In this document: piece by piece, positions 1 through 64,000 of the stretch
Layout of the letters: each line of letters opens with the position of its first letter
How positions within the stretch are numbered: position 1 is the stretch's first letter
Virus record (IMG/VR): IMGVR_UViG_3300005918_000018
Source: a virus
Taxonomy: Duplodnaviria > Heunggongvirae > Uroviricota > Caudoviricetes
Strand: one strand, 5' to 3'
DNA length: 64,000 nt
Notes under the pieces: generated by a model
What the model was told of the DNA's origin: nothing
Database searches by the model: none
The model's input: only the letters and a program-made list of their open reading frames with translations
Position numbers and translations under genes: made by a program

Positions 1-112
1 ACAACAGTTATCTACTCAAAGAATAGATTGATCCGTTACTTATCCTGTAGTCGGGCTGTCGCCCTTAATTGCGTATCCTAAAGGTTTACCTTGTAGGTTG
101 TCAAGTTTATTT

Positions 113-1171
113 TTAAATTCGTTTCTTTTCAGGGAGGATACTATCAACACTTGTAAGATCTAAACGTGGGAACACCAGACCTTTAAGAATGAAATAATCC
201 TCTAAGAAATGAATCAAAGGGATGTTACGTCTGAAATCTGTAAAGAATTTCCTCCAAGCTTTTCTCCAATGTGCTCCTACAGGTTGGGGGTTTATCCCAA
301 CAATTTTAGCAATTTCTTGTTTTTTAAGTGTTTTCTTATGTTCTATAGCATCCAACCAAACATTCATAACAGCTTCTTGTCCTGTACCACCCCAAGATTT
401 TCTCATATAAGCTCTAATCTTTTTACCTGCTGGGTTATTCATATCATCAAGAATGATACGAGTAAGGAAAGCCAGAGAATCTTTTTCTTTTCGTTTTTTA
501 TCAGCAGGACTCTCACCTATAGGGGTTGCATCAGAATCTTCTTGGATATGTTTCCGTTGTTTGAAAATAGGTTTATTTTTATCCCCTTTACTACGATCTT
601 TATTTTTTGTTATCTGTTTAGTTTTGACTGCTTCAGTGACAACTTCATCCGTAACCCATTTACTTAGAACACCGGCAGCAATCTGTTTGGGGGTTTCTCT
701 ACCTGATAGGATTTTCTTGGAGCCTATTTTCCCAGCTTCATAAGCTTTTTTTTTCTTAGGGCTTAGATCTTTGGCAATACCCATCAGAACTGCTTGAATA
801 ATATCATCAGCCTCAGTGTTCACACCATGTTTATTGATGAAGTTCTCAACTTTATTGTAAAGGATTCTGAACATCCCAGTATTTCCGGGTTCTAACCACT
901 CAGGGTTCAAAGCAGTTCCCTCAGCAGCTTCTTTAGCCCCTGCTAATCCTGCACGGCCTCTGGTCCACCAGATTCCTTCACGAACACCGAAGGCTCCCTC
1001 CAGAATTTGAAGGCGGAAGAACAGGTCATAGTCTCTAGCATTAGACATCAAGTTGGCTAAAAGCCACCTGACGGCAACTTTATCAGAGGCAATCCTGCTT
1101 CTATATTGAAGCATATGGTGGAGAATGTTATGGGCTGTAAGCTGGTTCATTTTAATTCCTTTCATAAACAA
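113..1171 (-). CDS. putative sigma-70-like factor / HTH regulator (weak)
   Basis: 352 aa. 'GIWWTRGRAGLAGA' resembles sigma region 2.3-2.4 (WW aromatic patch). The C-terminal 'TLKKQEIAKIVGINPQPVGAHWRKAW' resembles a region-4 HTH. The true start is probably an internal Met (MNQLT..). Confidence 0.3.
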   Translation of the reverse strand: MFMKGIKMNQLTAHNILHHMLQYRSRIASDKVAVRWLLANLMSNARDYDLFFRLQILEGAFGVREGIWWTRGRAGLAGAKEAAEGTALNPEWLEPGNTGMFRILYNKVENFINKHGVNTEADDIIQAVLMGIAKDLSPKKKKAYEAGKIGSKKILSGRETPKQIAAGVLSKWVTDEVVTEAVKTKQITKNKDRSKGDKNKPIFKQRKHIQEDSDATPIGESPADKKRKEKDSLAFLTRIILDDMNNPAGKKIRAYMRKSWGGTGQEAVMNVWLDAIEHKKTLKKQEIAKIVGINPQPVGAHWRKAWRKFFTDFRRNIPLIHFLEDYFILKGLVFPRLDLTSVDSILPEKKRI

Positions 1172-1371
1172 TACTCACTAGAAGAAAAATATAAGGTTTC
1201 AACCGAATATAGATATTTTTAGTTGACTTTATTTTTTTGATGCTTTAAAGTGCCTGAAGCTGTTATAAAGGACCCGCTCATAAACTAATTAGCACAGTCC
1301 TTGAATGACTCATACTAACCCTATCCGAGGCAAAATCCAATTTATGGTGTTGCCTGAAGGAGAGACGAACG

Positions 1372-2454
1372 ATGGCTTGTGTTAAGACTGTACTACCCCC
1401 TTCTGCACTTGAACTCCGAAGACATTTTTTCATGGTACTGGGAACCCTATCAGGGTGGAAAACCGGCGTGTTTATCAATCACGAGATGGCCAAACGGGCT
1501 GTGGTTGAACATGCTGGGTATGACCCTGATAACCTTGCTCAATACGGCAACCCTGAAGATGGTTGGCGTATGGACGGAGGCCATGCTTCTTTTAAATGTT
1601 TTGGACGACGCATTTGGGATGTATTTCGTAGAGGTTATTGGCTGCAGAAAACACCTCTTACTGAAAAAGGTCCTAAACGAGGTCAATGGGGATTGACCAC
1701 TACAGGATTAGAACTGTCCCGGAGTTATGCAGGACTTCGACAGATAGGTAATAGCACTGCTCAATTCCTCGACCAACGCCTAAAGGAAACAGGAGGGGTT
1801 AATGGAGTGTTCTGGGGAACACTTCGAGCTGCCGTTGCTTCTAAATTCCCGATCTCTAATAAAGCTGGGCTTTTGGATGACCATATCCAAACTTACATGA
1901 TGAGAGTTATCGGTAGAGACGGACTCAGAAATAAAATTGCCGAAGGTAAAATCATTACCGATACACACATTGCTTCCTATGTGGTCAATTCTGCAAGGAA
2001 CGATATTCGAGATGCTGCTATTAATCCTGTTACCAGAGAACTTTACGGGGCAAGAACTGCTAAAGAACGTGCAGGAGAAACCAAGGTGAAGAGTTCTTGT
2101 AACACTTGTGGTATTACTTGGGATAGAGATGAAGGCTGTTGGGATGATATTATTGAACCTACTGTTGGAGATGCACTTGAAGCTAAAATGAGTTTTGAAG
2201 TCGTCTGGGGAAAAATCGAAAGTTCAATCAAACACCGATACCCCAAAGGATGGCCTCGTTACATGAAAATCCTCAAACTCAAAGCTGATGGAGATTCTCA
2301 TTCTGAAATTGCTACTTCTATGAAAATCTCTTTCGGTGAGGTTCTTAGTGCTTTGGCAAAAATCCAACTATGCCTTAATAAAGTACAGAGTTGGTATATT
2401 GACCCTGTAACCAAAAAAGAGAATGTTGGGGATAAGATATTTTATAACGTGTAG
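1372..2454 (+). CDS. putative sigma-like / HTH protein (weak)
   Basis: 360 aa. RBS AAGGAG 8 nt upstream of the ATG. The C-terminal 'DSHSEIATSMKISFGEVLSALAKIQ' resembles a sigma region-4 HTH. Divergent from 113..1171. Confidence 0.25.
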   Translation: MACVKTVLPPSALELRRHFFMVLGTLSGWKTGVFINHEMAKRAVVEHAGYDPDNLAQYGNPEDGWRMDGGHASFKCFGRRIWDVFRRGYWLQKTPLTEKGPKRGQWGLTTTGLELSRSYAGLRQIGNSTAQFLDQRLKETGGVNGVFWGTLRAAVASKFPISNKAGLLDDHIQTYMMRVIGRDGLRNKIAEGKIITDTHIASYVVNSARNDIRDAAINPVTRELYGARTAKERAGETKVKSSCNTCGITWDRDEGCWDDIIEPTVGDALEAKMSFEVVWGKIESSIKHRYPKGWPRYMKILKLKADGDSHSEIATSMKISFGEVLSALAKIQLCLNKVQSWYIDPVTKKENVGDKIFYNV

Positions 2455-2543
2455 GTTCGTAGGATGGTCCCTATGGGCTGATAACTAAAAATATGCCCCA
2501 CAGTCTATCTGGATTTTTCCAGTAGGCTGTGGGGCTAGTTTTG

Positions 2544-5420
2544 TTAGATTTCAAACTTTAACCAATCTCGGACTGAGTTTGGCTGAGAAGCTTTTTTGGA
2601 TACTTTGCCGTCAGGATAACTTGCATGAAGCATTCGGGAGTACATGCACTTGGCTTCTTTGCTATGTTGTTTGAGGAATCCAGTGATGTTGGCATGATGC
2701 TCTGAGCGTCTCTTATGCAAGTCAGATGCATAATGGCCGATCTCTACTCGAAGTGAATTACACATTTTCATACCAAGAGTGGCTGTCTTAGGACGGAAAC
2801 CATAGAGTCCATTCCGACGGCCTTCAACACCTTTACTGGCAATCTTGGGTCCAACACCCTTCATAGCTTCAACAAGGATCTTAGCAGGCAGGCTGTCAGC
2901 TCGTTTTGCATGAGCTGATAAAAATGCTGACACATCATTGTCTTTATTCCAAGCCATCTTAGCTAATTTCGATGCTGTTCTGGTAGTCTTTCGGATACAG
3001 GCTTCACAATCACCCTGGATTTTCCGAGTGTAGCCGTACAAACCTGATGGGGATTTGGCTGCTTGTTTATTGAAGACACCGCCTAAACTTTCACCTTCTC
3101 CTGTAGGAATGGTGATTTGACCACTCTCTTTATTTACTATAAGGAGATTACGGCTGATCTGGTGTTTGAATTTCCAATCTTTTTCGTCAGAACCTTCTAA
3201 CATGAACTCACTAGGTTCAACTTTGGTACGGTATTTACCGTCAAAAGTGGGGAGTCCTGTAGTTTTCAGAGCTTCTGAGAGCTGTTTGAAAGCAGTGTCA
3301 ATATCTTCACCTGTGTTATCAGCTTTCTTATCGGTGAAGTTGTTTCGGTTCTTGAGATTCTGAAGACGCCATTTTTTAGCATCTTCTTCACTCATGTTTT
3401 CAGTCGGGTCAGCAGGCTTGCCTTCTTCAAACTTGGATTCTAATCCATCATCAGAACGACGTTCATCCATTGGAGTTCTGTCCCAGATACCACCTAATTT
3501 TTCAATGTCCTGATCCATTTGGATCTCATATTCCAGGTCATCCATTGCAGTATGGAATGAAGACAGTTTAGTGTTTGTCTTTTTCTCAGCAGTCTCAATC
3601 AGACCCACCAAGATTTTCTGGTTTTTATTGTCCAAACCATCAAACCAAACTCTCATCTTAGCTCCCTGCCGAAGGGTTTTTCCTGTACTTTTTTCGTACT
3701 GACTCACCAGTTCTCTGGTATCAGCATACAAACTTTTCACAGAAACCAACAGGTTGTAAACATCATCAATGTCCATCCTGTAATAGGATGCAGGGGATTT
3801 GGCAGCTTCTTTGAACTTGTCTTTGTTCAATTCCTTCTGTTCTTTCCATTTCTTCTTATCTTCAGGACTCATGTTCTCAGTCGGGTCAGCAGGGACACCT
3901 TCTTCAAACCGAGCAGACATCTCATCCTCTTGGATGGCTCGACGGCTTTCTCTTTTCACTTTGTCTTCCCAAGCAAAAGCAGCCATATTCAACCAGAAAA
4001 TAACATCAGCAATCTCATCGAAATCATGAAGTTTTTTAATCCCCCCAGCTCTGGAAGCATCAGATGCTTTCCAGTCCCAGAATTCATCAGGCATTTTGAT
4101 TTTGTTGAATTGGTAAGCCTTTGGTGGGAATCTGGAAGCTATGATGTCTCGGACATCACCACAGGTTTTGGCTGTCTTGATTTCAGGTTCCATCCCTGGC
4201 ATCAGGCTTCCTGGACCTTCGGGGAGTCTATCTTCTTCAGTTTGAATGATTTCCCCGGCAGTTAGGTTTTGAAGTTCATCCATAGCTGTCATAGTATTTT
4301 CCTCTTGGGCAAATTTCATATTCCCAGCAGGTTGTTGAATAGCTGATTTAAAGAACGTGATGAAATCTCTATGGAGTTTTAGATAACCATAGAAGGTATC
4401 ATTATTTTCGAAGTTGAAGTTTTGATAGTCTACTTTAACACTACCTTCAATCTCAGCATCTTTGAGCCACTGTTTAGCACTGCTGAGATTAAACTCCGTA
4501 ACATCCTCTAATTTCCCTATTGTGAGCCAAGGTTCGGCATCTTCCCACTCACCATCACCAGGAACCCAATCACTGTTGGGGTCTCCATTGTAGCTCGTGG
4601 GTTTGGAAGGTGATCGGTCATGAGCTGTTTCTAAACCATCATCATAATTGACAGGACCACCATGTTTAATAACCCCGAAATTCTTGATTACCTGATAATG
4701 TCCGTTAACAACAACACCCACGTTTTGGATGGTAATTTTATTGTTAGGTAAATTACCCTCATCCTCATCCCCCTCTATATCTTTAGGTCGGACAACAGGT
4801 TTAGGCACGATGAACCGAGCTCTACCTGAGAGGACGATATACAGATATGGCATATGAGCTGATTGTTTGCTCTCACTAGTAAGTTCTTTCAATTCATCAT
4901 AAGCAGTTATAGTATTTTCCCTTTGGGAGCCTAACCGTAGATACCAACCTGTGTGCTTCTCAAAAACCTTTACCAGTTGGTCAAAATAGACATTTTTGAA
5001 TTCTTTGATTTTTCTAGCACCTTTGGAAGGAGTGGTATATGAGAACTCTAAGTCGTAAAGGTCCATACCATTCAATGTGATTTCAAGGGTGTTACCTGTC
5101 TTGGAAGGCTTTCTGGCAGGCCATTGAAACCAAATCCCTTTTGGCCTTGCTACGACCCGTTTCACACCGAGAAACATTTTAAGTTTTCGAAGACCGCCCA
5201 GTTGTTCTATGATAGTCTTAGCAATCTGATTTGCTTGCTTTGAGGAAGGGCTGGCTTTCTTGAGCAGATCACCATACTCATCATTCATCTCCACCCATTT
5301 CTCAGCAGCTTCAGGATTCCCGTGTTCTTTGAGGTACTTAGGAACGTCCACTGGTTTCCCTTTGGGGTGTCGGCTGACTCGTTCCAGCTCTTTTAGAGCT
5401 TCTTTGGTAGATTTGCTCAT
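2544..5420 (-). CDS. large hypothetical protein with internal tandem repeats
   Basis: 958 aa. Two ~60-aa internal repeats ('FEEG[VK]PADPTENMS.ED.KKW..Q'). No recognisable catalytic motif. First gene of a long minus-strand operon (2544-8782). Confidence 0.5.
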   Translation of the reverse strand: MSKSTKEALKELERVSRHPKGKPVDVPKYLKEHGNPEAAEKWVEMNDEYGDLLKKASPSSKQANQIAKTIIEQLGGLRKLKMFLGVKRVVARPKGIWFQWPARKPSKTGNTLEITLNGMDLYDLEFSYTTPSKGARKIKEFKNVYFDQLVKVFEKHTGWYLRLGSQRENTITAYDELKELTSESKQSAHMPYLYIVLSGRARFIVPKPVVRPKDIEGDEDEGNLPNNKITIQNVGVVVNGHYQVIKNFGVIKHGGPVNYDDGLETAHDRSPSKPTSYNGDPNSDWVPGDGEWEDAEPWLTIGKLEDVTEFNLSSAKQWLKDAEIEGSVKVDYQNFNFENNDTFYGYLKLHRDFITFFKSAIQQPAGNMKFAQEENTMTAMDELQNLTAGEIIQTEEDRLPEGPGSLMPGMEPEIKTAKTCGDVRDIIASRFPPKAYQFNKIKMPDEFWDWKASDASRAGGIKKLHDFDEIADVIFWLNMAAFAWEDKVKRESRRAIQEDEMSARFEEGVPADPTENMSPEDKKKWKEQKELNKDKFKEAAKSPASYYRMDIDDVYNLLVSVKSLYADTRELVSQYEKSTGKTLRQGAKMRVWFDGLDNKNQKILVGLIETAEKKTNTKLSSFHTAMDDLEYEIQMDQDIEKLGGIWDRTPMDERRSDDGLESKFEEGKPADPTENMSEEDAKKWRLQNLKNRNNFTDKKADNTGEDIDTAFKQLSEALKTTGLPTFDGKYRTKVEPSEFMLEGSDEKDWKFKHQISRNLLIVNKESGQITIPTGEGESLGGVFNKQAAKSPSGLYGYTRKIQGDCEACIRKTTRTASKLAKMAWNKDNDVSAFLSAHAKRADSLPAKILVEAMKGVGPKIASKGVEGRRNGLYGFRPKTATLGMKMCNSLRVEIGHYASDLHKRRSEHHANITGFLKQHSKEAKCMYSRMLHASYPDGKVSKKASQPNSVRDWLKFEI

Positions 5421-6787
5421 TGGTTTCTCCGTTTAATCCAACGCTGGCCGAGTATCTCGGTAGCAGTTAAATGATTTTCTACATTTGCCATTTTATATTT
5501 TTTCATCGTTTTCTGAAGGATATTTTTTTGTTTAAAACTCAGGCTTTTACTATACACTAACTGGGCAAGAATGTTTTTCAGAAACTTAGTTTCCCACGGT
5601 GTCCCAGTTTTCTTATCTAACAGCTTTTGTATATCTTTAATTTGTGCTTTTTGGTTCTGTGGTCCTCGGTTAGAAGGGGCACGTGGTAAATCTTTCAGTG
5701 AGTATGTTCCTCCGCTGTATTGACGACCGACATACCAAGTATCACCCTCGTCATTATGGGCATAACCTTTATTATCAACTGATATCTCATAAGCAGTTTT
5801 AGTAAGAGTATTTTCTTCCTCTGAGATCGTCATCGTTTCACCCTTGTTCTTAGGGCAAAGGTCATTATTGTAAGGGCTGTTTTTACGACATAGAGGGTTT
5901 GTGTCCCTCGAAGCTGTTACCTGTTTACCATCAGGAGTAATCTCCGTCATTACAGCACAGGCTGGGCGACGTACCAAGTAATCCGGCCATTTCTCAAACC
6001 ACTTGTGGTAAAACTCATCTTTTGGAACAATACGGACGGTTTCTTCCGGGTCAGGGATATTAGGATCTGCAACGGATACGTTCCCGTCGGCATCCACATC
6101 GAATACAACAGAAGCATGTGACCAGTCACGGCCTTCGGGATTCCAAGCAATCATTACAGGAATCCCTTTGTCAGTCCATTCTTTCAACTGAGGGACAGTG
6201 CAAGGAGTTACCAATACTGTTCGGAAACCGAAATGTTGTGAAGCAGCTATGACATTTTCCCAAGCTGCTCCCTGCATGGGAGCAGCCCCCATGATTTTGT
6301 TGACTGTGTCTTCATTCAATTCAGGACGGCCAAGAGCTTGAAGGCACATCGTAAGAGAAGTGGCCATACAAGTGTATTGGGTCCGTTGCCTGACGGGAGT
6401 GACATTAGCTTTAGCAAGTTTTATGTTTTTGTAATTTATTTTGTTTTGGCCTTTTAAAATAATATAACCTTTATTCACTTTGGTTATTTTATCCTTATCA
6501 TTTTTTGTTATGATAGCCATCCAAATCTTATTTGTATCAGCATCTTTATCAAAACCTTTTACATTCATATGATTAAGATAATAAAATATTTGTTTTGTTA
6601 TGTTTGATTTACGAAAATCCATATTTTGAACAACAAAGTAGTAGCCTTTTGAATCAATGAAATGAAAACCATTATCAAAAACAGCATAGTTATCTGTGTC
6701 AGCATCTTTAAACATTACTACATTTACTTGACCTTTTTTTATATGGGAACCCCAAATATTTTGAGGGGTTTTAGCTTTTCGTTTCAT
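5417..6787 (-). CDS. hypothetical protein with C39-like (papain-fold) cysteine peptidase domain
   Basis: 456 aa. 'QYTCMATSLTMCLQAL' gives a Q..C oxyanion/catalytic pair, with a downstream His (WSHASVV) and Asp/Asn, as in the bacteriocin-processing C39 family. Confidence 0.4.
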   Translation of the reverse strand: MKRKAKTPQNIWGSHIKKGQVNVVMFKDADTDNYAVFDNGFHFIDSKGYYFVVQNMDFRKSNITKQIFYYLNHMNVKGFDKDADTNKIWMAIITKNDKDKITKVNKGYIILKGQNKINYKNIKLAKANVTPVRQRTQYTCMATSLTMCLQALGRPELNEDTVNKIMGAAPMQGAAWENVIAASQHFGFRTVLVTPCTVPQLKEWTDKGIPVMIAWNPEGRDWSHASVVFDVDADGNVSVADPNIPDPEETVRIVPKDEFYHKWFEKWPDYLVRRPACAVMTEITPDGKQVTASRDTNPLCRKNSPYNNDLCPKNKGETMTISEEENTLTKTAYEISVDNKGYAHNDEGDTWYVGRQYSGGTYSLKDLPRAPSNRGPQNQKAQIKDIQKLLDKKTGTPWETKFLKNILAQLVYSKSLSFKQKNILQKTMKKYKMANVENHLTATEILGQRWIKRRNQ

Positions 6788-6800
6788 ACGTGTACTCCGA

Positions 6801-7106
6801 TCATTTTAATTTGTTAGCAGCATCACTGATAATTTTAGCTGCTTTTTCTTCACCCGCAAAACCCAAAGTACTCGACAGGAATTTTAACAACATCCAAGAT
6901 TCGGATGCCATCTGCTCGGAGTCTTTTAGTTTCAGAGAATGTTCGATGTATTTAAGAGACCTTTTAACAGACCAAAGGCTATTTTTAGCATCTGCCCACT
7001 TGGTACCACCCTCTTTTAGGAGAGGAATAATTTTTGCCCGAAGCTCCGGTTTATCATTGGCCAGTTTTATTAAGCGTTCTTTAAGTTCCATGTTTAATCC
7101 CACCAT
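6801..7106 (-). CDS. small paralogous protein family member (ENPELRxHLIPLLK motif)
   Basis: 101 aa. Shares 'LAN.KPELRAKIIPLLK' with 7094..7339 and 15760..16110. Confidence 0.5.
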   Translation of the reverse strand: MVGLNMELKERLIKLANDKPELRAKIIPLLKEGGTKWADAKNSLWSVKRSLKYIEHSLKLKDSEQMASESWMLLKFLSSTLGFAGEEKAAKIISDAANKLK

Positions 7107-7339
7107 AGTCTGAATAGACCTTTGTTAGAGCCACTAGTTTCAATATAAGCATCATCAGCATCTGCCGGTGTTAATCCCATGTGTTTTTTCAACAGGGATG
7201 GGTTCAGACTGAAAGCTGCCACATGTTGTTTTATCAGAGGGATTAAGTGTGACCTGGTTTCAGGGTGTTCAGAGGCTATTTTGAGAACTTTAGCCGTCAA
7301 AGAAGTTCCTACTATGTTTTGTTTATCATCGAAAATCAT
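7094..7339 (-). CDS. small paralogous protein family member
   Basis: 81 aa. 'IASEHPETRSHLIPLIK' motif. Overlaps the neighbouring paralog by 13 nt. Confidence 0.5.
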   Translation of the reverse strand: MIFDDKQNIVGTSLTAKVLKIASEHPETRSHLIPLIKQHVAAFSLNPSLLKKHMGLTPADADDAYIETSGSNKGLFRLWWD

Positions 7340-7348
7340 TAAGTTCTC

Positions 7349-8782
7349 CTATATGGATTTAGCCTGGTCTTTCAAGTAGTCAGGATAGTTTCTCTTTATA
7401 GTGTCTTTTATAGTCTTAATACCAGCCCGATCCTTGGTCAAGGAAAAAGCAGCTATCCCATGAATGGCTAAAGTCATTACATCCCAATCATGGCGGTTAG
7501 CAATGCTTGAAACAACACTATGATCTATCTCATAAGTAGGTTCGTCCCAGAGATCCCCAGCTAATTTGTGCCAGTTGGCATCTTCCAGGATGTCAGCAGT
7601 ATAAGCTCGAACAGTAGAGGGGTCTTTCTTTGCCACCATGTATAAGCCTCTTGCTGATGCCATCTCAGCCTGAACCATACGTTTCAGTACCTGAGCCTCG
7701 GTTTCTTTTTTCTTTTTACCGGGAACACCAACAGATAACTCACTAGCTAACAGCTTTGCTAAAAGTCTTTCAAGTTTGGATGCTGCACCTGTTTGACGGC
7801 TTTTCTTGAGAAGTTCTACAGCTATAGTTGCTGCAATAATAGCACCACCAGTTTTTCTAATTAAGCTGGCATATTTCTTTGACAAGCTATGAGTATTAAG
7901 CATTTCCCCATGCTCTACTGGTCCTATTTGTTCAAGTAGTTTGAAGGTGCTGTTGACCAGTTGGGTATCTCTAGGTTTGAGATCACCAAACATAGCCACA
8001 ATAAACCCACTAACAAAGGCTTTTGCATAAGGAGCTTTGTCTGCTGTAGGGTCTTGCTGTTGATATTTCAAGAGATATAGGAAGATAGCTCCTACCATCT
8101 GTTTTACCAGAGGGACATAAAGATCAAAAGGACCAGCAGCAGCTTGTTTCATTATCCATTGAGCTGCCAAGCTGTTGGCATTTTTCCATTTTCGTTTTTT
8201 GTCAGGGTCTGATTTTTTAGCATCTCCCATATTGACAATTTCTTCAGGAAGAATTTTTGACCTTGTAGCTTTCTCCCAATCTCGTCGGGCAGCAAGGTCA
8301 ATAGGATTTCCTGAATTCCCGTTAAGGTGTGATCTCCACCAAAAATATATGTAGGATTCAGTAGCCATTTCTTCAACACTTTTATTCAGACGTTCTTTGA
8401 GCATGTCGATACTCATACCGCTTGCTGGCCATTCATCTGGATTTTCAGCATATTTATGCGTTTCAGCCCATTTTTTGTTTTCACGGGCTGTTTTCTCTAT
8501 CCATACCCAAGCTTTCCGATCAACAGGACGTATTTCACCATCCCACATCCGTAGCTTTGAAGGCATAGATGCTTTTTTCTTCCTGCTTCTCCAGCCAGGA
8601 TCAATTTTATCGTTCAAGCTGGCACAGAAAGCTCCGGGATTATCAATCTTCCCTTCCATTTTCTTAATGCAGGCAGTCACTTTATGTTTTTTATCCCCTG
8701 TTAATGAAGACCAGAACTTCTTGAGAGAGTCCTGAGTCCAACCTTTGGGGAGTGAATTCCATTTATCGGCATGTCTTTCCAT
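7349..8782 (-). CDS. hypothetical protein
   Basis: 477-aa uninterrupted ORF, last in the minus-strand operon. Confidence 0.5.
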   Translation of the reverse strand: MERHADKWNSLPKGWTQDSLKKFWSSLTGDKKHKVTACIKKMEGKIDNPGAFCASLNDKIDPGWRSRKKKASMPSKLRMWDGEIRPVDRKAWVWIEKTARENKKWAETHKYAENPDEWPASGMSIDMLKERLNKSVEEMATESYIYFWWRSHLNGNSGNPIDLAARRDWEKATRSKILPEEIVNMGDAKKSDPDKKRKWKNANSLAAQWIMKQAAAGPFDLYVPLVKQMVGAIFLYLLKYQQQDPTADKAPYAKAFVSGFIVAMFGDLKPRDTQLVNSTFKLLEQIGPVEHGEMLNTHSLSKKYASLIRKTGGAIIAATIAVELLKKSRQTGAASKLERLLAKLLASELSVGVPGKKKKETEAQVLKRMVQAEMASARGLYMVAKKDPSTVRAYTADILEDANWHKLAGDLWDEPTYEIDHSVVSSIANRHDWDVMTLAIHGIAAFSLTKDRAGIKTIKDTIKRNYPDYLKDQAKSI

Positions 8783-8994
8783 GTCCTTATCTCCAGTTTT
8801 TCGTAAGTGATTTCAAGAGTTTAAACATTTTAAAGAAAAACGCTATTGGTCCTACTGTTACTATTTTAGTTTCTTTATCAGGACTCATTTACAAACTCCT
8901 AGTATAAATAATACTCTACCTAATGCTTTCCATAGGATAATCAGTGAGAATTGTGGGTACAATAACAAATAGAATATCAACTTTGGAGAAATAA

Positions 8995-9258
8995 ATGACT
9001 TATGAAGAATTAGTTGAAAACATAGCAGAGGTGTCAGGACACCCTATTGAGACAATAAAAGATATTATATGGGCCATCCCTGATATTCTTACCGATATGA
9101 AAGAAGGAGAGAGAACCTACACACCTATGGGGATTTTCCACATGCTCAGAACTAAGAAAAAAACAGTTATGATGCCAGACCAGTCAAGGGAAGTGCCTAT
9201 CAAGCCTAAGCTTTTAGTGAAATTAAGAGCTAATGATCGTATGAAAAGATTTATTTAA
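8995..9258 (+). CDS. HU/IHF-like DNA-binding protein
   Basis: 87 aa. The pattern 'GIFHMLRTKKKTVMMPDQSREVPIKPKLLVKLRANDRMK' matches the HU beta-arm (GxF.V..R..R.GRNP.T...I.A...P.FK.G..LK). Confidence 0.6.
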   Translation: MTYEELVENIAEVSGHPIETIKDIIWAIPDILTDMKEGERTYTPMGIFHMLRTKKKTVMMPDQSREVPIKPKLLVKLRANDRMKRFI

Positions 9259-9382
9259 ACCAGCCTGCTTCGTGAGCTTTAGAGAAAGCCAATGCACAAA
9301 GTCCCGGAATCAATAAAAAAGAAAAAGTCCAGAGTGCCCCACCAATGACAATGAATGCTCCTAAGATTTGAACAGCTAACAT
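9251..9382 (-). CDS. small hydrophobic membrane protein (unlisted ORF)
   Basis: 43 aa, MLAVQILGAFIVIGGALWTFSFLLIPGLCALAFSKAHEAGWFK. GGAGG RBS 7 nt upstream. Lies directly downstream of promoter-motif copy 9394-9430. Confidence 0.45.
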   Translation of the reverse strand: MLAVQILGAFIVIGGALWTFSFLLIPGLCALAFSKAHEAGWFK

Positions 9383-9393
9383 ATCAGATACCT

Positions 9394-9430
9394 CCTACTA
9401 CAACAACCCACAACCCAAAGAAACTAAGCT
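9394..9430 (-). promoter_or_regulatory. conserved phage promoter-like motif copy 1
   Basis: Plus-strand text CCTACTACAACAACCCACAA-N-AAACTAAGCT. The TAG stop of the GroEL gene lies inside the motif (GCTTAG). Confidence 0.55.
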
Positions 9431-10956
9431 ATAGTTATTCCAGCTTCAACTGTTAAAAGTGCAGATGCTACTGAAATTGCAGCAGAAATAACATTTTCTA
9501 CTACTAATGTTGGGTCTGCTATTATTGGATCAGTTCGTAAGTCCCTCACTTGATTCTGTAAGGCATCCCAACCAACCCACGGTTCATTAGGTAATGATTC
9601 GGCAATAAGTGTGGCAGATAACCCTAATCGTTGGGCATGAACATTAAGAGGTTGTAAGAGAGCTTTTTTTAGGACAGGGTGGTCTGTTTTCAGAGCAGCA
9701 AGCTGGTATGCTCGACCTCCCCCGGGAACTACTCCGCTTTTCAGAGCAGCTCTTGTTGAACCAAGAACATCCTCAACTCTTGCCCTACGTTCTTTCAGAG
9801 CAATTTCTGTTACACCACCGATTTTCAGAATAGCCATCCCTCCTGAGAGTTTAGCAATCCGCTTGAGAATCTTATCCTGATCGAAATCAGAGTCCGTTTC
9901 TTGATGTTTAAGTTCTTTAATTCTGGCCTGAGCAAATTCAAACTTGTCAGGGTATGTGGTAATGACTGTTTGATCTTTTTTAATGTTGGCCTGCCTGAAT
10001 GACCCAAACCATTCACTATCCCAGCTCCTGACATCATCTACCATCGGATCAACTAAATGAGCTCCGGCCATAGCAGCCACGTCTTTCAGGAATTCTTCTT
10101 GGTTATTGAAAGCTGGAGCATTGAAAGCACAGCATTCGATTATACTTTTGTTGTTATTCAGAAGCATTGTCCTGAAAGCATCTCCATCAATATCCCCAGC
10201 AAAAACCATCAGAGGGTTCTGAGGCCATTGACTGGCTACTTCCAGGATGTCTTTAATGTCGTCATATGTTCTGAGGGTTGATTTGACCACGGCAACAAGC
10301 GTACCTTCCATAATCCGTTCAGTCTGATCCCTGAGAAAACCTGTCCCTACAGGACCACATTCCAGCTCTGCTCCATCTTTGAATTCGAGTTTGGACTCAA
10401 CATGCTGACCATCTTCAATGACAATCATACCGTCTTGGCCGACAGCCATACACGCCTCAGACATTAACTTAGCAATTTCGTCATCCCCATTACAAGATAT
10501 CTTGGCAATCCCTTCAAGTTGTTTCTGGTTTTCAACAGGGGATGATATTTCTCTAATGGTTTTGAGGGTCTCCTGACCGGCAGCTTGTAGTTCTCTGGCT
10601 AATTGGATTGGAGAAACACCGGCCACAATCTGTTTATGGCCTTCAAGAAGGAGAGCAGCAGCCAAAAGAGCTACTGTTGTGGTGCCGTCTCCTACTTGTT
10701 CGTTGACTTTGAGGCAGGCTTCCTTGAGTATCTGGCAGCCCATATTCTCTAATTTGTTTTTTAGATGGATTTCTTGGGCAACTGTAACCCCATCTTTAGT
10801 GGCTAGAAGCCCCACCATTCGGTCGAGTAACGCTGTTCGACCTAATGGCCCATAAGTTGTTGTAATGGTTCGAGCTGTTTTCAGAGCACCTTGTAATATC
10901 TGATTACGTGCAGTCAAACCTATAGTAATATCTTTTGGCATTGAACCTCCAGACAT
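9424..10956 (-). CDS. groEL: chaperonin GroEL (Cpn60) homolog
   Basis: 510 aa. 'GDGTTTVALLAAALLLEG' and 'VTVAQEIHLKNKLENMGCQILKEA' match the GroEL equatorial domain, followed by a Gly-rich C-terminal region. Confidence 0.85.
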   Translation of the reverse strand: MSGGSMPKDITIGLTARNQILQGALKTARTITTTYGPLGRTALLDRMVGLLATKDGVTVAQEIHLKNKLENMGCQILKEACLKVNEQVGDGTTTVALLAAALLLEGHKQIVAGVSPIQLARELQAAGQETLKTIREISSPVENQKQLEGIAKISCNGDDEIAKLMSEACMAVGQDGMIVIEDGQHVESKLEFKDGAELECGPVGTGFLRDQTERIMEGTLVAVVKSTLRTYDDIKDILEVASQWPQNPLMVFAGDIDGDAFRTMLLNNNKSIIECCAFNAPAFNNQEEFLKDVAAMAGAHLVDPMVDDVRSWDSEWFGSFRQANIKKDQTVITTYPDKFEFAQARIKELKHQETDSDFDQDKILKRIAKLSGGMAILKIGGVTEIALKERRARVEDVLGSTRAALKSGVVPGGGRAYQLAALKTDHPVLKKALLQPLNVHAQRLGLSATLIAESLPNEPWVGWDALQNQVRDLRTDPIIADPTLVVENVISAAISVASALLTVEAGITIA

Positions 10957-11549
10957 TACTTTACCCTATCGAGCCACCGTTTTGCCAGCTTAGTAGCAGG
11001 GTCTTTTTTGTAAGGGTTTTTATCTTGATAGGTTTCTGGGGTACAGAGTAATTTTTTCTTACCGGCTTTAACCAAATGACCTTTAAATTCAATGTTGAAT
11101 TTAGCTGCTACTCTCTTAACGGCATCCAAGTTCTCTTTACCATCGTCCCACATCTGAATTAAATCTACAGATTTACCGTATTTCTCTAGGTATTTGGTAG
11201 CAATTATAGCCTTATGGACATGAGCATTGTTGGTGCGGTTCAGGTGAACACCATCAAAACGAATGCCTGCTTGTTTCAGGAGTTCCGGGATTCGATACCT
11301 GTTAGAGCCAACATCAGACCGGCCAGTAGCTAAAACTGTAATGATCTTGGGGTTTGAAACACTTTTCTTGGCTTGGCTGACGATCTGGCTGACCCACCAA
11401 GACCCATCAGGTTTATCTGGGACACACGGCCTTGCTAAGGAATCGTTATGAAGCCACCAGCTTCCTCGGACTCCTTCGGGAGGCCACCAATCAGGTTGAT
11501 CTGGACTCTTGAATAAAGTTTTGTCAAAGTCAAATATGTGAAATTCCAT
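10956..11549 (-). CDS. HAD-superfamily phosphatase
   Basis: 197 aa. N-terminal 'IFDFDKTLF' is the DxDxT motif I of HAD hydrolases. The start overlaps the groEL stop. Confidence 0.6.
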   Translation of the reverse strand: MEFHIFDFDKTLFKSPDQPDWWPPEGVRGSWWLHNDSLARPCVPDKPDGSWWVSQIVSQAKKSVSNPKIITVLATGRSDVGSNRYRIPELLKQAGIRFDGVHLNRTNNAHVHKAIIATKYLEKYGKSVDLIQMWDDGKENLDAVKRVAAKFNIEFKGHLVKAGKKKLLCTPETYQDKNPYKKDPATKLAKRWLDRVK

Positions 11550-11552
11550 TGT

Positions 11553-11732
11553 TTATTCCATAATTGAGGTTAAGAGGTCTCGGTACTGAGGGTACATTCT
11601 CACAAATGATACTACCCGCCGGATAATATTTGCATCCGGAGCACGCCGTCGGCAGCAACCAATCAACTGACGTTTAAAACGTAACAGTTCAGGATTCTGA
11701 TTAATAATTATTCGAAGGTCATCAGCTTTCAT
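11553..11732 (-). CDS. small hypothetical protein (unlisted ORF)
   Basis: 59 aa, MKADDLRIIINQNPELLRF.. Its stop overlaps the HAD start (ATGGAATAAACAATGG). Confidence 0.35.
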   Translation of the reverse strand: MKADDLRIIINQNPELLRFKRQLIGCCRRRAPDANIIRRVVSFVRMYPQYRDLLTSIME

Positions 11733-11780
11733 AAAATCTCCATTCTTATTAAGGGTGTTTATAAAGGTTTTACCGTTAAC

Positions 11781-11830
11781 GGCTTAGTTTTCAAAAGTTG
11801 TGGGTTGTTGTAGTAAGAAAGTAATTACTT
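11781..11830 (+). promoter_or_regulatory. conserved phage promoter-like motif copy 2
   Basis: GGCTTAGTTTTCAAAAGTTGTGGGTTGTTGTAGTAAGAAAGTAATTA, 23 nt upstream of the 11853 start. Confidence 0.6.
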
Positions 11831-11852
11831 TAACGAGTTATAAGGAGTTATA

Positions 11853-12173
11853 ATGAAATATAGATTTTTAAAAATAGTATCCCTCCCTACTGGTTATACT
11901 AATTATAGTAAGAAACAGTGGGAAGGTGTTATACAGGATATTATTAAAATTGATTCTCAATTACCAAAGCTGGATAAAAATGACTTAGAGAAAAACCAGG
12001 CTGTTATCGTAATGGTGAATGGGTTTCCTACATTTGCTAGAGTGCAGTTTGTAGGAGATGGTTGGGCTGCTGCAGTTACCTGTGATAATAAGACTATAAT
12101 CCCTCTAACATACTACCTTGACCGTTTCGGAAAGTATCCGAGTGGTTGGTGCTTGCATATACCTTTTGATTAA
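11853..12173 (+). CDS. hypothetical protein
   Basis: 106 aa. GGAG RBS. Confidence 0.5.
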   Translation: MKYRFLKIVSLPTGYTNYSKKQWEGVIQDIIKIDSQLPKLDKNDLEKNQAVIVMVNGFPTFARVQFVGDGWAAAVTCDNKTIIPLTYYLDRFGKYPSGWCLHIPFD

Positions 12174-12203
12174 GAAAGATTGAAAGTTTTTTAAAAAAAG
12201 AGT

Positions 12204-12232
12204 TGACACCCTGAAATTGTTCAGGTAAGGTC
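12204..12232 (+). promoter_or_regulatory. sigma70-like promoter (TTGACA-N17-TAAGGT)
   Basis: TTGACAccctgaaattgttcaggTAAGGT, upstream of a 30-aa ORF and the tRNA array. Confidence 0.3.
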
Positions 12233-12388
12233 TTCCTCACTTAGGGCAGTTTTTGCCCATTGGAGAAATTATGAGACGTTTACTATCCACATCTAGTAGC
12301 TTTACAAGCTCCCAGCTTACAAGCTGGTATTTATATTTGTCTGCACCGGAGGTGACAGGGTAACGTCTAAAACCATTATAAACTAACC

Positions 12389-12426
12389 CTTAAATCCTTC
12401 GGAGCAAACAAGCACCGAAGGATTTT
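12389..12426 (+). terminator. rho-independent terminator-like hairpin
   Basis: AATCCTTCGG..CCGAAGGATTTTT. Confidence 0.5.
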
Positions 12427-12516
12427 TACGTTTTATGTTCTTTGACAATTAAATACTCCCAAATAGTAATAAATCCACAGGATGGCTGGTTACCCAGCTG
12501 GCCATCTTGTTTATTC

Positions 12517-12600
12517 TGGGGTAGTGTCGGAACTGGTATACGAGCTGGTCTCAGAAATCAGTGCTGTAATGGCATGTGGGTTCGAATCCCACCTACCCCA
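12517..12600 (+). tRNA. tRNA-Leu(CAG), type II
   Basis: Acceptor GGGGTAG/CTACCCC. Anticodon stem CTGGT/ATCAG with loop CTCAGAA. T-loop GGGTTCGAATCCCAC. Confidence 0.7.
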
Positions 12601-12687
12601 ATTCAACGAAGATCAAACCACCTCTACGTGGTGTTGAGTATCAACTGGATTCTTAATTGAATTTAGGCTAAGAGTTTGATCAATTTG

Positions 12688-12773
12688 GACATGCGGTGAA
12701 GTTGGAGAGTCACGCCAGACTGTAAATCTGGTCCCTTCGGGGTGAGTAGGTTCGATTCCTACCATGTCCACCA
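12688..12773 (+). tRNA. tRNA-Tyr(GUA), type II
   Basis: Acceptor GGACATG/CATGTCC. Anticodon loop CTGTAAA. Variable arm TCCCTTCGGGGTGA. CCA encoded. Confidence 0.75.
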
Positions 12774-12777
12774 ATTT

Positions 12778-12863
12778 GGAGGTATAGACCACTATGGAGA
12801 TGGGACGGGTTGTAGCCCCGTTGCCTTATGGCCAGCAAGGTTCGATTCCTTGTACCTCCACCA
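12778..12863 (+). tRNA. tRNA, type II, atypical D/anticodon region (GUA-like)
   Basis: Acceptor GGAGGTA/TACCTCC plus CCA. T-arm CAAGG-TTCGATT-CCTTG. Anticodon loop TTGTAGC is only tentative. Confidence 0.45.
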
Positions 12864-12867
12864 TTTT

Positions 12868-12958
12868 GGGGAACGCATGGGAAGCAGAAGAGTCCCGTCA
12901 GGAATTGTACACCTGATCCTGTAAAGGTTAGTAGGTTTGAATCCTACCGTCCCCACCA
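12868..12958 (+). tRNA. tRNA-like, long-arm, unassigned
   Basis: T-arm GTAGG-TTTGAAT-CCTAC with 3' CGTCCCCACCA. The acceptor pairs imperfectly. Confidence 0.35.
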
Positions 12959-13162
12959 TTTTTTTAACATCCTGATTAAAGGGTTTGGTATATCAGGCAT
13001 TCCAAATTGCCGTCTGACAATATTCTTTAATCTTCTGGAACCTTTTTTATCAAGCCAGGTAAAGAACTCAATAGTTTCAACCCATTCATAATAATCTTTT
13101 TCAGTAAGCATAAGAACCTCCTTGTTAAGTAAACGAATAGGGATTGAGTAAATAAATAATTT

Positions 13163-13250
13163 GGAAGATTGGCCCAATGGTAAGGCAGCAGGTTGCTACC
13201 CTGTACAGGTGAAATACCCTGTCCGAGTTCGATTCCCGGATCTTCCGCCA
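13163..13250 (+). tRNA. tRNA-Ser(GCU), type II
   Basis: Acceptor GGAAGAT/ATCTTCC. Anticodon loop TTGCTAC. Variable arm ACAGGTGAAATACCCTGT. Confidence 0.7.
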
Positions 13251-13255
13251 TTTAA

Positions 13256-13341
13256 TGTCACTGTGTCGGAATTGGTATACGAGCTGGCTTGAGGAGTCAG
13301 TGCCTTCGGGCATGAGGGTTCGACCCCCTCCAGTGACACCA
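13256..13341 (+). tRNA. tRNA-Leu(GAG), type II
   Basis: Acceptor GTCACTG/CAGTGAC. Anticodon stem CTGGC/GTCAG with loop TTGAGGA. Confidence 0.7.
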
Positions 13342-13346
13342 TTTAC

Positions 13347-13436
13347 GGAGAGATCGTCGGGATTGGTAGCCCGTGCTTGTTTGGAAAACAAGTTGGCCGA
13401 AAGGTTATGTGGATTCGAATTCCTCTCTCTCCTCCA
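13347..13436 (+). tRNA. tRNA-Ser(GGA), type II
   Basis: Acceptor GGAGAGA/TCTCTCC. Anticodon stem CTTGT/ACAAG with loop TTGGAAA. Confidence 0.65.
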
Positions 13437-13513
13437 TTTTTACAGGCTATTTGTAAGTTTCTCGGTATAGTATCAGAACGTAAGCTATAAGTTCTATACA
13501 AGGAGAATACGAA

Positions 13514-14236
13514 ATGCCCAAGAAAACAAAGAAAAAACAGACACCTAAATTAAAGAAAGCCTCAAAAAAGAAAGAAACTCCGGTTAGGGAAATCACACTT
13601 GATGATTTCCCCCCAGTTGAAGAAGTTATTAAAATTGAGGACCTGTTTAAAATAAGAAGTTTTTCACGTCTGAAAGAACCTCTCAGTGATGTGGAGAGGT
13701 ATCAGATAAGACTTTTGAGATCTGCTAAGGTTAAAATACCCTTTACTGAGGAAGGTGCTGTTAATATTTATGCCGTTGAAGACTTAATGAGTTCTTTCCA
13801 CTGTCACATGAATCCTGAAGAGGATGGTTGGAGTCAAGCTCTAGTAGATATGGCATTTAAAGACGGGACTATCTTCAAACTTAGTTTCCGAAATATCATA
13901 AACCTCTTGAAAACAGGTGATGGGGTTAAGTTTAACGTAGAACAAAAAGATTTATGGAAATTCATGTCTATGGCTTTCCATAATGGAGCTTTGATGAGTA
14001 TGAGTCTAAATGATGTGATGGTTATCATAAAAGCCTTTAAAAAGACCCCAGACTTTTTCAAATCCAGTAAAGTTCCAAAAGCTATCATGAAATTTAGAAC
14101 CCGTAAAAATAACCTTATTCAAGGTTTGAAGGTAGTTCTAACTCTGGGTGCTATATCAAGCCACAAATGTCATTGTGATTCACATGATGATGGTAGATAT
14201 GGAATAAACAGCCGTGTTATCCATCCAATAAAATAA
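13514..14236 (+). CDS. hypothetical protein (Lys-rich N-terminus)
   Basis: 240 aa. GGAG RBS. Confidence 0.5.
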   Translation: MPKKTKKKQTPKLKKASKKKETPVREITLDDFPPVEEVIKIEDLFKIRSFSRLKEPLSDVERYQIRLLRSAKVKIPFTEEGAVNIYAVEDLMSSFHCHMNPEEDGWSQALVDMAFKDGTIFKLSFRNIINLLKTGDGVKFNVEQKDLWKFMSMAFHNGALMSMSLNDVMVIIKAFKKTPDFFKSSKVPKAIMKFRTRKNNLIQGLKVVLTLGAISSHKCHCDSHDDGRYGINSRVIHPIK

Positions 14237-14243
14237 AATAAAT

Positions 14244-14319
14244 GCCTCGTGAGCTAGTGCGGTCATAGCGTTCCGTTGAAGCCGGAAAGAAATCCGTTCG
14301 ACTCGGGTACGGGGCACCA
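14244..14319 (+). tRNA. tRNA-Phe(GAA), copy 1 (divergent)
   Basis: Acceptor GCCTCGT/ACGGGGC plus A-CCA. Anticodon stem TTCCG/CGGAA with loop TTGAAGC. Confidence 0.55.
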
Positions 14320-14323
14320 TTAT

Positions 14324-14398
14324 GGGGGCGGCTCTGGGTAAGCACGTTGGACTCCAAATCCGACGGTTTGGAAAGTTCGATTCTTTCCGTCCCTGCCA
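14324..14398 (+). tRNA. tRNA-like, anticodon CCA (Trp-like), atypical D-arm
   Basis: Anticodon stem TTGGA/TCCGA with loop CTCCAAA. T-arm GAAAG-TTCGATT-CTTTC. D-stem is not resolvable. Confidence 0.4.
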
Positions 14399-14532
14399 TA
14401 AAAATGAAAAACCCGTCAGTTTGAGCTTGTTTGCAAATGAGCAACAGAGGCTTGACGGGTATGCTGTAGACTAAGGTATCAAATTCTAAAAAGAATGCAA
14501 GTTTTTCGGGTAAGGTATCTTGTAAATGTTTT

Positions 14533-14608
14533 CCCTAGATAGCTCAGTCGGTAGAGCACTGCACTGAAAATGCAGGAGTCACCTGTTCAATTCAGGTTCT
14601 AGGGGCCA
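14533..14608 (+). tRNA. tRNA-Phe(GAA), canonical
   Basis: D-arm TAGCTCAGTCGGTAGAGCA. Anticodon stem CTGCA/TGCAG with loop CTGAAAA. T-loop GTTCAATTC. CCA encoded. Confidence 0.8.
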
Positions 14609-14611
14609 TTT

Positions 14612-14797
14612 ATGTCTGGAGCAAGCTGATGGGTGACAGCATCCTGCCTTTGTGCAGGAGAGAGTTGTGGGTTCGATACCTTCTACATCTTTACGGATGT
14701 AGTAAATGGAAACACTCTTTGGAGGTTCGAATCCTCTCTCCATTCATTTTTTATGGGACCGTGGTGGAACTGGTAGACATAGGAGACTACTGGTAAT
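14612..14797 (+). pseudogene. cluster of degenerate tRNA fragments / minihelix-like pseudo-tRNAs
   Basis: Two T-arm motifs (GGGTTCGATACC, GGAGGTTCGAATCCTCT) with acceptor-like hairpins in non-canonical order. These are followed by a tRNA 5'-half look-alike GGGACCGTGGTGGAACTGGTAGACAT directly upstream of the HNH gene. Confidence 0.4.
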
Positions 14798-14830
14798 ATG
14801 CCTATACCTTCTCTTATTAGGAGGTATGAC

Positions 14831-15598
14831 ATGAAAATAGATGATAACATTTTCAAATCCATCGTGGAATCCAGTTATTCAATTAGGCAGGTGATTCTAA
14901 AATCAGGGTTAATTCCTGCTGGTGGTAATTATGTAACGATTAAGAACCGAATTGCAGCTTTGGATTTGGATTCCTCTCATTTTCGAGGTCAGGGGTGGCT
15001 GAAAGGTTTGAAAAAACCTTATGGGAATCCTCGAACAAAAGCACTAAAAGAAATTTTTGATACTTATGAGAATTACCCATCACATAGGTTAAAAAATAGG
15101 CTTTTTAAAGAGGGTTTAAAACAAAAAAAATGTAATATGTGTGGACTTAGTATGTGGAATGGTGATGCTATAGCTTTAGAACTTCACCATCTGGATGGGG
15201 ATAAGAAAAATAATAATTTAAGTAATCTTCAGATACTATGTCCAAATTGTCATGCAACTACCAATAATTATAGAGGTAAAGGGGTAAAAACTAAGTATGA
15301 GACGTTATGTTCTGATTGTAGTAAGCCTATCCAACACAGTTCTTTACGTTGCATATCTTGCGTAAAAGAGTCAAAAAAACCGACCCCTGTTTGTTCTAAG
15401 TGTGGAAAACAGGTTAGCAAAAAATCAAGTTTATGTCGTTCTTGTTATAATGACAAAGAAAAATTAAAAAGTAACAAACCTCTTTTTGAAGTCTTAAAAA
15501 AAGATATAGAGGAGTTAAATTATACAGGGGCTGGGAAAAAATATGGTGTTTCAGATAACACAATTAGGAAATGGTTAATATCATATAAGCCTGGGTGA
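14831..15598 (+). CDS. HNH homing endonuclease
   Basis: 'HHLDGDKKNNNLSNLQILCPNCH' is an HNH motif. RBS AGGAGG sits before the second Met (the listed ORF starts at 14798). The last codons (..KPG) and the TGA stop are encoded by the 5' acceptor of the downstream tRNA. Confidence 0.8.
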   Translation: MKIDDNIFKSIVESSYSIRQVILKSGLIPAGGNYVTIKNRIAALDLDSSHFRGQGWLKGLKKPYGNPRTKALKEIFDTYENYPSHRLKNRLFKEGLKQKKCNMCGLSMWNGDAIALELHHLDGDKKNNNLSNLQILCPNCHATTNNYRGKGVKTKYETLCSDCSKPIQHSSLRCISCVKESKKPTPVCSKCGKQVSKKSSLCRSCYNDKEKLKSNKPLFEVLKKDIEELNYTGAGKKYGVSDNTIRKWLISYKPG

Positions 15599-15665
15599 TG
15601 GAACTGGTATACATGTTCGACTTAAAATTGAAATTGTGCGGGTTCGAATCCCGCCCTAGGCACCA
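15589..15665 (+). tRNA. tRNA with anticodon UAA (Leu-like, short variable arm)
   Basis: Acceptor GCCTGGG/CCTAGGC. Anticodon stem TTCGA/TTGAA with loop CTTAAAA. T-arm GCGGG-TTCGAAT-CCCGC. CCA encoded. Confidence 0.65.
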
Positions 15666-15672
15666 TTTTTTT

Positions 15673-15756
15673 GCCTGAATGATGGAATTGGAAGACATGC
15701 TGGTTTTAGGAACCAGTGCCTTGTGCGTGTCGGTTCGAGTCCGACTTCGGGTACCA
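15673..15756 (+). tRNA. tRNA-Leu(UAG), type II
   Basis: Anticodon stem CTGGT/ACCAG with loop TTTAGGA. Variable arm TGCCTTGTGCGT. T-arm GTCGG-TTCGAGT-CCGAC. Confidence 0.7.
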
Positions 15757-15759
15757 TTT

Positions 15760-16110
15760 TTAACCTTGTTCAAAATAACTAAATATTTTAAGGACACCAC
15801 TAGCATAAACAACAGTCACAAGTGTCCCTGTTATTTTTTCTTCTTTATCAGTCTTAATATCTACTGCGGAAGATATCGTTGTCTCATACCGATTTCTACC
15901 AACTGAAATCCTACCAAGGCTGAAGTGATCAACTTTACAGTTACAAGTTTTTTCTATAGCTTTTTGGATTTCAGGACCTGAGATCCATTCAGACATTAAG
16001 TTTGAAGATTTTTTCTTTTTAGCTGTTTTCAATAAAGGGATAAGATGTGTCCTGAGTTCAGGATTTTCTTTAGCTAGTTTAGTGATTGCTTTTCGTAGAT
16101 TTTCGGACAT
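15760..16110 (-). CDS. small paralogous protein family member (ENPELRTHLIPLLK)
   Basis: 116 aa. 'LAKENPELRTHLIPLLKTAKKKK'. Third copy of the family. Confidence 0.5.
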   Translation of the reverse strand: MSENLRKAITKLAKENPELRTHLIPLLKTAKKKKSSNLMSEWISGPEIQKAIEKTCNCKVDHFSLGRISVGRNRYETTISSAVDIKTDKEEKITGTLVTVVYASGVLKIFSYFEQG

Positions 16111-16177
16111 TTTATTTTCCTTTGTTATTTCACAAAACCTATTTAAGGTTTCTATAATGTCTTTATTGGCTGAGTGT

Positions 16178-16254
16178 TGGAACTGGTAGACAAGCCTGAC
16201 TCAAACTCAGGTGCCCTTCGGGGCGTGAGGGTTCGAGTCCCTCCTTAGCCACCA
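16178..16254 (+). tRNA. tRNA-Leu(CAA), type II
   Basis: Acceptor GGCTGAG/CTTAGCC. Anticodon stem CCTGA/TCAGG with loop CTCAAAC. Variable arm TGCCCTTCGGGGCGT. Confidence 0.7.
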
Positions 16255-16383
16255 TTTCGTTTTTCATGGGTATCATAGTTTGTAGTTATTTTGATTACTG
16301 TTATAAAGTTATATAAAATATAATTTGCAATATGTATCCTATTGTCATTATCTATTGATACGTACCTCATAAGGAGATGCTAC

Positions 16384-17859
16384 ATGATAATTTGGCAAAA
16401 GCGTGAAATACAGATTTTGAAATTATTAGCTCCTTACGTAAAAAACAACATCGTTACTTATATCCTTAACTCTTTATTCAAAACAGATAGGACTGCCCAG
16501 TCTATTACAGATAAGAAACGCCGTCTGGGTGTTATAACTAAAAGTTCTGATTTTCAGGGTGCTTTGGATGCCGTAAAGGAAAGCACCCTTCCTGAAACTC
16601 TGAAAAAACGTGTAGTAATTGCTTTTACGAAAGCAACTAAGAAACAAAGTCCTCTGAAAGAACGAAAAAAACAATATGAAATAAAAAATGACCAGAACTA
16701 CTCTGTGTTAGAACAAGGGTCAGCTATCAAACCAAACTCGTTGGAGGAGATGGTAGAGATTTTCGACATCGACCAAGATGTTTGGACTGTAGATAGATAT
16801 GCCGTTAACCGTTGGGATCAGGCTCAGAAGACTCCGACAGGAGCTAAAGTGATTCCCTTGTATCAGATCAAAGTCTGGCTTATACGAACAGACCCCATTG
16901 TTTATAAATGGCCTGCTGTTCAACCAATTAGCTGTGACAAATTTACTTTCAAGAAACCAAAACCTCCAAAGGCTGGGAAGAAACTACGGAAAGCTATTAT
17001 AATCCCGGATGCCCAGATTACTTATAGACGTGATGCTGAAACTGGATACCTTGACCCGACTCATGATCGTGAAGCTTTTGATGTTATCTGCCAGATTGCA
17101 GAAAAAGAAAAACCGGACGACATTATTCTTCTGGGTGATATGCTTGATTTACCTGATTGGTCTGACAAGTTCCTCATCACTCCTGATTTAGTAGCTACAA
17201 CTCAACCTTCCCTATTGGAATTTCATTGGTGGTTACAACGATTGGTGGGCATCACTCCTCATGTTGTTTACTTGGAAGGTAATCACGAAATGAGACTCGA
17301 GAAAGCTGTTGCTCGTAATCTGGTAGCAGCCAGCGGGTTGAAACCTGCTAACCAACCATCAGGACCTTCTGCAATGAGTGTCCGAAACCTGTTAGGTTTA
17401 GATGAGTTAGGTGTTGAATACATAGGCCCATATCCTCAAGGGGAATACTGGATCAATGATAATCTGAAAGCTCAACATGGTAATACAGTCCGACAAGGTT
17501 CTGGTGCTACAGTAGCAAGCTGTATAAAAGACCTTTTTGTATCAACCATCTTTGGTCATATTCACCGAGTAGAACATGCTTCTAAACTCCGATGGGCTAA
17601 AAAGACTGCTTGTATACAAGCGGTATCTCCTGGAACGATTGCTCGGTTAGATCCGGGGATAGTTCCTTCAAACACAGCTCGTCAGAATTGGCAGAACGGT
17701 TTTGCTATCGTAAATTATGAACCGGGTGATGGAGCTTTCAATATTAATGTTGTCCCCATCATCGAAGGTAAATGTATTTACAGAGATCAAACGTGGGTAG
17801 GAAAAAGCCCCGTTAAAAAGATTGCTGTTGATACCGGACGTAAGGCTTTTGTAAAGTAA
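16384..17859 (+). CDS. calcineurin-like metallophosphoesterase
   Basis: 'LLGDMLDLPDW' and 'GNHE' are MPE motifs II and III. AAGGAG RBS before the second Met. Confidence 0.7.
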   Translation: MIIWQKREIQILKLLAPYVKNNIVTYILNSLFKTDRTAQSITDKKRRLGVITKSSDFQGALDAVKESTLPETLKKRVVIAFTKATKKQSPLKERKKQYEIKNDQNYSVLEQGSAIKPNSLEEMVEIFDIDQDVWTVDRYAVNRWDQAQKTPTGAKVIPLYQIKVWLIRTDPIVYKWPAVQPISCDKFTFKKPKPPKAGKKLRKAIIIPDAQITYRRDAETGYLDPTHDREAFDVICQIAEKEKPDDIILLGDMLDLPDWSDKFLITPDLVATTQPSLLEFHWWLQRLVGITPHVVYLEGNHEMRLEKAVARNLVAASGLKPANQPSGPSAMSVRNLLGLDELGVEYIGPYPQGEYWINDNLKAQHGNTVRQGSGATVASCIKDLFVSTIFGHIHRVEHASKLRWAKKTACIQAVSPGTIARLDPGIVPSNTARQNWQNGFAIVNYEPGDGAFNINVVPIIEGKCIYRDQTWVGKSPVKKIAVDTGRKAFVK

Positions 17860-17893
17860 TTATGCCTGTTTAGCTCAGTTGGTAGAGCACATC
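17851..17893 (+). repeat. direct repeat: duplicated 5' part of tRNA-Thr(UGU) plus upstream leader
   Basis: AGTAATTATGCCTGTTTAGCTCAGTTGGTAGAGCAC is identical to 18462-18493. It ends exactly before the anticodon stem. The pair flanks the 17975..18406 nuclease gene. Confidence 0.7.
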
Positions 17894-17974
17894 CTTGAGG
17901 TATTTTTAATAAAACATTGCTTTCTAACAGACCTCCTGTTACAGTAGGTACTGGTCTAATTTAGGAGGTGGTTA

Positions 17975-18406
17975 ATGGCTACAGATACAAAGAGTAAAGG
18001 TGATCGGACGGAAGGAATTTTTTTAGCAGAAATGCTAAAAAAAAGCATCCCTGTTCTTTTACCTTTTGGAGATAACCAAAGGTATGATCTTGTGATTGAT
18101 GTAGGAGGTCAACTCCTAAAAATACAATGTAAAACAGGTCGTTTTAGGGATGGTGTTATTATGTTTAATACCTGTAGCTCCCACGCTCACAGAGGTGGTG
18201 GCTCCCGTTCTTATAGAGGGGATATAGATTATTTTGGGGTTCATTGCCCATACAATGATTCCGTTTACATGATTCCTGTTGAAAATGCCCCTTTACGGAG
18301 GATGTCCATGCGTTTGGAGGCTCCTAAAAATAATCAGAAAACTGGAATTCATTATGCTGTAAGGTACGAGCTGGAAAAAACTCTTTTAAGTATAAGATCA
18401 CTCTAA
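17975..18406 (+). CDS. PD-(D/E)XK-like nuclease (putative homing endonuclease)
   Basis: 143 aa. 'RYDLVIDVGGQLLKIQCKT' fits the D..(D/E)xK pattern. Sits between the tRNA 5' duplicate and the intact tRNA-Thr. Confidence 0.5.
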   Translation: MATDTKSKGDRTEGIFLAEMLKKSIPVLLPFGDNQRYDLVIDVGGQLLKIQCKTGRFRDGVIMFNTCSSHAHRGGGSRSYRGDIDYFGVHCPYNDSVYMIPVENAPLRRMSMRLEAPKNNQKTGIHYAVRYELEKTLLSIRSL

Positions 18407-18417
18407 AGTTATTTTTT

Positions 18418-18464
18418 AGCTTAGTTTTCATTTTTTGGGGGTTGTTGGGGTAAGAAAGTAATTA
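18418..18464 (+). promoter_or_regulatory. conserved phage promoter-like motif copy 3 (variant) driving a tRNA
   Basis: AGCTTAGTTTTCATTTTTTGGGGGTTGTTGGGGTAAGAAAGTAATTA, immediately upstream of tRNA-Thr(UGU). Confidence 0.5.
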
Positions 18465-18465
18465 T

Positions 18466-18541
<76 letters not shown>

Positions 18542-18566
18542 TTTTTTTACTTAGGAAAGATTTAGA

Positions 18567-18998
18567 ATGTGTAAACATCCAAATATGTTCCAACAAGCTG
18601 TTATTCTAGCAGTTGCAGCTCATCAAGACCAAGTGGATAAGTCAGGAGTTCCTTATATCCTTCATCCGATGGTAGTGGCCAGCAGATGTGAAACTGAGGA
18701 TGAGAGGGTCGTTGCTGTCCTTCACGATATAGTGGAAGATACTGAGATCACTTCAGAAAGCCTTATGGATCTCTTCCCAGATCGTATCGTTAAAGCTGTA
18801 GATGCTATCACACACCGTAAAGGTGAGCCTTACGATCAGTATATTGAAAGAGTGTTAAAAAACTTTACTGCTACTCAGGTGAAAATTCAGGATGTTGGTC
18901 ATAATATGGAACGTATAGATTTCATTAAGGACCAACAAACTAAAGAACGGTTGATTGGTAAATATAAATATGCTTTGGAAATTTTGATAAAAAAATAA
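18567..18998 (+). CDS. HD-domain (p)ppGpp hydrolase-like (SpoT/Mesh1-type small HD)
   Basis: 'AAHQDQVDKSGVPYILHP...LHDIVEDT' matches the HD motif of the SpoT hydrolase domain. Confidence 0.65.
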   Translation: MCKHPNMFQQAVILAVAAHQDQVDKSGVPYILHPMVVASRCETEDERVVAVLHDIVEDTEITSESLMDLFPDRIVKAVDAITHRKGEPYDQYIERVLKNFTATQVKIQDVGHNMERIDFIKDQQTKERLIGKYKYALEILIKK

Positions 18999-19000
18999 AT

Positions 19001-19075
19001 GCCAGCTTGGCTCAACGGTAGAGCACCTGTTTCGTAATCAGGATGTTGTCGGTTCGATTCCGACAGTTGGCTCCA
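19001..19075 (+). tRNA. tRNA-Thr(CGU)
   Basis: Acceptor GCCAGCT/AGTTGGC. Anticodon loop TTCGTAA. T-arm GTCGG-TTCGATT-CCGAC. CCA encoded. Confidence 0.7.
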
Positions 19076-19103
19076 TTTTTAAGTAGTGTTTGAAGGAGCT
19101 TCA

Positions 19104-19721
19104 ATGAGACAAATTAAGATAACTAACATAGAATACATCAAAGCTCTGTTCGAGGGTACTGAGGAAATAGTCCAGCGGGCAATCTCTGACAAGGATGTCT
19201 TAAACGGTGATTCTGAAACTCCTTGGTGGTTAATTTGTATCACTACCGGAGCCGGTTTCCCCATCGTCACACCTGACAGGATGAAGATGATAGGTTGTGC
19301 CGGTATCTTATGTGTGGCTTTTGATGATGTCCTCCCAACTCGTGCCTTATGGGAAGACTCAGTTTTACCTGAAGATGATGGTGAGTTACAATGGCATGAA
19401 ACGATTGCATACACCTACAGGATGCCCAGTAAATACCATATGCCTGAGATCCTTAAAATACTGTCCAAGGTTGGAGAAAACGAACGATTGATTGTCAACT
19501 GTGAAGCTGGTGTCAGCCGTTCGGCTGCTGTTGCTTATTTTGCTGCTATCCGCTGGGGCTTGGTTCCAGATGAAATCTTCGATAGACGTAGATACAAACC
19601 AAATAACTTAGTGAGTGCCCTGCTTCGTGCTGCCGTTGGAGCAGTTCCTTTTGAAGAAAGCTGGGAGAAGTTGGTGAAGAATCCACGACAAGATGATCCG
19701 TGGGGAGACGAAACAAGATGA
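19104..19721 (+). CDS. dual-specificity / protein-tyrosine phosphatase (CX5R)
   Basis: 'VNCEAGVSRSAAV' is the HCxxGxxRS catalytic loop. GAAGGAG RBS before the ATG at 19104 (the listed ORF starts at GTG 19086). Confidence 0.6.
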   Translation: MRQIKITNIEYIKALFEGTEEIVQRAISDKDVLNGDSETPWWLICITTGAGFPIVTPDRMKMIGCAGILCVAFDDVLPTRALWEDSVLPEDDGELQWHETIAYTYRMPSKYHMPEILKILSKVGENERLIVNCEAGVSRSAAVAYFAAIRWGLVPDEIFDRRRYKPNNLVSALLRAAVGAVPFEESWEKLVKNPRQDDPWGDETR

Positions 19722-19975
19722 TGACTCTCAAGTTTAAAATAAAAATCCTGATAATTTTTACTTTAATGTTATTATTATATTTAGGGTTGCTGGCTGGTTT
19801 AGGTTGGGCGGGTTGGGAACTATACTTTAACCTTTTAGACTATGAACATGGAAATTTTTTTACTATTGTGTTAGGGGTTACATTCGGAGTCCAGATGTGT
19901 TTTAGTTTACGTTTTCTATTCCAAAAATTTAAAGAAGATATTGAATACTCTATGCATTACTTTAGGAAATGGTGA
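19718..19975 (+). CDS. small membrane protein
   Basis: 'MMTLKFKIKILIIFTLMLLLYLGLLAGLGWAGW' gives 2 TM helices. ATGA overlap with the upstream stop. Confidence 0.45.
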   Translation: MMTLKFKIKILIIFTLMLLLYLGLLAGLGWAGWELYFNLLDYEHGNFFTIVLGVTFGVQMCFSLRFLFQKFKEDIEYSMHYFRKW

Positions 19976-19981
19976 AACAAA

Positions 19982-20494
19982 ATGAAAAGAGCCATCTACG
20001 CAGGTTCCTTTGACCCTATTACTAAAGGTCACATAGATATCATTCAAAGGGCTATGAAACTGTTCGACCAACTCATTGTCGTAGTTGCCCAGAACTCAGC
20101 CAAGAAAACAATGTTTAATGTGGATAAAAGAATAAGAATGATTAGAAAAGCAGTTTTAATGGACTGCTTAAAAGATGTAGGGGGGATTAAAGTAATGTCT
20201 CTCCCTGAAGGGGAAATGTTGGTTAATTTTGCAGCAAAACATAACGCCTGTGCTATGATTCGTGGTCTCAGGCCGGTTCAGGATTTTCCTGGAGAGTTTT
20301 CTCTGGCCAGTATTAACCGTCGGATAGCACCTTCAATTGAAACGGTTATGTTAATTACCGACCCCTCAGTATCTGAGGTTTCTTCCAGTATGGTAAAAGA
20401 ACTGGTAGCTTTAGGAGGCCCGTATGAACAATTTGTTCCAGAAAATGTGGCAACGGATTTACGGGTTTGGAAAGAATCCCAAGATGTCAAGTAA
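19982..20494 (+). CDS. coaD: phosphopantetheine adenylyltransferase
   Basis: 'AIYAGSFDPITKGHIDII' is the (H/T)xGH nucleotidyltransferase motif of PPAT. Length 170 aa is typical. Confidence 0.8.
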   Translation: MKRAIYAGSFDPITKGHIDIIQRAMKLFDQLIVVVAQNSAKKTMFNVDKRIRMIRKAVLMDCLKDVGGIKVMSLPEGEMLVNFAAKHNACAMIRGLRPVQDFPGEFSLASINRRIAPSIETVMLITDPSVSEVSSSMVKELVALGGPYEQFVPENVATDLRVWKESQDVK

Positions 20495-20918
20495 AAGAAA
20501 AACAGCAGAGGTAGTGGAAATTCTTGATTTCTTTGGTGAGGTTACAGATACCCGATGGGTAAGTAAACCTGATGTGATACAGTTCTTTGCAGATCTTGGG
20601 TTTCACAGGGCTCTGGATGCTGAAGGCTACCCTGATAACTGTGACAATCTCTGGCTATTCAAACGAAATAAGAAAGCCTGTTGTGCCATTGGTATCATTG
20701 GGAAACAATATGAGATACACTCTAAGTTCTTACATAATGCTTTCTATGCTGTGAGTTGTACTCGTGATGTGGAGTTTGTGGTATCCTCAGCTTTGACAGC
20801 TTGTTTCCCTCAAGGGATGGTTGATGGTTGTGTATATATGTATTATTCAACAAAGAACCCGCCCAAGGGCTTCAATACTTTGCCTTTGGCTAAGAGTACA
20901 GAGAGGTCTTGTTATTAA
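20484..20918 (+). CDS. hypothetical protein
   Basis: The ORF 20424..20918 probably starts at MSSKRK (20484), overlapping the coaD stop. Confidence 0.4.
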   Translation: MSSKRKTAEVVEILDFFGEVTDTRWVSKPDVIQFFADLGFHRALDAEGYPDNCDNLWLFKRNKKACCAIGIIGKQYEIHSKFLHNAFYAVSCTRDVEFVVSSALTACFPQGMVDGCVYMYYSTKNPPKGFNTLPLAKSTERSCY

Positions 20919-20995
20919 GCGTTCGTAGCTCAGATGGATAGAGTATCAGCCTCCGAAGTTGAGGGTCGAGGGTTCGAGCCCCTCCGGGCGTACCA
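20919..20995 (+). tRNA. tRNA-Arg(CCG)
   Basis: D-arm TAGCTCAGATGGATAGAGT. Anticodon stem TCAGC/GTTGA with loop CTCCGAA. T-arm GAGGG-TTCGAGC-CCCTC. CCA encoded. The acceptor has several G-U pairs. Confidence 0.6.
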
Positions 20996-21017
20996 TTTTA
21001 ACATAAGGAGAAATAAA

Positions 21018-21122
21018 ATGATTGAAAAACTTAAAAACACATTCAAAGAAGACCCATTCCAATTCTGCATGAGAGCTACTATTCTTGGTGCAATCATCAT
21101 TGGGATCATCTTTTACACATGA
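21018..21122 (+). CDS. small membrane protein (unlisted start)
   Basis: 34 aa, MIEKLKNTFKEDPFQFCMRATILGAIIIGIIFYT. AAGGAG RBS. Confidence 0.45.
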   Translation: MIEKLKNTFKEDPFQFCMRATILGAIIIGIIFYT

Positions 21123-21312
21123 GTGGTAGTTGGACAAAATCCGCTGTGGTGATGAGTTTAAACGAGGCTACTGCTGAAGTTATTATCGGTGAGGATATCG
21201 AACCGACAAAATTTGCCTTGTTAGAATTCCCAAAAGAAATCAGACACCTGGTTAAACCCGGGTTTTCATTCAACTGGACATATTGTGAGGGAGTATTTTC
21301 AATTTCTCACTA

Positions 21313-21400
21313 TGGAAGCAATCCGGCTGGATGAGGAGCTTGTTTCGAAAACAAGTAGGCGGGCAACCGTCTGAGGGTTCGAGTCCTTCTGCTTCCGCCA
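21313..21400 (+). tRNA. tRNA-Ser(CGA), type II
   Basis: Acceptor GGAAGCA/TGCTTCC. Anticodon stem CTTGT/ACAAG with loop TTCGAAA. Long variable arm. CCA encoded. Confidence 0.7.
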
Positions 21401-21410
21401 TAAACTAAGA

Positions 21411-21442
21411 AAGCCACCCAAAGATACCTCTGGGTGGCTTTC
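21411..21442. terminator. bidirectional rho-independent terminator hairpin
   Basis: AAGCCACCCAAAGATACCTCTGGGTGGCTTT, between convergent transcription units. Confidence 0.6.
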
Positions 21443-21459
21443 GTGTCTTTAAAGCCTGT

Positions 21460-22473
21460 TTACGGTCGTTTTGATATGATTTTATTGCATCCTATTTCCC
21501 TACTTACTATTTCCCAGACTTGTCCTTCTCTGGCAAACTCGACAGGGACAGTGTTATCTTCATCGTACCATCCTCCAAGATCCACCGCTGCGTGTTCCAT
21601 CTGTTCCAGAGTAGCATCGTCATGGATAGTGTGATGGTGATGAATCACCAAATGTTTGGCTTTACAAGCTATTGCTTGTTCAAAACAGGACTCAGGAGTT
21701 CCGTGGCCGAAAGTTTGGGTTGTGCTGCTAAGTTGTTTCTCAGTGTATTGACCATCCAACAAAATCCAATCCACATTGGCAGCCAGCTTGGAGATCTGGA
21801 TGTTCGGGTGACGTAACGGTTCATTATCCGAACAGTAAGCCATAGACGTTCCCATGTAATCAATACGGTAACCAAGACACCCATCAGGATGATTCAAAGG
21901 GATGGTAGTGATTTTTATATTGTTTTTGCTATGCTGGCTGTAACAAGCAGCAGAAATTTGATTATATACCCCATCGTTTTCGGCAACATTAGGAGAAAGA
22001 TATCTGTAGTAGAATGTTTCAGGGAATTGTCTATCATGACCAGTATAATGTTTCGTAGCTGGCATACATTCATGAGCTACAGGGAAATGAGGGTTAGCCT
22101 GTTGCTGGGACAGCATTTCTTCAACTGCCGAACGAGGCATACCTGTATGTTCATGGCCTGATGGAATAGGTCCGTGGATATGAAATGTATTGGTTCCAAT
22201 GAAGTATGGTACACAGAACGGCAGACCTTGGATATGATCCCAATGAAAGTGACTGATAAGATTGATGAAATGTTCACCGATCACTCCTTTGGCCATCAGA
22301 TCGTTACCAAGGACAGCCACACCAGAGCCATTATCCAGAATGATTCTGAAAGGACCAGCTTCAACATAGTAACAGTTGGTGTTTCCACCATAAGCTAATG
22401 TTGAGAACCCTTTACGGGATGGTGTCGGTAAAGACCCTCTGGGTCCGTAACAAGTAATTTTCATCTTTGACAT
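21460..22473 (-). CDS. MBL-fold metallo-hydrolase
   Basis: 'ISHFHWDHIQG' is the HxHxDH motif. Confidence 0.75.
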   Translation of the reverse strand: MSKMKITCYGPRGSLPTPSRKGFSTLAYGGNTNCYYVEAGPFRIILDNGSGVAVLGNDLMAKGVIGEHFINLISHFHWDHIQGLPFCVPYFIGTNTFHIHGPIPSGHEHTGMPRSAVEEMLSQQQANPHFPVAHECMPATKHYTGHDRQFPETFYYRYLSPNVAENDGVYNQISAACYSQHSKNNIKITTIPLNHPDGCLGYRIDYMGTSMAYCSDNEPLRHPNIQISKLAANVDWILLDGQYTEKQLSSTTQTFGHGTPESCFEQAIACKAKHLVIHHHHTIHDDATLEQMEHAAVDLGGWYDEDNTVPVEFAREGQVWEIVSREIGCNKIISKRP

Positions 22474-22507
22474 AATTTATTTTCTCCATTTCAGAACCAT
22501 TGTGGCT

Positions 22508-22544
22508 CTTACTACAACAACCCACAGGTTGAAGAAACTAAGCC
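22508..22544 (-). promoter_or_regulatory. conserved phage promoter-like motif copy 4
   Basis: ~35-70 nt upstream of the MBL start. Confidence 0.6.
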
Positions 22545-22761
22545 ATAATAAAAAATACCCGCCAAGACCTAAATCTTGACGGGCATCGACACACCATTTG
22601 TAATTAAAATGGTTCGTCAGGGGGACGACACGGGATGTCGAACCTTCCACCACCCTATTTTTGTAGTGCCAGATTATAGGGAAACTGACGCCCTTTGTAA
22701 ATACAACTTGAGATTCAACAGTAAATAATTCATAAACAGACCAACTCCAACTTTTACTCAC

Positions 22762-23068
22762 GCGTTAGGGATACCACTAAAGAAAATGGGGACACTATGA
22801 TAACGGTTTCAACACAGGTTTTTCCAATTAGATCTCTTTGAGTATTAGCCTAATACTCTAAATCTCTAACTTTGATTTACGGTTGACCCGCTCCACGCTT
22901 CTCACTAACGTAGGTGTCCCCACCCACGGCTGTACCTCAGCTTCGGGACGATGTTTTATGGTAGCTAAACCACTTCATTTCATCGGGGTTCCCGCCCGAC
23001 TAGCCGGAGGCTAATCCAGCATGTCTCTAATCAGTCTTTCGACTGTTATTTGTTTGTCAATGAACGTC
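22762..23068 (-). ncRNA. ORF-free structured region between two promoter-motif copies (candidate sRNA/leader)
   Basis: ~310 nt with no ORF on either strand. GC-rich hairpins (e.g. CCTCAGCTTCGGGACG). Immediately downstream of motif copy 5. Confidence 0.3.
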
Positions 23069-23070
23069 TT

Positions 23071-23108
23071 TCTTACTACAACAACCCACGAGAATCCAAA
23101 ACTAAGCC
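23071..23108 (-). promoter_or_regulatory. conserved phage promoter-like motif copy 5
   Basis: TCTTACTACAACAACCCACGAGAATCCAAAACTAAGCC. Confidence 0.6.
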
Positions 23109-23115
23109 ATTTGTT

Positions 23116-24090
23116 TTAGCCCCAGTGTTTTCCGTACTTTAAATCTTTTACTGTATCCCAGTAAACGAACTTCTCAGCTTCTTCTGGGGTGTAGACTTTC
23201 AGGAGCTCTCGTCCGAACGTGGAGACTCCTTTGGCCAATCCAGCTTCATATTGGAAATGCCACCATTCTGCGGAAGTGTAAGTTCCTTTATAGAAACTGC
23301 TTCTGGCTCGGATGGGTTCAAATCCAAAGGCTTTGGCCAAATCTGTGAAACTGAAGAAAACTCCTTTGGTTTCTTTTTCTTTAATCTTGCCTCCTGTCAT
23401 ATAAGTAGATAGTAGACAGTCAGTAGTACGAGTCGGGAGTTTCTGGGATTCAATGAGATGGTCCATCTCCTTCATAGTTTTGTCAGTCCGACACCAAACA
23501 GACCATTGTCGGCCTTCATAAGCCACAATAACGAAAGGGTCTACGTCTGGTGTCTGCATCCCTGTGGGAAGTGCTAAATCAAAAGCACGGCCTGTGTAAT
23601 GGAAACTGGTCTTTGACCGACTGGCATTGCTTCCAGTAGCCAGAGTTCGTTTTCCTCCAGCTGTTGTGAGGATACCACCGAGTTTATGAACTGTATTATA
23701 GAGGTCAATGTAAGCATTGGCTACATCTTCTCTGAGTTGGAGAAGGTTATAACCATCTCGTACCTGAAAGATATCTGCTGGGCATTTAGCCCACTTCATC
23801 ATCACTGGTTCTACAGGCATGTCTTTAGGTGTGTACGTCTCCAACAGAAGATATTGTAAAGCCCGTTCATCATCCAATTTTCTGAGTTCTTGGTCAAATA
23901 CTTTAGCTGTGGTGTTGCCGACGATCCCGTCATCATATAAACCATGGTCATGTTGAAATTTTTCTACAGCTTGCTCAAGCAACGGACCAAAAACCCCGTC
24001 ATTACTGAGTGTGCATCGTTGGCCGTAGAACTGAAGACCTTCTTGAAGTTTCTTAACATCCGGCCCTTTAGAACCTTTTTTTAATAACAT
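23116..24090 (-). CDS. endolysin: peptidoglycan-binding domain + M15 (VanY-like) peptidase
   Basis: N-terminal 'LKKGSKGPDVKKLQEGLQFYG...DGVFGPLLEQAVEKFQ' is a PG_binding_1 domain. 'SFHYTGRAFDL' is the SxHxxGxAxD zinc-peptidase motif. Confidence 0.75.
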   Translation of the reverse strand: MLLKKGSKGPDVKKLQEGLQFYGQRCTLSNDGVFGPLLEQAVEKFQHDHGLYDDGIVGNTTAKVFDQELRKLDDERALQYLLLETYTPKDMPVEPVMMKWAKCPADIFQVRDGYNLLQLREDVANAYIDLYNTVHKLGGILTTAGGKRTLATGSNASRSKTSFHYTGRAFDLALPTGMQTPDVDPFVIVAYEGRQWSVWCRTDKTMKEMDHLIESQKLPTRTTDCLLSTYMTGGKIKEKETKGVFFSFTDLAKAFGFEPIRARSSFYKGTYTSAEWWHFQYEAGLAKGVSTFGRELLKVYTPEEAEKFVYWDTVKDLKYGKHWG

Positions 24091-24914
24091 ATTAATTTCC
24101 TTTAAAAAACAACAGGAGTCAAGAGGTTAGCTAAATCCCCTGACTCCCATCTACTATTAACCCAAAATCATTGGCCAAGGTACGGGTTTGCACCGCATTG
24201 TCACCCGGTTAGAGTGGTTTTTACTGTTGATAACATTACCCAGCATCGAACACATCGAGCGATAAGTTACCCATCCCTGACCTATTCGGAATAAGGCTGT
24301 TTTTTTGTTCCCAGTTCACCCTGCTGGTAGGGTCTGTCCGACGGACAGAACAGGCTGGTTTAGCCCGCGGGAATGGTCATAGACCGTACAGCTTACCACA
24401 GGCTGACATCAGACCGGTTAATAAATTCTTAATAATAACCTGATCCTGGAAAACCGCTCTGCCACCCGGGGGAGGTGGGACTCTAAAGCAATTCTCCAAA
24501 ACCAGGTTATTACTAAGAAAAATAATGTCGGATTTCCGATTCGTCACCGACTATGTTCTTTAGCCTAGATTCCATATCATATCTAGCGTTGTGGAGTAAC
24601 TCCAAAGAACATTATTTATTGATCGTCTATAAAAATAATGTCAAAAGTGGGGTACCAGCCCTCCCAACTCGGCAATTTCAGAATAGCTCTAGGACGACCT
24701 GCTTGGTTAAAACAGTGATGGTCCTATGGTAGTTCTGAAGTACTTTTGTGGTCAAACTTTTGACAAACTGTTCCAAGAATTGGGGATTCTCACCCCGAGT
24801 AGCACACGAAGTCTACCAATGCAGCGGTTAACGCAGTTAATATGGCTATTAAAAGGTTTACCCATACCGCATGACCGTTCGGTATTCGGACCAGATTCCT
24901 GGAAAAATTAAATA
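24091..24914 (-). ncRNA. ~820-nt ORF-free highly structured region downstream of tmRNA (candidate large ncRNA)
   Basis: No ORF >60 aa on the minus strand. Numerous long-range inverted repeats (AATAACCTG/CAGGTTATT; ATGTTCTTTAG/CCAAAGAACAT; GCCACCCGGGGGAGGTGGGAC). I could not find RNase P RNA P4 or CR motifs. Confidence 0.3.
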
Positions 24915-25268
24915 TGGTGGAGCCGGAGGGTATCGAACCCTCGTCCAAAATAAATTCCTTAACAGATACTACATGCTTATTCCGTTACCTTTTTTCCACT
25001 CATGCGGAACGGACAAATCTTCTGAGTGGGTTGTTTAGAGTTTTGGTTCTCGGCTAATATGCCTCTAACGATACATATAATGCCCAGTCTTCCTGTCTCT
25101 GATGCCCTGACCTCGACCCGGAGACCCGATCAAGCAGGACAAGCAGCTTATGCTGCTATTGCTAATTCCGTGTTGGCAATTAAAAGTTTGGTCTATTTTT
25201 ACGTAGCCTAGACTAACTACGACATGCATCCGTCAGCTTCATTACCCTGTCGAATCCAGTTCGGCCCC
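24915..25268 (-). ncRNA. ssrA: tmRNA (ssrA), tag peptide (A)ANTELAIAA
   Basis: The 5' end GGGGCCGAACTGGATTCGACAGGG closely matches the tmRNA 5' consensus GGGGCUGAUUCUGGAUUCGACGGG. The 3' end has a tRNA-like T-arm GAGGGTTCGATACCCTC plus CGGCTCCACCA, which pairs with the 5' GGGGCCG. The internal reading frame GCC AAC ACG GAA TTA GCA ATA GCA GCA TAA (25148-25177) gives a tag ending in AIAA. Confidence 0.8.
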
Positions 25269-25294
25269 ATATTTGATTGTGAAAGATCATCTGT

Positions 25295-25332
25295 TCTTAT
25301 ATCAACAACCCACAATATATGAAAACTAAGCC
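25295..25332 (-). promoter_or_regulatory. conserved phage promoter-like motif copy 6 (upstream of tmRNA)
   Basis: TTCTTATATCAACAACCCACAATATATGAAAACTAAGCC, ~25 nt upstream of the tmRNA 5' end. Confidence 0.6.
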
Positions 25333-25348
25333 AAAAGCAATTAAAAAA

Positions 25349-26581
25349 TTAAAGTAACAACCACATTTGCCTGATTCCAAAGTCCCGTTGCTTCATAATT
25401 TCCGACCTTGTTTGGGTCTCCCCAGATACTACCGACCGAAATAAAGGAGTAAGTAGCTCGTGAGCTATGTCTTTTAAGAATTTCCCTTTAGTGAAAATGT
25501 CCTCTTTCGGGATATAAATATCCATGTTGTTAGTAAGCATATCATATGTCTGCTTGTTGGCCGTAACTTTTATCACAGGAGCTATGGCAGAACCAAGTGG
25601 CGAGCCTATACCTGTGGTGAACATTGCAAGGTGTGCTCCACCAATGAGCATCCCTGTCATACATAAGAGATCCTGACCGGGACCATCCATGAAATAAAGC
25701 CCGGGGTAACTGGGGATTTTTTGAGAGTAAGCCAACACTTTTTGAATCTTTATTAAATCTGAATGTCCCATTTTACGGGAGTTACCCATGGATTTCTCAG
25801 TAAGAGTAGATATCCCACTATCAATGTTTCCCGGAGTAGGTTCACTTTCTTTGATGTATTTATCCAAAGCCTTAGTTACGTTATCATAGAAACCTATCAT
25901 GTTTCTCAGTTTGGTTACTGCTTCTTTTTTAGTTTTCTCATAAAAGTATTGTTCGGCTCCCAATAGCTCACTAGTCTGAGAAAAAATGGCAGACCCGCCT
26001 TGTTGTATCATGAAGTCTGTAAAGTGGCCGACTGCTGGGTTAGAAAACAAACCTGATGTTGGGTCTGAACCGCCATTTAGGATGGCTGCTGTGAGATTAC
26101 TGTAAGTTATCTCTGTTCGTTTTTTATCACGGATATTATTAAGGAGTACTTCTACTTTTTCTATCCCCTGCTCAATACAGGAATTGGTATTACCTGTAGC
26201 TTGGATATTCAAATGATCAAAAGTCACTCCAATGTCTGACATACGTTTAATCATGTTACTGGTTTTGTCCTGATAACCATCACAACAAAACTGGCCACAA
26301 CCTAAACTGACTAAGAGGACAGCTCCCACATTTGGGTGTTTAGCAGCCCCTAAGAGGGTCCTGAAAGCAACAACTTCATCCGAACCAGTATGGCAACACC
26401 CTGCCCCATGATTAATGGCTACACAGTAATTTTCGTTATGGTCTCCAAAGGACTCATCTTTGAAATGTTCAGCAATTTGATTAACGACGTTATTGGCACA
26501 AAAGACAGTAGGGATTATGAGAAGGTGGTTTCGGATACCGAAACTTTTACCTTGTCTGAAATATCCTTTTAAAATAGTCAT
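25349..26581 (-). CDS. UxaA/GarD-family sugar-acid dehydratase, catalytic (C-terminal) subunit
   Basis: 'LLIIPTVFCANNVVNQI' and 'NVGAVLLVSLGCGQ' align with E. coli UxaA 'WILPTVGCVNGIARQI' and 'NAGAVLVIGLGCEN'. Confidence 0.7.
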   Translation of the reverse strand: MTILKGYFRQGKSFGIRNHLLIIPTVFCANNVVNQIAEHFKDESFGDHNENYCVAINHGAGCCHTGSDEVVAFRTLLGAAKHPNVGAVLLVSLGCGQFCCDGYQDKTSNMIKRMSDIGVTFDHLNIQATGNTNSCIEQGIEKVEVLLNNIRDKKRTEITYSNLTAAILNGGSDPTSGLFSNPAVGHFTDFMIQQGGSAIFSQTSELLGAEQYFYEKTKKEAVTKLRNMIGFYDNVTKALDKYIKESEPTPGNIDSGISTLTEKSMGNSRKMGHSDLIKIQKVLAYSQKIPSYPGLYFMDGPGQDLLCMTGMLIGGAHLAMFTTGIGSPLGSAIAPVIKVTANKQTYDMLTNNMDIYIPKEDIFTKGKFLKDIAHELLTPLFRSVVSGETQTRSEIMKQRDFGIRQMWLLL

Positions 26582-26590
26582 GTTTACCAC

Positions 26591-27262
26591 CTACCCTTTC
26601 AAATCGTTCAACCCCAAATCATTATTTAGGAAACGATAAAAATTAAGAATGGTCTTACGTTTTCTTTGCAAGCTTTCGTTTTTTTCTTCTTTTTCCGAAA
26701 TCAGTTTCTTGATATCAACCATATTACCAATTCGGATTGAGGCCCCTTTGGGGATAACTGAACAGGCTCTGCCTAAATGAACGTCCTTGTCAAAGGTGTC
26801 GTTCATTTGTTTCTCAAGGCGTTTGTCCGTTATCTGAATCTCATTGATTCTCAGGCTATGCCCAGGGTTCATATTTTTAAGAGCAGAAGCCATCCCGTTC
26901 TTATTGGTTGCTGTAAAGGGTTCCAGAAGTTTTTTAATTTCTTCATTCTCTAAAACAACATTACAGACATGAACAACGTCTCCCATAACAATATCCTGAG
27001 CAGCATAGCCGATAGGAGCATTGAATTTTATGACGTTACTGCCTTTAGGGATTGATGTGATGGCAACTTTGGTGTTGGAAAAGGTGTTTTTATTAGGAGT
27101 GATAGTGCCGATTTCACCTTTACCTTCCTCAAAGAGAGGGTAAGGGACACCAGCTTCTAAAAATTTCTCAGGTGATTTACAAGAATCACATACGGGAGCT
27201 TCATCCATAATAAGGGCTGTAGCTACATTATCCTCTGCGTTTATTTTGTAAAAAACATTCAT
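26591..27262 (-). CDS. UxaA-family SAF-domain (N-terminal) subunit
   Basis: 'DNVATAL' and 'GSNVIKFNAPIGYAAQDIVMGDVVHVCN' match UxaA 'DNVAVAL' and 'GANVIKYGLPIGYALADIAAGEHVHAHN'. Split-gene arrangement with the downstream catalytic subunit. Confidence 0.7.
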   Translation of the reverse strand: MNVFYKINAEDNVATALIMDEAPVCDSCKSPEKFLEAGVPYPLFEEGKGEIGTITPNKNTFSNTKVAITSIPKGSNVIKFNAPIGYAAQDIVMGDVVHVCNVVLENEEIKKLLEPFTATNKNGMASALKNMNPGHSLRINEIQITDKRLEKQMNDTFDKDVHLGRACSVIPKGASIRIGNMVDIKKLISEKEEKNESLQRKRKTILNFYRFLNNDLGLNDLKG

Positions 27263-27295
27263 GATACCACCTGTTGTTAAAAATGGAGCCGTATG

Positions 27296-28040
27296 AGGGA
27301 ATCAAAAACCAATATTCGTTAAATTGTTATCTCCTTAGTAGGAGGTGTTAATTATGTTACCCTTATTTACTGATGAAGATTTCAAAAAAGCTAAATGCAA
27401 AGAAAAACTCCCACTTAAATGTAAACACTGTGGTGAAATATTTTATCAAACTAAACATCGTATATATGCAGGGCTACGTCCAACTCATACAAACACCACA
27501 GATTTCTGTAGTCAGGCTTGTAGTGTTAAATATCGACGGATAGGGCATCGGGTTGAGTTTGACTGTGAACAATGTAATCAACCCTCCAGTAAAAGATTAT
27601 CTCAATATAAAAGATCCAAACATCATTTTTGTGGCCATATTTGTTCAGCTACCTACTATAATCAAAGGAAACAAACTGGAACTCGGAGGTCAAAATTTGA
27701 AGTTTGGGTTGAAGAGCAGTTGGTCTCCTTATACCCTGACTTGGAATTCCATTTCAATAGGAAAGATGCCATCCAATCTGAATTGGATGTTTATATCCCT
27801 GAATTAAAACTAGCCTTTGAAATCAACGGTATCTTTCATTATGAGCCAATCTTTGGACAAGATAAGTTATCTAAAATACAAAACAATGACCATCGAAAAT
27901 TTCAGGCTTGTGCCGAGAAGGGTATTAGTCTTTGTATTATTGATACTTCAACTTTGAAATATATTAAACCTAAAAAAACTCAAAAATTCCTTGATATTAT
28001 TACCACTATCATTGATCAAACTCTTAGCCTTGATAATTAA
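27296..28040 (+). repeat. dispersed paralogous cassette A (leader + Zn-ribbon/nuclease-like CDS)
   Basis: ~80% nt identity to 56590-57330 and 59620-60359, including the 45-nt leader CAATATTCGTTAAATTGTTATCTCCTTAGTAGGAGGTGTT. Confidence 0.7.
27345..28040 (+). CDS. Zn-ribbon + putative nuclease-like C-terminal domain protein, paralog A
   Basis: 231 aa. Repeated CxxC pairs N-terminally. Conserved C-terminal 'RRSKFEVWVEEQLVSLYPDLEFHFNRKDAIQSELDVYIPELKLAFEINGIFHYEP'. Confidence 0.6.
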   Translation: MLIMLPLFTDEDFKKAKCKEKLPLKCKHCGEIFYQTKHRIYAGLRPTHTNTTDFCSQACSVKYRRIGHRVEFDCEQCNQPSSKRLSQYKRSKHHFCGHICSATYYNQRKQTGTRRSKFEVWVEEQLVSLYPDLEFHFNRKDAIQSELDVYIPELKLAFEINGIFHYEPIFGQDKLSKIQNNDHRKFQACAEKGISLCIIDTSTLKYIKPKKTQKFLDIITTIIDQTLSLDN

Positions 28041-28089
28041 ACCAAGTTACCATCTGACACCACGAGGAGGTGTTTTGATTACGTCAGAT

Positions 28090-28160
28090 AGCCGTATGAG
28101 GGAATCGAACCCTCCTTACATCCTTACCAAGGATGTGCCCTACCACTGGACTAATACGGC
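28090..28160 (-). tRNA. tRNA-Thr(GGU)
   Basis: Minus-strand read GCCGTATTAGTCCAGTGGTAGGGCACATCCTTGGTAAGGATG..GAGGGTTCGATTCCCTCATACGGC. Anticodon loop TTGGTAA. Confidence 0.7.
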
Positions 28161-28162
28161 AT

Positions 28163-28238
28163 TGGTACCGTCAAGCGGAGTCGAACCGCTGACACCCTGG
28201 CGACAAACCAGGTGCTCTGCCAACTGAGCTATGACGGT
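28163..28238 (-). tRNA. tRNA (anticodon loop TTTGTCG; UGU/Thr-like, position 37 atypical)
   Basis: Acceptor ACCGTCA/TGACGGT plus A-CCA. D-arm TAGCTCAGTTGGCAGAGCA. T-arm AGCGG-TTCGACT-CCGCT. Confidence 0.6.
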
Positions 28239-28252
28239 CAAAGGTTAGTTAC

Positions 28253-30223
28253 CTAACCAATGTAATATGTTAAAGAACGGTCTTTATTTTCTTTGAGGAC
28301 CAACTCAGTAAATTCTTCAATGGTGATAGACTTCACTGTTTTGTCATCACGTCTCCTCACGGAAACCGTGCGTTGATCTACTTCTCTTTTACCCACGATA
28401 AGCATGTAGGGTACTTTCATTTCGTGAGCCAGACGGATTTTGTGTTGGAGGCTCTCATCTTTGTCATCAACAGTAGCACGGATCATCTGGCTACGGAGGA
28501 TGTCTTTAACCTCATTTGCATAACCACCGAACTTTTCACTGCTGATCGGCAGAATACGAACCTGTTCCGGGGCTAACCAAGTCGGCATTGCTCCGGCATA
28601 ATGCTCAATGAGGTTTGAAACAAAGCGTTCCAGAGATCCCAGAATAGCTCTGTGGATCATGATAGGAGTTTGCTTAGTGCCATCCTCAGCAATGTAAGTC
28701 AAACCGAATCTCTCAGGCATTGAGAAATCAACCTGAATGGTTCCACACTGCCATGAACGTCCGATAGCATCCTTGAGATGGTAATCAATCTTAGGACCGT
28801 AGAAAGCACCGTCTCCTTCATTGATGGTGTAATCCATATCTTTCTTGTCCAAAGCAGTTTTCAAAGCAGCCTCGGCAGCTTCCCATTGCTCATCAGTACC
28901 AATGGAGTTATTAGGTCTGGTGGACAGTTCCACTTTGTAGTCCAGGAAACCAAAGGCACTGTAGGTACTATGCACCAAGTCAATCACACTGATGATTTCA
29001 TCATTCAACTGTGACGGAGTGCAATAGATATGAGCATCATCCTGAGTGAAGCCTCTTACACGAGTCAACCCGTGGAGTTCACCGGACTGTTCGTGACGAT
29101 GGACAAAACCAAACTCAGCCATCTTGACAGGCAGATCCCTGTAGGAATAATGATGGTCTTTGTAAACCAAAGTGCCACCAGGACAGTTCATAGGCTTGAC
29201 AGCATAGTCGATAATACGGTCAGAGGACATTTCATTGTCTTTCTCGTTGATTGTAGTGGCGTACATCTTGTCTTTGTAGTTATCCCAGTGACCACTTTTT
29301 TTCCACATCTCGTTATTCAACAAGGTTGCTGTTCTGATCTCCTCAAATCCACGTTTAAAGTTCATTTCCTTACAGAAGTTGAGGACGTTATCAAATATCA
29401 CAGTACCATTGCCGTGCCAGAACGGGAAACCTTGAGCTTCCTTATGGAAGCTGAATAAATCAAGTTCTTCACTTTTTCCCAGTGTTCGATGGTCTCTTTT
29501 CTTAGCTTCTACCAACATTGCAAGGTGGGCATCAAGTTCTTCTTTGTCAGAGAAAGCATACACATAGATACGTTGAAGCTGCTTTGGTGTACCCATCCAA
29601 TAAGCACCAGCAACTGATTTTATCTTGAAGCTGTCGGGGTTGATACAACCCGTAGATGGAACATGCGGTCCTTTACACCAGTCCGTGAAATCAGCCTGTT
29701 TATAGAAACTGGAAACATCACCAACACCAACTTTGTCAGTAACCATCTCCATTTTAAGAGGGGATTTCATCTTTTCCAAGAGTTCCAAACTCTCTTCTTT
29801 AGACAACTCGAAGCGGGTGACAGGGATGTTTTCTGCAATGATTCTTTTCATCTCAGCTTCGATTTTCTCGAAGTCCGAAGGGCTGAATTTATACTCTGTA
29901 TCAAAATCATAGTAAAATCCATCGTCAACAGGCGGTCCTGCTGCAAGATCAATATCAATATCACTATACAGTCTGCTTACAGCCTGAGCCAAGATATGTG
30001 ATGAAGTGTGGCGGGTAACGTCAAGTACTTCGGCAGCACTGACTTCTTCAAGGATCATGTCCTCTGTAATTGGGGTTGCCAGATCAATAATCTCACCGTT
30101 GACTTTGGCTACCAAGTCTTTTACACCAAGAATATTTCCGAGAGGTATTCCTACCTCTGCCACAAAATCTTCACTGTTCGGGTTTGAAAAAGATATTATA
30201 CATTTACTCATAGCATACTCCAT
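28253..30223 (-). CDS. thrS: threonine--tRNA ligase (ThrRS)
   Basis: 656 aa. N-terminal TGS-like region. 'HTSSHILAQAV' is the editing-domain HxxxH. The class II core 'FVHRHEQSGELHGLTRVRGFTQDDAHIYC' is motif 2/3. C-terminal anticodon-binding region. Confidence 0.85.
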   Translation of the reverse strand: MEYAMSKCIISFSNPNSEDFVAEVGIPLGNILGVKDLVAKVNGEIIDLATPITEDMILEEVSAAEVLDVTRHTSSHILAQAVSRLYSDIDIDLAAGPPVDDGFYYDFDTEYKFSPSDFEKIEAEMKRIIAENIPVTRFELSKEESLELLEKMKSPLKMEMVTDKVGVGDVSSFYKQADFTDWCKGPHVPSTGCINPDSFKIKSVAGAYWMGTPKQLQRIYVYAFSDKEELDAHLAMLVEAKKRDHRTLGKSEELDLFSFHKEAQGFPFWHGNGTVIFDNVLNFCKEMNFKRGFEEIRTATLLNNEMWKKSGHWDNYKDKMYATTINEKDNEMSSDRIIDYAVKPMNCPGGTLVYKDHHYSYRDLPVKMAEFGFVHRHEQSGELHGLTRVRGFTQDDAHIYCTPSQLNDEIISVIDLVHSTYSAFGFLDYKVELSTRPNNSIGTDEQWEAAEAALKTALDKKDMDYTINEGDGAFYGPKIDYHLKDAIGRSWQCGTIQVDFSMPERFGLTYIAEDGTKQTPIMIHRAILGSLERFVSNLIEHYAGAMPTWLAPEQVRILPISSEKFGGYANEVKDILRSQMIRATVDDKDESLQHKIRLAHEMKVPYMLIVGKREVDQRTVSVRRRDDKTVKSITIEEFTELVLKENKDRSLTYYIG

Positions 30224-30361
30224 TCATTTTGCGTTGTACTAAACAATAGTAAATCTTGCACTACAATTATATTTACCCCAAACTCGTCAAGAGCACTCAC
30301 TCCTGCTTCGGGATAGTAACGACCTACTTGTAAGATTTCAGTCTTCATTGAATTCACCTTT

Positions 30362-30437
30362 AAGTAAAAAATGGAGCCAACAGCCAGAATCGAACTGGCC
30401 ACCTACTGATTACGAATCAGTTGCTCTACCAGATGAG
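30362..30437 (-). tRNA. tRNA-Thr(CGU)
   Basis: Minus-strand read GCCGACATAGCTCATCTGGTAGAGCAACTGATTCGTAATCAGT..CCAGTTCGATTCTGGCTGTTGGCTCCA. Confidence 0.7.
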
Positions 30438-30456
30438 CTATGTCGGCTTACCCTAG

Positions 30457-30642
30457 CTAAGAATTATTAGAAATAGATTCTGCTAGGCTTGATAATTCTG
30501 AAACAGCCTTGAAAACTTCATCAAGGTCTCGTAGTTTTTCCATACTACCTTCATCATAGTTTGCATCTAAAACCAGAAAATTGTCTCTAGCCATCTTAAG
30601 ATGGTAAAGAGTAGTTTCTTTTAGTTTTTCCTTATGGGTCAT
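30457..30642 (-). CDS. small hypothetical protein
   Basis: 61 aa, MTHKEKLKETTLYHLKMARDNFLVLDANYDEGSMEKLRDL.. Confidence 0.4.
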   Translation of the reverse strand: MTHKEKLKETTLYHLKMARDNFLVLDANYDEGSMEKLRDLDEVFKAVSELSSLAESISNNS

Positions 30643-30654
30643 TGCTTACTTCCT

Positions 30655-30933
30655 TTAATAATCCTGATAGCCTAACTGAGCAGCATATTCGGCTGCCTCT
30701 GCCATAGCCATCATATTTTCTTCATCAGTCAATTCTACTGTTTCTCTGGTATCTGTTCTTGTTACTGACCGTTGAACCAGAACTTTAGTGTTGTCTGTCA
30801 AAGACAGATCCTCTGGAAAATGTACGTAATATACAACTTCAAGTGTAGGTGTATCTGCATCGGGGGATTGTCGTTCAAACTGGACTTTAATAACTGTCTG
30901 TTTGTGTGCTGCTAACTCGTGCATGATTCTCAT
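30655..30933 (-). CDS. hypothetical protein
   Basis: 92 aa. Confidence 0.45.
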   Translation of the reverse strand: MRIMHELAAHKQTVIKVQFERQSPDADTPTLEVVYYVHFPEDLSLTDNTKVLVQRSVTRTDTRETVELTDEENMMAMAEAAEYAAQLGYQDY

Positions 30934-30999
30934 ATTGTCATCCTATCTCTACGTTTCTGTTCTTTTTCAATAGCTACGCAAGCCCTTTTCCAATCAGGC

Positions 31000-32073
31000 T
31001 TACATAAATTTACAAGACATGAAGATTGGACAGCCATTCACACTACGTGGGCCGGCTTTCGAGTAATCTTCCCATACTATACCCAGATTCTCAGTATGGC
31101 CTGTTACCACACCTTTCCAAGCAAGGTTTCTTTTCAGGCTGGCTAAATCCCAGTCTGCTACTATCTTATCAAAGTCTTGGTTTTCAATATCATATTGTTT
31201 CCGATCTTCTGCAAGATTAGCTTTCAGTTCATTGATCTGGTCATTAATCTTTTGACATTGGATTTCCCATCCAGCCTTCTCGTCGGCATAATCTTTATCC
31301 AGTTTGGCATTCTTAACCTTAAAGGTTTCTAAATATTCAACCTTCTTATCCTTAGGGGCCTGTTGGAATTCAATCTGGCTCTGGATATCAGCCAGTATTT
31401 CTGGATCAGGTTTGATCTCTGAGGGCTTGTTGGGCTTATCAGGTTTCACTGGGTATGCTGGAATTGAAGGTTTCTTAGAAAGTTTTGGTTCGTCATCGGG
31501 TTCGGGAGGAAGTTTATCCTCAATTAATGCCATTACATCTTTAGGTATCTCCAAAGCACCGAACATCAGAGGCATGAAAACCATTCCCAGACTGGTACCC
31601 CTGCAATGCTTATCAGTAAAAATCAAACCTTCCATGTAACGAAGGACAAATTGCTTCAAGTCGTCCGAAGACATTGGGTACAACTTCAACTGGTGGTTGG
31701 CAATAGCTTCAAACCCTACTTTAAGTAAAACAGCCTCCTCACTTCCTGTCAAGAGCTTCTGAGTGCCGTCAATACCAATCTCCAAGCGGAACTCTTGAAC
31801 TAGATCATAAGCCGTCTCCAACTCATCACACTTAGGCTCCCAAGTTAAAGTCATTATCTTGGAAGATCGTGTAATCGAAACTGTCCATTTAGGGCATTTC
31901 CAAGTTTTCTTGGTCTTCGTTTCTTTGGTTGGTTTCCCATACCTGTTTCCGAAAACATAATCCAAGTTATCAGATGCAGGATAACCCCACATGATATGAT
32001 TCAAGGTACTTTGAATCCATTCCAGATCATCGGGAGGCCCAATGTATATTTGTTTTTTTCTCAAGTCTTCCAT
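31000..32073 (-). CDS. hypothetical protein
   Basis: 357 aa. Start overlaps the stop of 32073..34916. Confidence 0.5.
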   Translation of the reverse strand: MEDLRKKQIYIGPPDDLEWIQSTLNHIMWGYPASDNLDYVFGNRYGKPTKETKTKKTWKCPKWTVSITRSSKIMTLTWEPKCDELETAYDLVQEFRLEIGIDGTQKLLTGSEEAVLLKVGFEAIANHQLKLYPMSSDDLKQFVLRYMEGLIFTDKHCRGTSLGMVFMPLMFGALEIPKDVMALIEDKLPPEPDDEPKLSKKPSIPAYPVKPDKPNKPSEIKPDPEILADIQSQIEFQQAPKDKKVEYLETFKVKNAKLDKDYADEKAGWEIQCQKINDQINELKANLAEDRKQYDIENQDFDKIVADWDLASLKRNLAWKGVVTGHTENLGIVWEDYSKAGPRSVNGCPIFMSCKFM

Positions 32074-34916
32074 TAGTTTTTCTTTACTCTCTTTCCTCGA
32101 CGCCCACCACGGACATCAGCCAGTTCATTCAGTTTAGCAATCAGCATCTTGGGGATTTCTCTTATCTTGTCAGAATACACATAATCATCAAATAAGCCTT
32201 TAACATATTGAGCACCTGACCCGACACCTACACCAATGATGTAAATACCAGCTTCACGGGCAAGCCTGATTTGACGTTGGATAATCGGCTCATGGCCACC
32301 ATCAGGGCAACCATCGGTAATAACAAACATGAATCTGTGAGCTTCTTCTCTGGAGCTTAGTTCTTGAAGGGCATACTCAGTACCATCAGCCATTGGAGTA
32401 CTGCCCGTAGCTTGAGTATTGGCAAATCTCCACTGGACAGTTTTGAAACGCTCATGCCAAGTTTTGAAAACGTCAATCCGAACACCGTCAAAACGGTGAT
32501 ATCCTTTACCTCGTTCAGACGAGTCAATTTCTATATCATCCCGTTGATTCTTAGCTGCACCCCAACCATTCCTGAATCCGCAGGCCATTGTAGCACAACC
32601 AAGGCTGTCTAAGGGTTCTACAATAGCTGTCATCATTCGAGTTGCTAACTCTAAAAGGTGACCCATTGAGGATGATTCATCCACAACTATAGCAGCTGCC
32701 ATAGTCATATCAACTTGCTGGCCTTTCTTGTAATAGGCTTTATTAGGACTCTGTCTACCTTTTAGGCAGATTTTGGAATCCACAAGAAACCGGTTCGATA
32801 AACCACGTCCTTTAGAAACACCGTGATACGTGCTGGTCATTTCAATAGACCTGATTACGGTTCGTAAACGTGCTCTGAAATAAGCAGACTCAGCTTTGAC
32901 GGATTTTATAACATTTCCGGCTTGTTCTCTATCATATTCTTTCCCTCGACTTGAAGGTTTCACAAATTCGATTATATCCAAGCTGGGGTCATATGGTTTC
33001 CAGATCTGTTCACCGCTCTTTAATTTGATAATTTTATCTTCTTTATCTTGAGCTTCCTCAAATGCACCCTGTAGGGCTGAATTGTTATTTTGAATGCCAG
33101 TATCTTTTTCGGCAGCAGCATCTTCCATTGCATTTTCTGCAATGTTTGACCAATCGTTACCCTCTAAAGGGCCGTCTTTATAGTCGTGTCCGCCGGCAGC
33201 ATTTTGGTGTTGGTCAGATTCAGAGTCCCCTTCACCATCACCTGTCTCGGTTTCATCATCAGGGTCTCCATTGTCATCAGTCCCTTCGGAGTCCTTTGAA
33301 TCATCCCCTGAATCACCATCAGAATCTTCACCTGAATCTTCATCAGAATCACCATCAGAATCTTCACCTGAATGCTCTTGGTGACCGTTATCTTCGTCTC
33401 CATCCTTATCAGAGTCCTTATCGGAGTCTTTACCAGAACCCTCAGAATCCCCATCTTCATCAGATTCCTCATCTTTACCAGACCCGTCTGATTTTTCATC
33501 GGAGTCTTCATCACCGTCTTTATCTGACCCAGAACCATCTTGGTCATCATCACCATCTTGGTCATCACCATCTTTACCAGAGGATTTCCCTTTACCGTTT
33601 TGGCCTTCACTATCATCACCTTCTTTACCATCTTGGCCTTCACCGTCTTGCCCGTCTTGGCTATCACCATCCTCATCACCGTCTTGGTCATCACCATCTT
33701 GGCCGTCTTGATTTTCACCATCCTCATCACTCTCAAAATCTTCGGGGTCAAACCCTTCAAACTTCGGGCTTTTTTGAGGTTTTCCTGACTGTTGGTCGTC
33801 TTGAGGTTTTTCTTTCTTTAATTGGACATCAATTTCTTCTTGGTATCCACAGACGGTACAAGTGACGATGCCTTTTCCTTTGACTTTGCCACCGTTGCCA
33901 TCAGGTTTGGGGCGTACAACCAGCTTATCAGCCTCTGCACCGCATTTAGGACATTTTGTTTCCCCATCTCCAGCACCCTGTTGTTGATTCTCTTGGTCTG
34001 ATTCATTTTGTTCAGCTAAATCAGCAATGAGAGCCAGAACATCCATTGCTCTTGTGAGACAGCCGATATCATCATGAGCTTTCATTTTGATACAGGCGTC
34101 TACCAGAGGTCTGAGTGGTCCTTTGGAGACCATGTCACAGGCTTCAATATTTTCTTTTTTGTAGGATGCAATAGCATCTCTTTGGATTTCAGTATTATAG
34201 CCGAGACCTAAATCTCGGAAAGCTCTTGTAATGATAGACATTGTACATTGAGATTCAGTCGGTCCAGGCATCCCCACCTCTTCCATCCGAGCTTTACCTT
34301 CTTCAATATTCTTCTTCTCCATAGCCAAAATGAAATCTTGAAGGTCACATAATTTAACAAAAACACCTTCAAATTCTTTACGGCCACATTGTTCAATTCT
34401 GATATCCTCAATGATATTAGACCATTCCAAAAGAGGTTTGGTCAAAACTGACCAGTCTTTTACTTTAGCCCATCTGGGAATGACAACATCAGCAATCTCA
34501 TTTGTTTCGAGAGGACGACGGCAGGAATACTTGGAATGGAAAGCTTCGTGGTAAGCACCACCTGTCAGAGCCATTGCAGTTCTGATAGGAAGCAGGTCAG
34601 GAGTGTTGGCAATTACTATTTCACGATGAGGAGGTTCCTCATCATTGGCTTCCTTGACCCATTCAGCCACATCTTTTTTGACAGGGACGCACTCAGGGTT
34701 TTCTTTTGCCCACTCACACATATGCTTTATAAGGTAACGAGTTGTCCATCTGTCTTTGTTGAAAAACATAGAACCCCGACTGAATACATCAGGGGTATCG
34801 TTTCCTAAGATACCGATAACAGACTGTTTATGAGTCCTACGGTATCTTTCACCTTTTAGCATTATAAGCTTTTTTTCTTTAAGCTTTTTTTCTTTAGGTT
34901 TTTTATTTTTTAACAT
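32073..34916 (-). CDS. CobT-like vWA-domain protein with polyacidic disordered linker and zinc ribbon
   Basis: 947 aa. The C-terminal vWA MIDAS 'VVDESSSMG' is DxSxS. Central zinc ribbon CPKCG..CTVCG. A ~250-aa D/E/G/S/Q-rich linker. N-terminal CobT-like region. Confidence 0.65.
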   Translation of the reverse strand: MLKNKKPKEKKLKEKKLIMLKGERYRRTHKQSVIGILGNDTPDVFSRGSMFFNKDRWTTRYLIKHMCEWAKENPECVPVKKDVAEWVKEANDEEPPHREIVIANTPDLLPIRTAMALTGGAYHEAFHSKYSCRRPLETNEIADVVIPRWAKVKDWSVLTKPLLEWSNIIEDIRIEQCGRKEFEGVFVKLCDLQDFILAMEKKNIEEGKARMEEVGMPGPTESQCTMSIITRAFRDLGLGYNTEIQRDAIASYKKENIEACDMVSKGPLRPLVDACIKMKAHDDIGCLTRAMDVLALIADLAEQNESDQENQQQGAGDGETKCPKCGAEADKLVVRPKPDGNGGKVKGKGIVTCTVCGYQEEIDVQLKKEKPQDDQQSGKPQKSPKFEGFDPEDFESDEDGENQDGQDGDDQDGDEDGDSQDGQDGEGQDGKEGDDSEGQNGKGKSSGKDGDDQDGDDDQDGSGSDKDGDEDSDEKSDGSGKDEESDEDGDSEGSGKDSDKDSDKDGDEDNGHQEHSGEDSDGDSDEDSGEDSDGDSGDDSKDSEGTDDNGDPDDETETGDGEGDSESDQHQNAAGGHDYKDGPLEGNDWSNIAENAMEDAAAEKDTGIQNNNSALQGAFEEAQDKEDKIIKLKSGEQIWKPYDPSLDIIEFVKPSSRGKEYDREQAGNVIKSVKAESAYFRARLRTVIRSIEMTSTYHGVSKGRGLSNRFLVDSKICLKGRQSPNKAYYKKGQQVDMTMAAAIVVDESSSMGHLLELATRMMTAIVEPLDSLGCATMACGFRNGWGAAKNQRDDIEIDSSERGKGYHRFDGVRIDVFKTWHERFKTVQWRFANTQATGSTPMADGTEYALQELSSREEAHRFMFVITDGCPDGGHEPIIQRQIRLAREAGIYIIGVGVGSGAQYVKGLFDDYVYSDKIREIPKMLIAKLNELADVRGGRRGKRVKKN
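33180..33760. repeat. low-complexity tandem repeats encoding the polyacidic linker
   Basis: Direct 27-nt repeats AATCACCATCAGAATCTTCACCTGAAT x2, plus GGTCATCACCATCTTGG-type repeats. Alternative-frame ORFs here are artefacts. Confidence 0.7.
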
Positions 34917-34954
34917 CCAAAATCTCCTTAAAACTGCTCACGGGTTTATTACCC

Positions 34955-34992
34955 GCTTATCCCAACAACCCACAAGAAATCAAAACTAAGCC
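34955..34992 (-). promoter_or_regulatory. conserved phage promoter-like motif copy 7 (divergent pair, minus)
   Basis: Upstream of the CobT-like gene start (34916). Confidence 0.6.
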
Positions 34993-35013
34993 AAAAACAA
35001 AAATAAAATAATT

Positions 35014-35055
35014 AGCTTAGTTTTGAAAAGTTGTGGGTTGTTGAAGTGTAAAAAG
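35014..35055 (+). promoter_or_regulatory. conserved phage promoter-like motif copy 8 (divergent pair, plus)
   Basis: AGCTTAGTTTTGAAAAGTTGTGGGTTGTTGAAGTGTAAAAAG, 43 nt upstream of the CobS-like start. Confidence 0.6.
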
Positions 35056-35097
35056 GGTAGAACTTAATGAACTGACCAAACTAATGTAGGAGTTAAT

Positions 35098-36318
35098 ATG
35101 GCCACAGCACTTATTAAAACAATCAAATGTAAGATTTGCGGACAAGAGGAAAAAGACTATCTTGTCCCCCATCTATTAGAAAAACATGGCTTAACGGCTC
35201 AGGAATATCTGGACAAATACCCAGGTGCTCCTATTACCAGTCAACGTCTGCTGGATTCTTACCAAAAACTGACGAAAACTACTCGTCGGGCACACCCTCT
35301 CAAACTTGAAGAACTTACTATAAACTTTGCTAAAATTGAATTTGCAGTCAATTGGGATGTACCTGCTTCGGCTTGTCTTCCTCTCCCTGATCATTATGCC
35401 ACCCCAACTAAAGGGATGTTGGGTGAAGATATCCAACATGCTGCAACGGCTCTGAAATTCCACCGTTCTCAGTACATTTGGGGAATGCCTGGAACGGGTA
35501 AAGATGCCCTTTTCCATGCATGGTCTGCTTTGACCAGAACTCCTGCTATTATGAGACAGGTAAAACCTGGAACTGATATTGAAAGTTGGTTTTTTACCAG
35601 AGCTTTCAATGAGAAAGGAACTTTTTGGGAGGAGGGGGCTGTTTTGAAAGCTATCCGTGATGGATATCTGACTGCAACAGGCCGTCGAATCCCTTATCTT
35701 CTCCTGATTACAGATTTTGACAGGGCTGATAGAGAACAAGGTGAACACCTTCGACTCATTACAGACTCTATCCAAGGGCGTATTGATGGGCCTGCTGGTG
35801 TGACTTATGAGGTATTTCCAAATACTTGGGTGGTGGCTACGGCCAACACTGCCGGTTCGGGTGATGACCGAGGGAGAATGATCTCAGCCAATCCGCTGGA
35901 TGCTTCCTTATTGGATAGGTTTGAGAGAAAGTTCCAGTTCCATTGGATGGAATGGAAAGACGAAGGACCTATTTTAAAAGCTAAGTTCCCATTGCTGGCT
36001 CAAAAGACTCCAAGTGTTTTCCCGAAAATGGCTGCTGTTACTAAAGCTTTGAGGTCAGCTATCTTGAATGGAGACCTCTACGGAGAATTTAGTCACCGTG
36101 GTTGTTGTGCTATTTTAGGTCATGCTCAGGATCTTCTGGTATGCCATAAAGAAATCCCGACAAACCTGATGAAAATTGCCAGTAGAGCTTGGGTAGATTG
36201 TCTACCTGATGCAGAAAACAGAGATGCTGCAAGGAAAATAATGGATGCCCAGTTTAAGATGTTAGACGAGGGTGATACTTCACATATCAGTAGTGGTAGT
36301 GGGGGTTTGGATTTTTAA
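35098..36318 (+). CDS. MucR/Ros-type Zn-finger fused to CobS/MoxR-like AAA+ ATPase
   Basis: N-terminal 'CKICGQEEKDYLVPHLLEKHGLTAQEY' is a Ros/MucR C2H2-like finger. Walker A 'GMPGTGKD'. Walker B 'LLLITDFD'. Sensor region 'VVATANTAGS'. Confidence 0.6.
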   Translation: MATALIKTIKCKICGQEEKDYLVPHLLEKHGLTAQEYLDKYPGAPITSQRLLDSYQKLTKTTRRAHPLKLEELTINFAKIEFAVNWDVPASACLPLPDHYATPTKGMLGEDIQHAATALKFHRSQYIWGMPGTGKDALFHAWSALTRTPAIMRQVKPGTDIESWFFTRAFNEKGTFWEEGAVLKAIRDGYLTATGRRIPYLLLITDFDRADREQGEHLRLITDSIQGRIDGPAGVTYEVFPNTWVVATANTAGSGDDRGRMISANPLDASLLDRFERKFQFHWMEWKDEGPILKAKFPLLAQKTPSVFPKMAAVTKALRSAILNGDLYGEFSHRGCCAILGHAQDLLVCHKEIPTNLMKIASRAWVDCLPDAENRDAARKIMDAQFKMLDEGDTSHISSGSGGLDF

Positions 36319-37107
36319 ATGACAACTAAACTCACAGCAAAAGATTTTAAAGACCCGCTTATGCTTGTTATGTCTGAATTGACAGAAACTAAAGCGGATT
36401 CTCCTATAGAATTTGAAACAACTTTAACCCCGATTTGTAAACTGATGGATATTACTATGGATCAGTTTGGAAATGATCCAAGTTCGGGTGCCCCGAAAGT
36501 AAGAAAATGGATTCAGTGGGCTTTTAAAGATTTGAAAAAAAGTGGTTATACAAAAACAACCGGTCGTGGCCAGTGGGCCTTGACAGATGCAGGAGTGCTT
36601 CTTATGACAACACAAGTCCCAGAAAATAAAACTTCAGATAAAACTGATGCTATTTCAACCAGTACTTTGTTTAGCACTCTCCAACCTGAGAATGCTTACC
36701 ATATGGATGACTACATCCGAACGCTGGCTGCTCAAAATACAAAATGTTTCAGGTATTATGCACAACAAAGCCCTATCTGTGGAGCTTGCCCTATCAATAC
36801 GGCATGTGCTAATGCTATGATGTCTGAGCTAGTAGGGCTTGCCAAGAAATTACATACTCAGGATGTCACAAGAGCAGCTCGGGAAAAAGCAAAAGATAAA
36901 GCCGATCAATCAGATTCTCATACCAGCCCTGCCCCTACAAAAATGCCCAAAGGAGGTGCTGACCCTGTATTGATTCATCAAACTTCTGTTTGTGGTGTCT
37001 GTGGAAAACCTATCCTAAAAGGGACTTATGCTTGCTGGATTACGGCCTCCGTTGGAGAAAGTGCTGGGTTATATCATCCTGAATGTTATGAAGAAAATGA
37101 TAAGTAG
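36319..37107 (+). CDS. hypothetical protein with C-terminal Cys cluster
   Basis: 262 aa. The stop of the upstream gene abuts this ATG. Confidence 0.5.
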   Translation: MTTKLTAKDFKDPLMLVMSELTETKADSPIEFETTLTPICKLMDITMDQFGNDPSSGAPKVRKWIQWAFKDLKKSGYTKTTGRGQWALTDAGVLLMTTQVPENKTSDKTDAISTSTLFSTLQPENAYHMDDYIRTLAAQNTKCFRYYAQQSPICGACPINTACANAMMSELVGLAKKLHTQDVTRAAREKAKDKADQSDSHTSPAPTKMPKGGADPVLIHQTSVCGVCGKPILKGTYACWITASVGESAGLYHPECYEENDK

Positions 37108-37153
37108 GGTATGATAGGAGTAACACCTGATACTGATTTATAGGAGATAACTG

Positions 37154-37636
37154 ATGGATGTAAAACAATTGGAAGATGTAGTAGCAAACTTAAAAGGTTT
37201 GTCTAATGATATCCAGAACACCTTGAATGATAATTCAACCCCTCTTGCTACTGTGGTGGACATTGGGATTGAACTGGACAGGGTTCTCAAACTAACCGCA
37301 AAAACATTGGAACCCGTTAAAGTTATCCTACGCCAGAAAGCCTTGGATATGAATAACCAACAATCAGGTACTGTTGAACTGAGATCTGGACTCTGCACGG
37401 TGCAGATACCCTCTCCAACGATTGCCGTTCGGAAAAGGTATGATATGCAGCCCTTGAAAGATTTGATAGGTCCGATGTTTTCAGTGATCTTCCGTGAGAT
37501 TACGACGTTCAAACCTCAGAAGGAGTTTGAACTAGAAGTCAGTCAGTGTGATTTAGTTGTACAAACGGATATTATGAAAGCTGTTGAACTGAAAGACAAT
37601 AGTCCACGGGTTTACTTCAAAGGAGTAATAACATGA
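37154..37636 (+). CDS. hypothetical protein
   Basis: 160 aa. Confidence 0.5.
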   Translation: MDVKQLEDVVANLKGLSNDIQNTLNDNSTPLATVVDIGIELDRVLKLTAKTLEPVKVILRQKALDMNNQQSGTVELRSGLCTVQIPSPTIAVRKRYDMQPLKDLIGPMFSVIFREITTFKPQKEFELEVSQCDLVVQTDIMKAVELKDNSPRVYFKGVIT

Positions 37637-38115
37637 CAATTTATGAAATGCTATTGATGGCCATCCTTGGTCACTTCATTGGAGACTATCTCTTTCAACC
37701 AAAATGGGTGGCTCACTATAAAACCAACAGTGATTGGTGTGGTTTCTGGACCTGTGTTTTACACTGTATTCTTTATTCTCTGATTATCTCCATTATGATA
37801 GGTCTAGGGAAAGTCATCAATCCTTGGGTGTTTGGGATGGTATTCCTGAGTCATTACCCCATTGATCGTTACAGCCTTGCCCAGAAATGGTTGGATATAA
37901 CAGGTGGCCGTAATTTCATGAATGATTATGATGAGGCTGTGGAGTATCTTAATAAGCAACTGCTTGAGAATGGTGAGGAACAACAGGCAGAGTTAAAAAC
38001 CCCGGTCATTGTCACATCGTTCGGATGTATCGTTTATACCATCACAGATAACACCCTCCACATTGTCTTAATGTGGGTCGGAATCTGTCTTCTTAATTTT
38101 TATAGCTTAGTTTAA
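37633..38115 (+). CDS. integral membrane protein
   Basis: 160 aa, 4 predicted TM helices. ATGA overlap. Confidence 0.5.
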   Translation: MTIYEMLLMAILGHFIGDYLFQPKWVAHYKTNSDWCGFWTCVLHCILYSLIISIMIGLGKVINPWVFGMVFLSHYPIDRYSLAQKWLDITGGRNFMNDYDEAVEYLNKQLLENGEEQQAELKTPVIVTSFGCIVYTITDNTLHIVLMWVGICLLNFYSLV

Positions 38116-38129
38116 CAAAGGAGTTTTTT

Positions 38130-38459
38130 ATGAGTCGTCATTTTTTAGGTTTTGAGGGCCCTTCTGTATTGCAGTTGATGGGTGGGGATATTGTTTTAGA
38201 AGATGACCAAGATTCCACATTCATCGGATCTGTAGTCAACCCGTTTGAAAATGAAACTGGTGGAGGTGCCCGTCTTCTTGCAGAATTTTATTTTGTAAAC
38301 GGGATGGAGGGGTATGCTCCAGGGGATGATGCTTTCTGGACATTAAAAGTGTTCAACCATAAGGGACCTACAATTATTGATGTTGTTCGAGGATGTCCTG
38401 AACACATCCGTAAAACTTACCGTACTGCTGTCAAAGATAGTGGGGTGATTCCACAATAA
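38130..38459 (+). CDS. hypothetical protein
   Basis: 109 aa. Confidence 0.45.
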   Translation: MSRHFLGFEGPSVLQLMGGDIVLEDDQDSTFIGSVVNPFENETGGGARLLAEFYFVNGMEGYAPGDDAFWTLKVFNHKGPTIIDVVRGCPEHIRKTYRTAVKDSGVIPQ

Positions 38460-38519
38460 ACGGCTTGACAATGTTTCTATAAAGTGGTATTTCTATGAAA
38501 TGGTTAAGGAGGCCACTAT

Positions 38520-39332
38520 ATGGAAAACATTATTGATCTAAAAAAACCAGAGATGGCCTATTTATTTGGATTCCTCCAAGCAGATGGACACCTGTCACAA
38601 GGTACTGGAAACAAAGGAAAACTTACTGTTGAACTTCAAGAAAATGATCAGGATATTTTGAAACAATTTCAAAAGTTGTTCCCTGTTTATTCATCCATTA
38701 GGTTTCGAGAGCGGGAAATCCTCTTTAATGGGTATCAGTACCCTCATTATAAAACGTCTATTTGGACTCTTTGTAATCATGATATACGAGAATCCCTGAA
38801 TAACCTTGGCCTTCCTTATGGGAAAAAAAATACTGTGGTTTCCCCCCCAAAAGTTCAATTCTCAGCACCTGATTATTTCAGAGGGTTCTTGGATGGAGAC
38901 GGATCTTTAGGAATTACAGGGGAAGGGGTACCATTTCTTGGGTGGTCGACAAACAGTGCAGCCCTAAACGAAGCTATTGTTAATTTCATAACCTCTGTCA
39001 CAGGAAAACAGAAAACAGTTAACCCAAATAAACGAGATAAAATGTATAACCCAACTGTCTGGAAAGAGGATGCTCAAAAAATTGCAACCTGCCTCTACTA
39101 TGACGGCTGCATGGCCCTCAAAAGAAAAATTGATAAGGCTAAAGAGGTTACAGATTGGGTTCGTCCAGACACCATGAGAATGGTTACCTGGCAAAGAAAA
39201 AGATGGTCTCCTGATGAAGATGTTTTTATAAATTCTCATTCTGTACCAGAGTCTATGAAAAAATTAGGACGTAATGAACGAAGTATTCGAATCAGATTAT
39301 CAAGACTTCGTTTAGGGTATATTAAAAAATAA
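38520..39332 (+). CDS. LAGLIDADG homing endonuclease
   Basis: Two LAGLIDADG motifs, 'YLFGFLQADGHL' and 'FRGFLDGDGSL'. Confidence 0.75.
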   Translation: MENIIDLKKPEMAYLFGFLQADGHLSQGTGNKGKLTVELQENDQDILKQFQKLFPVYSSIRFREREILFNGYQYPHYKTSIWTLCNHDIRESLNNLGLPYGKKNTVVSPPKVQFSAPDYFRGFLDGDGSLGITGEGVPFLGWSTNSAALNEAIVNFITSVTGKQKTVNPNKRDKMYNPTVWKEDAQKIATCLYYDGCMALKRKIDKAKEVTDWVRPDTMRMVTWQRKRWSPDEDVFINSHSVPESMKKLGRNERSIRIRLSRLRLGYIKK

Positions 39333-39336
39333 TAAT

Positions 39337-39379
39337 GGCTTAGTTTCTCTAAGTCATGGGTTGTTGATGTAAGAAAGAG
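39337..39379 (+). promoter_or_regulatory. conserved phage promoter-like motif copy 9
   Basis: GGCTTAGTTTCTCTAAGTCATGGGTTGTTGATGTAAGAAAGAG, 11 nt upstream of the rtcB ATG. Confidence 0.6.
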
Positions 39380-39389
39380 AGATAGAAAA

Positions 39390-40799
39390 ATGTCATTTAA
39401 ACAAATAGTAGGTAAAGAAACTGCAAATCAATACATGATGCCTAAAATCAAAACTATGAACTGTAATGTTATTGCTTTTTTGAGTGATGCTTTATTTGAA
39501 GCATCAGAAGAAGCAGTTTGGCAGCAAGCATATAATGCTGCATCTTACCCAGGAGTAACACATGTATTTTTGATGCCTGATACACACTCAGGATATGGTG
39601 TACCAATAGGTTGTGTGATTGTTACCGAAGGAGTTATAATCCAGGCAGCAGCTGGTTATGATATATCATGTGGAATCCTCTATGCCAAAATAGAGGGGCT
39701 ATCTGCAGATAAAGTTATAGACCCTGCAAAACGCCGTCAATGGATTGATGAGATTGAACTCAGGGTAGCTACTGGAATTGGAACCAAACGTCCAGACAAG
39801 ATGCCTGTTTTCACTCACAAGTTTTTGGAGGAAGTTTTGATTACTGGGGGTCATGCCCTTGGTTTGTCTAAAGACGTTTGTGAACGTGTATCTTTACCTG
39901 TGGACACTAACCATTTCGACATGAAACGTATCCCACGAGCTACCAATAAGATGGTCGGCCAGCTAGGATCTCTCGGATCGGGCAACCACTATTGTGAACT
40001 CCAAGTAGACCCTACAGATTCGTCCGTGTGGTTGATGATTCACTGTGGTAGCCGTGGTTATGGTTGGCAAACTGCCGAACATTTCCTGTATGCTGGAGCA
40101 GAAGCTCGTGGCTTGGCCAAGAACCGCCGTGAAGAATCATGGTTATATGCTGACGAGCAGTTGGGCAAAGAGTTCTGGGCACACCATAATGCAGCTGCTA
40201 ACTATGCCATCTGCAACCGACACGTCATTGCTCAACAGGTTTCTGAAGCAACTAACGTAGTTTTTGGTAAAGGTGCTAAAACTTACTACGAGATCAGCCA
40301 TAACCTGATTCAGGAAGAAGAAATCTATGTTCCTGATGGTTCGTTGGTTAAGGGATTTGTTCACCGTAAAGGTGCTACTCGTGCTTTTCCTGCTGGACAC
40401 CCTGCTTTGTATAACACCAAGTGGTTTGATACTGGCCACCCTTGCCTGATTCCAGGTTCAATGCTGCACGGTGCAGCTATCTTGTTCCCAGAAGAAGGTG
40501 CCAAGAAGTCTGGTTGCTCCGTGAACCATGGCTCTGGTCGTTTAATGGGTCGGTATGCTGCCAAGAGAGAGTTCAAGGAACTCCAGCAGGACATCGATGA
40601 CGAGATGAACAATGCCAAGGTAGAATGCAAGGATGGTTTTATCGTTGAAGGTATCTTGATGAACTCTCGTCAAACTCCTTTGGACGAATGTGGCCATGCT
40701 TATAAAAGCCTGGATGCTGTTCTGAATGTTTTGGAAGAAGAAAATGTGGCCAAGATACATCGTCGTATGTATCCAGTTGCCAACTTAAAAGGACTTTGA
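39390..40799 (+). CDS. rtcB: RtcB RNA-splicing/repair ligase
   Basis: 'MPDTHSGYGVPIGCV' (PDxHxGxG), 'GYDISCG', 'VHRKGATRA' and 'VNHGSGRLMGR' are the RtcB metal and GTP motifs. Confidence 0.85.
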   Translation: MSFKQIVGKETANQYMMPKIKTMNCNVIAFLSDALFEASEEAVWQQAYNAASYPGVTHVFLMPDTHSGYGVPIGCVIVTEGVIIQAAAGYDISCGILYAKIEGLSADKVIDPAKRRQWIDEIELRVATGIGTKRPDKMPVFTHKFLEEVLITGGHALGLSKDVCERVSLPVDTNHFDMKRIPRATNKMVGQLGSLGSGNHYCELQVDPTDSSVWLMIHCGSRGYGWQTAEHFLYAGAEARGLAKNRREESWLYADEQLGKEFWAHHNAAANYAICNRHVIAQQVSEATNVVFGKGAKTYYEISHNLIQEEEIYVPDGSLVKGFVHRKGATRAFPAGHPALYNTKWFDTGHPCLIPGSMLHGAAILFPEEGAKKSGCSVNHGSGRLMGRYAAKREFKELQQDIDDEMNNAKVECKDGFIVEGILMNSRQTPLDECGHAYKSLDAVLNVLEEENVAKIHRRMYPVANLKGL

Positions 40800-40814
40800 T
40801 AATGGGAGGAAATT

Positions 40815-41312
40815 ATGAAATCCGTAGTTACTTTAGTTATTGAGGCCGGAGATGGGGAGCCTTGCCCATTCTGTAAATATAATAACAAACCAGATCAAGG
40901 ATATAAAAACGATGTTGGAATTGATGTTCAGTATGCTTGGTTGAATTCTTCGTTAGGGGCATTGCATATGTGTGAACAATGTGCCTATATGTTGGCCACA
41001 GCATCAGCAATTGAGGCAGCAAGATATAATTGTTGTGAAGCACCCGGAAAATTTGATACGACAGTTGCACTGATTTTGAAAGAAGGGGTGACTAACAAGG
41101 ATCTTCCTAGTCAGTTCATAGAACATATGATTGGACATGCTAAGTTACTACACCCATCATATCACTACATGGGCGGATTGGATGAAGATGCAACAAAACG
41201 AGGTGGTTTATTACAGGATGGGACACCTGATCCACAAATAGGTGACTTCTCAAAATGGATTAATGACTATTATGATGCTTGGCCTTTTAGAGTTCAGTAT
41301 GAGGGTAAATAA
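40815..41312 (+). CDS. hypothetical Cys-rich protein
   Basis: 165 aa. CPFC..CEQC. Confidence 0.45.
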   Translation: MKSVVTLVIEAGDGEPCPFCKYNNKPDQGYKNDVGIDVQYAWLNSSLGALHMCEQCAYMLATASAIEAARYNCCEAPGKFDTTVALILKEGVTNKDLPSQFIEHMIGHAKLLHPSYHYMGGLDEDATKRGGLLQDGTPDPQIGDFSKWINDYYDAWPFRVQYEGK

Positions 41313-41315
41313 CTA

Positions 41316-42065
41316 ATGGATAGAAACTTTGTGGTACGTGGCCTTTCTTGGGCTTTGAAAGAAGCTCAAGAAAAGGTCAATATCCCTGCCACTTGGAAAC
41401 AACTGAAAAAGTTGGGGGGTAAATACGGCAAACGGTTTTTAGTCTTTGCAGTGATCTGGGAAATATTTGAAGATGTTATCCTCCCCATCATCTCTTGGGT
41501 GTTGGGAGTTCCTGAATTAATCCCCATACTCTTGATTTTCCACTTCGAGGTGGTTGCCTATCCTGTAGCATTCTGTGCCTTTAAGGAATGGGATCGGCTT
41601 CGGGGTGTAACAACTATGTACCCAGAGGGTAGGGATAGCTGGTCAACCCTATCAAGGTCATTGGCAAAAGTGTCTATTTATATGATGGCTGCCAGCGGGT
41701 GGGTTTTCATTTACATGGGGCAAGGTTCTGTCTGGGCTGGTTCTATTTTCCTTTCCTTACTATTCACGTTGGGGTTTGTCCATGAGAGAATGTGGCACGA
41801 CTCCAATTATGGAATACGAGAAAACAATACCGTTGAATTTAAGAGGTGTGTGGTTAAAACCGGAACATTCACAGGCTTGGGGGCATTGACCATGTTCTCT
41901 GCTCTGCATGTCACAGGATTACCTATGAACCCCTCGCTTTTCATAGTTTATCACATTGTAGCAGCAATCTTGTATCTCGGTCTTGAAGCAGTATGGTCGA
42001 GATCAACTTTAGGGGTAAAAACACTTGAAGAGGAGAACCTAAAATGTCAGAAGCCGAAAAAATAG
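41316..42065 (+). CDS. integral membrane protein
   Basis: 249 aa, multiple TM helices. Confidence 0.5.
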   Translation: MDRNFVVRGLSWALKEAQEKVNIPATWKQLKKLGGKYGKRFLVFAVIWEIFEDVILPIISWVLGVPELIPILLIFHFEVVAYPVAFCAFKEWDRLRGVTTMYPEGRDSWSTLSRSLAKVSIYMMAASGWVFIYMGQGSVWAGSIFLSLLFTLGFVHERMWHDSNYGIRENNTVEFKRCVVKTGTFTGLGALTMFSALHVTGLPMNPSLFIVYHIVAAILYLGLEAVWSRSTLGVKTLEEENLKCQKPKK

Positions 42066-42289
42066 ATTACTTAGACCATGAAATAATCAGAGAAATAATT
42101 GAAGAAGCAGTGTCTGCCCTGAAAGCCTTGAAAAAAGAAAACCAGTCCTTAAATGAAATAAGACACATGGGTGTTTTCTGGAAAAAACATTACGAAAGCA
42201 CACTTGATATGTTAGGTTTTAGTATAGAATATATTAAAAAACTGGAAACTCAGATAAAAGACCAGTTAGAATTAGAAGAGGGTGAATGA
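42044..42289 (+). CDS. hypothetical protein
   Basis: 81 aa. Confidence 0.4.
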   Translation: MSEAEKIDYLDHEIIREIIEEAVSALKALKKENQSLNEIRHMGVFWKKHYESTLDMLGFSIEYIKKLETQIKDQLELEEGE

Positions 42290-42588
42290 TGAAGTGGATA
42301 AAATTTACAACAGATAATTATTTTACTTGTTTTGTAGGAAACCGCCGGAGATACAAAATCTCCGAAGTATTTTTTTCAGATGGTGACCGAAAAGAATTTC
42401 TATGTGAGTACCAAGAAAAAGTAACCACCATATTTAAAGAGGATGAAGATTCCTATGAAGAAAACCAGGAATGGGATACTGACTGTCTTTTAGGCCACAC
42501 TACGAAACTTGCAGCAGCCAAGAAACTATGTAAAACTCACTTTGAAGGAGTTATAAAAGACCTTCAAGAAATGCTGAATGAGGTTTAA
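42286..42588 (+). CDS. hypothetical protein
   Basis: 100 aa. Confidence 0.4.
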   Translation: MMKWIKFTTDNYFTCFVGNRRRYKISEVFFSDGDRKEFLCEYQEKVTTIFKEDEDSYEENQEWDTDCLLGHTTKLAAAKKLCKTHFEGVIKDLQEMLNEV

Positions 42589-42591
42589 ACA

Positions 42592-43014
42592 ATGCCAGAC
42601 AATAACAAATATCAGAAACTCCGTAAAATTGGTTACTCAATAGCCCCGAACTGTGGGTTCTGCAAACACAGCAAATTTGCTAAACTGACATCTCTGTGGG
42701 GAGAATGTTCAAAGCATCGTTATCAGCACCTGAAACACGATAACCCTGATGAAGGTCGTGGTATTTCCATCGTTCGATGGGGGACGTGTCCCGATGTAGA
42801 TGTTGAACCCTCTGTCTTATTCATATTCTTGGGTCCTCATCAAGAGTTTTTCACAGGAAATGTTCCTGAAGAATACCAGTTTATGAACCCAACGGATTGT
42901 GGGACTTGTATCGGCCCGGACTGTGAAGGCTGTTCTAAACTTCCAGAAGGGGCAACAAAAGGTCCCGGAGCTTTAAAGATTGTTCTAACAAAAAGTCCAG
43001 GAGTTCTAAAATAA
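42592..43014 (+). CDS. Cys-rich hypothetical protein
   Basis: 140 aa. CGFCKH..CGTC..CEGC. Confidence 0.45.
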   Translation: MPDNNKYQKLRKIGYSIAPNCGFCKHSKFAKLTSLWGECSKHRYQHLKHDNPDEGRGISIVRWGTCPDVDVEPSVLFIFLGPHQEFFTGNVPEEYQFMNPTDCGTCIGPDCEGCSKLPEGATKGPGALKIVLTKSPGVLK

Positions 43015-43015
43015 T

Positions 43016-43645
43016 TTAATCCATCCGGCAATAAGAGTGGTAATTAATGCTGTTTTTTTGCATTGCTTGTAGGATTTGATGGTAAGTCATTCGTTTAAGC
43101 CACCGGGCATTATCCTGTACCCAACGATAGAAAACCTTAACATCTTTTCTCCCGCCTTTCATAGCAGGAATACAAGCAGGTAGGTTATTCTGATCGGATT
43201 TATCATTTACGGCAAAACTATTCCAATCAGCTCTGATAGAAACTTCGGGAGTTTCTAAACGGAAAGGACCGAATCCTGCAGGAGCTATGTCCACACCTCT
43301 GTCCATATGCTTTTCAAAGCCTACATCAGAACCAGAATTTTTAATAACCTGACGGATATAAGATAGAGCTTTATCATAAGTCATTTTATCCAGATTTTTA
43401 ATCCATTTGAAAATATTAGCCCTGAGTATATCATCTCGGATGAAATCAATATCATAAATACTGAAATGTTCTACTTTCTTACCACGTTTCCCAGCATTCT
43501 CTAGGTCCCAGACCTTGACAACACTCCGGTAAACTTGGAAGCGTAGTGATTTATTCTCAAGAGTTTTCCCCATCAAAGGTGGATCTTTATAACTGGCTAA
43601 CAACGTCCATTCGGACGAAGATTTCATAAGATTCCATTTAGGCAT
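43016..43645 (-). CDS. hypothetical protein
   Basis: 209 aa. Confidence 0.5.
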   Translation of the reverse strand: MPKWNLMKSSSEWTLLASYKDPPLMGKTLENKSLRFQVYRSVVKVWDLENAGKRGKKVEHFSIYDIDFIRDDILRANIFKWIKNLDKMTYDKALSYIRQVIKNSGSDVGFEKHMDRGVDIAPAGFGPFRLETPEVSIRADWNSFAVNDKSDQNNLPACIPAMKGGRKDVKVFYRWVQDNARWLKRMTYHQILQAMQKNSINYHSYCRMD

Positions 43646-43682
43646 AAGAGTACCTCCTATCAGGGGACTCCTATAGAAACAA

Positions 43683-43722
43683 AAACGGAGAAGCCTTTCG
43701 ACTCCTCCGTTTTGTGTATTAT
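43683..43722 (-). terminator. rho-independent terminator hairpin
   Basis: AAAACGGAGGAGTCGAAAGGCTTCTCCGTTTTT on the minus strand. Confidence 0.5.
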
Positions 43723-43723
43723 T

Positions 43724-44269
43724 TTAAGATACTTCATCTGTCCAGTATTTCAGACTACCGAGGTAATCTTTCCAAGATTTCGGAATGTCTTTCCGGCCTA
43801 GACCAGGCAGCCCATTCCCAGCCAAGTGCTTCGGCTTGAAAGGTTTCTGGATAAGAGCCATACGAGCCTGCTGTGGAGTACGACTTTTTTTCTTCTGGTT
43901 GCATTTGTAACAAGCTACGACGATATTCTGCCAGAGAGTTCTACCACCTTGACTCTTGGGAATAACATGGTCGAAGGTGAAATCCTCTATTGCCGTTTTC
44001 TTCCCGCAGTATTGACACTGGCCTTTGTCCCTGATCCAGATATTCCGACGGTTGAACTTCACACCTTTACGGAAGTATTTGGTCATCTTGGCCACAAATC
44101 TGATAATTGACGGTAATGGGAAAGTCGTAGAAGGAGACCGTAAAAATAAACCCTCGTACACATCTTCGATCACAGCTCGACCGGAAGTTATCCATGTGAT
44201 AGCTTTTTGCCATGACACTGTATTGACGGGCATGTATGAACTATTTAGGACAAGAACTTGGGTTTCCAT
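43724..44269 (-). CDS. HNH endonuclease
   Basis: 'CQYCGKK..FTFDHVIPKSQGG..NIVVACYKCNQKK'. Confidence 0.8.
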   Translation of the reverse strand: METQVLVLNSSYMPVNTVSWQKAITWITSGRAVIEDVYEGLFLRSPSTTFPLPSIIRFVAKMTKYFRKGVKFNRRNIWIRDKGQCQYCGKKTAIEDFTFDHVIPKSQGGRTLWQNIVVACYKCNQKKKSRTPQQARMALIQKPFKPKHLAGNGLPGLGRKDIPKSWKDYLGSLKYWTDEVS

Positions 44270-44337
44270 AACTAACTCCTTTTATAAACTCCTATAAGGA
44301 CAATTAAATAATAGAGAAAGTGGCATAAAAGGTCAAG

Positions 44338-44943
44338 TTATGATTCTTGTCGTAGAACATTTCTACAAAACTTGGCTCGATGTATTGGTGTTACTCCCAA
44401 TTTCTTAATAGCATACGTATGTACCGGTGTGCCATAACCAGCATTTTTATCCCAGCCATAACCGGGATATGCTTTGGACATCTCAACCATATAATTATCT
44501 CTAGCCACTTTGGCCAGAATAGATGCTGCTCCAATAGTCCATTCGATTGCGTCTCCATGTATGATGAATTCAGTTCGGACTCCTTGGAGTTCTGCCCATT
44601 GATTTGGATTCGGGGCTTTTCCATCAATCTTCACACACTCAATAGATTCTAAAGGAACTTTCTTCATAAGGTTTAAAGCTGCTTCTCGGAAACACTCAAA
44701 AACGGCCTTGTTGATACCTAAATGGTCAATTGTAGACACTGGCCTGCTTACGATGCTGAAGTACGTGTCAGGGGCATTCTGGAGTGATCTGGATACTACT
44801 ATACGTCGTGTCCCTGTCAGTTTCTTACTGTCGTCCACCCCTGCCACAGGTTTCATATCAACAGGAGCCATAAAAGCTGCTGCATGAACGTCTCCTGCCA
44901 AGCATCCTCGACCAACCTCATCTATTCCAATGATGTATTTCAT
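44338..44943 (-). CDS. rnhB: ribonuclease HII
   Basis: 'IIGIDEVGRGCLAGDV', 'DDSKKL' and 'GDAIEWTIGAASILAK' are RNase HII motifs. Confidence 0.85.
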   Translation of the reverse strand: MKYIIGIDEVGRGCLAGDVHAAAFMAPVDMKPVAGVDDSKKLTGTRRIVVSRSLQNAPDTYFSIVSRPVSTIDHLGINKAVFECFREAALNLMKKVPLESIECVKIDGKAPNPNQWAELQGVRTEFIIHGDAIEWTIGAASILAKVARDNYMVEMSKAYPGYGWDKNAGYGTPVHTYAIKKLGVTPIHRAKFCRNVLRQES

Positions 44944-45098
44944 TTCTTTCGATTATCCTTTTTAGGGATGGTCTCCCAGGCTTTACCTGCCCACTGGCAA
45001 TCAGAACACTGAACATTATAGCCCCAGTCCCGGAGCTTATAATCTTCGTCAGTCTGATGGATGTTATTACTTCCACACTTAGAGCATTTTGTTTTCAT
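44940..45098 (-). CDS. small zinc-ribbon protein (unlisted ORF)
   Basis: 52 aa, MKTKCSKCGSNNIHQTDEDYKLRDWGYNVQCSDCQWAGKAWETIPKK.. ATGA overlap with rnhB. Confidence 0.45.
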   Translation of the reverse strand: MKTKCSKCGSNNIHQTDEDYKLRDWGYNVQCSDCQWAGKAWETIPKKDNRKK

Positions 45099-45118
45099 TT
45101 TAGCTCCTATTGAAAAAT

Positions 45119-45194
45119 GGTACTCGTGACAGGGCTCGAACCTGTAATCAACGGCTTCGAAGGCCGGTGCCTTATCCAGTTAGGCCACACGAGC
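45119..45194 (-). tRNA. tRNA-Arg(UCG)
   Basis: Minus-strand read GCTCGTGTGGCCTAACTGGATAAGGCACCGGCCTTCGAAGCCG..CAGGTTCGAGCCCTGTCACGAGTACCA. Confidence 0.65.
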
Positions 45195-45199
45195 ATAAG

Positions 45200-45667
45200 T
45201 TATTTATAGGCCAGAATATCAATCCCAGCTTCTTCTAACATCAGGGCAGAAATCTTGAAATCTTCTCCCCACCTCGGCATCTCGAAATCCGGTACAGAAC
45301 AAACCATCTGAGTTATACCAGACTGAATGATACCCCGAGCACAGTCTGTACATGGGAACCATTTTAAATATATTGTACAGTTTTTCAGAGGAACCCCAGT
45401 TCGAGCTGCATTGTAGATAGCATTCCGCTCTGCATGTTCAACCCACTTGTATTTCTCAGGTCTGACTTCATACCGTTCTTTCTTGTCTTTAACTCCTCGG
45501 GGAATTCCGTTGTATCCTAACGACCGAACTTCTCTGTCCGGACCGACGATAACAGCCCCTACTCCGGTGGAAGGGTCTTTGCTCCACTTTTCAACTGTTC
45601 CACATAAGTCGAGAAATTTCTTATCCCATCTGCTAAGTTGGGAGTATTCGGTTTCTTTGAGAGGCAT
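45200..45667 (-). CDS. dCMP deaminase
   Basis: 'HAERNAI' (HAE) and 'PCTDCA' (PCxxC) are the zinc-binding motifs. Confidence 0.85.
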   Translation of the reverse strand: MPLKETEYSQLSRWDKKFLDLCGTVEKWSKDPSTGVGAVIVGPDREVRSLGYNGIPRGVKDKKERYEVRPEKYKWVEHAERNAIYNAARTGVPLKNCTIYLKWFPCTDCARGIIQSGITQMVCSVPDFEMPRWGEDFKISALMLEEAGIDILAYK

Positions 45668-45680
45668 TTTATTCTCCTAT

Positions 45681-45872
45681 TTAGTTACCTGTTTTCTCTG
45701 GTAAAGGACACCATTCAGGAGTCCCTTCCTCTGGGGTTGGTTTATTCATAACTTTACAAGTATCTGTTATTTTAAAACTCGCACAACCAGAGGGGTCTAC
45801 TGATGTAGTTTCTTGAGCATTAATCTGATTTGGACATCCTTTGCAAGAAAAAACTTTAAAATATTTAATCAT
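45681..45872 (-). CDS. small Cys-containing protein
   Basis: 63 aa. Confidence 0.35.
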   Translation of the reverse strand: MIKYFKVFSCKGCPNQINAQETTSVDPSGCASFKITDTCKVMNKPTPEEGTPEWCPLPEKTGN

Positions 45873-45875
45873 TTC

Positions 45876-46169
45876 TCACCTTTTCCGTTTACGGTGGTTA
45901 GATTCTTTGGTTTTCATATACTGACCGGGCGGAACTTTCCGGATAAACTTGACAGCTTTGAAAAACCGATCATTGGCCATCAATCCGGCAATAGTGTCCA
46001 GCTCCAAGACAGGATTCCTCAACTCGTGATTGCTAAACAAAGTATGGATTGTCTTATGGCATTCACGGCATACTAACTCAATGTCCTTCTTATCAGTTTT
46101 CTGAGTTTTCATATGGTGTTTCTCCATCAACTCAGGTACTTCTCTTTTACACAATGGGCATTTATTCAT
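45876..46169 (-). CDS. small HNH-like zinc-finger protein
   Basis: 'CPLCKREV..HH..VCRECHKTIH'. Confidence 0.45.
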   Translation of the reverse strand: MNKCPLCKREVPELMEKHHMKTQKTDKKDIELVCRECHKTIHTLFSNHELRNPVLELDTIAGLMANDRFFKAVKFIRKVPPGQYMKTKESNHRKRKR

Positions 46170-46720
46170 GTCAATTTCGGTATCATTATTTTATTTACAG
46201 CTTCATTAAGATCTTCCAGAGTCCCATCGTTAACGATTATGTGATCCGGGATAATGTGATCTACCCCTGTCTCAGTTTCATGTTTCTGTTCATTATCTGT
46301 TGAAGTAGGTCCGCCAGGACGATCCACTCGGATAACATAGTCACAGAAAGCTGCTTCAAAGGGCAATCGGATATCTGAAATGATAGCTACTTTAGGACGG
46401 TAAGGGTGGCTGTCACGGATGTCTTGCTCAAGAGCTCGTAACCACACCATCTCATCCAAACCACGGAAAAAGGATGATATCTTTTGTAAGGCTTCTCGGC
46501 CTGTTAAGTCTGGGGCTATAGTGGATGCTTTCCCTGCAGTACTCCAGGTGTCAGCACCCCATAACCCTTGCACAACCTTCTTCATGTAATTAGACAACTG
46601 GAAAATTAAACTGGAGCCCCCTAACCTACTAATCCGTATAGTTAGAGCATCGGACACGGCATCTTTACCTGACATCATTTTGCCAGTGACTCCAATAACA
46701 ATCGTGTAATTATCAATCAT
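46166..46720 (-). CDS. T4 gp1-like deoxynucleoside monophosphate kinase
   Basis: P-loop 'GVTGKMMSGKD'. 'VIRVDRPGG..ETETG' and 'IVNDGTLEDLNEAVNKI' parallel T4 gp1 'VIHVVRPG..TEAG' and 'ITNDGSLEELFSKI'. Confidence 0.65.
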   Translation of the reverse strand: MIDNYTIVIGVTGKMMSGKDAVSDALTIRISRLGGSSLIFQLSNYMKKVVQGLWGADTWSTAGKASTIAPDLTGREALQKISSFFRGLDEMVWLRALEQDIRDSHPYRPKVAIISDIRLPFEAAFCDYVIRVDRPGGPTSTDNEQKHETETGVDHIIPDHIIVNDGTLEDLNEAVNKIMIPKLT

Positions 46721-46885
46721 TTTTTCCTCGTTTTATTAGGAAATCCCCGGGGATAGGTTTTTGTATTTCTCCCATAGGGTATTTTTCTTTTGCATTCTCG
46801 TGACGAATACGAGAACGCTCTTCTTTGCCTATAGCCCGCCAAGCATTTAATGTTAGTAAGACAATTCTTTTTTGATCTTCTGTCA
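46703..46885 (-). CDS. small hypothetical protein (unlisted ORF; approximate coordinates)
   Basis: ~57 aa, MTEDQKRIVLLTLNAWRAIGKEERSRIRHENAKEKYP.. GGAG RBS. Start is 3 nt after the upstream stop and the stop overlaps the dNMP kinase start. Supersedes the out-of-frame ORF 46717..46998. Confidence 0.4.
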
Positions 46886-46888
46886 TAT

Positions 46889-47233
46889 CTAATCTTTCTC
46901 CTGACCGAAATGGGCTTTAGCACATGTCTCACAGAAATAAATCCCACAGTACAAACATCGATAAGCATAGTGCATATTGATGGTTTTTCCACAAACACAA
47001 GTTACGTCAGGACATTTACCCCTGATTTGCTTATACTGTTTCTTGTATGCTGCCCGTTTATCAGGGATTGACATATTTGCCGTCGGGTCTACACCACACT
47101 CTGCTTCCTTATCCTTCAATTCTTTCAAGGCTAAAGCCCTGATGCTCTCAAGACGAGCTCGTATTTCAACGGTATCTCCATAGGAATTAGGAAACCTGTC
47201 TATCTCAGCCATGATTTTCTTGTATGTTGACAT
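46889..47233 (-). CDS. zinc-finger protein
   Basis: 114 aa. CPDVTCVCGK..CLYCGIYFCETC. Confidence 0.5.
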   Translation of the reverse strand: MSTYKKIMAEIDRFPNSYGDTVEIRARLESIRALALKELKDKEAECGVDPTANMSIPDKRAAYKKQYKQIRGKCPDVTCVCGKTINMHYAYRCLYCGIYFCETCAKAHFGQEKD

Positions 47234-47430
47234 TAGTTTTTCTTCATGAGGTTAAAGGTTTTGGCCCCCTCAACACATTTGGGGTTGTCATTGCAATACC
47301 TGACGTTCATGTCCATCGTGCCTGCGGGCATATTCATGTCAGCACTTATATCCCGTTTAAACACGGAGATTTGGGCATCCGGTCGTTCTGTATCACAAAC
47401 GTGACATTTCCATTTTAAATCATTCATCAT
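47233..47430 (-). CDS. small zinc-ribbon protein
   Basis: 65 aa. CHVCDTE..CNDNPKC. Confidence 0.4.
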   Translation of the reverse strand: MMNDLKWKCHVCDTERPDAQISVFKRDISADMNMPAGTMDMNVRYCNDNPKCVEGAKTFNLMKKN

Positions 47431-47556
47431 TTAAAGCCCCATTTCTTAGGTTGAAATATTAGAGAGACTACTATTCCGAATAGAACTAAGATACAAGCTA
47501 CACCAACCCCTTCCAGGATTAGTACCATTATGGACTCAATTTCAGTTACTGGGATT

Positions 47557-48366
47557 TCAGTCATCGTCTTCATCCTTTAAGTGTTCCTTCATACGGGAGT
47601 CAACATCTGCTGCATCTCCCATTACAGAAGGTTTTTGATCTTCTGCCCATTTGTAGACCTGTTTTGTGTCTGGCATCTTCTGAGTTTTGAACATATTATT
47701 GACAACAGCATTCGGGCAAAGAGGCATTAGTCCTCGAATGGTCGGGAGTGAGTTGCACCCCATTGAAACACCTTTGTGTTTTCCATCCTGAATATCTTTC
47801 ATGTGTTCGTCCCAGTTAGAGAGGGTCTCCAGATTATAGTTATTGGTTGCCAGCTCGTAGTTTGAATACTGTTTCTGGCCTGTGATTTCTTTAAGACACC
47901 AATCAGGAACTACTACAACAGAACCTTCAGGATCATTTTTATCTTCAGGGTCTGTGTATTCCAACTCAGCAATACGAAGACCTTTGTAACGATCCTCATA
48001 AAGGTCTACTTCAAAGACATGGTATGAAACCAGATTCATGATACAATACCGTACCTTATGAATTACAGCATCACCACAACGATCTATTAATGAATAAGCA
48101 TCATCAAGACTGATAGGGAATTCAAACTCATCCCTAGTAGTTCCGGCAGCATCTAAGAAATCACTCTTTAGGGTTAGATAGGCCATATCTTTTATCAGAG
48201 GGTGTCTGTTTTTAAGCTCTTTTTGAACACGTACTCGAACAACCATACCAGAGAATTTCCCAAGATAACCTTGAATGATATCATAAACATCCTCAGCTTT
48301 CTTAAGTAGGTCGTTTTGATAATAACTGGCACTAACTAACCAACGGCGTTCTATTTCTTTTGACAT
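47557..48366 (-). CDS. CYTH-domain (triphosphate tunnel metalloenzyme-like) protein
   Basis: N-terminal 'EIERRWLV' is the CYTH ExExK-type signature. Confidence 0.5.
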   Translation of the reverse strand: MSKEIERRWLVSASYYQNDLLKKAEDVYDIIQGYLGKFSGMVVRVRVQKELKNRHPLIKDMAYLTLKSDFLDAAGTTRDEFEFPISLDDAYSLIDRCGDAVIHKVRYCIMNLVSYHVFEVDLYEDRYKGLRIAELEYTDPEDKNDPEGSVVVVPDWCLKEITGQKQYSNYELATNNYNLETLSNWDEHMKDIQDGKHKGVSMGCNSLPTIRGLMPLCPNAVVNNMFKTQKMPDTKQVYKWAEDQKPSVMGDAADVDSRMKEHLKDEDDD

Positions 48367-48375
48367 TGAAACCTC

Positions 48376-48846
48376 TTATTTCCCTGTAGAGCCTAACCCA
48401 CCTTCACCACGGTCGGTGTCGTTGAGTTTTTCAACTTCGTTCAGTGACACTCCTGCCAGATGAGCTACGAAAAACAGTTGGGCTATCCTGTCGTTTTTAT
48501 TGATAAGGTAAGCACTATCCCCTGTGTTCAACAGGATGACCTTGATATTCCCACGATAATGGGAATCTATAATGCCAGGTGAGTTCACGATGGTAATACC
48601 GTGTTTGGCTGCCAATCCTGAACGAGGGGTTATCATTGCAAAATATCCGACGGGAGTTTCCAAACTGATTCCAGTATCTACAATCAGACGTTGACCTGAA
48701 CAAATAGACACAGCATCTGCTGAGGGTAAATCCCATCCCGCATCTGTGGGGTGAGACTTGCTGGGTGTATTGATGCTGTCGTCAGTTTTGTGGAAATTGA
48801 TTAAGTTCGGGTTGGGGGGCTGATATATCTTTACTAAATCACTCAT
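48376..48846 (-). CDS. dut: dUTP diphosphatase
   Basis: 'RSGLAAKHGITIVNSPGIIDSHYRGNIKVILLN' is dUTPase motif 3 (GxIDxDYRG). The start is at the internal Met MSDLVKIY (the ORF extends to 48906). Confidence 0.85.
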   Translation of the reverse strand: MSDLVKIYQPPNPNLINFHKTDDSINTPSKSHPTDAGWDLPSADAVSICSGQRLIVDTGISLETPVGYFAMITPRSGLAAKHGITIVNSPGIIDSHYRGNIKVILLNTGDSAYLINKNDRIAQLFFVAHLAGVSLNEVEKLNDTDRGEGGLGSTGK

Positions 48847-48922
48847 AGGAATCCTTTCGTTTACAATAAAATAATGTCCTTGAATAATAATACCCCATAA
48901 TGGCATCCAACTGTTTTAAAAA

Positions 48923-48999
48923 TGGTGGGTCTGTACGGATTTGAACCGTAGATCGTCCGGTTATGAGCCGGGTGCATTAACCAACTATGCTACAGACCC
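48923..48999 (-). tRNA. tRNA-Met/Ile2(CAU) copy 1
   Basis: Minus-strand read GGGTCTGTAGCATAGTTGGTTAATGCACCCGGCTCATAACCGG..TACGGTTCAAATCCGTACAGACCCACCA. Confidence 0.65.
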
Positions 49000-49183
49000 T
49001 TTATTCTAATTCTGAATCTAGGAGTACGAAACCAAGGCATCTGGAACAGGTGGCCGTTCCAGAACCTGCAAATTCCATAAACACATGGAATTGTGAACAA
49101 TGAGGGCATTTTAATAGAAAGAACCTGAATGTATACATATTAGTCCTCCATAAAGTGGAGAACATCATCAAAAAATTGACTTT

Positions 49184-49381
49184 CTAGTCTGAGTTCTCAG
49201 CCCATAACGGAGCGTTCTCGTTTACATACTCAGTTAAAAAATCTCTAGTTCCTCTATCTTTTTCACTATCTTGTTTTTTCAGAGTTTCAATGAACTCGTC
49301 TAATTGGTCTCCAGCCTTAACATCCTCAATTACCATAGTTAAGAAATCTACACACATTTCAAGATTAGTCATAAGAATACC
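49184..49381 (-). CDS. small hypothetical protein
   Basis: Probable start MKGIL or MTNLEM. The listed ORF extends into the tRNA-Cys gene, so it is truncated here. Confidence 0.35.
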   Translation of the reverse strand, partial: GILMTNLEMCVDFLTMVIEDVKAGDQLDEFIETLKKQDSEKDRGTRDFLTEYVNENAPLWAENSD

Positions 49382-49467
49382 TTTCATAAATTGGAGCAGC
49401 TGTCCGGATTCGAACCGGAACCTCTGGATTTGCAATCCAGCGTCTTTGCCATTTTGACCACAGCTGC
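49382..49467 (-). tRNA. tRNA-Cys(GCA)
   Basis: Minus-strand read GCAGCTGTGGTCAAAATGGCAAAGACGCTGGATTGCAAATCCAG..CCGGTTCGAATCCGGACAGCTGCTCCA. Confidence 0.7.
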
Positions 49468-49468
49468 A

Positions 49469-49542
49469 TGGTGACAGGAGAGGAATTTGAATCCACAACC
49501 TCTCGAATATGAGTCGAGGGCTCTACCATTGAGCTATCCTGC
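49469..49542 (-). tRNA. tRNA-Met(CAU) copy 2
   Basis: Minus-strand read GGCAGGATAGCTCAATGGTAGAGCCCTCGACTCATATTCGAG..TGGATTCAAATTCCTCTCCTGTCACCA. Confidence 0.7.
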
Positions 49543-49962
49543 CTTAATTTTTGGTTTCGTTGTTAAACGAAACGAACCCATTAAAAAATCTCCAAGGTTC
49601 TTCATATTTTCAGTTCTTATATCCATACTGCCCTCTTTATAGACGGCTATTGCTTTTTCTTCAAGCCCCTTATGGAACTTATATAAACTTTCCATAGTAT
49701 GATCTCCGTTCCCTAACCCTACAGGGGAACCACAGTCGTTATTTTCCCATTCATCAGGTTCCATAGGTCGGATGTTTTTTATTTTACCACCAAAAAGATC
49801 AATGAAGATTTGTATAAGGTACATATCAAATTCATCTCTGACTTCGGGTCTGTCCCATTGCATAAGGGATTCTTCTAATTTAAAAATCCTTCCAGCATCA
49901 GTATGAAGTCTGTAAACGTCTCCAAGTTTTCTTAAATCCAATTTCCCGTGATATCCCATCAC
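49534..49962 (-). CDS. hypothetical protein
   Basis: 142 aa. Confidence 0.45.
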   Translation of the reverse strand: MMGYHGKLDLRKLGDVYRLHTDAGRIFKLEESLMQWDRPEVRDEFDMYLIQIFIDLFGGKIKNIRPMEPDEWENNDCGSPVGLGNGDHTMESLYKFHKGLEEKAIAVYKEGSMDIRTENMKNLGDFLMGSFRLTTKPKIKAG

Positions 49963-50291
49963 TCCCCCTTTTCTTCGAAGAATGGAAAGGGGACTCGTTG
50001 AGTCGAACTTTCCATTACAATTTTACCACCACCGTCTATATATACAAGACCTTTGGCCCCATGCTCATTCTCAACCATGTCTGCTTGAGAACGCTGACAC
50101 TCAGGACAAGAAACAATTCTCATCTCTGGTCGGTCAAATGGGTGAATTGGTTTCCCATCTTCATCCCATGCAGTCAGCTTTGTGTTTCCTGTGAACTGGA
50201 AATGGAATCCTTGAACAGGTTTGTCGGCTGTTCCAGGCAGTTCCAGTTTTTCTTTGTCGCCCCATTCCTTGCCACATTTACACTTGTTCAT
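49959..50291 (-). CDS. Cys-rich hypothetical protein
   Basis: 110 aa. CKCGK..CPECQRS. Confidence 0.45.
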   Translation of the reverse strand: MNKCKCGKEWGDKEKLELPGTADKPVQGFHFQFTGNTKLTAWDEDGKPIHPFDRPEMRIVSCPECQRSQADMVENEHGAKGLVYIDGGGKIVMESSTQRVPFPFFEEKGE

Positions 50292-50300
50292 AATTACTCC

Positions 50301-51098
50301 TTATAAAATGGTTCCGGGAGAAGGAATCGAACCCTCGTCTGATGAACCAAAATCATCCGTCTTGCCGTTAGACGATCCCGGAATGTATCCTTTTTTTACC
50401 CATTTTCTTATTGAAGTATTACTAACTCCCAACATACTAGCAACCTCCAACTGGGTTTTTTCTTTTAGCAGTATTAAAAGTTCTTGAAAAGATATATCTA
50501 CTGGGATAGCTTTTGTTTTCATTATGCAAAAGAAACATAACCCAGATTTACCATGTTTTGTGATTGCACGGCCACATTTTTTACAATTATATGCCTTTTT
50601 TCGTTTGGAAGCCCCACAAAAAGTAGGTTGCTGGCTGTTGCAATTAGGGCATAGTAGACGTAAATTTTCTAATCTGTGATCGTCTCGGACTCCGTTTATA
50701 TGATCCAAAACTAGAACTAATGGTTTCTTGTCCCACATAGGGAGCAACCCGCAAAGGACACATTTGTTTTTTAGTATTCCTTCGTGTAAAAGACGTTTTT
50801 TCAAATGACCCCTACTGTAAGTAGAGTGTTCCACCATTATTTTTTCAAGTGGTCTTTTCTGTGCTTGTCTGCGTTCCTTTAGTTTCCCACAGTTCTTTTT
50901 TAAACTGTTTCGTACAAACTCATTGTAATCTAAACCCATTTCTTGCATTCTGTTTTTTACAGTATAGTGGTTCCCCCCAACCCCTTTCAACCCAAAAAAC
51001 TCTAATACTTCTCTAATGGAATCACTATTGTTTAGAAGTTCGATGAATTTGTCGTCTTCTAATTTCCATATAGGGCTTCTTCGTTTTCTAGTGTGCAT
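50301..51098 (-). CDS. HNH homing endonuclease (paralog of 14831..15598)
   Basis: 'VLDHINGVRDDHRLENLRLLCPNCN'. The probable start is MHTRKRR (GAGG RBS). The ORF reads ..IPG then continues 27 codons straight through the tRNA gene. Confidence 0.75.
   Translation of the reverse strand: MHTRKRRSPIWKLEDDKFIELLNNSDSIREVLEFFGLKGVGGNHYTVKNRMQEMGLDYNEFVRNSLKKNCGKLKERRQAQKRPLEKIMVEHSTYSRGHLKKRLLHEGILKNKCVLCGLLPMWDKKPLVLVLDHINGVRDDHRLENLRLLCPNCNSQQPTFCGASKRKKAYNCKKCGRAITKHGKSGLCFFCIMKTKAIPVDISFQELLILLKEKTQLEVASMLGVSNTSIRKWVKKGYIPGSSNGKTDDFGSSDEGSIPSPGTIL
50309..50380 (-). tRNA. tRNA-Gln(UUG) (tentative), embedded in HNH ORF 3' end
   Basis: Minus-strand read TCCGGGATCGTCTAACGGCAAGACGGATGATTTTGGTTCATC..GAGGGTTCGATTCCTTCTCCCGGAACCA. 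Confidence 0.6.
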
Positions 51099-51323
51099 AC
51101 ATAAACCTCTGTTATTAATAGTTAGAACCTGTACTATTATCAATGGTATAGGTTTTTTAGAATAAGTCAAGGTTTAATTACCTGCTGGACGACACCCGAA
51201 TAATTATCGGTTATACCACATAATATGAGTGTAAGATTTATCTACCTTACCACTCGTAACATCCGAGGGTTTAACCACTCAAGAGTGACAGGTTTATTAT
51301 CATCCTTAGACATTGGCATCTCC

Positions 51324-51361
51324 TTGTAATACAACAACCCACGAAAATCAAAAACTAAGCC
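51324..51361 (-). promoter_or_regulatory. conserved phage promoter-like motif copy 10
   Basis: Upstream of the HNH gene on the minus strand. Confidence 0.55.
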
Positions 51362-51401
51362 GTTATTACCAGCTTGGTATTCTTATAGGGTATAATACCC
51401 T

Positions 51402-51776
51402 ATGAAAGGAAATGTCATGCCTAATCCAAATATTCAATGTTCAGCTTGTGGGAAACCAATCTACAGGTCTCCTCGTCAGATAGCCAAATCAAAAACAGGT
51501 CTTTTCTACTGTTGTAAAGCTCATCAGAAGAAATGGCGTTTCTACAAGATGACAGCATATCGGAAATTGGCTTTCGATAATTTCCCTCATAAATGTGATG
51601 AATGTGGTTATGATTTCATGGAGATCCTTGAAGTTCATCATGTGGATTTCAACCACAGTAACGACCAGCTCGACAATCTTCGGATCTTATGCCCGAACTG
51701 TCATCGGGAAATCCATTGGTACGGACGTGGAGAAGCTGCTATGGAAGCAGCTTATGAACCTGACTGGGAAGATTGA
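51402..51776 (+). CDS. HNH endonuclease
   Basis: 'HHVDFNHSNDQLDNLRILCPNCH'. Confidence 0.8.
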   Translation: MKGNVMPNPNIQCSACGKPIYRSPRQIAKSKTGLFYCCKAHQKKWRFYKMTAYRKLAFDNFPHKCDECGYDFMEILEVHHVDFNHSNDQLDNLRILCPNCHREIHWYGRGEAAMEAAYEPDWED

Positions 51777-52013
51777 CGGTTCTTCAACAACCTAACTAAT
51801 CTCGTCCGATACATCCAAGGTATATAGGATTTTAATATTGATGGCCCATACGTAACAGGTTGTAACCCTACCAAAGGTTTTGCTTCCAGGCCATTGGTAC
51901 CTCTAAGATGGGAGAGTCACTTGCTTTAAGTTTCTTCAATATCTCCCGGACAATTTCATTCCTGTGATGCTCTGGACCACATATCAATACCATTTTCGGA
52001 TCAGGGTCGTCCA

Positions 52014-52229
52014 TTACATATCCTTAAATCGGGTAGCAGCCAGTAACCATCCTGCTGCTATTGTGGAACTCATCCACCCTATTACCCAAGCCCAAGGGAT
52101 TCCTTGAGAGGGGTTTTCAACAAACCCGTAAACAATGTCAGCAAATACAAGGATAAGTGATACGATAACAAGCACCAAACCAAACACCCAGCTATTCTTA
52201 GTTGGTGGGTTATATTTTGGAGTTCCCAT
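52014..52229 (-). CDS. small membrane protein
   Basis: 71 aa, 2 TM helices. Confidence 0.45.
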   Translation of the reverse strand: MGTPKYNPPTKNSWVFGLVLVIVSLILVFADIVYGFVENPSQGIPWAWVIGWMSSTIAAGWLLAATRFKDM

Positions 52230-52241
52230 GACAGTTTCCTT

Positions 52242-52640
52242 TCAAATACAAGATAGCCCAACGTATGCAGTCAAGGACAAAGTGCTTCGATTCCATTCCA
52301 CTTTGTGCATCCATACAGTAATAATACCCTCAAAATCCTTGTTTTCTCTCAGAGCTGTGTCCTCTAGTACGGCAACACGCTCTGCAATCCAGAACCCAAG
52401 TTCTTGATACTGCTTTAATAAAGCTGTATCATCCCGAACTTTTGCTGTATAGGACAACCGTGTTAAAGGAACAATAACATGTTCCTTGGTTGGTTTAAGC
52501 AACAAAACATTTTCACCACCAGCCCCGATTATGAGGGGCTTCTCTTTAGTCTGTGGTTTAGTCGGTTGTTTTACTGCAAAGTCTGCTCCGTTGTAATCAT
52601 ATGGGATTACGTCAGTTACTGTTTTGGTTTCAATGTGCAT
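52242..52640 (-). CDS. hypothetical protein
   Basis: 132 aa. Confidence 0.45.
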   Translation of the reverse strand: MHIETKTVTDVIPYDYNGADFAVKQPTKPQTKEKPLIIGAGGENVLLLKPTKEHVIVPLTRLSYTAKVRDDTALLKQYQELGFWIAERVAVLEDTALRENKDFEGIITVWMHKVEWNRSTLSLTAYVGLSCI

Positions 52641-52659
52641 AACATTTCCTTTTAAAAAT

Positions 52660-52733
52660 GGTGGAGCTTGTCGGGCTCGAACCGACCACCTTCTGCGTGC
52701 AAGGCAGACGCTCTTCCAGATGAGCTAAAGCCC
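52660..52733 (-). tRNA. tRNA-Ala(UGC)
   Basis: Minus-strand read GGGGCTTTAGCTCATCTGGAAGAGCGTCTGCCTTGCACGCAGA..GTCGGTTCGAGCCCGACAAGCTCCACCA. Confidence 0.75.
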
Positions 52734-52736
52734 CGA

Positions 52737-52881
52737 ATTACCAATTCATTCTTTGTAACATTTCCAAATGAAGCTGTAGGTTCCCAGCTACCCGACGTGC
52801 CTTCTGTAACTCGACGGTCATCTGTTTAGCGGATTTGGTAAATCCTTTGTCGTCATATTTACAAAGTTTGTATCTGTACAT
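52737..52881 (-). CDS. small hypothetical protein (unlisted ORF; approximate)
   Basis: ~47 aa, MYRYKLCKYDDKGFTKSAKQMTVELQKARRVAGNLQLHLEMLQRMNW. Confidence 0.3.
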
Positions 52882-52944
52882 CTCAACAATATCATCCTGA
52901 TGAGCTATATTTTTTTTCAGTTTCTTGGATCAGATTATCTACGT

Positions 52945-53523
52945 TCATGGTGTATACATTCCTCTATGTTCTTCCAAGAACTCATTAGTACCATGTCGAG
53001 TATCTTTACCCGATAAAATATCTTTTAATCGGCGGTCGTATAATATTACGTTCACGGCAGCAGCCAAATTCAGGCAATGGGCTGTCGGAATCGTCACGAA
53101 ACTGTGTGCCCAGTTCAGAACCGACTTTGGTAATGACCCGTCTTCTGGCCCAAAGATATAAAGAGCATTCTCTGGGTGTTCAAAGTGTACCAGATTTTCC
53201 GAGTTCGGTCGAACTTCTATGGCCACAGGGGTCACATCAATTTTATCAAAAGCTTTCCAATATTGATCATTGTGAATAACTTCTACTTTTTGATAACCCT
53301 TCATCCGTTCCTCCCGTGGGAGTCGGCTGAGGTCATCCAATTTATCAATCACTCGGTCTCCTGTGAACCAAAGCTGGTTCATTCCCCAACAGGAACAGGC
53401 TCTTAGAGCATTGCCTACGTTGTGTGGGTCACGGGGATTAATGAGAAGGACTCCTGGTGGCACCGGTGTTCGTTTCTTCATCATCTCTTGGATGTATTTG
53501 GCTTTAACTGCTTTAGTGCTCAT
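52945..53523 (-). CDS. SpoU/TrmH-family RNA 2'-O-methyltransferase (SPOUT)
   Basis: 'HNVGNALRA' is motif 1. 'IFGPEDGSLP' is motif 2. 'IPTAHCLNLAAAVNVILYD' is motif 3. Confidence 0.75.
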   Translation of the reverse strand: MSTKAVKAKYIQEMMKKRTPVPPGVLLINPRDPHNVGNALRACSCWGMNQLWFTGDRVIDKLDDLSRLPREERMKGYQKVEVIHNDQYWKAFDKIDVTPVAIEVRPNSENLVHFEHPENALYIFGPEDGSLPKSVLNWAHSFVTIPTAHCLNLAAAVNVILYDRRLKDILSGKDTRHGTNEFLEEHRGMYTP

Positions 53524-53527
53524 TTAA

Positions 53528-53689
53528 TTATATCCGCCCATTTTCGTTGAAAGCATTAAACTTTTCTTCATCGGTCATGTTGTTCATACGTCGTTCTATC
53601 AGACGGTCACGTAATACCAAAATACCTATTGAAACAAGTGTGATACCAACAAATGTGATACCAACAAATAAACTAGCTGTTAAACACAT
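53528..53689 (-). CDS. small membrane protein (unlisted ORF)
   Basis: ~53 aa, MCLTASLFVGITFVGITLVSIGILVLRDRLIERRMNNMTDEEKFNAFNENGRI. Confidence 0.35.
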   Translation of the reverse strand: MCLTASLFVGITFVGITLVSIGILVLRDRLIERRMNNMTDEEKFNAFNENGRI

Positions 53690-53959
53690 AACATTTTCCT
53701 TTCGAGTTATGACGGGGCTGCAACCCCATTATAAAAACCTGACCCCTTGAGGGGGGACGAGAGGTCAGGCCACGGTGGTTTGGTTAAGAAAGTAAAGAGT
53801 AAAAAGTTTATGGCTCAACCGCTGTTTGATATCAGTTCCGGCTCCCCGTGCTAAAAAAGCTCTCGGTGCCTTCATGAGTGTGTAATCACGGTGTTTCTAG
53901 CCATTTTCATAATCCTGTTAGGGATCGATTTAACCTCACCAACCATGTATAAAACCAGC

Positions 53960-54526
53960 TTACTCAAAGAGAGCTGGCTCCAATCCTTCAATTTCAACCT
54001 TGGTTCCATTACCTATCTGAATAGCTTCTCGAAGGGCAGATGCTCTCCGTGCTGCTGTCTTGGCCAATAGCTGAGAGTCAGTAACCGTAATCTGCTTCTC
54101 AGCATATTCAGTACCTTCTTCCCGACTACGTTTCAGACTCTCACCAAAATCATAACGATCCATTTTCTTAGGTTTGGAAAGATCACGCCATTTCTTTTCT
54201 ACACGTCCAGCACCACCGACCAATTTAATAGCCATAGTTAAAGAGATATCTTGACCTCCAACTGACACTTTTACTTTTTGATTGTAGAGAGCCTGAGCAG
54301 CTTGCACCTGAGCAAAATTAGCTTCTGCTTCACGAAAAATTGACATTGCAGCTACAGGGCTGGGTTTTTCCTCATCTTCAAACTTCCAAATGGAATCATC
54401 AAAGATATGTTCAGCCGTTTCTTTAGCAAAAGCCAGTTCTTTCAAGGCTCTCATCAATTGGTATCCAGTAACTTCCATAGTCAGTACTCCTCTTAAACTT
54501 AATAAAACCCTGACAGGCTTTAACAC
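53960..54526 (-). CDS. coiled-coil hypothetical protein (partner of SPFH gene)
   Basis: 188 aa, predicted alpha-helical. Immediately downstream of the SPFH gene. Confidence 0.4.
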   Translation of the reverse strand: MLKPVRVLLSLRGVLTMEVTGYQLMRALKELAFAKETAEHIFDDSIWKFEDEEKPSPVAAMSIFREAEANFAQVQAAQALYNQKVKVSVGGQDISLTMAIKLVGGAGRVEKKWRDLSKPKKMDRYDFGESLKRSREEGTEYAEKQITVTDSQLLAKTAARRASALREAIQIGNGTKVEIEGLEPALFE

Positions 54527-54552
54527 CTGTCAGGTGATTAAATCACGTTCAG

Positions 54553-56547
54553 TTAAACTTTCGGGGCATCCATCATCGATCTCATCCGTTTAGTCATCGT
54601 TTTTTTAACCTTGGGGATAACATCATCACCGTTGGCCATGCCCGTCAGGGTTGCAAAGAGTCCGTCCATGGCACTCCCACTGCCACCACCGGTTACGAGA
54701 ACCTTCGGCATGATGTTCATACCATTCTCAGACAAGGAACGAGCCACGTTGACTACTGTAGTTCCCTGCTGACCAATGGCCTCCACTTGCTTCTGATAAC
54801 CCTCAGCAAGACCAAGAGCAGTAGCTCTGACTTCGGCAGCTTTAGCAGCACCCGTCATTTCGATGTATGTTGCTTCACCATCAGCTTCGTTTTTACGAGC
54901 ATTGGCTTGGTTCTCAGCAATTTCCATACCGAGTTGGGAACTAACCAGATCTTTCTGCTTGTCAGCCTGAGCATTGGATTTCTCCATCTTGACACGTTGG
55001 TTCTGAGACTCAGTCTGTTTCTTGTAAGTTTCGATTTCCTGATTGGCAATTTCACGTTCGGTCAGGACTTCTACCAACTGTGCTGGCAGGATAACATCCT
55101 GAATATAGACACCACGGACTTCAACTTCATACTGGCCTAAATGCCTCACGATATGGTCGTTGGCTTCTGTTTGGATGGTTTGACGATCCTCAATGAACTT
55201 GACAGCAGCCATTGTTTGCAGCTTATCCCGGAAATGGTTACCAACGGCAGCTTGCAAAACTTCATTGATCAGATTTGCCATAGTTCCGACCATCGAAATA
55301 ACCTGTGGGGCTTTCGTGTCAGGAACATGAATCTGCACTTGAAGGTCGATAGTAAATACAAAACCTTCCTTGGATTTAGCACCAATCGAACTGAGCTGTT
55401 TGTCAAGGTCATGAGCGTCAGAAGTAGCATTTGCCCAGTTCAGAGTCAGGATGCTGGTAGGCACCTTTTCAACCTGATAACAACGGGGATTTAAAGCATA
55501 CTTACCTGTACGAAGAGGTTCTTGCCAAATACCACGGTGACCAGGTCGGACAAGAGAGCCAAATTTGAACTCAGCACCAGAGATGTCTTCTGTAACCAAA
55601 CCGACATAGGCTTTGACCACGGCAACTTGACCCTGTTGGATTACCAACATTGGAGCTTTTTCTACTCTAACGAGGAAGGGGTTCAGTGCATATGCACCAT
55701 ACATCAACGGATCATGCTGGAGTCCCATTGTCCCGCCTTCGTCGAGGAACTTCTGGTAATCCTGATAGTTGTTATGTTTGTCGTTCTGGCTGCCGAGCAA
55801 TAGCTCAATCATAGCAGCATCAGAAATTTTATCTTTGCTTGTTTCTATGTCCCCGATGTCTTTGAATCCATTCATACGGGATGCAATATCACCAGCAGGA
55901 AGTGGAGGTCCTTCAAGAGTTGTCACGATACCAATGATATCCTTAACTCCGTTGTTGGAGGAATCTGGTTCGATGACAGTCAACTTGAAACAACTGGGGG
56001 AAAGTCCAAATCGTTCTGAGCCTCGAACTGCTTTTTTCACGTCTTCGGACATTGGAAGCCCGAATACTTTGTCAGAAGTAACGACAAGGAAAGCAACAGG
56101 ATGGATTGGGACGATAGTTCCTGGAGATAGCACAGGACGTTGGATACCTTTTTGACCACCGTTTTCAATGAATACCTTCAAGTCACGATAGTCACCGAAG
56201 ATTTCTTTGTAAGCAGCAGATTTAGCACCGATAGGCAAAGGGTCTCCAATCTGAGATTGAACCACACCAATTTGGCCTGGAGGTACTTGCACCCACGGAT
56301 GTTTTTCAACGGAATAAATTGGCCAGAGCATGAATCTCAAGCCAGGCATCAACAAATCAGCTTGATAACCGGCTTCACCATTGAAGGCTATCGGGTTATC
56401 CCCACTCAGTTGTTTAAAGGCAAGGTTTTTGGATACAAGTCCAACCTCGTCCTCATCAATAAAGTGGAACGACTTGATCACCATTCCGGTGATCACGCCT
56501 GCTATAACAGCAAGCACAGCTACAACAAAAAGCACAAGACCAGTCAT
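54553..56547 (-). CDS. SPFH/band-7 (flotillin-like) membrane protein
   Basis: N-terminal TM 'LVLFVVAVLAVIAGVITGMVI'. Band-7 core. Long C-terminal flotillin-like coiled coil (EIANQEIETYKKQTESQNQR...). Confidence 0.65.
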   Translation of the reverse strand: MTGLVLFVVAVLAVIAGVITGMVIKSFHFIDEDEVGLVSKNLAFKQLSGDNPIAFNGEAGYQADLLMPGLRFMLWPIYSVEKHPWVQVPPGQIGVVQSQIGDPLPIGAKSAAYKEIFGDYRDLKVFIENGGQKGIQRPVLSPGTIVPIHPVAFLVVTSDKVFGLPMSEDVKKAVRGSERFGLSPSCFKLTVIEPDSSNNGVKDIIGIVTTLEGPPLPAGDIASRMNGFKDIGDIETSKDKISDAAMIELLLGSQNDKHNNYQDYQKFLDEGGTMGLQHDPLMYGAYALNPFLVRVEKAPMLVIQQGQVAVVKAYVGLVTEDISGAEFKFGSLVRPGHRGIWQEPLRTGKYALNPRCYQVEKVPTSILTLNWANATSDAHDLDKQLSSIGAKSKEGFVFTIDLQVQIHVPDTKAPQVISMVGTMANLINEVLQAAVGNHFRDKLQTMAAVKFIEDRQTIQTEANDHIVRHLGQYEVEVRGVYIQDVILPAQLVEVLTEREIANQEIETYKKQTESQNQRVKMEKSNAQADKQKDLVSSQLGMEIAENQANARKNEADGEATYIEMTGAAKAAEVRATALGLAEGYQKQVEAIGQQGTTVVNVARSLSENGMNIMPKVLVTGGGSGSAMDGLFATLTGMANGDDVIPKVKKTMTKRMRSMMDAPKV

Positions 56548-56589
56548 TACGTTTCTCCTTACAGAGGGTTAAATGGTAGCACTGAAAAT

Positions 56590-57330
56590 ATTCAAAAATC
56601 AATATTCGTTAAATTGTTATCTCCTTAGTAGGAGGTGTTGTTTATGTTACCCTTATTTACTGACGAAGAATTTGAAAAAGCTAAGTCCAGAGAAAAACTC
56701 CCACTGAAATGTAAGCATTGCGGGAAAACTTTTTATCAAACTAAGAATCAAATTCAAGTTGGGTATTCCCCCAAGTATCATACAAAATGGGAATTCTGCT
56801 CTCCTTCCTGTATGGGTTCTTATCGGTATAAAGGTCACCGTATTGATTTTAACTGTGAACAATGTAGGAAATTATCCAGTAAGTTAAAATCTGCATATAA
56901 AAGAACAAAACATCATTTCTGTTCAAAATCTTGTTCAGCTACTTATCATAACCAAAGAAAACAAACAGGAACTCGGAGATCAAAATTTGAAGTCTGGGTT
57001 GAAAAACAACTGGTCTCCTTGTATCCAAATCTTGAGTTCCATTTTAACAAGAAAGACACCATTCAATCAGAACTAGATATCTACATCCCCTCTCTCAAGC
57101 TGGCTTTTGAGATAAATGGGGTTTTTCATTATGAACCTATCTTTGGACAAGATAAACTTGATAAGATTCAAAAAAATGAAAAAGGTAAATTTGCTGCCTG
57201 TATTGAAAAGAACATCAGTCTTTGTATTATTGACGTTAGTACTTTAAGCTACTTCAAGCCTAAAAAAGCTCAGAAGTTCCTTGACATAATTACTAATATC
57301 ATTGATCAAGCTATCAGCCTGGATTCATAA
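56590..57330 (+). repeat. dispersed paralogous cassette B
   Basis: Leader AATATTCGTTAAATTGTTATCTCCTTAGTAGGAGGTGTTG plus CDS, ~80% nt identity to cassettes A and C. Confidence 0.7.
56635..57330 (+). CDS. Zn-ribbon + putative nuclease-like protein, paralog B
   Basis: 231 aa. Same architecture as 27345..28040. Confidence 0.6.
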   Translation: MLFMLPLFTDEEFEKAKSREKLPLKCKHCGKTFYQTKNQIQVGYSPKYHTKWEFCSPSCMGSYRYKGHRIDFNCEQCRKLSSKLKSAYKRTKHHFCSKSCSATYHNQRKQTGTRRSKFEVWVEKQLVSLYPNLEFHFNKKDTIQSELDIYIPSLKLAFEINGVFHYEPIFGQDKLDKIQKNEKGKFAACIEKNISLCIIDVSTLSYFKPKKAQKFLDIITNIIDQAISLDS

Positions 57331-57377
57331 TCCAGTTTCCATCCAATGCCTCGTGGAGGCTGCTTGACATCATTGGA

Positions 57378-57450
57378 CAGCGGTGGCCGGATTCGAACCG
57401 ACGACCTGATGGGTATGAGCCACCCGAGCTGTCCTCTGCTCTACACCGCA
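57378..57450 (-). tRNA. tRNA-Met(CAU) copy 3 (no encoded CCA)
   Basis: Minus-strand read GCGGTGTAGAGCAGAGGACAGCTCGGGTGGCTCATACCCATC..GTCGGTTCGAATCCGGCCACCGCT. Confidence 0.65.
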
Positions 57451-57463
57451 AAAAAAGTTTTTC

Positions 57464-57499
57464 TCAATACAACAACCCACGACTTTTCAAAACTAAGCC
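57464..57499 (-). promoter_or_regulatory. conserved phage promoter-like motif copy 11
   Basis: Contains the TAG stop of the guanylate kinase gene (GGCTTAG). Sits upstream of tRNA-Met on the minus strand. Confidence 0.55.
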
Positions 57500-58053
57500 G
57501 TGTTTTTTATTATTCGGTATAAATCTTGTACTGTTTTTTCAATATCAACATTAATCAACTGATAGTCATATGTCTCAGCATCTTTGATTTCTTCTAATGC
57601 TCGGTTTAATCGTATTTGAATCACATCTTCAGTATCAGAACCTCTACCCCGAAGACGTTTTTCCATCTCATCCTTAGAAGGAGGTAACAAAAAGATTGTA
57701 GTAGCTTCAGGGAGTTTTGCTTTGACAGTTTCTTTTCCCTGAGTATCAATTACAAGGATTGCTCCGTCTCCGCAATCCCAAACAGTCTCCACATCAGACA
57801 TTAAAGTCCCATAAGATTGACCGTGGACTGTGGCATACTCAAGGAATTTGTTTGACTTAACTAAGATATTAAAAGAAAATTCTGTTAAAAACTGATAGTC
57901 AATACCATCTAATTCACCTTTACGAGGTTTTCTAGTGGTACAGGTTTTAACTTGTCTCCAGCCAGCATTAGAATATCTTTGGAGAAACCGATCCACTACG
58001 GTTGTTTTTCCAACTCCTGACGGTGCTGACAATATAACTAAATCTTTCGGCAT
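57493..58053 (-). CDS. gmk: guanylate kinase
   Basis: P-loop 'LSAPSGVGKTTV'. 'TTRKPRKGELDGIDYQF' is the GMP-binding signature. Confidence 0.8.
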   Translation of the reverse strand: MPKDLVILSAPSGVGKTTVVDRFLQRYSNAGWRQVKTCTTRKPRKGELDGIDYQFLTEFSFNILVKSNKFLEYATVHGQSYGTLMSDVETVWDCGDGAILVIDTQGKETVKAKLPEATTIFLLPPSKDEMEKRLRGRGSDTEDVIQIRLNRALEEIKDAETYDYQLINVDIEKTVQDLYRIIKNTA

Positions 58054-58125
58054 TCAATTTATCCAATCTTATTCAGATGGCTGATTTTCGTAACGATGGC
58101 TGAGGTCGAATCAAGTTCATCCATA

Positions 58126-58194
58126 TCAGGGATGAGCTTCAATCCATAGGATTGCTGCTTCTAATGATGTTGATTTAAACGGGTTAATAATCAT
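58126..58194 (-). CDS. very small ORF (22 aa) downstream of motif copy 12
   Basis: MIINPFKSTSLEAAILWIEAHP. A spacing-consistent ATG follows GTAAGAAAGAGAACCATT. Low confidence. Confidence 0.2.
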   Translation of the reverse strand: MIINPFKSTSLEAAILWIEAHP

Positions 58195-58205
58195 AATGGT
58201 TCTCT

Positions 58206-58244
58206 TTCTTACCTCAACAACCCACAAAAAAGAGAAACTAAGCC
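58206..58244 (-). promoter_or_regulatory. conserved phage promoter-like motif copy 12
   Basis: TTCTTACCTCAACAACCCACAAAAAAGAGAAACTAAGCC. Confidence 0.6.
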
Positions 58245-58253
58245 AAAAATAAA

Positions 58254-58329
58254 TGGAGCGGGAGACGGGACTCGAACCCGTGGCATCTACCTTGGGAAGG
58301 TAGTACTCTACCAACTGAGTTACACCCGC
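58254..58329 (-). tRNA. tRNA-Gly(CCC)
   Basis: Minus-strand read GCGGGTGTAACTCAGTTGGTAGAGTACTACCTTCCCAAGGTAG..ACGGGTTCGAGTCCCGTCTCCCGCTCCA. Confidence 0.65.
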
Positions 58330-58336
58330 GTTTTTA

Positions 58337-58726
58337 TTAAGCTTTGTTCAGGTAATCAGCAACTTTTTGAAGGTTACTTAAGAATCGGCCACCGTTTCGT
58401 TCAACCATCTCACCGACAGCTTGAAGGCTTGTTTTAGCTTCTTTACTGTAAGTAGCTGTTTTACTTGGGATATAGCAGAATACGGTTTTCTCTGGCCGTT
58501 TGTTGGAATCATCGACGACTTCGGCTATTGAATACACACCCTTCATATCCGGGGTGATGACATACAAGCAGAAATCACATTCCTCACGTTCCCTCAGTTC
58601 CGTTCTCTTGGCTGTTTCATCCCAGTTCTCTACGACAGGGTCAAAGAAATCAATGGTTAGTAATTGGATGAGTTCTTCTCTCCATGTTGTTTCAGCACAG
58701 GTACCACCTAAAAACACTCGTTTCAT
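58337..58726 (-). CDS. nucleoside 2-deoxyribosyltransferase-like protein
   Basis: 'RVFLGGTCAETTWREE' and 'DFCLYVITPDMKGVYSIAEVVD' resemble NDT/DUF4406 family signatures (weak). Confidence 0.4.
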   Translation of the reverse strand: MKRVFLGGTCAETTWREELIQLLTIDFFDPVVENWDETAKRTELREREECDFCLYVITPDMKGVYSIAEVVDDSNKRPEKTVFCYIPSKTATYSKEAKTSLQAVGEMVERNGGRFLSNLQKVADYLNKA

Positions 58727-58782
58727 TTGGGGTTCTCTTTTTCATCAAGGTTAAAAAAAAATGGAGCTGGGTCTTAAAGATC

Positions 58783-58962
58783 CTATTTTTTTTCTGCTGT
58801 AAGTGATGTGGGGCTGAAGGTTCCTTCAAGAAGGTCTTTTGCCTTAAACCAAAGGCAAAAGAAATTTCCATTTTTGTCTTTTTCAGATATTGTCATCATA
58901 GGACCGCCTGATTTTAATTCAACTACATCCCCTATTTTCAATTCTTGGTTGTCAGTACTCAT
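58783..58962 (-). CDS. DUF2158-like small protein (unlisted ORF)
   Basis: 59 aa, 'MSTDNQELKIGDVVELKSGGPMMTISEKDKNGNFFCLWF', the DUF2158 (YodC-like) pattern FKxGDxVxLKSGGPxMTV. The plus-strand ORF 58808..58996 is its antisense artefact. Confidence 0.5.
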   Translation of the reverse strand: MSTDNQELKIGDVVELKSGGPMMTISEKDKNGNFFCLWFKAKDLLEGTFSPTSLTAEKK

Positions 58963-59030
58963 AGCATCTCACTTTCATTGTAAAGGGTTTTTCTGATAGC
59001 AACTATCATACTATACCCAAAGAATAAAAA

Positions 59031-59106
59031 TGGAGCAGATAACGGGGTACGATCCCGTAGCCTTCGGATTGGCAACCCGATGCTCTACCAGTTGAGCTAT
59101 ATCTGC
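59031..59106 (-). tRNA. tRNA-Gly(GCC)
   Basis: Minus-strand read GCAGATATAGCTCAACTGGTAGAGCATCGGGTTGCCAATCCGA..ACGGGATCGTACCCCGTTATCTGCTCCA. Confidence 0.65.
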
Positions 59107-59116
59107 ATTATTACTA

Positions 59117-59192
59117 TGGATGAGGTGGAAAGGTTTGAACTTTCGACATTCGGATTCAGAGACCGATGCTCTACCAACTGAGCTACACCTCA
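59117..59192 (-). tRNA. tRNA-Gln(CUG) (tentative)
   Basis: Minus-strand acceptor TGAGGTG/CACCTCA plus T-CCA. Anticodon loop CTCTGAA. T-arm GAAAG-TTCAAAC-CTTTC. Confidence 0.55.
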
Positions 59193-59203
59193 ATAATTAT
59201 AAA

Positions 59204-59280
59204 TGGTACATCTGACAGGACTCGAACCTGTGGTCCCTGGTTTCGTAGACCAGTGCTTTATCCATCTAAGCTACAGATGC
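59204..59280 (-). tRNA. tRNA-Arg(ACG)
   Basis: Minus-strand read GCATCTGTAGCTTAGATGGATAAAGCACTGGTCTACGAAACCAG..CAGGTTCGAGTCCTGTCAGATGTACCA. Confidence 0.7.
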
Positions 59281-59287
59281 TTAATTG

Positions 59288-59587
59288 TTAGAGTAAGGAA
59301 AGTCTTCGGAAAATTTCTCCGGTATGCACGGTGGCCAGAGCAGTTACTTGGTCACCAATATCAGGTTCCCGGAACACCTTGAAAGGGATATCGTTCCCTT
59401 CCAATCGTCTCCTCCAGGTTTTCAGTTGCCTTCGGCCACTGACTCCCAAGATGATCATAGTTCCGTTCTTCCACTTTGTTTTGGGTCCTCTCAGAAGCCA
59501 CTCAGCTACGGCATGGCCGGACTGAACAACTTGCTGGGACATCGGTAAGTCCCTACGGACTAAGACGTATAATTTTTGTTCTTCCAT
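59288..59587 (-). CDS. peptidyl-tRNA hydrolase, PTH2 family
   Basis: 'VLVRRDLPMSQQVVQSGHAV' matches the Pth2 signature VxRxDLxMxxGKxxAQxxHA. Length 99 aa. Confidence 0.6.
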   Translation of the reverse strand: MEEQKLYVLVRRDLPMSQQVVQSGHAVAEWLLRGPKTKWKNGTMIILGVSGRRQLKTWRRRLEGNDIPFKVFREPDIGDQVTALATVHTGEIFRRLSLL

Positions 59588-59619
59588 TAGGAACTCCTAT
59601 AAATATTGGTACGTGATAC

Positions 59620-60359
59620 TGGGATTTAATTTCAATATTCATTAAATTGCCATCTCCTTATAGGAGGTGTTGATTATGATCCCTTTATATACCCCAGAAG
59701 AATTCGAGAATGCTAAGTCCAGAGAGAAACTCCCCATCAAATGTAAACGCTGTGGAAAAACATTTTATAAGACCAAACATGTTGTGTATATGACATTCTC
59801 AAAGACATCTACCACAAATGATTTCTGTAGCAGATTTTGTAGTTCTAAATATCTTCATGAAAGCCGCTGTGTTGATTTTGACTGTGAGCAATGTGGAAAA
59901 CACACCAGTAATATCTTATCTGAATTTAATAGAAACAAACACCATTTCTGTTCTCGGTCTTGCTCTGCTACCTATTATAACCAAAGGAAACAAACAGGAA
60001 TCCGAAGGTCAAAATTTGAAGTCTGGGTTGAAGAACAGTTGGTCTCCTTGTACCCAAATCTTGAATTTCACTTTAATAGGAAAGATACAATCCAATCGGA
60101 ACTTGATATTTATATCCCATCTCTTAAATTAGCTTTTGAGATAAATGGTATTTTCCATTATGAACCCATCTTTGGTCAAGATAAACTTGACCGAACTCAA
60201 AAGAATGAAAAAGGAAAGTTTGCAGCTTGTTTTGAAAAGAACATTAGCCTTTGTATAATTGATATTAGCACTTTAAATTATTTTAAACCAAAAAAGGCTC
60301 AAAAGTTCCTTGATATTATTACTACTATCATTGATCAAACTCTTAGCCTGGAGTCTTAA
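59620..60359 (+). repeat. dispersed paralogous cassette C
   Basis: Leader CAATATTCATTAAATTGCCATCTCCTTATAGGAGGTGTTGATT plus CDS. Confidence 0.7.
59667..60359 (+). CDS. Zn-ribbon + putative nuclease-like protein, paralog C
   Basis: 230 aa. Same architecture as paralogs A and B. Confidence 0.6.
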   Translation: MLIMIPLYTPEEFENAKSREKLPIKCKRCGKTFYKTKHVVYMTFSKTSTTNDFCSRFCSSKYLHESRCVDFDCEQCGKHTSNILSEFNRNKHHFCSRSCSATYYNQRKQTGIRRSKFEVWVEEQLVSLYPNLEFHFNRKDTIQSELDIYIPSLKLAFEINGIFHYEPIFGQDKLDRTQKNEKGKFAACFEKNISLCIIDISTLNYFKPKKAQKFLDIITTIIDQTLSLES

Positions 60360-60376
60360 TCACGCATGATTTTAAA

Positions 60377-60451
60377 TGGTACGGGAGGAGGGTTTCGAAC
60401 CCCCAGCTTCTGCCTTGTAGGGACAGATTTCTACCATTGAATTACTCCCGC
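60377..60451 (-). tRNA. tRNA-Val(UAC)
   Basis: Minus-strand read GCGGGAGTAATTCAATGGTAGAAATCTGTCCCTACAAGGCAG..GGGGGTTCGAAACCCTCCTCCCGTACCA. Confidence 0.65.
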
Positions 60452-60456
60452 ATGAA

Positions 60457-61101
60457 TTATTTGACTTCGTTAGCTGCTATCGGTTTGCCTGTCAGGAGAT
60501 TTTTCCATCGGACAGCCACGATAGGTAATATGGTAAAAATTGACAGGAGAGCCTGCCAGTTTATTAAGAACCAGTCAGCATAGATTAACACTGTCGGCTG
60601 GTCTTTTTTTAATTTTGGGTCATCCCTATAAGCTAATAAGGTGAGTTTTTCCAATTCTTTTGCTTCTTCTGCTTCACTGAGGATGTGTTTACGAAGGAGT
60701 GCCCGTTCTTCTCTTTTTAAAGAACTGATCTCTCTCTGGATAAAATCTATTATTTCATCCTTTGCATCATCCCCATCAGCAATAAGGCTTTGTAGATATT
60801 TACGTTCGTCTCGAATCTGACGTAAACTTCTGTCAGCTTGTCGGCCTCCAAATAGATTTCTTGGTTTTTTCTTCTTGGCCGATCTCTTTGATAACTCCCC
60901 AATCTCAGGAATATCTTCTTTGAATACTAATCCGTCAAGGTCTGATTTGATAGCAGATTTAGGTTGAGATTTAGGTTGGGGGGCATCAATTACTAATCCA
61001 ACCTCACCGCTTATTAGGTAAGGAGGAATCCAAATACCTAATTGTATGAAAACTATGATGAGAATTAACCATCGAGCCTTGATTGTTTTAAGCCATTTCA
61101 T
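60457..61101 (-). CDS. membrane-anchored coiled-coil protein
   Basis: 214 aa. N-terminal TM (WLILIIVFIQLGIWIPPYLI). Charged helical C-terminal region. Confidence 0.5.
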   Translation of the reverse strand: MKWLKTIKARWLILIIVFIQLGIWIPPYLISGEVGLVIDAPQPKSQPKSAIKSDLDGLVFKEDIPEIGELSKRSAKKKKPRNLFGGRQADRSLRQIRDERKYLQSLIADGDDAKDEIIDFIQREISSLKREERALLRKHILSEAEEAKELEKLTLLAYRDDPKLKKDQPTVLIYADWFLINWQALLSIFTILPIVAVRWKNLLTGKPIAANEVK

Positions 61102-61143
61102 AGTAGACCTCCTATAGAAGGAGAGGTATCAAATAAAAACCGT

Positions 61144-61476
61144 CTATTCCCCAAGCCTGTCTTTTATATGTTCATCCTTAATAGCCCTTAACTCAATTAA
61201 CCATCGGGCTAATTGGTCAGTGTATTCAGCTAATTCAGGATTGTCATATTGGGCACAGTCAAGGACAGTCTCCTCAGCATGTTTGATTGCCTCTGTGAGC
61301 TTCATAATCTCCCCTGCTGGATTGCATCGAGGACATTGTTTGATAGAGCAGTACGTGAGCAGCGGAGGCCTTTCTTTGCCTGTTGGCACTTCGGAAGACT
61401 CCAATGAAAACCCTTTAAGGTTTGCATCTGAGAGATACCCAGAATAGAAGTGGTTACATTTTTCACATTTAGGCAT
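61144..61476 (-). CDS. zinc-ribbon protein
   Basis: 110 aa. CEKCNH..CPRCNP. Confidence 0.45.
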   Translation of the reverse strand: MPKCEKCNHFYSGYLSDANLKGFSLESSEVPTGKERPPLLTYCSIKQCPRCNPAGEIMKLTEAIKHAEETVLDCAQYDNPELAEYTDQLARWLIELRAIKDEHIKDRLGE

Positions 61477-61491
61477 CTTGTTACCTCACAG

Positions 61492-61731
61492 TTAAAATTG
61501 GAAAGGTTCGTCCATCTTAATCATAGCTCTAGTACCCTCTAACATCCTGCCTAATCCGTTTCTTGCTGTCAAGGATTTGTAGTCATCTACCCATAATTTA
61601 ATGAGTCCTTGTTTCGATTCAGGCTTTTTATCTAATGCTTCTCTTTCTTCATCAGAAAGAGCTTTCATACGTTTCTCATGGTTTTCATGAGAAACCTCAT
61701 AACATACTCGGTCTATACGATACATAATCGT
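61492..61731 (-). CDS. hypothetical protein
   Basis: Probable start MYRIDRV. The listed ORF extends into tRNA-Lys. Confidence 0.4.
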   Translation of the reverse strand, partial: TIMYRIDRVCYEVSHENHEKRMKALSDEEREALDKKPESKQGLIKLWVDDYKSLTARNGLGRMLEGTRAMIKMDEPFQF

Positions 61732-61749
61732 TACCTCATAGTTAAAAAA

Positions 61750-61826
61750 TGGTAGACCCAGTGGGAATCGAACCCACAACCTTCGGATTAAGAGTCCGCT
61801 GCTCTGCCTGATTGAGCTACAAGTCC
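61750..61826 (-). tRNA. tRNA-Lys(CUU)
   Basis: Minus-strand read GGACTTGTAGCTCAATCAGGCAGAGCAGCGGACTCTTAATCCGA..GTGGGTTCGATTCCCACTGGGTCTACCA. The acceptor has several G-U pairs. Confidence 0.55.
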
Positions 61827-61845
61827 ATAAAACGATTGACAAGAT

Positions 61846-61874
61846 ATTCTACCCTCGATATACAATAATTACCT
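61846..61874 (+). promoter_or_regulatory. sigma70-like promoter (TTGACA-N17-TATACA)
   Basis: TTGACAagatattctaccctcgaTATACAAT, upstream of 61904. AGGAGG RBS. Confidence 0.35.
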
Positions 61875-61903
61875 TTTGGGGTATTATATATAAGGAGGTT
61901 CTA

Positions 61904-62170
61904 ATGTCTCGAAGTTATAAAAAATCTCTTGCCGGTGTTCTACACTACGGCAGAGAAAATAAAAAAGGAAAACGAAGGACACATAAAGAATTAAGAGCTA
62001 AAGTGAGAGCTCTGATTCACCGATTGATGGGGAACCCTGAAGAAGAACATACGATCCCTGATATCCGAGATGTTCATATGAGTCCTGATAAGGATGTTCA
62101 TCAAGATGATACCCGAGAGTTCTATAACCCCTTCTTAGAAGAATTCCCAAAAAAACTAATGAAAAAATAA
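61904..62170 (+). CDS. small basic hypothetical protein
   Basis: 88 aa. AGGAGG RBS. Confidence 0.5.
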   Translation: MSRSYKKSLAGVLHYGRENKKGKRRTHKELRAKVRALIHRLMGNPEEEHTIPDIRDVHMSPDKDVHQDDTREFYNPFLEEFPKKLMKK

Positions 62171-62171
62171 A

Positions 62172-62248
62172 TGGTACCCGTGGTAGGACTCAAACCTACA
62201 ATTTTCGGAATAGAAATCCGCTGCCTTATTCAGTTAGGCTACACGGGC
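62172..62248 (-). tRNA. tRNA-Arg(UCU)
   Basis: Minus-strand read GCCCGTGTAGCCTAACTGAATAAGGCAGCGGATTTCTATTCCGA..GTAGGTTTGAGTCCTACCACGGGTACCA. Confidence 0.65.
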
Positions 62249-62253
62249 AAAAA

Positions 62254-62323
62254 TGGTGGGAATCGAACCCTTTCGAGTCCACACATCCGAAGATATGCCT
62301 GTGTTCGTCAACACAGGATTCCC
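62254..62323 (-). ncRNA. atypical tRNA-like element (70 nt)
   Basis: Perfect acceptor GGGAATC/GATTCCC plus A-CCA and a T-loop TTCGATT. The body is two perfect hairpins (CCTGTGTT-GACG-AACACAGG; CATATC-TTCG-GATGTG) rather than D and anticodon arms. Confidence 0.4.
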
Positions 62324-62329
62324 GTAAAA

Positions 62330-62407
62330 TGGTCGGGCTGCTGGGGCTTGAACCCAGAAATCTTCGGTGTAGGAGACCGCTGCTCTATCCAGTTGAGCCA
62401 CAACCCG
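62330..62407 (-). tRNA. tRNA-Arg(CCU)
   Basis: Minus-strand read CGGGTTGTGGCTCAACTGGATAGAGCAGCGGTCTCCTACACCG..CTGGGTTCAAGCCCCAGCAGCCCGACCA. Confidence 0.65.
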
Positions 62408-62408
62408 A

Positions 62409-62741
62409 TTATTTGTACTTACGAATCCCACGAAACCCTGTCATTTGGATAGGTTCGGTGTCATATAAAGGACCAGACCTTTGAATGTATTTACCTGCTG
62501 GCCATACCACACCAGTTGTTGCACATTTCCAATCATGAGGGTATTCTTTCAGCCCTACAATCCTCATCCAACCTCGAACATTACCGTTCCAGAGAAGGTA
62601 GCATTTATCTCCCACCTTCATTTCTTTTGGGAAATACCGTGTTTTGTAGTTCATACGGAACTTCCCGTCTTCTACGGCATCTAATTCTTTCTGGTAATCA
62701 TCCCAGGATATTGTTTTCGGGATTGTGACAATCCAGTCCAT
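62409..62741 (-). CDS. ASCH/PUA-like small protein (weak)
   Basis: 110 aa. 'KVGDKCYLLWNGNVRGWMRIVG' looks beta-barrel-like. Confidence 0.3.
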   Translation of the reverse strand: MDWIVTIPKTISWDDYQKELDAVEDGKFRMNYKTRYFPKEMKVGDKCYLLWNGNVRGWMRIVGLKEYPHDWKCATTGVVWPAGKYIQRSGPLYDTEPIQMTGFRGIRKYK

Positions 62742-62755
62742 GAGAACTCCTTAAA

Positions 62756-62839
62756 TGGCGGAAGAGACAGGAGTCGAACCTGCTAATGTTTTACCACCGA
62801 CGGTTTTCAAGACCGCTTCCCACCGTTAGGCTCCCTTCC
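62756..62839 (-). tRNA. tRNA-Ser(UGA), type II
   Basis: Minus-strand read GGAAGGGAGCCTAACGGTGGGAAGCGGTCTTGAAAACCGTC..GCAGGTTCGACTCCTGTCTCTTCCGCCA. Confidence 0.6.
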
Positions 62840-63024
62840 AAAATAAAATGCAGAGTAGGATTGATTACCCACGAAACTGACGGTTTATCACGGCCTCCAT
62901 GTAGTGTGACGGGTACTTCAACTAAACTACATACTTCCGTGTTTTCCCTGTTGTCAGATGTCCCTCGTGCAAAGGGCTAGGCCTCAAGTACCAGTTCCAG
63001 CCGTTGTCTGCAAAATTAAAGAAC

Positions 63025-63420
63025 TTAACCCAATTCCTCAATCATTTTATTGATGTCTTCCTTGGACAGATTTTGCATATCATCTGTCTCTTTCTGAGCC
63101 AAGAGGTTCATCAAGAACTGCTTTCTCTCCTTGTTGCTCTTAGCTTTCAGAACAGCTTCGTTCTCAGCTTTGCGTACCTGGATGACATGTTTGACGATAT
63201 CAAATTTGTTCTTGGAAGTTTCATCAACTTTTTTTACATCATCCACAAAGGAAACCACGTCAGAAGCTTCTTTTGTTTCTTTGTACAAATCCAGGGCAAT
63301 ACTATTGAGATTAGCTTTGCCAGTCTTGGAGGTTAAAGGTATGTCCCAAAGGTCTTCAGTGGTAAGATTACCTTGTGGGGTGTTAAATCGGAATTTCTGT
63401 CTTGTTGCTTTTTCAAACAT
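63025..63420 (-). CDS. hypothetical protein
   Basis: 131 aa, Lys/Glu-rich. Confidence 0.45.
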   Translation of the reverse strand: MFEKATRQKFRFNTPQGNLTTEDLWDIPLTSKTGKANLNSIALDLYKETKEASDVVSFVDDVKKVDETSKNKFDIVKHVIQVRKAENEAVLKAKSNKERKQFLMNLLAQKETDDMQNLSKEDINKMIEELG

Positions 63421-63436
63421 CTGATTTTCCTTTCAA

Positions 63437-63988
63437 TTAGAAAATGATTTTAATATCCCGTCTGAACGACCCTCTTACTCGGCACACTACCGAGTTTTTC
63501 TTCGTAGAGGAGAACCCCAGACCAGATAACTGATTGTCAGTACCTTCTATCGTTGTTTTGGAACCGACGATTTCAAGAACTTTACGGTGTTTATCAAGTT
63601 CGGTTGTGAGAAATTCATTGAAGAACCCACGAGCCTTGCCTTCATGCTTACAGCCTTCCAAGAAGAAGAAACAATGTCTGTTTCCTACTGGTTTGTCACC
63701 CCAATAGTTCGGGGAAAACATTACAGTCTGTACCTTATGGAAAGACTGAGTTGTAACATTCCAGATCGTCTTCGGAGTTTGACTGGTCGGTAAGGACGAA
63801 AGAATCTTGAATACTCCATCCTTGTACTGGATTCGAGCTACCTCTACAGTTTTCTTTGAAGGGAGGGCATTTGGGTAACTCATATGGAAAATGTTACCGT
63901 CAAATTCAATCTCTACTTCAAATCCTACATTCGTAGTGTTTCTCTTAGAATACTGATTAACACTGAGAACATAGATACCATTCTTCAT
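63437..63988 (-). CDS. hypothetical protein
   Basis: 183 aa. Confidence 0.45.
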   Translation of the reverse strand: MKNGIYVLSVNQYSKRNTTNVGFEVEIEFDGNIFHMSYPNALPSKKTVEVARIQYKDGVFKILSSLPTSQTPKTIWNVTTQSFHKVQTVMFSPNYWGDKPVGNRHCFFFLEGCKHEGKARGFFNEFLTTELDKHRKVLEIVGSKTTIEGTDNQLSGLGFSSTKKNSVVCRVRGSFRRDIKIIF

Positions 63989-64000
63989 CTTACGACGGTT

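What the first reader, a model, noticed from the sequence alone, without database searches (positions are those of the whole stretch)
14612..15665. HNH endonuclease genes fused in frame onto tRNA 5' ends, with tRNA debris upstream
The HNH gene 14831..15598 ends ...KPG-TGA, where the CCT GGG TGA codons are positions 3-10 of the downstream tRNA (GCCTGGGTGATGG...). Its paralog at 50301..51098(-) ends ...IPG at the acceptor of tRNA 50309..50380 but lacks a stop, so it reads 27 codons straight through the tRNA. Upstream of the first HNH gene lies a tRNA 5'-half look-alike (GGGACCGTGGTGGAACTGGTAGACAT) and, at 14612-14760, nested acceptor/T-arm minihelix fragments. The conserved HNH-PG/tRNA junction in two paralogs suggests a mobile HNH-tRNA unit that homes into tRNA genes and leaves 5' fragments behind.
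Basis: seen in the sequence. Interest (0 to 1): 0.7.

Follow-up and report, generated by a model that had tools for sequence, protein, structure and literature searches.

The report
Homing endonuclease genes wedged between phage tRNAs
Two selfish HNH homing-endonuclease genes of a known phage family (relatives of phage T5's F-TflIV) sit tightly against tRNA genes in a giant phage's tRNA cluster, so this is an ordinary new example of a known arrangement, not a new HNH-tRNA mobile unit.

Summary
The sequence observations hold. HNH1 (14831..15598) stops at U8-G9-A10 of tRNA-Leu(UAA). HNH2 (51098..50301, minus strand) reads through tRNA-Gln(UUG) in the same register. A genuine Leu-type tRNA 5' stub lies 49 nt upstream of HNH1.

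Both genes belong to PHROG 10822, the F-TflIV/hegA family of free-standing HNH endonucleases. In 34 of 38 sequence clusters from viral contigs, a member lies within 250 nt of a tRNA, most often tRNA-Leu(UAA).

Filled and empty sites exist:
- T4 against ACG-C40: the HNH cassette replaces tRNA-Gln positions 8-73 and leaves a 7-nt stub.
- T5-like EH7 against FGS017: the cassette replaces an ORF plus a tRNA(UAA).
- The related phage L095 carries tRNA-Leu(UAA) at the matching position without an HNH gene.

The "conserved PG junction" is not a family feature. The conserved protein ends before it, and PG is simply what the two acceptor stems encode. Non-HNH genes in this window abut tRNAs just as tightly; one overlaps tRNA-Met by the same 10 nt. 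tRNA-Leu(UAA) looks resident rather than imported.

Verdict: a new member of a known kind. The tRNA fragments are plausibly scars of endonuclease insertion, but this is unproven. The same ORF/tRNA overlap was discussed for T4 segB.

The parts
14654..14745 (+). Degenerate tRNA-like pseudogene (the 'debris'). It holds two orphan T-arm hairpins (14667-14683 GTGGG-TTCGATA-CCTTC; 14721-14737 GGAGG-TTCGAAT-CCTCT) and a 7-bp hairpin with a 6-nt loop (14684-14703).
   Evidence: T-arm scan. Relaxed ARAGORN calls a 92-nt cloverleaf with a 2-nt 'anticodon'. No Rfam tRNA hit. Fold z = -1.6.
14756..14781 (+). 5' stub (positions 1-26) of a Leu-type (class II D-arm) tRNA gene, cut off just before the anticodon stem.
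   Evidence: 2 mismatches in 20 to tRNA-Leu(taa), 0 expected by chance. Alignment scores exceed all shuffles. It aligns with the 5' halves of two degenerate Leu-like tRNAs in L095. No 3' partner CGGTCCC in the window.
14803..14828 (+). 10-bp hairpin that pairs the whole Shine-Dalgarno sequence (AGGAGG, 14819-14824) of HNH1.
   Evidence: Folds. Only modest significance: z = -1.7, 14 of 200 shuffles fold as well.
14831..15598 (+). HNH1: 255-aa free-standing HNH endonuclease with an N-terminal GGNY domain, HNH motif, zinc ribbons and a C-terminal HTH (F-TflIV/hegA-like, phrog_10822).
   Evidence: phrog_10822 E 1e-49 over residues 2-251. Weak Pfam HNH, HNH_3 and DZR hits. 35% identity to annotated F-TflIV of phage EH7, E 2e-27. 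2346 homologues.
15589..15665 (+). tRNA-Leu(UAA), 77 nt with a short variable arm. Its positions 1-10 carry the last codons and the stop codon of HNH1.
   Evidence: ARAGORN. Rfam tRNA 59.9 bits. Counterpart without an HNH gene in L095 at 9085-9161.
15673..15756 (+). tRNA-Leu(UAG), the next gene of the array (right flank).
   Evidence: Syntenic with L095 9340-9424.
14533..14608 (+). tRNA-Phe(GAA), left flank of the HNH1 locus.
50301..51098 (-). HNH2: a distant paralogue of HNH1. The family-homologous part ends near residue 235-241 (about 50376-50394). The last 26 codons are read from tRNA-Gln and the 8 nt after it.
   Evidence: phrog_10822 E 4e-40 over residues 12-235 of 265. 29% identity to HNH1. 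31% identity to F-TflIV of EH7.
50309..50382 (-). tRNA-Gln(UUG), lying wholly inside the HNH2 reading frame.
   Evidence: ARAGORN. Rfam 58.8 bits.
51402..51776 (+). A third, small (124-aa) HNH endonuclease gene, divergent from HNH2.
   Evidence: Pfam HNH 28.2 bits, above the cut-off. PHROG HNH families.

Best explanation
HNH1 and HNH2 are free-standing homing-endonuclease genes of the F-TflIV/hegA family.

By analogy with characterised relatives, the enzyme nicks or cuts a tRNA gene, or a site next to one, in a co-infecting phage that lacks the gene. Repair copies the endonuclease cassette into the tRNA array (inferred).

The cassettes occupy the short slots between tRNA genes, or replace a tRNA gene. 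Because this phage packs genes directly against tRNA 5' ends, each ORF runs a few codons past its conserved C-terminal HTH into the next tRNA. HNH1 stops at the U8-G9-A10 triplet of tRNA-Leu(UAA). tRNA-Gln has UCG at those positions, so HNH2 reads on through the whole tRNA (shown).

The shared 'PG' is simply what the two acceptor stems (CCU-GGG and CCG-GGA) encode in that frame.

The Leu-type 5' stub and the degenerate tRNA upstream of HNH1 are most likely scars of break repair or of tRNA-gene turnover in the array (inferred).

The HNH genes have no terminator before the tRNA, so they are probably co-transcribed with it. RNase P cleavage at the tRNA 5' end would then remove the stop codon and damp endonuclease expression, as was proposed for T4 segB (inferred).
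For: Family identity:
- phrog_10822 matches both proteins over their full length.
- 35% and 31% identity to the annotated 'H-N-H endonuclease F-TflIV' of the T5-like phage EH7.
- tblastn finds 238 phage records, including T4-like genes annotated 'similar to T5 TflIV'.

tRNA association:
- 49 of 80 IMG/VR loci have a same-strand tRNA within 200 nt.
- 34 of 38 clusters at 60% identity have a tRNA within 250 nt.
- Leu(taa) makes up 30 of 64 immediate neighbours but only 43 of 454 tRNAs in those loci.
- 8 of 9 further contexts also have a nearby tRNA.

Mobility, from filled and empty sites:
- ACG-C40 against T4.
- EH7 against FGS017.
- L095 has tRNA-Leu(taa) preceded by an HD-domain gene and no HNH gene.

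The junction is not conserved.

Tight packing is general: ORF-to-tRNA gaps of +7, +2, 0, +14, +5, +7, +7, +5 and +1, plus a -10 overlap for a non-HNH ORF.

The same -10 register, ending at U8-R9-R10, recurs in unrelated loci L028, L038 and L065/L071.

[quoted passage not shown] Processing of tRNA-Arg would cut between its last codon and its stop codon. [quoted passage not shown] SegB homologues co-localise with tRNAs and drive tRNA-array amplification and truncation (PMC13096335).
Against: - No cleavage activity or target site is known for these two proteins.
- HNH2 has N in place of the last catalytic-motif His (CPNCNS), so its activity is uncertain.
- Only 2 of 32 tRNAs in the window encode 'PG' at positions 2-7, and they are exactly the two behind the HNH genes. 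The rough post-hoc chance is 0.5-1.5%, so a shared target preference for NCCNGGN acceptor stems is not excluded.
- All contigs carrying HNH1 are the same strain, so no population-level presence/absence polymorphism was seen.
- No empty site could be found for HNH2.
- The scar origin of the debris is not shown. The HNH-less relative L095 also carries degenerate Leu-like tRNAs at this locus.
Confidence: 0.75

Rival explanations
1. A composite mobile unit, made of the HNH gene fused to a replacement tRNA 5' end (or a whole tRNA), inserts into a tRNA gene, restores it, and displaces the old 5' half upstream.
For: A 5' stub with 17 of 19 identical D-arm bases lies upstream of HNH1, and a complete tRNA of the same type follows it. 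Both paralogues share the frame and the 'PG'. Loci L028 and L081 have tRNA-Asp(GUC) on both sides of the HNH gene.
Against: - The stub's acceptor strand GGGACCG cannot pair with the current 3' strand CCTAGGC.
- tRNA-Leu(taa) occurs without an HNH gene at the syntenic site in L095, with ordinary orthologue divergence.
- The family C-terminus is variable and lacks PG.
- Downstream tRNAs vary, and some family members abut tRNAs in antisense.
- There is no stub upstream of HNH2.
- A non-HNH ORF shows the same 10-nt overlap.
Confidence: 0.08
2. The stub and the degenerate tRNA at 14654-14781 have nothing to do with the HNH gene. They are decaying copies from tandem duplication of Leu-type tRNAs in a fast-evolving array.
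For: Relative L095, which lacks an HNH gene here, also has two degenerate Leu-like tRNAs between Leu(taa) and Leu(tag) whose 5' halves align with the stub. The array differs greatly among relatives: the 81%-identity group lacks the whole 11-16 kb tRNA block. The window also holds duplicated Phe, Tyr and Thr genes.
Against: The stub ends exactly where the HNH1 leader begins. An analogous stub directly upstream of the same family's gene is documented in ACG-C40. The orphan tRNA pieces cluster only at this locus within 64 kb.
Confidence: 0.35
3. The HNH gene sits in an intron (group I or other) or between the halves of a split or permuted tRNA-Leu. The stub would be exon 1.
For: tRNA-Leu(UAA) is a classic host of group I introns in cyanobacteria (general knowledge). 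The stub is a clean 5' half.
Against: - No group I intron or any other ribozyme hit was found in 14200-15900, even at E up to 10.
- The downstream tRNA is complete and scores 59.9 bits.
- ARAGORN with introns allowed finds no plus-strand tRNA spanning HNH1.
- No complementary 3' acceptor strand exists in the window.
Confidence: 0.02

Closest known systems
F-TflIV (hegA) and the other F-Tfl HNH nicking endonucleases of the phage T5 tRNA-gene region (Akulenko et al. 2004, pmid 15456135; cited in PMC2330249 and PMC10644984)
   Same: Homologous HNH, zinc-ribbon and C-terminal HTH region: 35% and 31% identity, E 2e-27 and 2e-18. Free-standing ORF inside a phage tRNA cluster. Presence/absence polymorphism among relatives: in EH7 the cassette replaces an ORF plus a 77-nt tRNA(UAA) that FGS017 retains.
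   Different: The window proteins carry an N-terminal 'GGNY' domain that the EH7 F-TflIV homologue lacks (the alignment starts at residue 84). Their ORFs run into the next tRNA. No biochemical data exist for them. The original F-Tfl paper could not be read here, so its mapped sites are not compared.
TflIV-like HNH gene at the head of the tRNA array of T4-like phage vB_EcoM_ACG-C40 (NC_019399)
   Same: Same family. It ends 6 nt before tRNA-Leu(UAA). A 5' stub of a tRNA (tRNA-Gln positions 1-7) lies directly upstream of its start, shown by comparison with T4.
   Different: The stub is 7 nt rather than 26 nt. There is no ORF/tRNA overlap. It lacks the N-terminal domain (the match starts at residue 72).
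[quoted passage not shown]
   Same: It works alike. It is a homing endonuclease gene (HEG) in a tRNA cluster that recognises a conserved tRNA-gene motif. Its RBS is sequestered in a hairpin. tRNA processing is predicted to cut the mRNA between the last codon and the stop codon. It promotes inheritance, amplification and truncation of the tRNA region (PMC2330249; PMC13096335).
   Different: Unrelated catalytic fold (GIY-YIG, not HNH). SegB homologues show no tRNA isotype preference, whereas this HNH family is enriched next to tRNA-Leu(UAA).
HNH homing-endonuclease gene conserved upstream of bacterial long tRNA arrays (Anabaena all8564; PMC8421152)
   Same: An HNH HEG linked to, and co-regulated with, a tRNA gene array.
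   Different: Bacterial or plasmid context. Homology to the window proteins was not established: tblastn against plasmids gave no hit.

Membership tests
F-TflIV/hegA-like free-standing HNH homing endonucleases (phrog_10822) | HNH (His-Me finger) catalytic motif | tested here: met
   Alignment A1 has invariant H120, N132 and C137-P-N-C140. Pfam HNH and HNH_3 hits fall below the gathering cut-off. phrog_10822 E 1e-49 and 4e-40. HNH2 has CPNCNS in place of CPNCHA (an HNN variant).
F-TflIV/hegA-like free-standing HNH homing endonucleases (phrog_10822) | Sequence homology to a protein annotated as F-TflIV | tested here: met
   BLASTP against the hegA product of Salmonella phage EH7: 35% over 164 aa, E 2e-27 (HNH1); 31% over 145 aa, E 2e-18 (HNH2).
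F-TflIV/hegA-like free-standing HNH homing endonucleases (phrog_10822) | Free-standing ORF located in a phage tRNA gene cluster | tested here: met
   Family-wide association.
F-TflIV/hegA-like free-standing HNH homing endonucleases (phrog_10822) | Sporadic presence among related genomes (mobility) | tested here: inconclusive
   HNH1 is absent next to tRNA-Leu(taa) in L095, a relative with 68% identity in a marker protein, but the flanks are also rearranged. Clean filled and empty pairs were found only for other family members. No relatives were found for the HNH2 locus.
F-TflIV/hegA-like free-standing HNH homing endonucleases (phrog_10822) | Site-specific nicking or cleavage of the HEG-less allele | not testable with these tools
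   Needs purified protein and substrate DNA.
Intron-encoded endonuclease in a group I intron of tRNA-Leu(UAA) | Group I intron RNA fold flanking the ORF | tested here: not met
   No Intron_gpI or other ribozyme match in 14200-15900 at E up to 10, and none at gathering score in the window.
Intron-encoded endonuclease in a group I intron of tRNA-Leu(UAA) | tRNA split into two exons that together make one cloverleaf | tested here: not met
   The downstream tRNA is complete. The stub's acceptor strand has no partner. Intron-aware ARAGORN finds nothing across HNH1.
tRNA-targeting integrative element that restores the tRNA with its own copy | Direct repeat of the tRNA segment at both ends of the element, matching the restored gene | tested here: not met
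   Only positions 8-26 are alike (17 of 19). Positions 1-7 differ (GGGACCG against GCCTGGG), and the stub cannot pair with the current 3' strand.
GIY-YIG Seg endonucleases (SegB) | GIY-YIG catalytic domain | tested here: not met
   Pfam and PHROG hits are HNH only. The resemblance is functional, not membership.

The most novel reading that the evidence does not exclude
The GGNY/F-TflIV-like HNH family may be a tRNA-gene-specific homing system with a preference for tRNA-Leu(UAA). It would remodel phage tRNA arrays by replacing or truncating tRNA genes and leaving 5' stubs. Its expression would be throttled because RNase P cleavage at the overlapped tRNA 5' end turns the endonuclease mRNA into a non-stop message, possibly handled by the phage's own tmRNA (24915-25268).
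Probability: 0.25. Interest if true: 0.55.

Novelty: new member of a known kind. Interest (0 to 1): 0.3.

Why it matters
The finding adds a clear case, in a phage of about 400 kb with at least 35 tRNA genes, of homing endonucleases colonising tRNA arrays.

The comparative work here shows three things beyond the window:
- The F-TflIV-like family is found next to tRNAs almost everywhere it occurs.
- tRNA-Leu(UAA) is its most frequent neighbour.
- It can replace tRNA genes and leave stubs.

This bears on how phage tRNA repertoires turn over. That question is topical because phage tRNAs counter tRNA-targeting host defences, and SegB was recently shown to amplify tRNA loci.

It does not reveal a new type of mobile element.

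Tried and rejected
- **Group I intron, split or permuted tRNA.** Rfam at relaxed thresholds, intron-aware ARAGORN and a search for the complementary acceptor strand all gave nothing.
- **A Gln-like 5' stub upstream of HNH2**, which I thought I saw by eye at about 51190. The local alignment score of 21 is below the 95th percentile of shuffles (25), so I rejected it. Rfam found nothing there either.
- **Empty site for HNH2.**
  - The 142-aa neighbour has no homologue in 5.8 billion proteins other than itself.
  - A metagenome scan with the 268-aa neighbour found nothing.
  - A viral-contig scan with HNH2 found no close relative.
- **Variation among the 10 contigs that carry HNH1.** They are 99.5-100% identical, so they give no information.
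- **Link to the plasmid-borne Anabaena all8564 HNH.** There was no tblastn hit in plasmids.
- **SD-sequestering hairpins.** One is present for HNH1 but is only weakly better than shuffles. None is significant for HNH2.
- **Promoter and terminator scans.** No more sites than expected by chance.
- **Whether tRNA-Leu(taa) was imported with HNH1.** Its identity to the L095 counterpart (70%) lies within the range of other orthologous tRNAs (68-83%), so there is no sign of import.

Full report
**Setting**

The window carries 32 tRNA genes and a tmRNA by default ARAGORN and Rfam. Three more tRNAs were missed by default settings. The exact HNH1 protein occurs on about 15 metagenome contigs, the longest 402 kb. 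All are 99.5-100% identical to the window. No deposited phage is close at the DNA level.

**Observation**

- HNH1 (14831..15598) ends ...Y-K-P-G-stop. Its TGA lies on positions 8-10 of tRNA-Leu(taa) (15589..15665), a 10-nt overlap.
- HNH2 (51098..50301, minus strand) reaches tRNA-Gln(ttg) (50382..50309) in the same register. There, positions 8-10 are TCG, so the frame stays open for 26 more codons.
- The two proteins are homologous but distant: 29% identity, E 1e-31.
- The segment 14756-14781 is a genuine Leu-type tRNA 5' half: 2 mismatches in 20 to tRNA-Leu(taa), none expected by chance, and alignment scores above all shuffles.
- Upstream of it, 14654-14745 holds two orphan tRNA-type T-arm hairpins, the only such ones in the window apart from those in the three missed tRNAs. 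Relaxed ARAGORN reads the segment as one degenerate 92-nt cloverleaf with a broken anticodon loop. It has no Rfam tRNA score.

**What the genes are**

Both proteins match phrog_10822 'HNH endonuclease' end to end. They share the HNH, zinc-ribbon and C-terminal HTH region with the gene annotated 'hegA, H-N-H endonuclease F-TflIV' in the T5-like phage EH7: 35% and 31% identity. tblastn finds the family in 238 deposited phages. These include T4-like phages where it is annotated 'similar to T5 TflIV', Enterococcus phages, and the jumbo phage Atu_ph07. The protein search found 2346 relatives.

**Family context**

I examined 80 IMG/VR loci that encode relatives.
- 49 have a same-strand tRNA within 200 nt of the gene.
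- After clustering at 60% identity, 34 of 38 clusters have a tRNA within 250 nt.
- tRNA-Leu(taa) supplies 30 of 64 immediate neighbours but only 43 of 454 tRNAs in these loci.
- Eight of nine further contexts agree. Some have the HNH gene converging on an antisense tRNA with a gap of 1 nt or a 4-nt overlap.

The association is therefore with tRNA-gene boundaries in general, not with in-frame fusion to a tRNA 5' end.

**Is the junction conserved?**

No.
- The conserved core ends at ...GVSDNAIRKW[LIV]K.
- Many homologues stop there, and others carry unrelated tails.
- The PHROG profile ends about 4 residues before the HNH1 stop and about 30 residues before the HNH2 stop.
- 'PG' is what acceptor stems GCCUGGG and UCCGGGA encode in that frame.
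- Other loci with the same 10-nt overlap encode PS, PN and PK and end at U8-A9-G10.

It remains curious that only 2 of the window's 32 tRNAs would give PG, and they are these two. My rough post-hoc estimate of chance is 0.5-1.5%. I treat it as coincidence, or at most a hint of a target preference.

**Decisive control**

Tight abutment is how this phage packs all its genes against tRNAs.
- Non-HNH ORFs end +7, +2, 0, +14, +5, +7, +7, +5 and +1 nt from tRNA 5' ends.
- The 142-aa ORF 49534..49962 (minus strand) overlaps tRNA-Met by exactly 10 nt and stops at U8-A9-G10.

**Mobility and empty sites**

- **L095.** This relative has 68% identity in a 491-aa marker and is syntenic with window 7.3-33.7 kb. 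It has a 77-nt tRNA-Leu(taa) followed by tRNA-Leu(tag), the homologue of the 116-aa gene and the marker gene. The tRNA is preceded by an HD-domain gene, not an HNH gene. Its tRNA-Leu(taa) is 70% identical to the window's, within the 68-83% range of the other orthologous tRNAs. The tRNA therefore looks resident rather than imported with the HNH gene.
- **T4 against ACG-C40.** Homology runs through TGGGAAT (tRNA-Gln positions 1-7). The HNH cassette replaces positions 8-73, and homology resumes 1 nt before tRNA-Leu(UAA).
- **EH7 against FGS017.** The hegA cassette replaces a 63-aa ORF plus a 77-nt tRNA(UAA), between repeats of ACCAAATTAA.

The family can therefore truncate or replace tRNA genes and leave a 5' stub.

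**The fragments upstream of HNH1**

- The stub cannot be the displaced half of the present tRNA-Leu(taa). Its acceptor strand GGGACCG does not pair with the current 3' strand, and no partner exists in the window.
- It aligns with the 5' halves of two degenerate Leu-like tRNAs that L095 carries at this locus without any HNH gene.
- Two readings remain: a scar of HNH insertion into a Leu-like tRNA, as in ACG-C40, or independent decay of duplicated tRNAs. I lean to the scar, at roughly 55:35.
- HNH2 has no significant tRNA fragment upstream.

**Mechanism**

By analogy with characterised relatives, these are homing endonucleases that cut or nick tRNA-array DNA of endonuclease-less co-infecting phages and spread by repair (inferred).

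The literature already describes the same design for T4 segB:
- a homing endonuclease gene between two tRNA genes;
- recognition of the T-arm motif;
- an RBS hidden in a hairpin;
- tRNA-Arg processing predicted to cut between the last codon and the stop codon, lowering expression.

The same idea was raised for the T5 F-Tfl genes (PMC2330249). SegB homologues are widely linked to tRNAs and drive amplification and truncation in tRNA arrays (PMC13096335). An HNH homing endonuclease is also conserved beside bacterial long tRNA arrays (PMC8421152).

In this window, a 10-bp hairpin pairs the HNH1 Shine-Dalgarno sequence, though it is only modestly better than shuffles. No terminator separates either HNH gene from its tRNA. 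RNase P cleavage would leave both mRNAs without a stop codon. That the phage's own tmRNA handles them is speculation.

**Rejected alternatives**

Group I intron, split or permuted tRNA, and an integrative element with a restoring repeat were all rejected.

**Verdict**

It is wrong on the 'HNH-tRNA unit' and the conserved junction. This is a new member of a known kind, of modest interest.

Noticed in passing
window 12601-12680 (+) and 28015-28089 (-): Sub-threshold matches to the HDV-like ribozyme family RF02682 (36.4 and 39.4 bits; gathering score 44). Each lies directly 3' of a tRNA: Leu(cag) 12517-12601 and Thr(ggt) 28090-28160. The second partly overlaps (28015-28040), on the opposite strand, the 3' end of ORF 27345..28040. 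From memory, this recalls the tRNA-adjacent HDV-like ribozymes reported in phages.
   Followed up: no
window 27345..28040, 56635..57330, 59667..60359 (all +): Three paralogous 230-231-aa genes with zinc-ribbon repeats match PHROG 'homing endonuclease / HNH endonuclease' families. Each converges on a minus-strand tRNA (Thr-ggt, Met-cat, Val-tac) with a gap of 17-49 nt. L095 has one copy (6072-6752) next to tRNA-Ser(gga). This is a second endonuclease-like family colonising the tRNA arrays.
   Followed up: partly
window 49534..49962 (-) and tRNA-Met 49469..49543 (-): A 142-aa ORF with no homologue in the protein database other than itself overlaps tRNA-Met by exactly 10 nt and stops at U8-A9-G10. 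This is the same geometry as HNH1 with tRNA-Leu.
   Followed up: yes
window 14322-14398 (+), 21314-21396 (+), 62760-62839 (-): Three tRNA genes missed by default ARAGORN and scored by Rfam only as weak tRNA-Sec matches (33-39 bits). By their anticodon loops they look like Trp(cca), Ser(cga) and Ser(tga).
   Followed up: partly
window 14411-14459 (-): Near-threshold match to the abiF RNA motif RF03085 (35.9 bits; gathering score 37), between the two tRNA-Phe genes.
   Followed up: no
window 15589-15665; L095 9085-9161; L102 878-954; many IMG/VR loci (e.g. L019, L022, L046): A tRNA with anticodon UAA, only 73-78 nt long and with a short variable arm (class I shape, unlike canonical bacterial tRNA-Leu), recurs across very different phages, including T5-like phages. 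Its charging identity was not examined.
   Followed up: no
IMG/VR loci L017, L019, L022, L023, L033, L035, L039, L045-L047, L049, L090 (about positions 3780-4010): A recurrent module: sigma-70-like promoter (TTGAC..TATAAT), then tRNA(UAA), then an A+T-rich palindromic spacer (AAAGGTAAAG...CTTTACCTTT), then a short (~150-aa) HNH gene of the same family that lacks the C-terminal zinc-ribbon/HTH part.
   Followed up: partly
L028 3870-4755 and L081 3845-4721: In two unrelated viral contigs the HNH gene is flanked on both sides by tRNA-Asp(GUC) genes of quite different sequence. This may be a target copy and a variant copy.
   Followed up: no
L095 9165-9331: Two degenerate Leu-like tRNAs lie between tRNA-Leu(taa) and tRNA-Leu(tag) in the HNH-less relative. 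ARAGORN calls one of them tRNA-Gly(gcc).
   Followed up: partly
window 24915-25268 (-); L095 18264-18612 (-): A phage-encoded tmRNA (159 bits; tag ANTELAIAA) is conserved in the relative (tag ANTQLAAA).
   Followed up: no

Follow-up and report, generated by a model that had tools for sequence, protein, structure and literature searches.

The gap between the tmRNA gene and the endolysin gene of this uncultivated phage raises the question of what 824 nt of DNA (24091-24914), read on the minus strand from the 3' side of the tmRNA to the 5' side of the endolysin gene, are doing there without a recognisable gene of their own. An initial annotation of the window, by which we mean the whole 64,000-nt stretch that was analysed, had suggested that the gap could hold a large structured non-coding RNA or a processed leader. 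We refer to the non-coding element in the tmRNA-endolysin gap as E1, we recognised its homologues with nhmmer, blastn and MAFFT, and we number its RNA from window position 24914 (position 1).

Location and coding potential

ARAGORN and Rfam agree on the position and strand of the tmRNA gene (Table 1), and the gap therefore lies directly 3' of the tmRNA in the same orientation, just as the initial annotation had placed it. The gene on the other side matches PHROG endolysin families through its N-terminal domain only. The absence of any ORF above 60 aa on the transcribed strand was confirmed: the longest minus-strand ORFs have 56 aa (24377-24547, GTG start) and 52 aa (overlapping the tmRNA), and those of the plus strand reach 59 and 61 aa at most. 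All six frames contain 14-21 stops, and reassigning one stop codon (TAA, TAG or TGA) left at most 122 open codons and opened no gene. The claim that the genome is coding to nearly 100% elsewhere holds only loosely, as in 15 places the window runs for 300 nt or more with no ORF of 100 aa, mostly where tRNA genes lie; in all, 32 tRNA genes and the tmRNA are found in the window.

Fold stability

The minus strand of the gap has a predicted minimum free energy of -276.1 kcal/mol, compared to -230 +/- 7.4 kcal/mol for 20 dinucleotide shuffles (z -6.2). When stability is regressed on GC content, it ranks first among the 154 half-overlapping 824-nt stretches of the window, with a residual of -47.6 kcal/mol (3.2 sd). 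The plus strand folds at -235 kcal/mol (z -4.5 vs shuffles), and its GC-regressed rank of 34 is unremarkable. Every inverted repeat that had been named earlier could be located (Table 1) and, together with the minus-strand fold, bears out the strong self-complementarity ascribed to this region. The perfect 10-nt arms and the terminator arms of Table 1 are two repeats that come in addition to those named.

Relatives of the locus

An exact-protein look-up of the endolysin returned 10 contigs in which the region is 100% identical, except for one mismatch in one partial copy, and these copies therefore provide no comparative signal. A protein search found five further endolysins with 64-70% identity, and their contigs, together with one metagenome pattern scan, define types A, B, C and D. 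Between tmRNA and endolysin, type A (L045, L046, L047) has an endonuclease cassette followed by ~817 nt of non-coding DNA, type D (L055, L058) has ~500 nt of non-coding DNA and type B (L049, L050, L057) has 400 nt. In type C, represented by three independent contigs (L052, L053, L054), the endolysin gene starts only 62 nt past the tmRNA, without E1 and with no terminator visible. The carriers of E1 are consequently four types of uncultivated phage (the present phage, A, D and B) in which homologous parts occupy the same locus. E1 measures 400-820 nt among these types; in the present phage about 660 nt of the 824 nt belong to the conserved part. Its first shared module, M1, begins ~10 nt from the CCA end of the tmRNA in type D and ~5 nt in type B, and its 3' limit lies 12-45 nt from the endolysin ATG across the four types.

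Comparison with related contigs, which the initial annotation had named as one way to check its proposal, returned homologous non-coding DNA in types A, D and B, covariation above that of slid-partner controls and no conserved protein gene; no ORF is conserved across the relatives that carry E1. We rejected a coding gene on these grounds, there being no long ORF, whether the code is taken as standard or one stop codon is reassigned, and none kept between types. An antisense 'LFPVHPAGRVCPTDRTGW' ORF over the core was likewise rejected as a gene, its frame not being maintained in type D, and tblastn gave no support for decay of a 186-aa ORF of type A into the gap.

Beyond these types the element was not found in the collections searched. 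A more distant relative (L061), anchored on the upstream GD_AH gene, has its tmRNA elsewhere and lacks E1, and the endolysin relatives of 48% identity or less (L001-L034) have neither a nearby tmRNA nor E1. No homologue was found among INPHARED phages by blastn, and DNA-pattern and protein-anchored scans of IMG/VR gave no new E1, the sole match (L060) being due to chance. The scans of metagenome and genome collections were exact-pattern scans: in JGI metagenomes they returned types A, B and D again and nothing else, and in GTDB genomes they gave 0 and then 6 chance matches, the best scoring 18 bits with the covariance model CM R1. Searches of the window and of ~40 related loci with CM R1, CM R2 and nhmmer profiles revealed no second copy.

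Anatomy of E1

The modules of E1 are listed in Table 1. The 5' spacer contains a hairpin, GGGG-UGAGAAU-CCCC, and its first ~15 nt (UAUUUAAUUUUUCC) are common to the E1-less type C. M1 is closed by a helix of UGUCAAAAG (24757-24765) with CUUUUGACA (24639-24647), inside which six further helices are predicted; one of its hairpins has the loop AACC(A/G) at 24703-24711, and another (24649-24661) has the invariant loop UGGU (24653-24657). Its model, CM R1, scores 124-137 bits in the four E1 types and has no other match. The middle of the element is variable: at the position of the long hairpin, type B has ~170 nt that include a perfect T-arm-like sequence, GUGGGUUCGAGUCCCAC, and a weak YrlA match of 23 bits, and type D has no sequence at all.

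The core consists of the hairpins GCGGGCU-AAACC-AGCCUGU, UCUGUCC-GUC-GGACAGA and CCAGCA-GGGUG-AACUGG, with an invariant UUCCC just before them. The 3' domain is closed by two stacked helices, UUAUUCCGAA/UUUGGGUUAA and GGUCAGGG/CCUUGGCC, and its junction carries a long variable hairpin (24229-24271), the hairpin CACUC-UAACC-GGGUG and a T-loop-like hairpin, UGCGG-UGCAAAC-CCGUA (24181-24197). The intrinsic terminator that follows is present in types A and D as well as here and absent in type B; its 15 pairs are 100% paired among the carriers, with 2 of them compensatory. A simple terminator scan missed it, as its loop exceeds 8 nt. The invariant loops of E1 are of two kinds, UGGU and AACCA-type, each occurring twice.

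Table 1. Features of the tmRNA-E1-endolysin locus, in window coordinates and in the order of transcription.
Feature	Position	Strand	Basis and remarks
Promoter-like site, sigma-70-like TTGATA-18-CACAAT	25276-25310	minus	upstream of tmRNA; overlaps a copy of GGTTGTTGTAGTAAGA with 3 mismatches
tmRNA gene, complete, tag ANTELAIAA, CCA end included	24915-25268	minus	ARAGORN; Rfam RF00023, 159.3 bits
5' spacer, 147 nt	24768-24914	minus	this phage only; in alignment absent in D and B, not recognisably homologous in A
Module M1, ~130 nt, multi-helix	24637-24767	minus	all four E1 types; Alifold, pair counts, CM R1
Inverted repeat, perfect 10-nt arms	24639-24648/24756-24765		
Lineage-specific insert, 117 nt, local hairpins incl. 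AUGUUCUUU/AAAGAACAU	24520-24636	minus	absent in A, D and B
Inverted repeat ATGTTCTTT/AAAGAACAT	24553-24561/24604-24612		
Long imperfect hairpin, 94 nt, 33-nt arms, apex CCACC-UCCCCCG-GGUGG	24426-24519	minus	common to type A only (blastn, alignment)
Inverted repeat, 33-nt arms	24426-24458/24487-24519		arms contain AATAACCTG/CAGGTTATT and the CCACC..GGTGG apex
Small hairpin, apex a second UGGU within conserved run CUGUGGUA	24390-24404	minus	present phage, A and D; 2/6 pairs compensatory
Core, three adjacent hairpins	24302-24375	minus	all four E1 types; alignment, pair counts, CM R2
3' multi-junction domain, ~140 nt	24157-24294	minus	present phage, A and D; absent in B; Alifold helices 6-12
Intrinsic terminator, 15-bp stem GAUGGGAGUCAGGGG/CUCUUGACUCCUGUU, then GUUUUUU	24104-24151	minus	-20.2 kcal/mol; ends 13 nt before endolysin start
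Terminator inverted repeat arms	24115-24128/24134-24147		
Shine-Dalgarno region AAAGGAAAUUAAU	24091-24103	minus	between terminator and endolysin AUG
Endolysin gene	23116-24090 (ATG 24088-24090)	minus	PG_binding_1 domain; PHROG endolysin families

Conservation, covariation and strand

Between types, the core and 3' domain are 70-78% identical, compared to 66-88% for the tmRNA and 43-57% for the third codon positions of the endolysin gene. M1 is only 52-62% identical between types with its fold kept, and its closing helix, UGUCAAAAG/CUUUUGACA in the present phage, reads UGCCAAGAG/CUCUUGGCA in type A and UGUUAAGAG/CUCUUAACA in type B. In M1 94.6% of cells are paired and 12 of 28 pairs have changed on both sides (2-5 in slid-partner controls), in the core 97.5% are paired with 5 of 20 pairs compensatory (0-1 in the controls), and in the core, 3' domain and terminator together 96.9% are paired with 14 of 88 pairs compensatory (0-5 in the controls); these statistics are indicative, weak in absolute terms and below R-scape grade because they come from 3-4 distinct sequences and from structures predicted from those same sequences.

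The strand that carries the structure can also be read from the alignment. Consensus helices contain 45 G·U cells vs 4 A·C cells in the core and 3' domain, and 8 vs 3 in M1; on the antisense strand 17% of the pairs would be lost. With CM R2, the model of the core, the sense strand reaches 97.6 bits and the antisense strand 21.4 bits. The large excess of G·U over A·C, the preference of CM R2 for the sense strand and the U-run of the terminator on the minus strand together argue for a functional RNA that is read in the direction of the tmRNA and endolysin genes. We conclude that E1 is most probably, with a likelihood that we put at about 0.9, a structured RNA under selection. The proposal of a large structured RNA or processed leader has thereby gained support, since the relatives contain homologous non-coding sequence with compensatory changes in its helices.

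Searches for known RNA families

A scan of the whole window with Rfam at gathering thresholds placed no family on E1. With permissive filters and E<=10, a scan of 23900-25400 and of three relatives (L047, L055, L057) gave on E1 only matches at chance level, namely DUF3085 (19.8 bits), FopS (18.8 bits) and mir-876. No RNase P family appeared in the same sequences at E<=10, and RNase P RNA was rejected as an identity. The initial idea of an RNase P-like RNA or a known ribozyme was not upheld, there being no Rfam family at E=10 on the conserved modules. GOLLD, ROOL, T-box, Y RNA, 6S and known riboswitches were also rejected as detectable identities for lack of a credible Rfam match. The same applies to group I and II introns, for which no Rfam match was found and where, furthermore, E1 interrupts neither of its neighbours, the preceding tmRNA and the following endolysin ORF both being complete; in the corresponding test, the E1-less type C proved to share just the ~15-nt 5' flank with the E1 locus.

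After the tmRNA of this window no HDV-like ribozyme was detected, in contrast to type A, where the homing-endonuclease cassette appears to rebuild the tmRNA 3' end with such a ribozyme. Next to E1 lies a second large conserved non-coding element, E2, equipped with a promoter-like motif and a terminator of its own. E1 showed no meaningful long-range complementarity to E2 or to the tmRNA, the best case being 11 nt with an E of 0.1. A pairing of anti-Shine-Dalgarno type between the invariant UUCCC and the endolysin RBS, suggested by RNAalifold, was no better than in shuffled sequence and was discarded.

The lack of a match to a curated family and the absence from those reference collections of phages and genomes that were searched make E1, as it appears in four sequence types, a candidate new RNA class. 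Its general kind has precedents: large structured RNAs next to genes of tRNA type are known from phages, and structured leaders that carry a terminator are known as well.

Transcription context

The promoter-like site upstream of the tmRNA overlaps a variant of a 16-mer, GGTTGTTGTAGTAAGA, that occurs in 10 copies in the window compared to 0.79 expected. By their coordinates, the copies that were checked lie upstream of a same-strand gene, tRNA or tmRNA, and we infer that the 16-mer is a phage promoter element. In type A a copy is found 28 nt upstream of the tmRNA, and in all types a copy is found just past the endolysin stop. Between the tmRNA and the endolysin gene no promoter-like motif was seen in any type; a sigma-70-like site inside M1 (24755-24726) was rejected as a promoter, not being conserved in the aligned relatives. 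As no such motif separates the two genes, E1 is probably the tail of the tmRNA transcript. The simplest reading of these sequences is that tmRNA, E1 and endolysin would form one transcription unit, interrupted by the E1 terminator in three of the four E1 types.

Discussion

What E1 does is a separate question from whether it is a structured RNA. Our preferred model, which we hold tentatively and at somewhat below even odds, is that E1 acts as a leader that attenuates transcription into the endolysin gene. Transcription would start at the promoter-like site upstream of the tmRNA and give a primary transcript containing both tmRNA and E1. The tmRNA would then be cleaved off, leaving E1 as the 5' part of the remaining RNA, in which the 3' domain and the strong terminator would serve as leader and attenuator. 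Most transcripts from the tmRNA promoter would be stopped there, and a particular condition would be needed for the polymerase to get through to the endolysin gene. The terminator stem might, for example, be broken up if CCUUGGC (24174-24180) paired with GUCAGGG (24138-24144) instead.

The features expected of a leader are present, namely a structured conserved domain 5' of the endolysin ORF in four types and an intrinsic terminator in the present phage, A and D; no candidate emerged for a ligand or factor that would switch the fold. The 13 nt that follow the U-run leave no room for a promoter, so transcripts from the tmRNA promoter would have to cross E1 and its terminator to arrive at the endolysin gene, and for this reason a cis role is favoured for the 3' domain and terminator. 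Four strands follow the attenuator-like pattern 1≈3, 2≈4, the helix of the domain being GGUCAGGG/CCUUGGCC and that of the terminator GAGUCAGGGG/CCUCUUGACUC. Each of the three types with a terminator could also form a 2:3 antiterminator helix of 7 bp (20 of 21 cells paired), a level that is reached by 338 of 500 column shuffles. Type B keeps M1 and the core without the 3' domain and terminator, which makes a further role likely for these two modules. Their invariant UGGU and AACCA loops might kiss each other, or might pair with the ACCA 3' ends of tmRNA or tRNA. Given that type B has no terminator and type C no E1, control of the endolysin is not a universal role of the element. In addition, the adjacency of E1 and endolysin has been inherited among close relatives and is therefore no independent evidence of coupling. 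At 400-820 nt, E1 is also far above the size of a typical riboswitch leader.

Comparison with known systems helps to place the element. In attenuating leaders and riboswitches, as in E1, an intrinsic terminator stands between a structured domain and the RBS of the downstream ORF, and the 1≈3, 2≈4 arrangement of helix strands in E1 would permit switching between terminator and antiterminator. Phage lambda makes a short terminated transcript (pR'-tR', the '6S RNA') just before its lysis genes, and Q antitermination reads through. The E1 terminator is likewise placed directly upstream of a lysis gene, whose expression must for this reason depend on read-through. Unlike in lambda, the upstream transcript comprises the tmRNA and a 0.8-kb conserved structured RNA, and neither an antiterminator protein nor a binding site for one has been identified for E1. 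In T-box leaders, UGGN pairs with the ACCA 3' end of tRNA; the conserved UGGU of E1 could pair with ACCA in a similar manner, and an M1 hairpin of type D, GGGGUGGUACCCCGC, is one that we take to resemble the T-box motif. However, E1 has no Rfam T-box match and no identified Stem I or specifier loop, and it is 2-3 times larger. Its UGGU at 24653-24657 forms a hairpin loop, not an antiterminator bulge, and sits more than 500 nt (here) or ~350 nt (type D) upstream of the terminator, which in type B is missing altogether.

A different comparison is offered by the large RNAs of phages. GOLLD is an Rfam family (Weinberg et al. 2009, as summarised in PMC12286853 and PMC5737381) of phage-encoded RNAs of ~800 nt near tRNA islands, with an ornate multi-junction fold and no associated protein gene (PMC12286853, PMC5737381); its 3' region is universally conserved and its 5' region variable, and some members have tRNAs in the linker (PMC12286853). 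E1 shares the size of ~800 nt, the phage origin, the place beside tRNA-type genes, the multi-junction fold, the division into conserved and variable parts, the tRNA-like sequence in the variable region of some members and the lack of an associated protein gene. It differs in that the Rfam GOLLD model does not match it at E<=10, that its universal parts are the 5' M1 and the central core and not the 3' region (type B has no 3' domain), that it abuts the endolysin start codon and that it is confined to one narrow phage clade. ROOL is another large phage or prophage RNA found near tRNA islands and built of many helices (PMC5737381). E1 resembles it in being a large phage RNA of many helices in a tRNA-island neighbourhood, and differs from it in having no match to the ROOL model, another size and another order of modules.

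These likenesses give rise to an explanation that we consider possible and somewhat less probable than the attenuating leader, in which E1 would be a stable, ornate RNA acting in trans, analogous to GOLLD or ROOL, produced along with tRNA-like genes and released by processing, with a terminator that merely marks its 3' end. It might then be a scaffold, a cage or a binder of tRNA, tmRNA or ribosomes, independent of the endolysin, which would be expressed through leaky or factor-driven read-through. Such a role would suit an element with ~660 conserved of 824 nt in total, with multi-junction folds and lineage-specific expansion hairpins, in a tRNA/tmRNA island of an uncultivated giant phage (the longest contig in the protein database is ~402 kb). 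Type B adds to this, as the T-arm in its variable middle recalls the tRNAs in the GOLLD linker (PMC12286853) and as it retains M1 and the core without the terminator; without an own 3' end, however, the type B RNA would enter the endolysin ORF directly. The presence in the same phages of E2, a second large conserved element with promoter-like motif and terminator of its own, suggests that stand-alone large RNAs exist here and makes a trans-acting E1 plausible. Nevertheless, neither GOLLD, ROOL nor any other Rfam family matches even at E=10, and E1 always borders the endolysin start on its 5' side, at a distance of 12-45 nt.

Two other explanations fare worse. We regard it as improbable that E1 is a passenger or remnant of mobile DNA targeting the tmRNA 3' end (a homing-endonuclease cassette or integrative element), its structure serving the mobile element, for instance in RNA processing, and not the phage. 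E1 contains neither an ORF nor terminal repeats, no further copy of it turned up in the window or in ~40 related loci, three types possess it without the HNH cassette, and conservation well above that of neutral third codon positions together with compensatory changes argues for selection on the RNA. In favour of a mobile origin are the presence/absence and modular polymorphism in close relatives, the HNH-like ORFs dispersed among the tRNA genes of the window and the situation in type A, where an ORF for an HNH-type endonuclease, accompanied by an HDV-like ribozyme fold, is inserted at the tmRNA 3' end, which it duplicates, directly upstream of E1. Still less credit, and in our view very little, is due to a DNA-level element (replication origin, packaging site or cruciform) or a protein gene that has decayed or been recoded. 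The long inverted repeats and the fact that both strands fold better than shuffles would fit a DNA-level element or a former gene, but with 45 G·U to 4 A·C cells, 17% of pairs lost in antisense, GC-corrected stability that is exceptional on the minus strand only and a terminator U-run on that strand, the evidence points to an RNA read from one strand. As for a gene, there are 14-21 stops per frame, a single reassignment opens no long ORF, none is conserved, and the antisense frame over the core is altered in type D.

There is also a more ambitious proposal, which we regard as a long shot. Here E1 would be the first example of a new class, large RNAs of phages that read the state of the translation apparatus or, alternatively, E1 and E2 would be new self-assembling ornate RNAs of the GOLLD/ROOL kind. 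In the former case the invariant UGGU loops might capture free ACCA ends of the phage tmRNA or of tRNAs, in the style of a T-box or of RNase P L15, and thereby switch the downstream domain and terminator. If this were true, the charging state of tmRNA and tRNA would be coupled to the timing of the endolysin and hence to lysis.

Large RNAs of complex fold are, to our knowledge, rare in bacteria and phages, and every class that we know of to date has been notable biologically or structurally. Examples are rRNA, RNase P, group I and II introns, OLE, GOLLD, ROOL and raiA. E1 would add a candidate class with no detectable relationship to any of these, set in an island of translation genes in a giant phage that is uncultivated. 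Its place is unusual, at what we infer to be the end of the tmRNA transcription unit of the phage and abutting the start of the endolysin gene. This position leads to the hypothesis that E1 may provide an RNA-based link between a translation-rescue RNA and the lysis timing of the phage.

A second non-coding element downstream of the endolysin gene

Our data show that this phage carries, directly 3' of the endolysin stop, about 550 nt of conserved non-coding sequence, here called E2, which looks like a large ncRNA gene standing alone. It starts with a copy of a promoter-like 16-mer (23071-23086, minus strand) and is closed, at about 22545-22580 on the same strand, by a clear terminator with the sequence GCCCGUCAAGA..UCUUGGCGGGU and then UAUUUUUUAUU. 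Its fold has a z-score of -4.2, and among the minus-strand stretches of the window it ranks second in GC-corrected stability. E2 is kept in all five phage types compared, including type C, which is without E1, the structured non-coding element between the tmRNA and the endolysin gene (nhmmer E-values from 5e-137 to 2e-24). Long runs within it are invariant, for example CCGAAGCUGAGGUACAGCCGU and UAGUGAGAAGC, and 9 of the 44 pairs in the consensus (alifold) structure are compensatory. E2 belongs to no Rfam family and has no match in INPHARED or IMG/VR.

The 16-mer at the start of E2, GGTTGTTGTAGTAAGA, is recurrent: allowing up to three mismatches, the window holds 10 copies against 0.79 expected. 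Each of the copies that we checked has a gene, tRNA or tmRNA downstream on the same strand (coordinates read by eye), and in the relatives the motif is found again at equivalent places. The 16-mer is probably a promoter element specific to the phage.

Coordinates of the features described
Feature	Location	Strand
E2	window 22540-23090	-
tmRNA-end cassette, type A	L047 60-770; same in L045 about 3450-4160 and in L046
E1 variable middle, type B	L049 about 7735-7900 = L057 about 110-275	-
tmRNA-to-endolysin gap, type C (L052, L053, L054)	e.g. L053 2181-2242
UxaA/altronate-dehydratase-like gene	window 25349-26590	-
HNH-like endonuclease ORFs	window 14798-15598, 56635-57330, 59667-60359	+
16-mer copies	window 25295-25310, 23071-23086, 22507-22522, 57462-57477, 58207-58222, 9393-9408, 51324-51339	-
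16-mer copies	window 11803-11818, 18440-18455, 39359-39374	+
Mini-ORF with three stops	window 24157-24172	-

Variation between the tmRNA and the endolysin gene

In the related loci of type C only 62 nt separate the tmRNA from the endolysin gene, and neither E1 nor a visible terminator is present in this gap, so that the endolysin gene, whose product is about 70% identical to that of this phage, comes straight after the tmRNA. E1 is therefore dispensable.

Type A loci carry an insert at the 3' end of the tmRNA. There, one tmRNA copy has a terminal ...GCUCCA, without CCA, and immediately 3' of it lies an HDV-like ribozyme fold; with the Rfam model HDV-F-prausnitzii this fold reaches 28.5 bits, where the gathering score is 44. 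P1, P3, P4 and the GCUAAU strand of the model align, and a 7-bp P2, UACAAAU/AUUUGUA, was recognized by eye and is unscored by the model. Further 3' is an ORF that encodes an HNH-type endonuclease of 186 aa (PHROG endonuclease, E 3e-18). The 3' end of this ORF overlaps a duplicate of the tmRNA 3' end that does have CCA. From its sequence, the insert looks like a homing-endonuclease cassette that would have invaded the tmRNA 3' end, and the candidate ribozyme looks as if it would restore a tmRNA 3' end. Its position 3' of a tmRNA may be compared with that of theta ribozymes, which are located 3' of phage tRNAs (PMC10879173). The permuted 'tmRNA*' called by ARAGORN in type A is a by-product, because the tmRNA 3' end is duplicated. 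Three HNH-like endonuclease ORFs are also interspersed with tRNA genes in the window; two resemble the type A cassette ORF (tblastn), and one has weak Pfam matches to HNH_3 and a zinc-ribbon. The tRNA arrays of the window contain duplicates: genes for tRNA-Phe and tRNA-Tyr, for example, each occur twice.

The variable middle of E1 in type B contains a perfect T-arm-like hairpin, GUGGG-UUCGAGU-CCCAC, and matches the Y RNA-like Rfam family YrlA weakly, at 23 bits (gathering score, 69); ARAGORN finds no tRNA in it. The aligned position falls within the long hairpin, where this phage and type A have the words GAGUCCCACC in common.

In the alignment covering the E1 core and 3' domain (A2), a conserved mini-ORF of four codons is followed by three consecutive in-frame stops, reading AUG AUU UUG GGU UAA UAG UAG in this phage and type D and AUG AUU CAG AGU UAG UAG UAG in type A. 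It lies within the 3' strand of the helix closing the 3' domain and has no obvious ribosome-binding site; it is probably incidental to that helix.

Gene content of the phage

Upstream of the tmRNA is a UxaA/altronate-dehydratase-like gene (Pfam GD_AH_second and GD_AH_C), whose best named homologues outside the phage clade, at about 45% identity, come from Thermoprotei and other archaeal MAGs. The window also encodes ThrRS, a chaperonin-like gene, 32 tRNA genes and the tmRNA. An identical UxaA-like protein is encoded on a 402,136-bp contig, and the source of the window is therefore a giant phage.

Follow-up and report, generated by a model that had tools for sequence, protein, structure and literature searches.

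We found that the minus strand at positions 24915..25268 of the window (the whole stretch of 64,000 nt that was analyzed) encodes a bona fide, full-length, one-piece tmRNA (ssrA) with four pseudoknots and a canonical organization. From its sequence and its surroundings, we consider it highly probable that a very large phage, represented by a contig of at least 402 kb, carries this locus as a functional tmRNA gene and expresses it through its own transcription programme. ARAGORN called a tmRNA at 24915..25268 on the minus strand with the tag ANTELAIAA* (coding part at RNA positions 92-121). The Rfam model RF00023 matched the same interval and strand over model positions 1-374 with 159.3 bits (E = 6e-63), relative to a gathering score of 47 bits, and this score is far beyond chance. 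The original prediction had claimed a phage-encoded tmRNA at exactly this place and had proposed ARAGORN or the Rfam covariance model as a check; both tools recovered the gene, with a score above threshold and a tRNA-like domain present. A permuted two-piece tmRNA (RF04321) was rejected: its partial matches reached 35.7 and 23.1 bits against 47 and overlapped the standard tmRNA. The 354-nt tmRNA was identical on four independent metagenome contigs, and an assembly artefact was ruled out by the recovery of the same sequence on JGI, ENA and Logan contigs (window DNA 99.9-100% identical).

The RNA presents the features by which tmRNAs are recognized: a tRNA-like domain, an mRNA-like domain and four pseudoknots, with PK1 located 5' of the tag and PK2-PK4 located 3' of it. 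Its parts are the following:

24915..25268, minus strand: complete one-piece tmRNA gene of 354 nt with the CCA end encoded (ARAGORN, Rfam)
25262..25268, minus strand: 5' half of the acceptor stem, GGGGCCG, which contributes G3 to the G3·U pair; pairs 7/7 with 24919..24925
P2a: CAGGGUAA/UUAUUUUG, 8/8 pairs
P2d: UGCAUG/CAUGUA, 6/6 pairs
25189..25221, minus strand: PK1, CGUAG/CUACG (5/5) and UAGUCUA/UAGACCA (6/7)
25148..25177, minus strand: tag frame GCC AAC ACG GAA TTA GCA ATA GCA GCA TAA (RNA 92-121), ANTELAIAA*
25143..25156, minus strand: helix 5, GCAGC/GCUGC (5/5 pairs), with the stop codon in the loop (AUAA)
25095..25140, minus strand: PK2, GUCCUG/CAGGGC (6/6) and GUCUC/GAGAC (5/5)
25035..25084, minus strand: PK3, hairpin 185-217 and second stem UUAGAG/CUCUAA (6/6)
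24981..25029, minus strand: PK4, CCACUCA/UGAGUGG (7/7) and UCCGUU/AACGGA (6/6)
24915..24942, minus strand: T-arm GAGGG-UUCGAUA-CCCUC (5/5), 3' strand of the acceptor stem CGGCUCC, discriminator A, and CCA

Read downward from 25268, the minus strand starts with GGGGCCGAACTGGATTCGACAGGG, and its 3' end at 24915 is GAGGGTTCGATACCCTCCGGCTCCACCA (also given as GGACGAGGGTTCGATACCCTCCGGCTCCACCA). The acceptor stem GGGGCCG/CGGCUCC holds G3·U, the alanine identity pair, and the resume codon GCC is immediately preceded by UUAAUU. The 5' start, the T-arm and the pairing of the acceptor strands that had been read from the letters alone were found where they had been placed, with all seven acceptor pairs and all five T-arm pairs formed. 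The internal frame, originally read as (A)ANTELAIAA, corresponds to the tag called by ARAGORN, and pseudoknot conservation, proposed as a further check, was borne out by the presence of PK1-PK4 and by compensatory changes in the relatives described below.

The gene had also been described as masked by an open reading frame on the other strand:

25026..25211, plus strand: spurious GTG-start ORF (61 aa) on the strand opposite to the tmRNA and wholly inside its gene

This ORF does exist as described, but it masks the tmRNA only as an artefact of a mechanically compiled ORF list. Real gene callers left it uncalled: the public gene calls on identical contigs are empty over the interval 24915..25268. 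Annotation pipelines should mask the antisense ORF.

We further analyzed the evolution of this tmRNA through relatives that were reached via homologues of the upstream UxaA-like gene. The tmRNA directly follows the UxaA-like gene in L054, L055 and L066. The relatives are as follows:

L054, L068 and L069: neighbour protein 88% identical; syntenic tmRNA (135.8 bits); tag ANMGFAQAA; CCA not encoded
L055: neighbour protein 76% identical; tmRNA cut by the contig end; tag ANQQVAIAA, shared with L066
L066: neighbour protein 71% identical (partial gene call of 280 aa); full-length tmRNA (156.8 bits); tag ANQQVAIAA
L061: neighbour protein 56% identical; tmRNA located elsewhere, in a tRNA cluster (122.4 bits); tag AKTKTTPVSYAYAA

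Six metagenome copies are 99.9-100% identical to the window and therefore carry no covariation signal. Our alignment was composed of four phage tmRNAs, namely the window copy and three diverged relatives (87%, 73% and 49% identical to it), and was scored on a hand-built structure that included the pseudoknots. Across this alignment, 84.7% of the cells were paired, relative to 33-43% in controls with slid partners, and changes on both sides were observed in 29 pairs, relative to 5-9 in the controls. The G3·U pair is kept in all four tmRNAs, and the acceptor stem covaries at positions 4, 5 and 6 (G4-C to C-G, C5-G to G-C and C6-G to U-A). Three pairs covary in the T-stem, and compensatory changes were found in P2, PK1a, PK1b, PK2a, PK3a, PK3b, PK4a and PK4b, including 4-5 compensatory pairs in the hairpin stem of PK3. 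PK2b presents only invariant pairs or mismatches in the relatives. Because 29 pairs are compensatory relative to 5-9 in the controls, this comparison of sequences indicates that the tmRNA is under selection on RNA structure in this clade, and this speaks against its being a pseudogene or a mere passenger. At the 34 IMG/VR loci that encode homologues of the peptidoglycan-binding protein (36-52% identity), no tmRNA was found nearby, and synteny with this gene therefore fails at distance.

The gene is preceded by a repeated element of the window. The motif GCTTAGTTT-N11-GGGTTGTTG occurs in 12 exact copies in the window and in none of 100 dinucleotide shuffles. Each copy is located shortly 5' of a Shine-Dalgarno sequence and ATG, of a tRNA gene (Thr at 18466 and Met at 57451) or of the tmRNA, and in most copies a tAGTAAGAaag-like element comes next. 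We infer that this motif acts as a promoter. Two features lie directly upstream of the tmRNA:

25296..25331, minus strand: one of the 12 copies of GCTTAGTTT-N11-GGGTTGTTG, with ATATAAG (core at 25303..25331)
25269..25295, minus strand: presumed 5' leader of the precursor, whose last 18 nt, TCTTTCACAATCAAATAT, are conserved in all three lineages

The core of this copy ends 34 nt upstream of the mature 5' G of the tmRNA and its ATATAAGAA tail ends about 25 nt upstream, in agreement with the promoter-motif copy that had been noticed about 25 nt upstream of the gene. The motif is kept 5' of the tmRNA in the L054 lineage; the L055/L066 lineage does not have it and presents TATAAT at the corresponding place. 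A promoter scan also found a sigma-70-like TTGATA-18-CACAAT that overlaps the tmRNA leader. The leader is presumably removed from the precursor by RNase P. No intrinsic terminator was found directly 3' of the tmRNA.

These observations bear on the possibility that the gene was recently captured from a host and represents a neutral passenger, a decaying pseudogene or an attachment-site remnant for the host ssrA. Genes for tmRNA are often used as integration sites by phages, which carry 3' fragments of them (PMC3029335), and a few Bacteroidota tmRNAs have exactly the same 3' tRNA-like domain as the window copy. However, the gene is full length and not a 3' fragment, it lies downstream of the phage promoter motif, it has been kept down to 49% identity with compensatory changes, and a close bacterial counterpart is absent. 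No integrase was recognized among its neighbour genes either. We therefore consider a recent capture to be very improbable. One form of it, an attP fragment of a host tmRNA, was rejected since the gene is full length and has no integrase among its neighbours.

The similarity to Bacteroidota is confined to one end of the molecule. Among bacterial representatives, the 25-mer GGTTCGATACCnnCCGGCTCCACCA of the 3' tRNA-like domain was found only in three Bacteroidota MAGs, and the nine codons of the tag frame equal the tag length of the tmRNAs of these three MAGs. A pattern search with the 3' tRNA-like domain recovered two viral and three Bacteroidota tmRNAs, whose interiors could not be aligned with that of the window copy, so that no donor or host can be named. 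A Shine-Dalgarno core was detected for 38 of the 56 long ORFs (68%), relative to a background of 10%. Heavy use of Shine-Dalgarno sequences is atypical for Bacteroidota. The signals for the host are thus contradictory: the tRNA-like domain points to Bacteroidota, but the usage of Shine-Dalgarno sequences is heavy.

We then considered the nature of the replicon. The window corresponds to about positions 3016..67015 of a metagenome contig of 402,136 bp (ENA ERZ27315476, k141_864834). Public assemblies with the same DNA were reached through exact matches to the peptidoglycan-binding protein; exact searches with the GTG-start UxaA-like ORF and with the ThrRS gave no match, probably owing to differing choices of start codon. 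It contains 32 tRNA genes, which are scattered over both strands and some of which are duplicated (ARAGORN), and it encodes a ThrRS that passes the NCBIfam equivalog cut-off, an RtcB RNA ligase, a SpoU-type methyltransferase, a GroEL and a metallophosphoesterase. A set of genes for nucleotide metabolism (dUTPase, dCMP deaminase, dNMP kinase and guanylate kinase), a CobT/VWA-like protein and several HNH homing endonuclease genes were also identified, and one further protein combines a peptidoglycan-binding domain with matches to PHROG endolysin families. Further PHROG matches in the window are to phage GroEL, RtcB and metallophosphoesterase. The neighbours of the tmRNA encode the UxaA-like protein, an unknown protein, an HNH endonuclease, the ThrRS, the peptidoglycan-binding protein and an MBL-fold hydrolase. 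The tmRNA therefore sits in an island of translation and RNA-repair genes.

At the protein level, relatives came exclusively from collections of phages or viruses, with 34 IMG/VR loci, an uncultured huge phage of 485 kb and Tenacibaculum phage pT24. The relatives of the GroEL are Flavobacterium, Vibrio and other phage GroELs. No DNA similarity was detected to 50,697 deposited phage genomes in near and distant search modes. We conclude that the replicon is very likely a phage; the assignment is based on context, as the window contains no gene that is a hallmark of virions. Alternatively, the replicon could be a megaplasmid or another cellular element, and the tmRNA its own gene or the ssrA of the cell. 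Capsid, portal and terminase genes were not found within the 64-kb window, and similar sets of translation genes are known on some large plasmids (Al-Shayeb et al., PMC7162821). The protein relatives in viral collections (the 34 IMG/VR loci and the phage genomes) argue against this alternative, as do the many homing endonuclease genes, the endolysin-type peptidoglycan-binding protein, the phage-type nucleotide metabolism, the repetition of one promoter-like motif 12 times, the duplicated and scattered tRNA genes and the lack of smpB beside ssrA. A cellular element is, in our view, improbable.

The tag of this phage tmRNA has changed more freely than its structure. In the three closest lineages, the frame has nine codons, and the tag always starts with AN and finishes with A-x-A-A; the tags ANTELAIAA, ANMGFAQAA and ANQQVAIAA vary at positions 3, 4, 5 and 7, and almost every nucleotide change within the frame is non-synonymous. 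The frame of the more distant L061 has 14 codons. None of these tags ends in LAA, and those of the three closest lineages end in IAA or QAA instead. LAA is the commonest tag ending, and its three residues are critical for recognition by ClpX (PMC9382460). An exact and degenerate search for ANTELAIAA* returned none of 185,579 representative bacterial genomes and no IMG/VR contig, and the 5' 20-mer of the tmRNA was not found in viral contigs. Given the drift of the tag interior and endings in IAA or QAA in place of LAA, the activity under selection is probably ribosome release rather than efficient proteolysis of the ClpXP type.

SmpB was found neither in the window, which was searched with Pfam (every ORF of 150 aa or more) and by tblastn with an E. 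coli SmpB query, nor in the Pfam-annotated flanks of the 402-kb contig (about 74 kb for window and flanks together). In bacteria, smpB and ssrA are often linked. Dependence on the SmpB of the host is assumed here because no SmpB was found in the approximately 74 kb examined. We propose that host RNase P would trim the 5' end of the precursor and that host AlaRS would charge the tmRNA with alanine. The tmRNA, together with SmpB (that of the host, or a phage copy located beyond these 74 kb), would then enter ribosomes stalled on broken or stop-less mRNAs; translation would be switched to the tmRNA frame, (A)ANTELAIAA would be appended, and the ribosome would be released. With the 32 tRNAs, the ThrRS, RtcB, the SpoU-type methyltransferase and GroEL, the tmRNA could keep translation capacity high during the degradation of mRNAs and tRNAs, whether caused by the phage itself or by the defence nucleases of the host.

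A different role can be imagined for the same molecule. It might act as a decoy that titrates host SmpB or AlaRS, or that competes with the host tmRNA, thereby blunting trans-translation or a tmRNA-dependent response, in which case tagging would be irrelevant. A tmRNA-like molecule of mycobacteriophage DS6A that consists only of the tRNA-like domain has been suggested to titrate SmpB (PMC4131195), and the unconstrained tag interior in close relatives, the lack of a canonical LAA end and the failure to find a phage SmpB in about 74 kb are all compatible with such a role. Nevertheless, the resume codon, helix 5 with the stop codon in its loop and the four pseudoknots are maintained with compensatory changes, and the frame has exactly nine codons in the three closest lineages (14 in L061), which also keep AN at the N-terminus and A-x-A-A at the C-terminus of the tag. 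The maintained frame and pseudoknots count against a decoy because a pure decoy would not need them, and we regard this role as improbable. A tmRNA that acts in trans-translation, as proposed above, is the reading that we retain.

The DNA that follows the tmRNA presents unusual properties:

24091..24914, minus strand: noncoding, strongly structured region of 824 nt, directly 3' of the tmRNA and before the next gene

The region contains no ORF longer than 61 aa and has stops in all frames. A protein-coding region was rejected: no codon periodicity was observed relative to L054 (p = 0.49-0.75), compared with 1e-26 and 1e-12 for the flanking genes. The minimum free energy of the minus strand is -276 kcal/mol, relative to -230 ± 7 kcal/mol for shuffled sequences (z = -6.2), and the opposite strand is less stable (-235 kcal/mol). 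The region holds a G·U-rich helix of 33 bp and a block of about 43 nt that is identical to L054, and it is ended by a terminator-like hairpin with a U-run at about 24104..24148. Comparison with the L054 homologue using RNAalifold yielded 177 pairs, 24 of them compensatory, relative to 1-4 in slid controls, where only two sequences were compared and the structure was derived from the same two. L066 does not have this structured region, and its next gene starts 62 nt after the tmRNA. No Rfam family reached its threshold over 24091..24914, even at E ≤ 10; sub-threshold matches were DUF3085-RNA-like (19.8 bits) and a FopS-like terminator. A search for the invariant block in IMG/VR gave 0 matches. 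A looser DUF3085-like pattern gave 23 matches, which were rejected since they look like chance occurrences in GC-rich coding DNA. The structured region may be co-transcribed with the tmRNA, and it is uncertain whether it is a member of the tmRNA unit.

Taken further, these sequences would allow a reading that we put forward only tentatively and regard as doubtful, namely that (a) the tmRNA of this clade was retooled, with rescue kept and the tag freed from the constraint of the host degron, and that (b) a longer transcript starts with the tmRNA and continues into 24091..24914, which would constitute a previously undescribed structured phage RNA of about 0.8 kb, with a terminator of its own, that two lineages possess and a third lacks. 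If (a) is true, rescue would be uncoupled from degradation of the ClpXP type, or the tagged products would be sent to a different fate. The three natural tag variants make it testable whether phages use tmRNA for ribosome release or for proteolytic tagging.

In L054, an endonuclease gene of 186 aa separates the functional 3' end of the tmRNA from a second, decayed copy of the T-arm, acceptor strand and CCA, and its product matches PHROG endonuclease, endonuclease VII and HNH families. This insertion has the appearance of a homing-endonuclease cassette, from which the tmRNA would have gained a replacement 3' end. A group I intron in the T-loop of the L054 tmRNA was rejected because the first copy of the T-arm and acceptor strand is complete and covaries with the 5' end. 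Another mobile gene is the HNH gene of the window at 27345..28040: L054 and L055 both lack it, and the window holds a paralogue with 75% identity at 56592..57343. The structured region 24091..24914 and the endonuclease insertion of L054 constitute leads of independent interest.

We finally compared this tmRNA to known systems. It shares with the standard bacterial tmRNA (SsrA, RF00023, e.g. that of E. coli) the same architecture, including G3·U, the T-arm, the ACCA end, the alanine resume codon and PK1-PK4. In contrast to the standard gene, it is carried by a phage-like replicon and preceded by a phage promoter motif, no smpB is adjacent to it, and its tag of nine codons, ANTELAIAA, ends in IAA instead of LAA. 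Two viral tmRNAs of IMG/VR (L041 and L042) match its 3' 25-mer GGTTCGATACCnnCCGGCTCCACCA exactly and score above the Rfam threshold, but their interiors cannot be aligned with the window copy and their tags have 25 and 29 residues.

Phage tmRNAs are already established. They have been described in eight cluster C mycobacteriophages and in Bacillus phage G, with a version reduced to the tRNA-like domain in DS6A (PMC4131195), and the tag of the phage G tmRNA is AKLNITNNELQVA (PMC12484599). Huge phages with tmRNA and SmpB have been reported (Al-Shayeb et al. 2020, PMC7162821), and the marine megaphage Mar_Mega_1 possesses one tmRNA and 50 tRNAs (bioRxiv 10.1101/2021.07.26.453748). The gene described here thus adds one more example of a known sort. 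As in the cluster C mycobacteriophages (Bxz1 and others) and phage G, a full-length tmRNA is found in a large, tRNA-rich genome; however, its tag differs (in phage G, AKLNITNNELQVA), no DNA similarity to deposited phages is detectable, and the genome belongs to a different lineage, which is probably aquatic. The resemblance extends to the huge phages and Mar_Mega_1, which present the same "translation takeover" set: a genome of more than 400 kb, dozens of tRNAs, an aminoacyl-tRNA synthetase and a tmRNA. Some huge phages encode SmpB, whereas none was found here in about 74 kb. Relative to earlier surveys, what this gene newly offers is covariation at the level of lineages, drift of the tag and a dedicated promoter motif.

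The tmRNA gene is directly followed, on the same strand, by a noncoding region, a candidate for a new structured RNA of large size or for a long, structured leader. The following features were located in this region:

24091..24914 (-), noncoding region of 824 nt adjoining the tmRNA
~24427..24518 (-), 33-bp helix with many G·U pairs, inside the region
24331..24373 (-), block of ~43 nt inside the region, identical in the window and in the related contig L054
24104..24148 (-), terminator-like hairpin with a U-run, inside the region

The region presents an MFE z-score of -6.2 on the minus strand, and its comparison between the window and L054 yielded 24 compensatory pairs. The lineage of L066, a second related lineage, possesses no counterpart. 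The Rfam search of the region did not assign it to any family: 24319..24398 (-), which spans the invariant block, matched the DUF3085 RNA at a sub-threshold, non-significant score (19.8 bits; E = 0.72), and 24103..24169 (-), at the terminator, resembled the 3' end of the Bacteroidetes FopS sRNA (18.8 bits; also sub-threshold and not significant). A pattern search built on the DUF3085 RNA similarity returned chance-like matches only.

The tmRNA of L054 is itself adjoined by an insertion, also found in the related contigs L068 and L069:

L054 6630..7315, putative endonuclease cassette at the tmRNA 3' end

A 186-aa endonuclease ORF directly after the tmRNA matches the PHROG endonuclease, endonuclease VII and HNH families. 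The functional 3' end of the L054 tmRNA lacks CCA and carries a change covarying with the 5' end, and a decayed second copy of the T-arm, acceptor strand and CCA is located ~610 bp downstream. This insertion resembles a homing-endonuclease cassette that has the tmRNA 3' end as its target. The "permuted tmRNA" called by ARAGORN at the insertion is spurious. Genes for HNH-type homing endonucleases are also numerous in the tRNA island of the window:

27345..28040 (+), HNH-type homing endonuclease gene
56592..57343, paralogue of the preceding gene (75% identical)
14798..15598, 43724..44269, 50301..51170 and 59667..60359, further HNH-type homing endonuclease genes

The first of these is missing from the corresponding junction in both L054 and L055 (of the second lineage).

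Two other viral contigs from IMG/VR carry tmRNAs whose 3' tRNA-like domain fits the 25-mer pattern of the window:

L041 (113 kb) 2788..3203, tmRNA
L042 (93 kb) 1726..2146, tmRNA

Their tags are unusually long (L041, AEDNTEAPESDALWAEFDACESVLV; L042, AKNEDGICQSIVDQINARDRVDEGMLLAA), and the L041 tag, which terminates in a double stop, lacks AA at its end. Separately, the 214-aa product of window 60457..61101 is also encoded, with an identical sequence, by L052 (JGI 3300031227, Ga0307928_10007681), where the neighbors differ from those of the window and include a response-regulator/GGDEF gene; this indicates that mosaic relatives of this phage exist in other samples.

The island of tRNAs and tmRNA also includes these protein-coding genes:

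39390..40799 (+), RtcB RNA ligase
52945..53523 (-), SpoU/TrmL-like 2'-O-methyltransferase
9424..10956 (-), GroEL

Their association hints at a set of genes for translation maintenance or for RNA repair (counter-defence). A "threonine module" is conserved between the window (25349..30447, minus strand), the more distant relative L061, L063 and L067. It contains ThrRS, tRNA-Thr genes (tgt, ggt, cgt), a small unknown protein and a UxaA/altronate-dehydratase-like protein, and a Sua5/YrdC gene adjoins ThrRS in some relatives. Among the best matches of the UxaA-like protein, a sugar-acid dehydratase homologue, the named cellular ones are archaeal (~43-46% identity).

Finally, the motif GCTTAGTTT-N11-GGGTTGTTG, probably a phage-specific promoter, was found in 12 exact copies in the window versus 0 expected (first base and strand):

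9429-, 11782+, 18419+, 22543-, 23107-, 25331-
34991-, 35015+, 39338+, 51360-, 57498-, 58243-

Each copy has a gene start, tRNA or tmRNA shortly downstream, and tAGTAAGAaag usually comes after the motif. Two copies form a divergent pair (window 34963-35043), and related contigs also contain the motif. The spacing of the motif does not match that of a canonical sigma-70 site or of a T4 MotA-type site.
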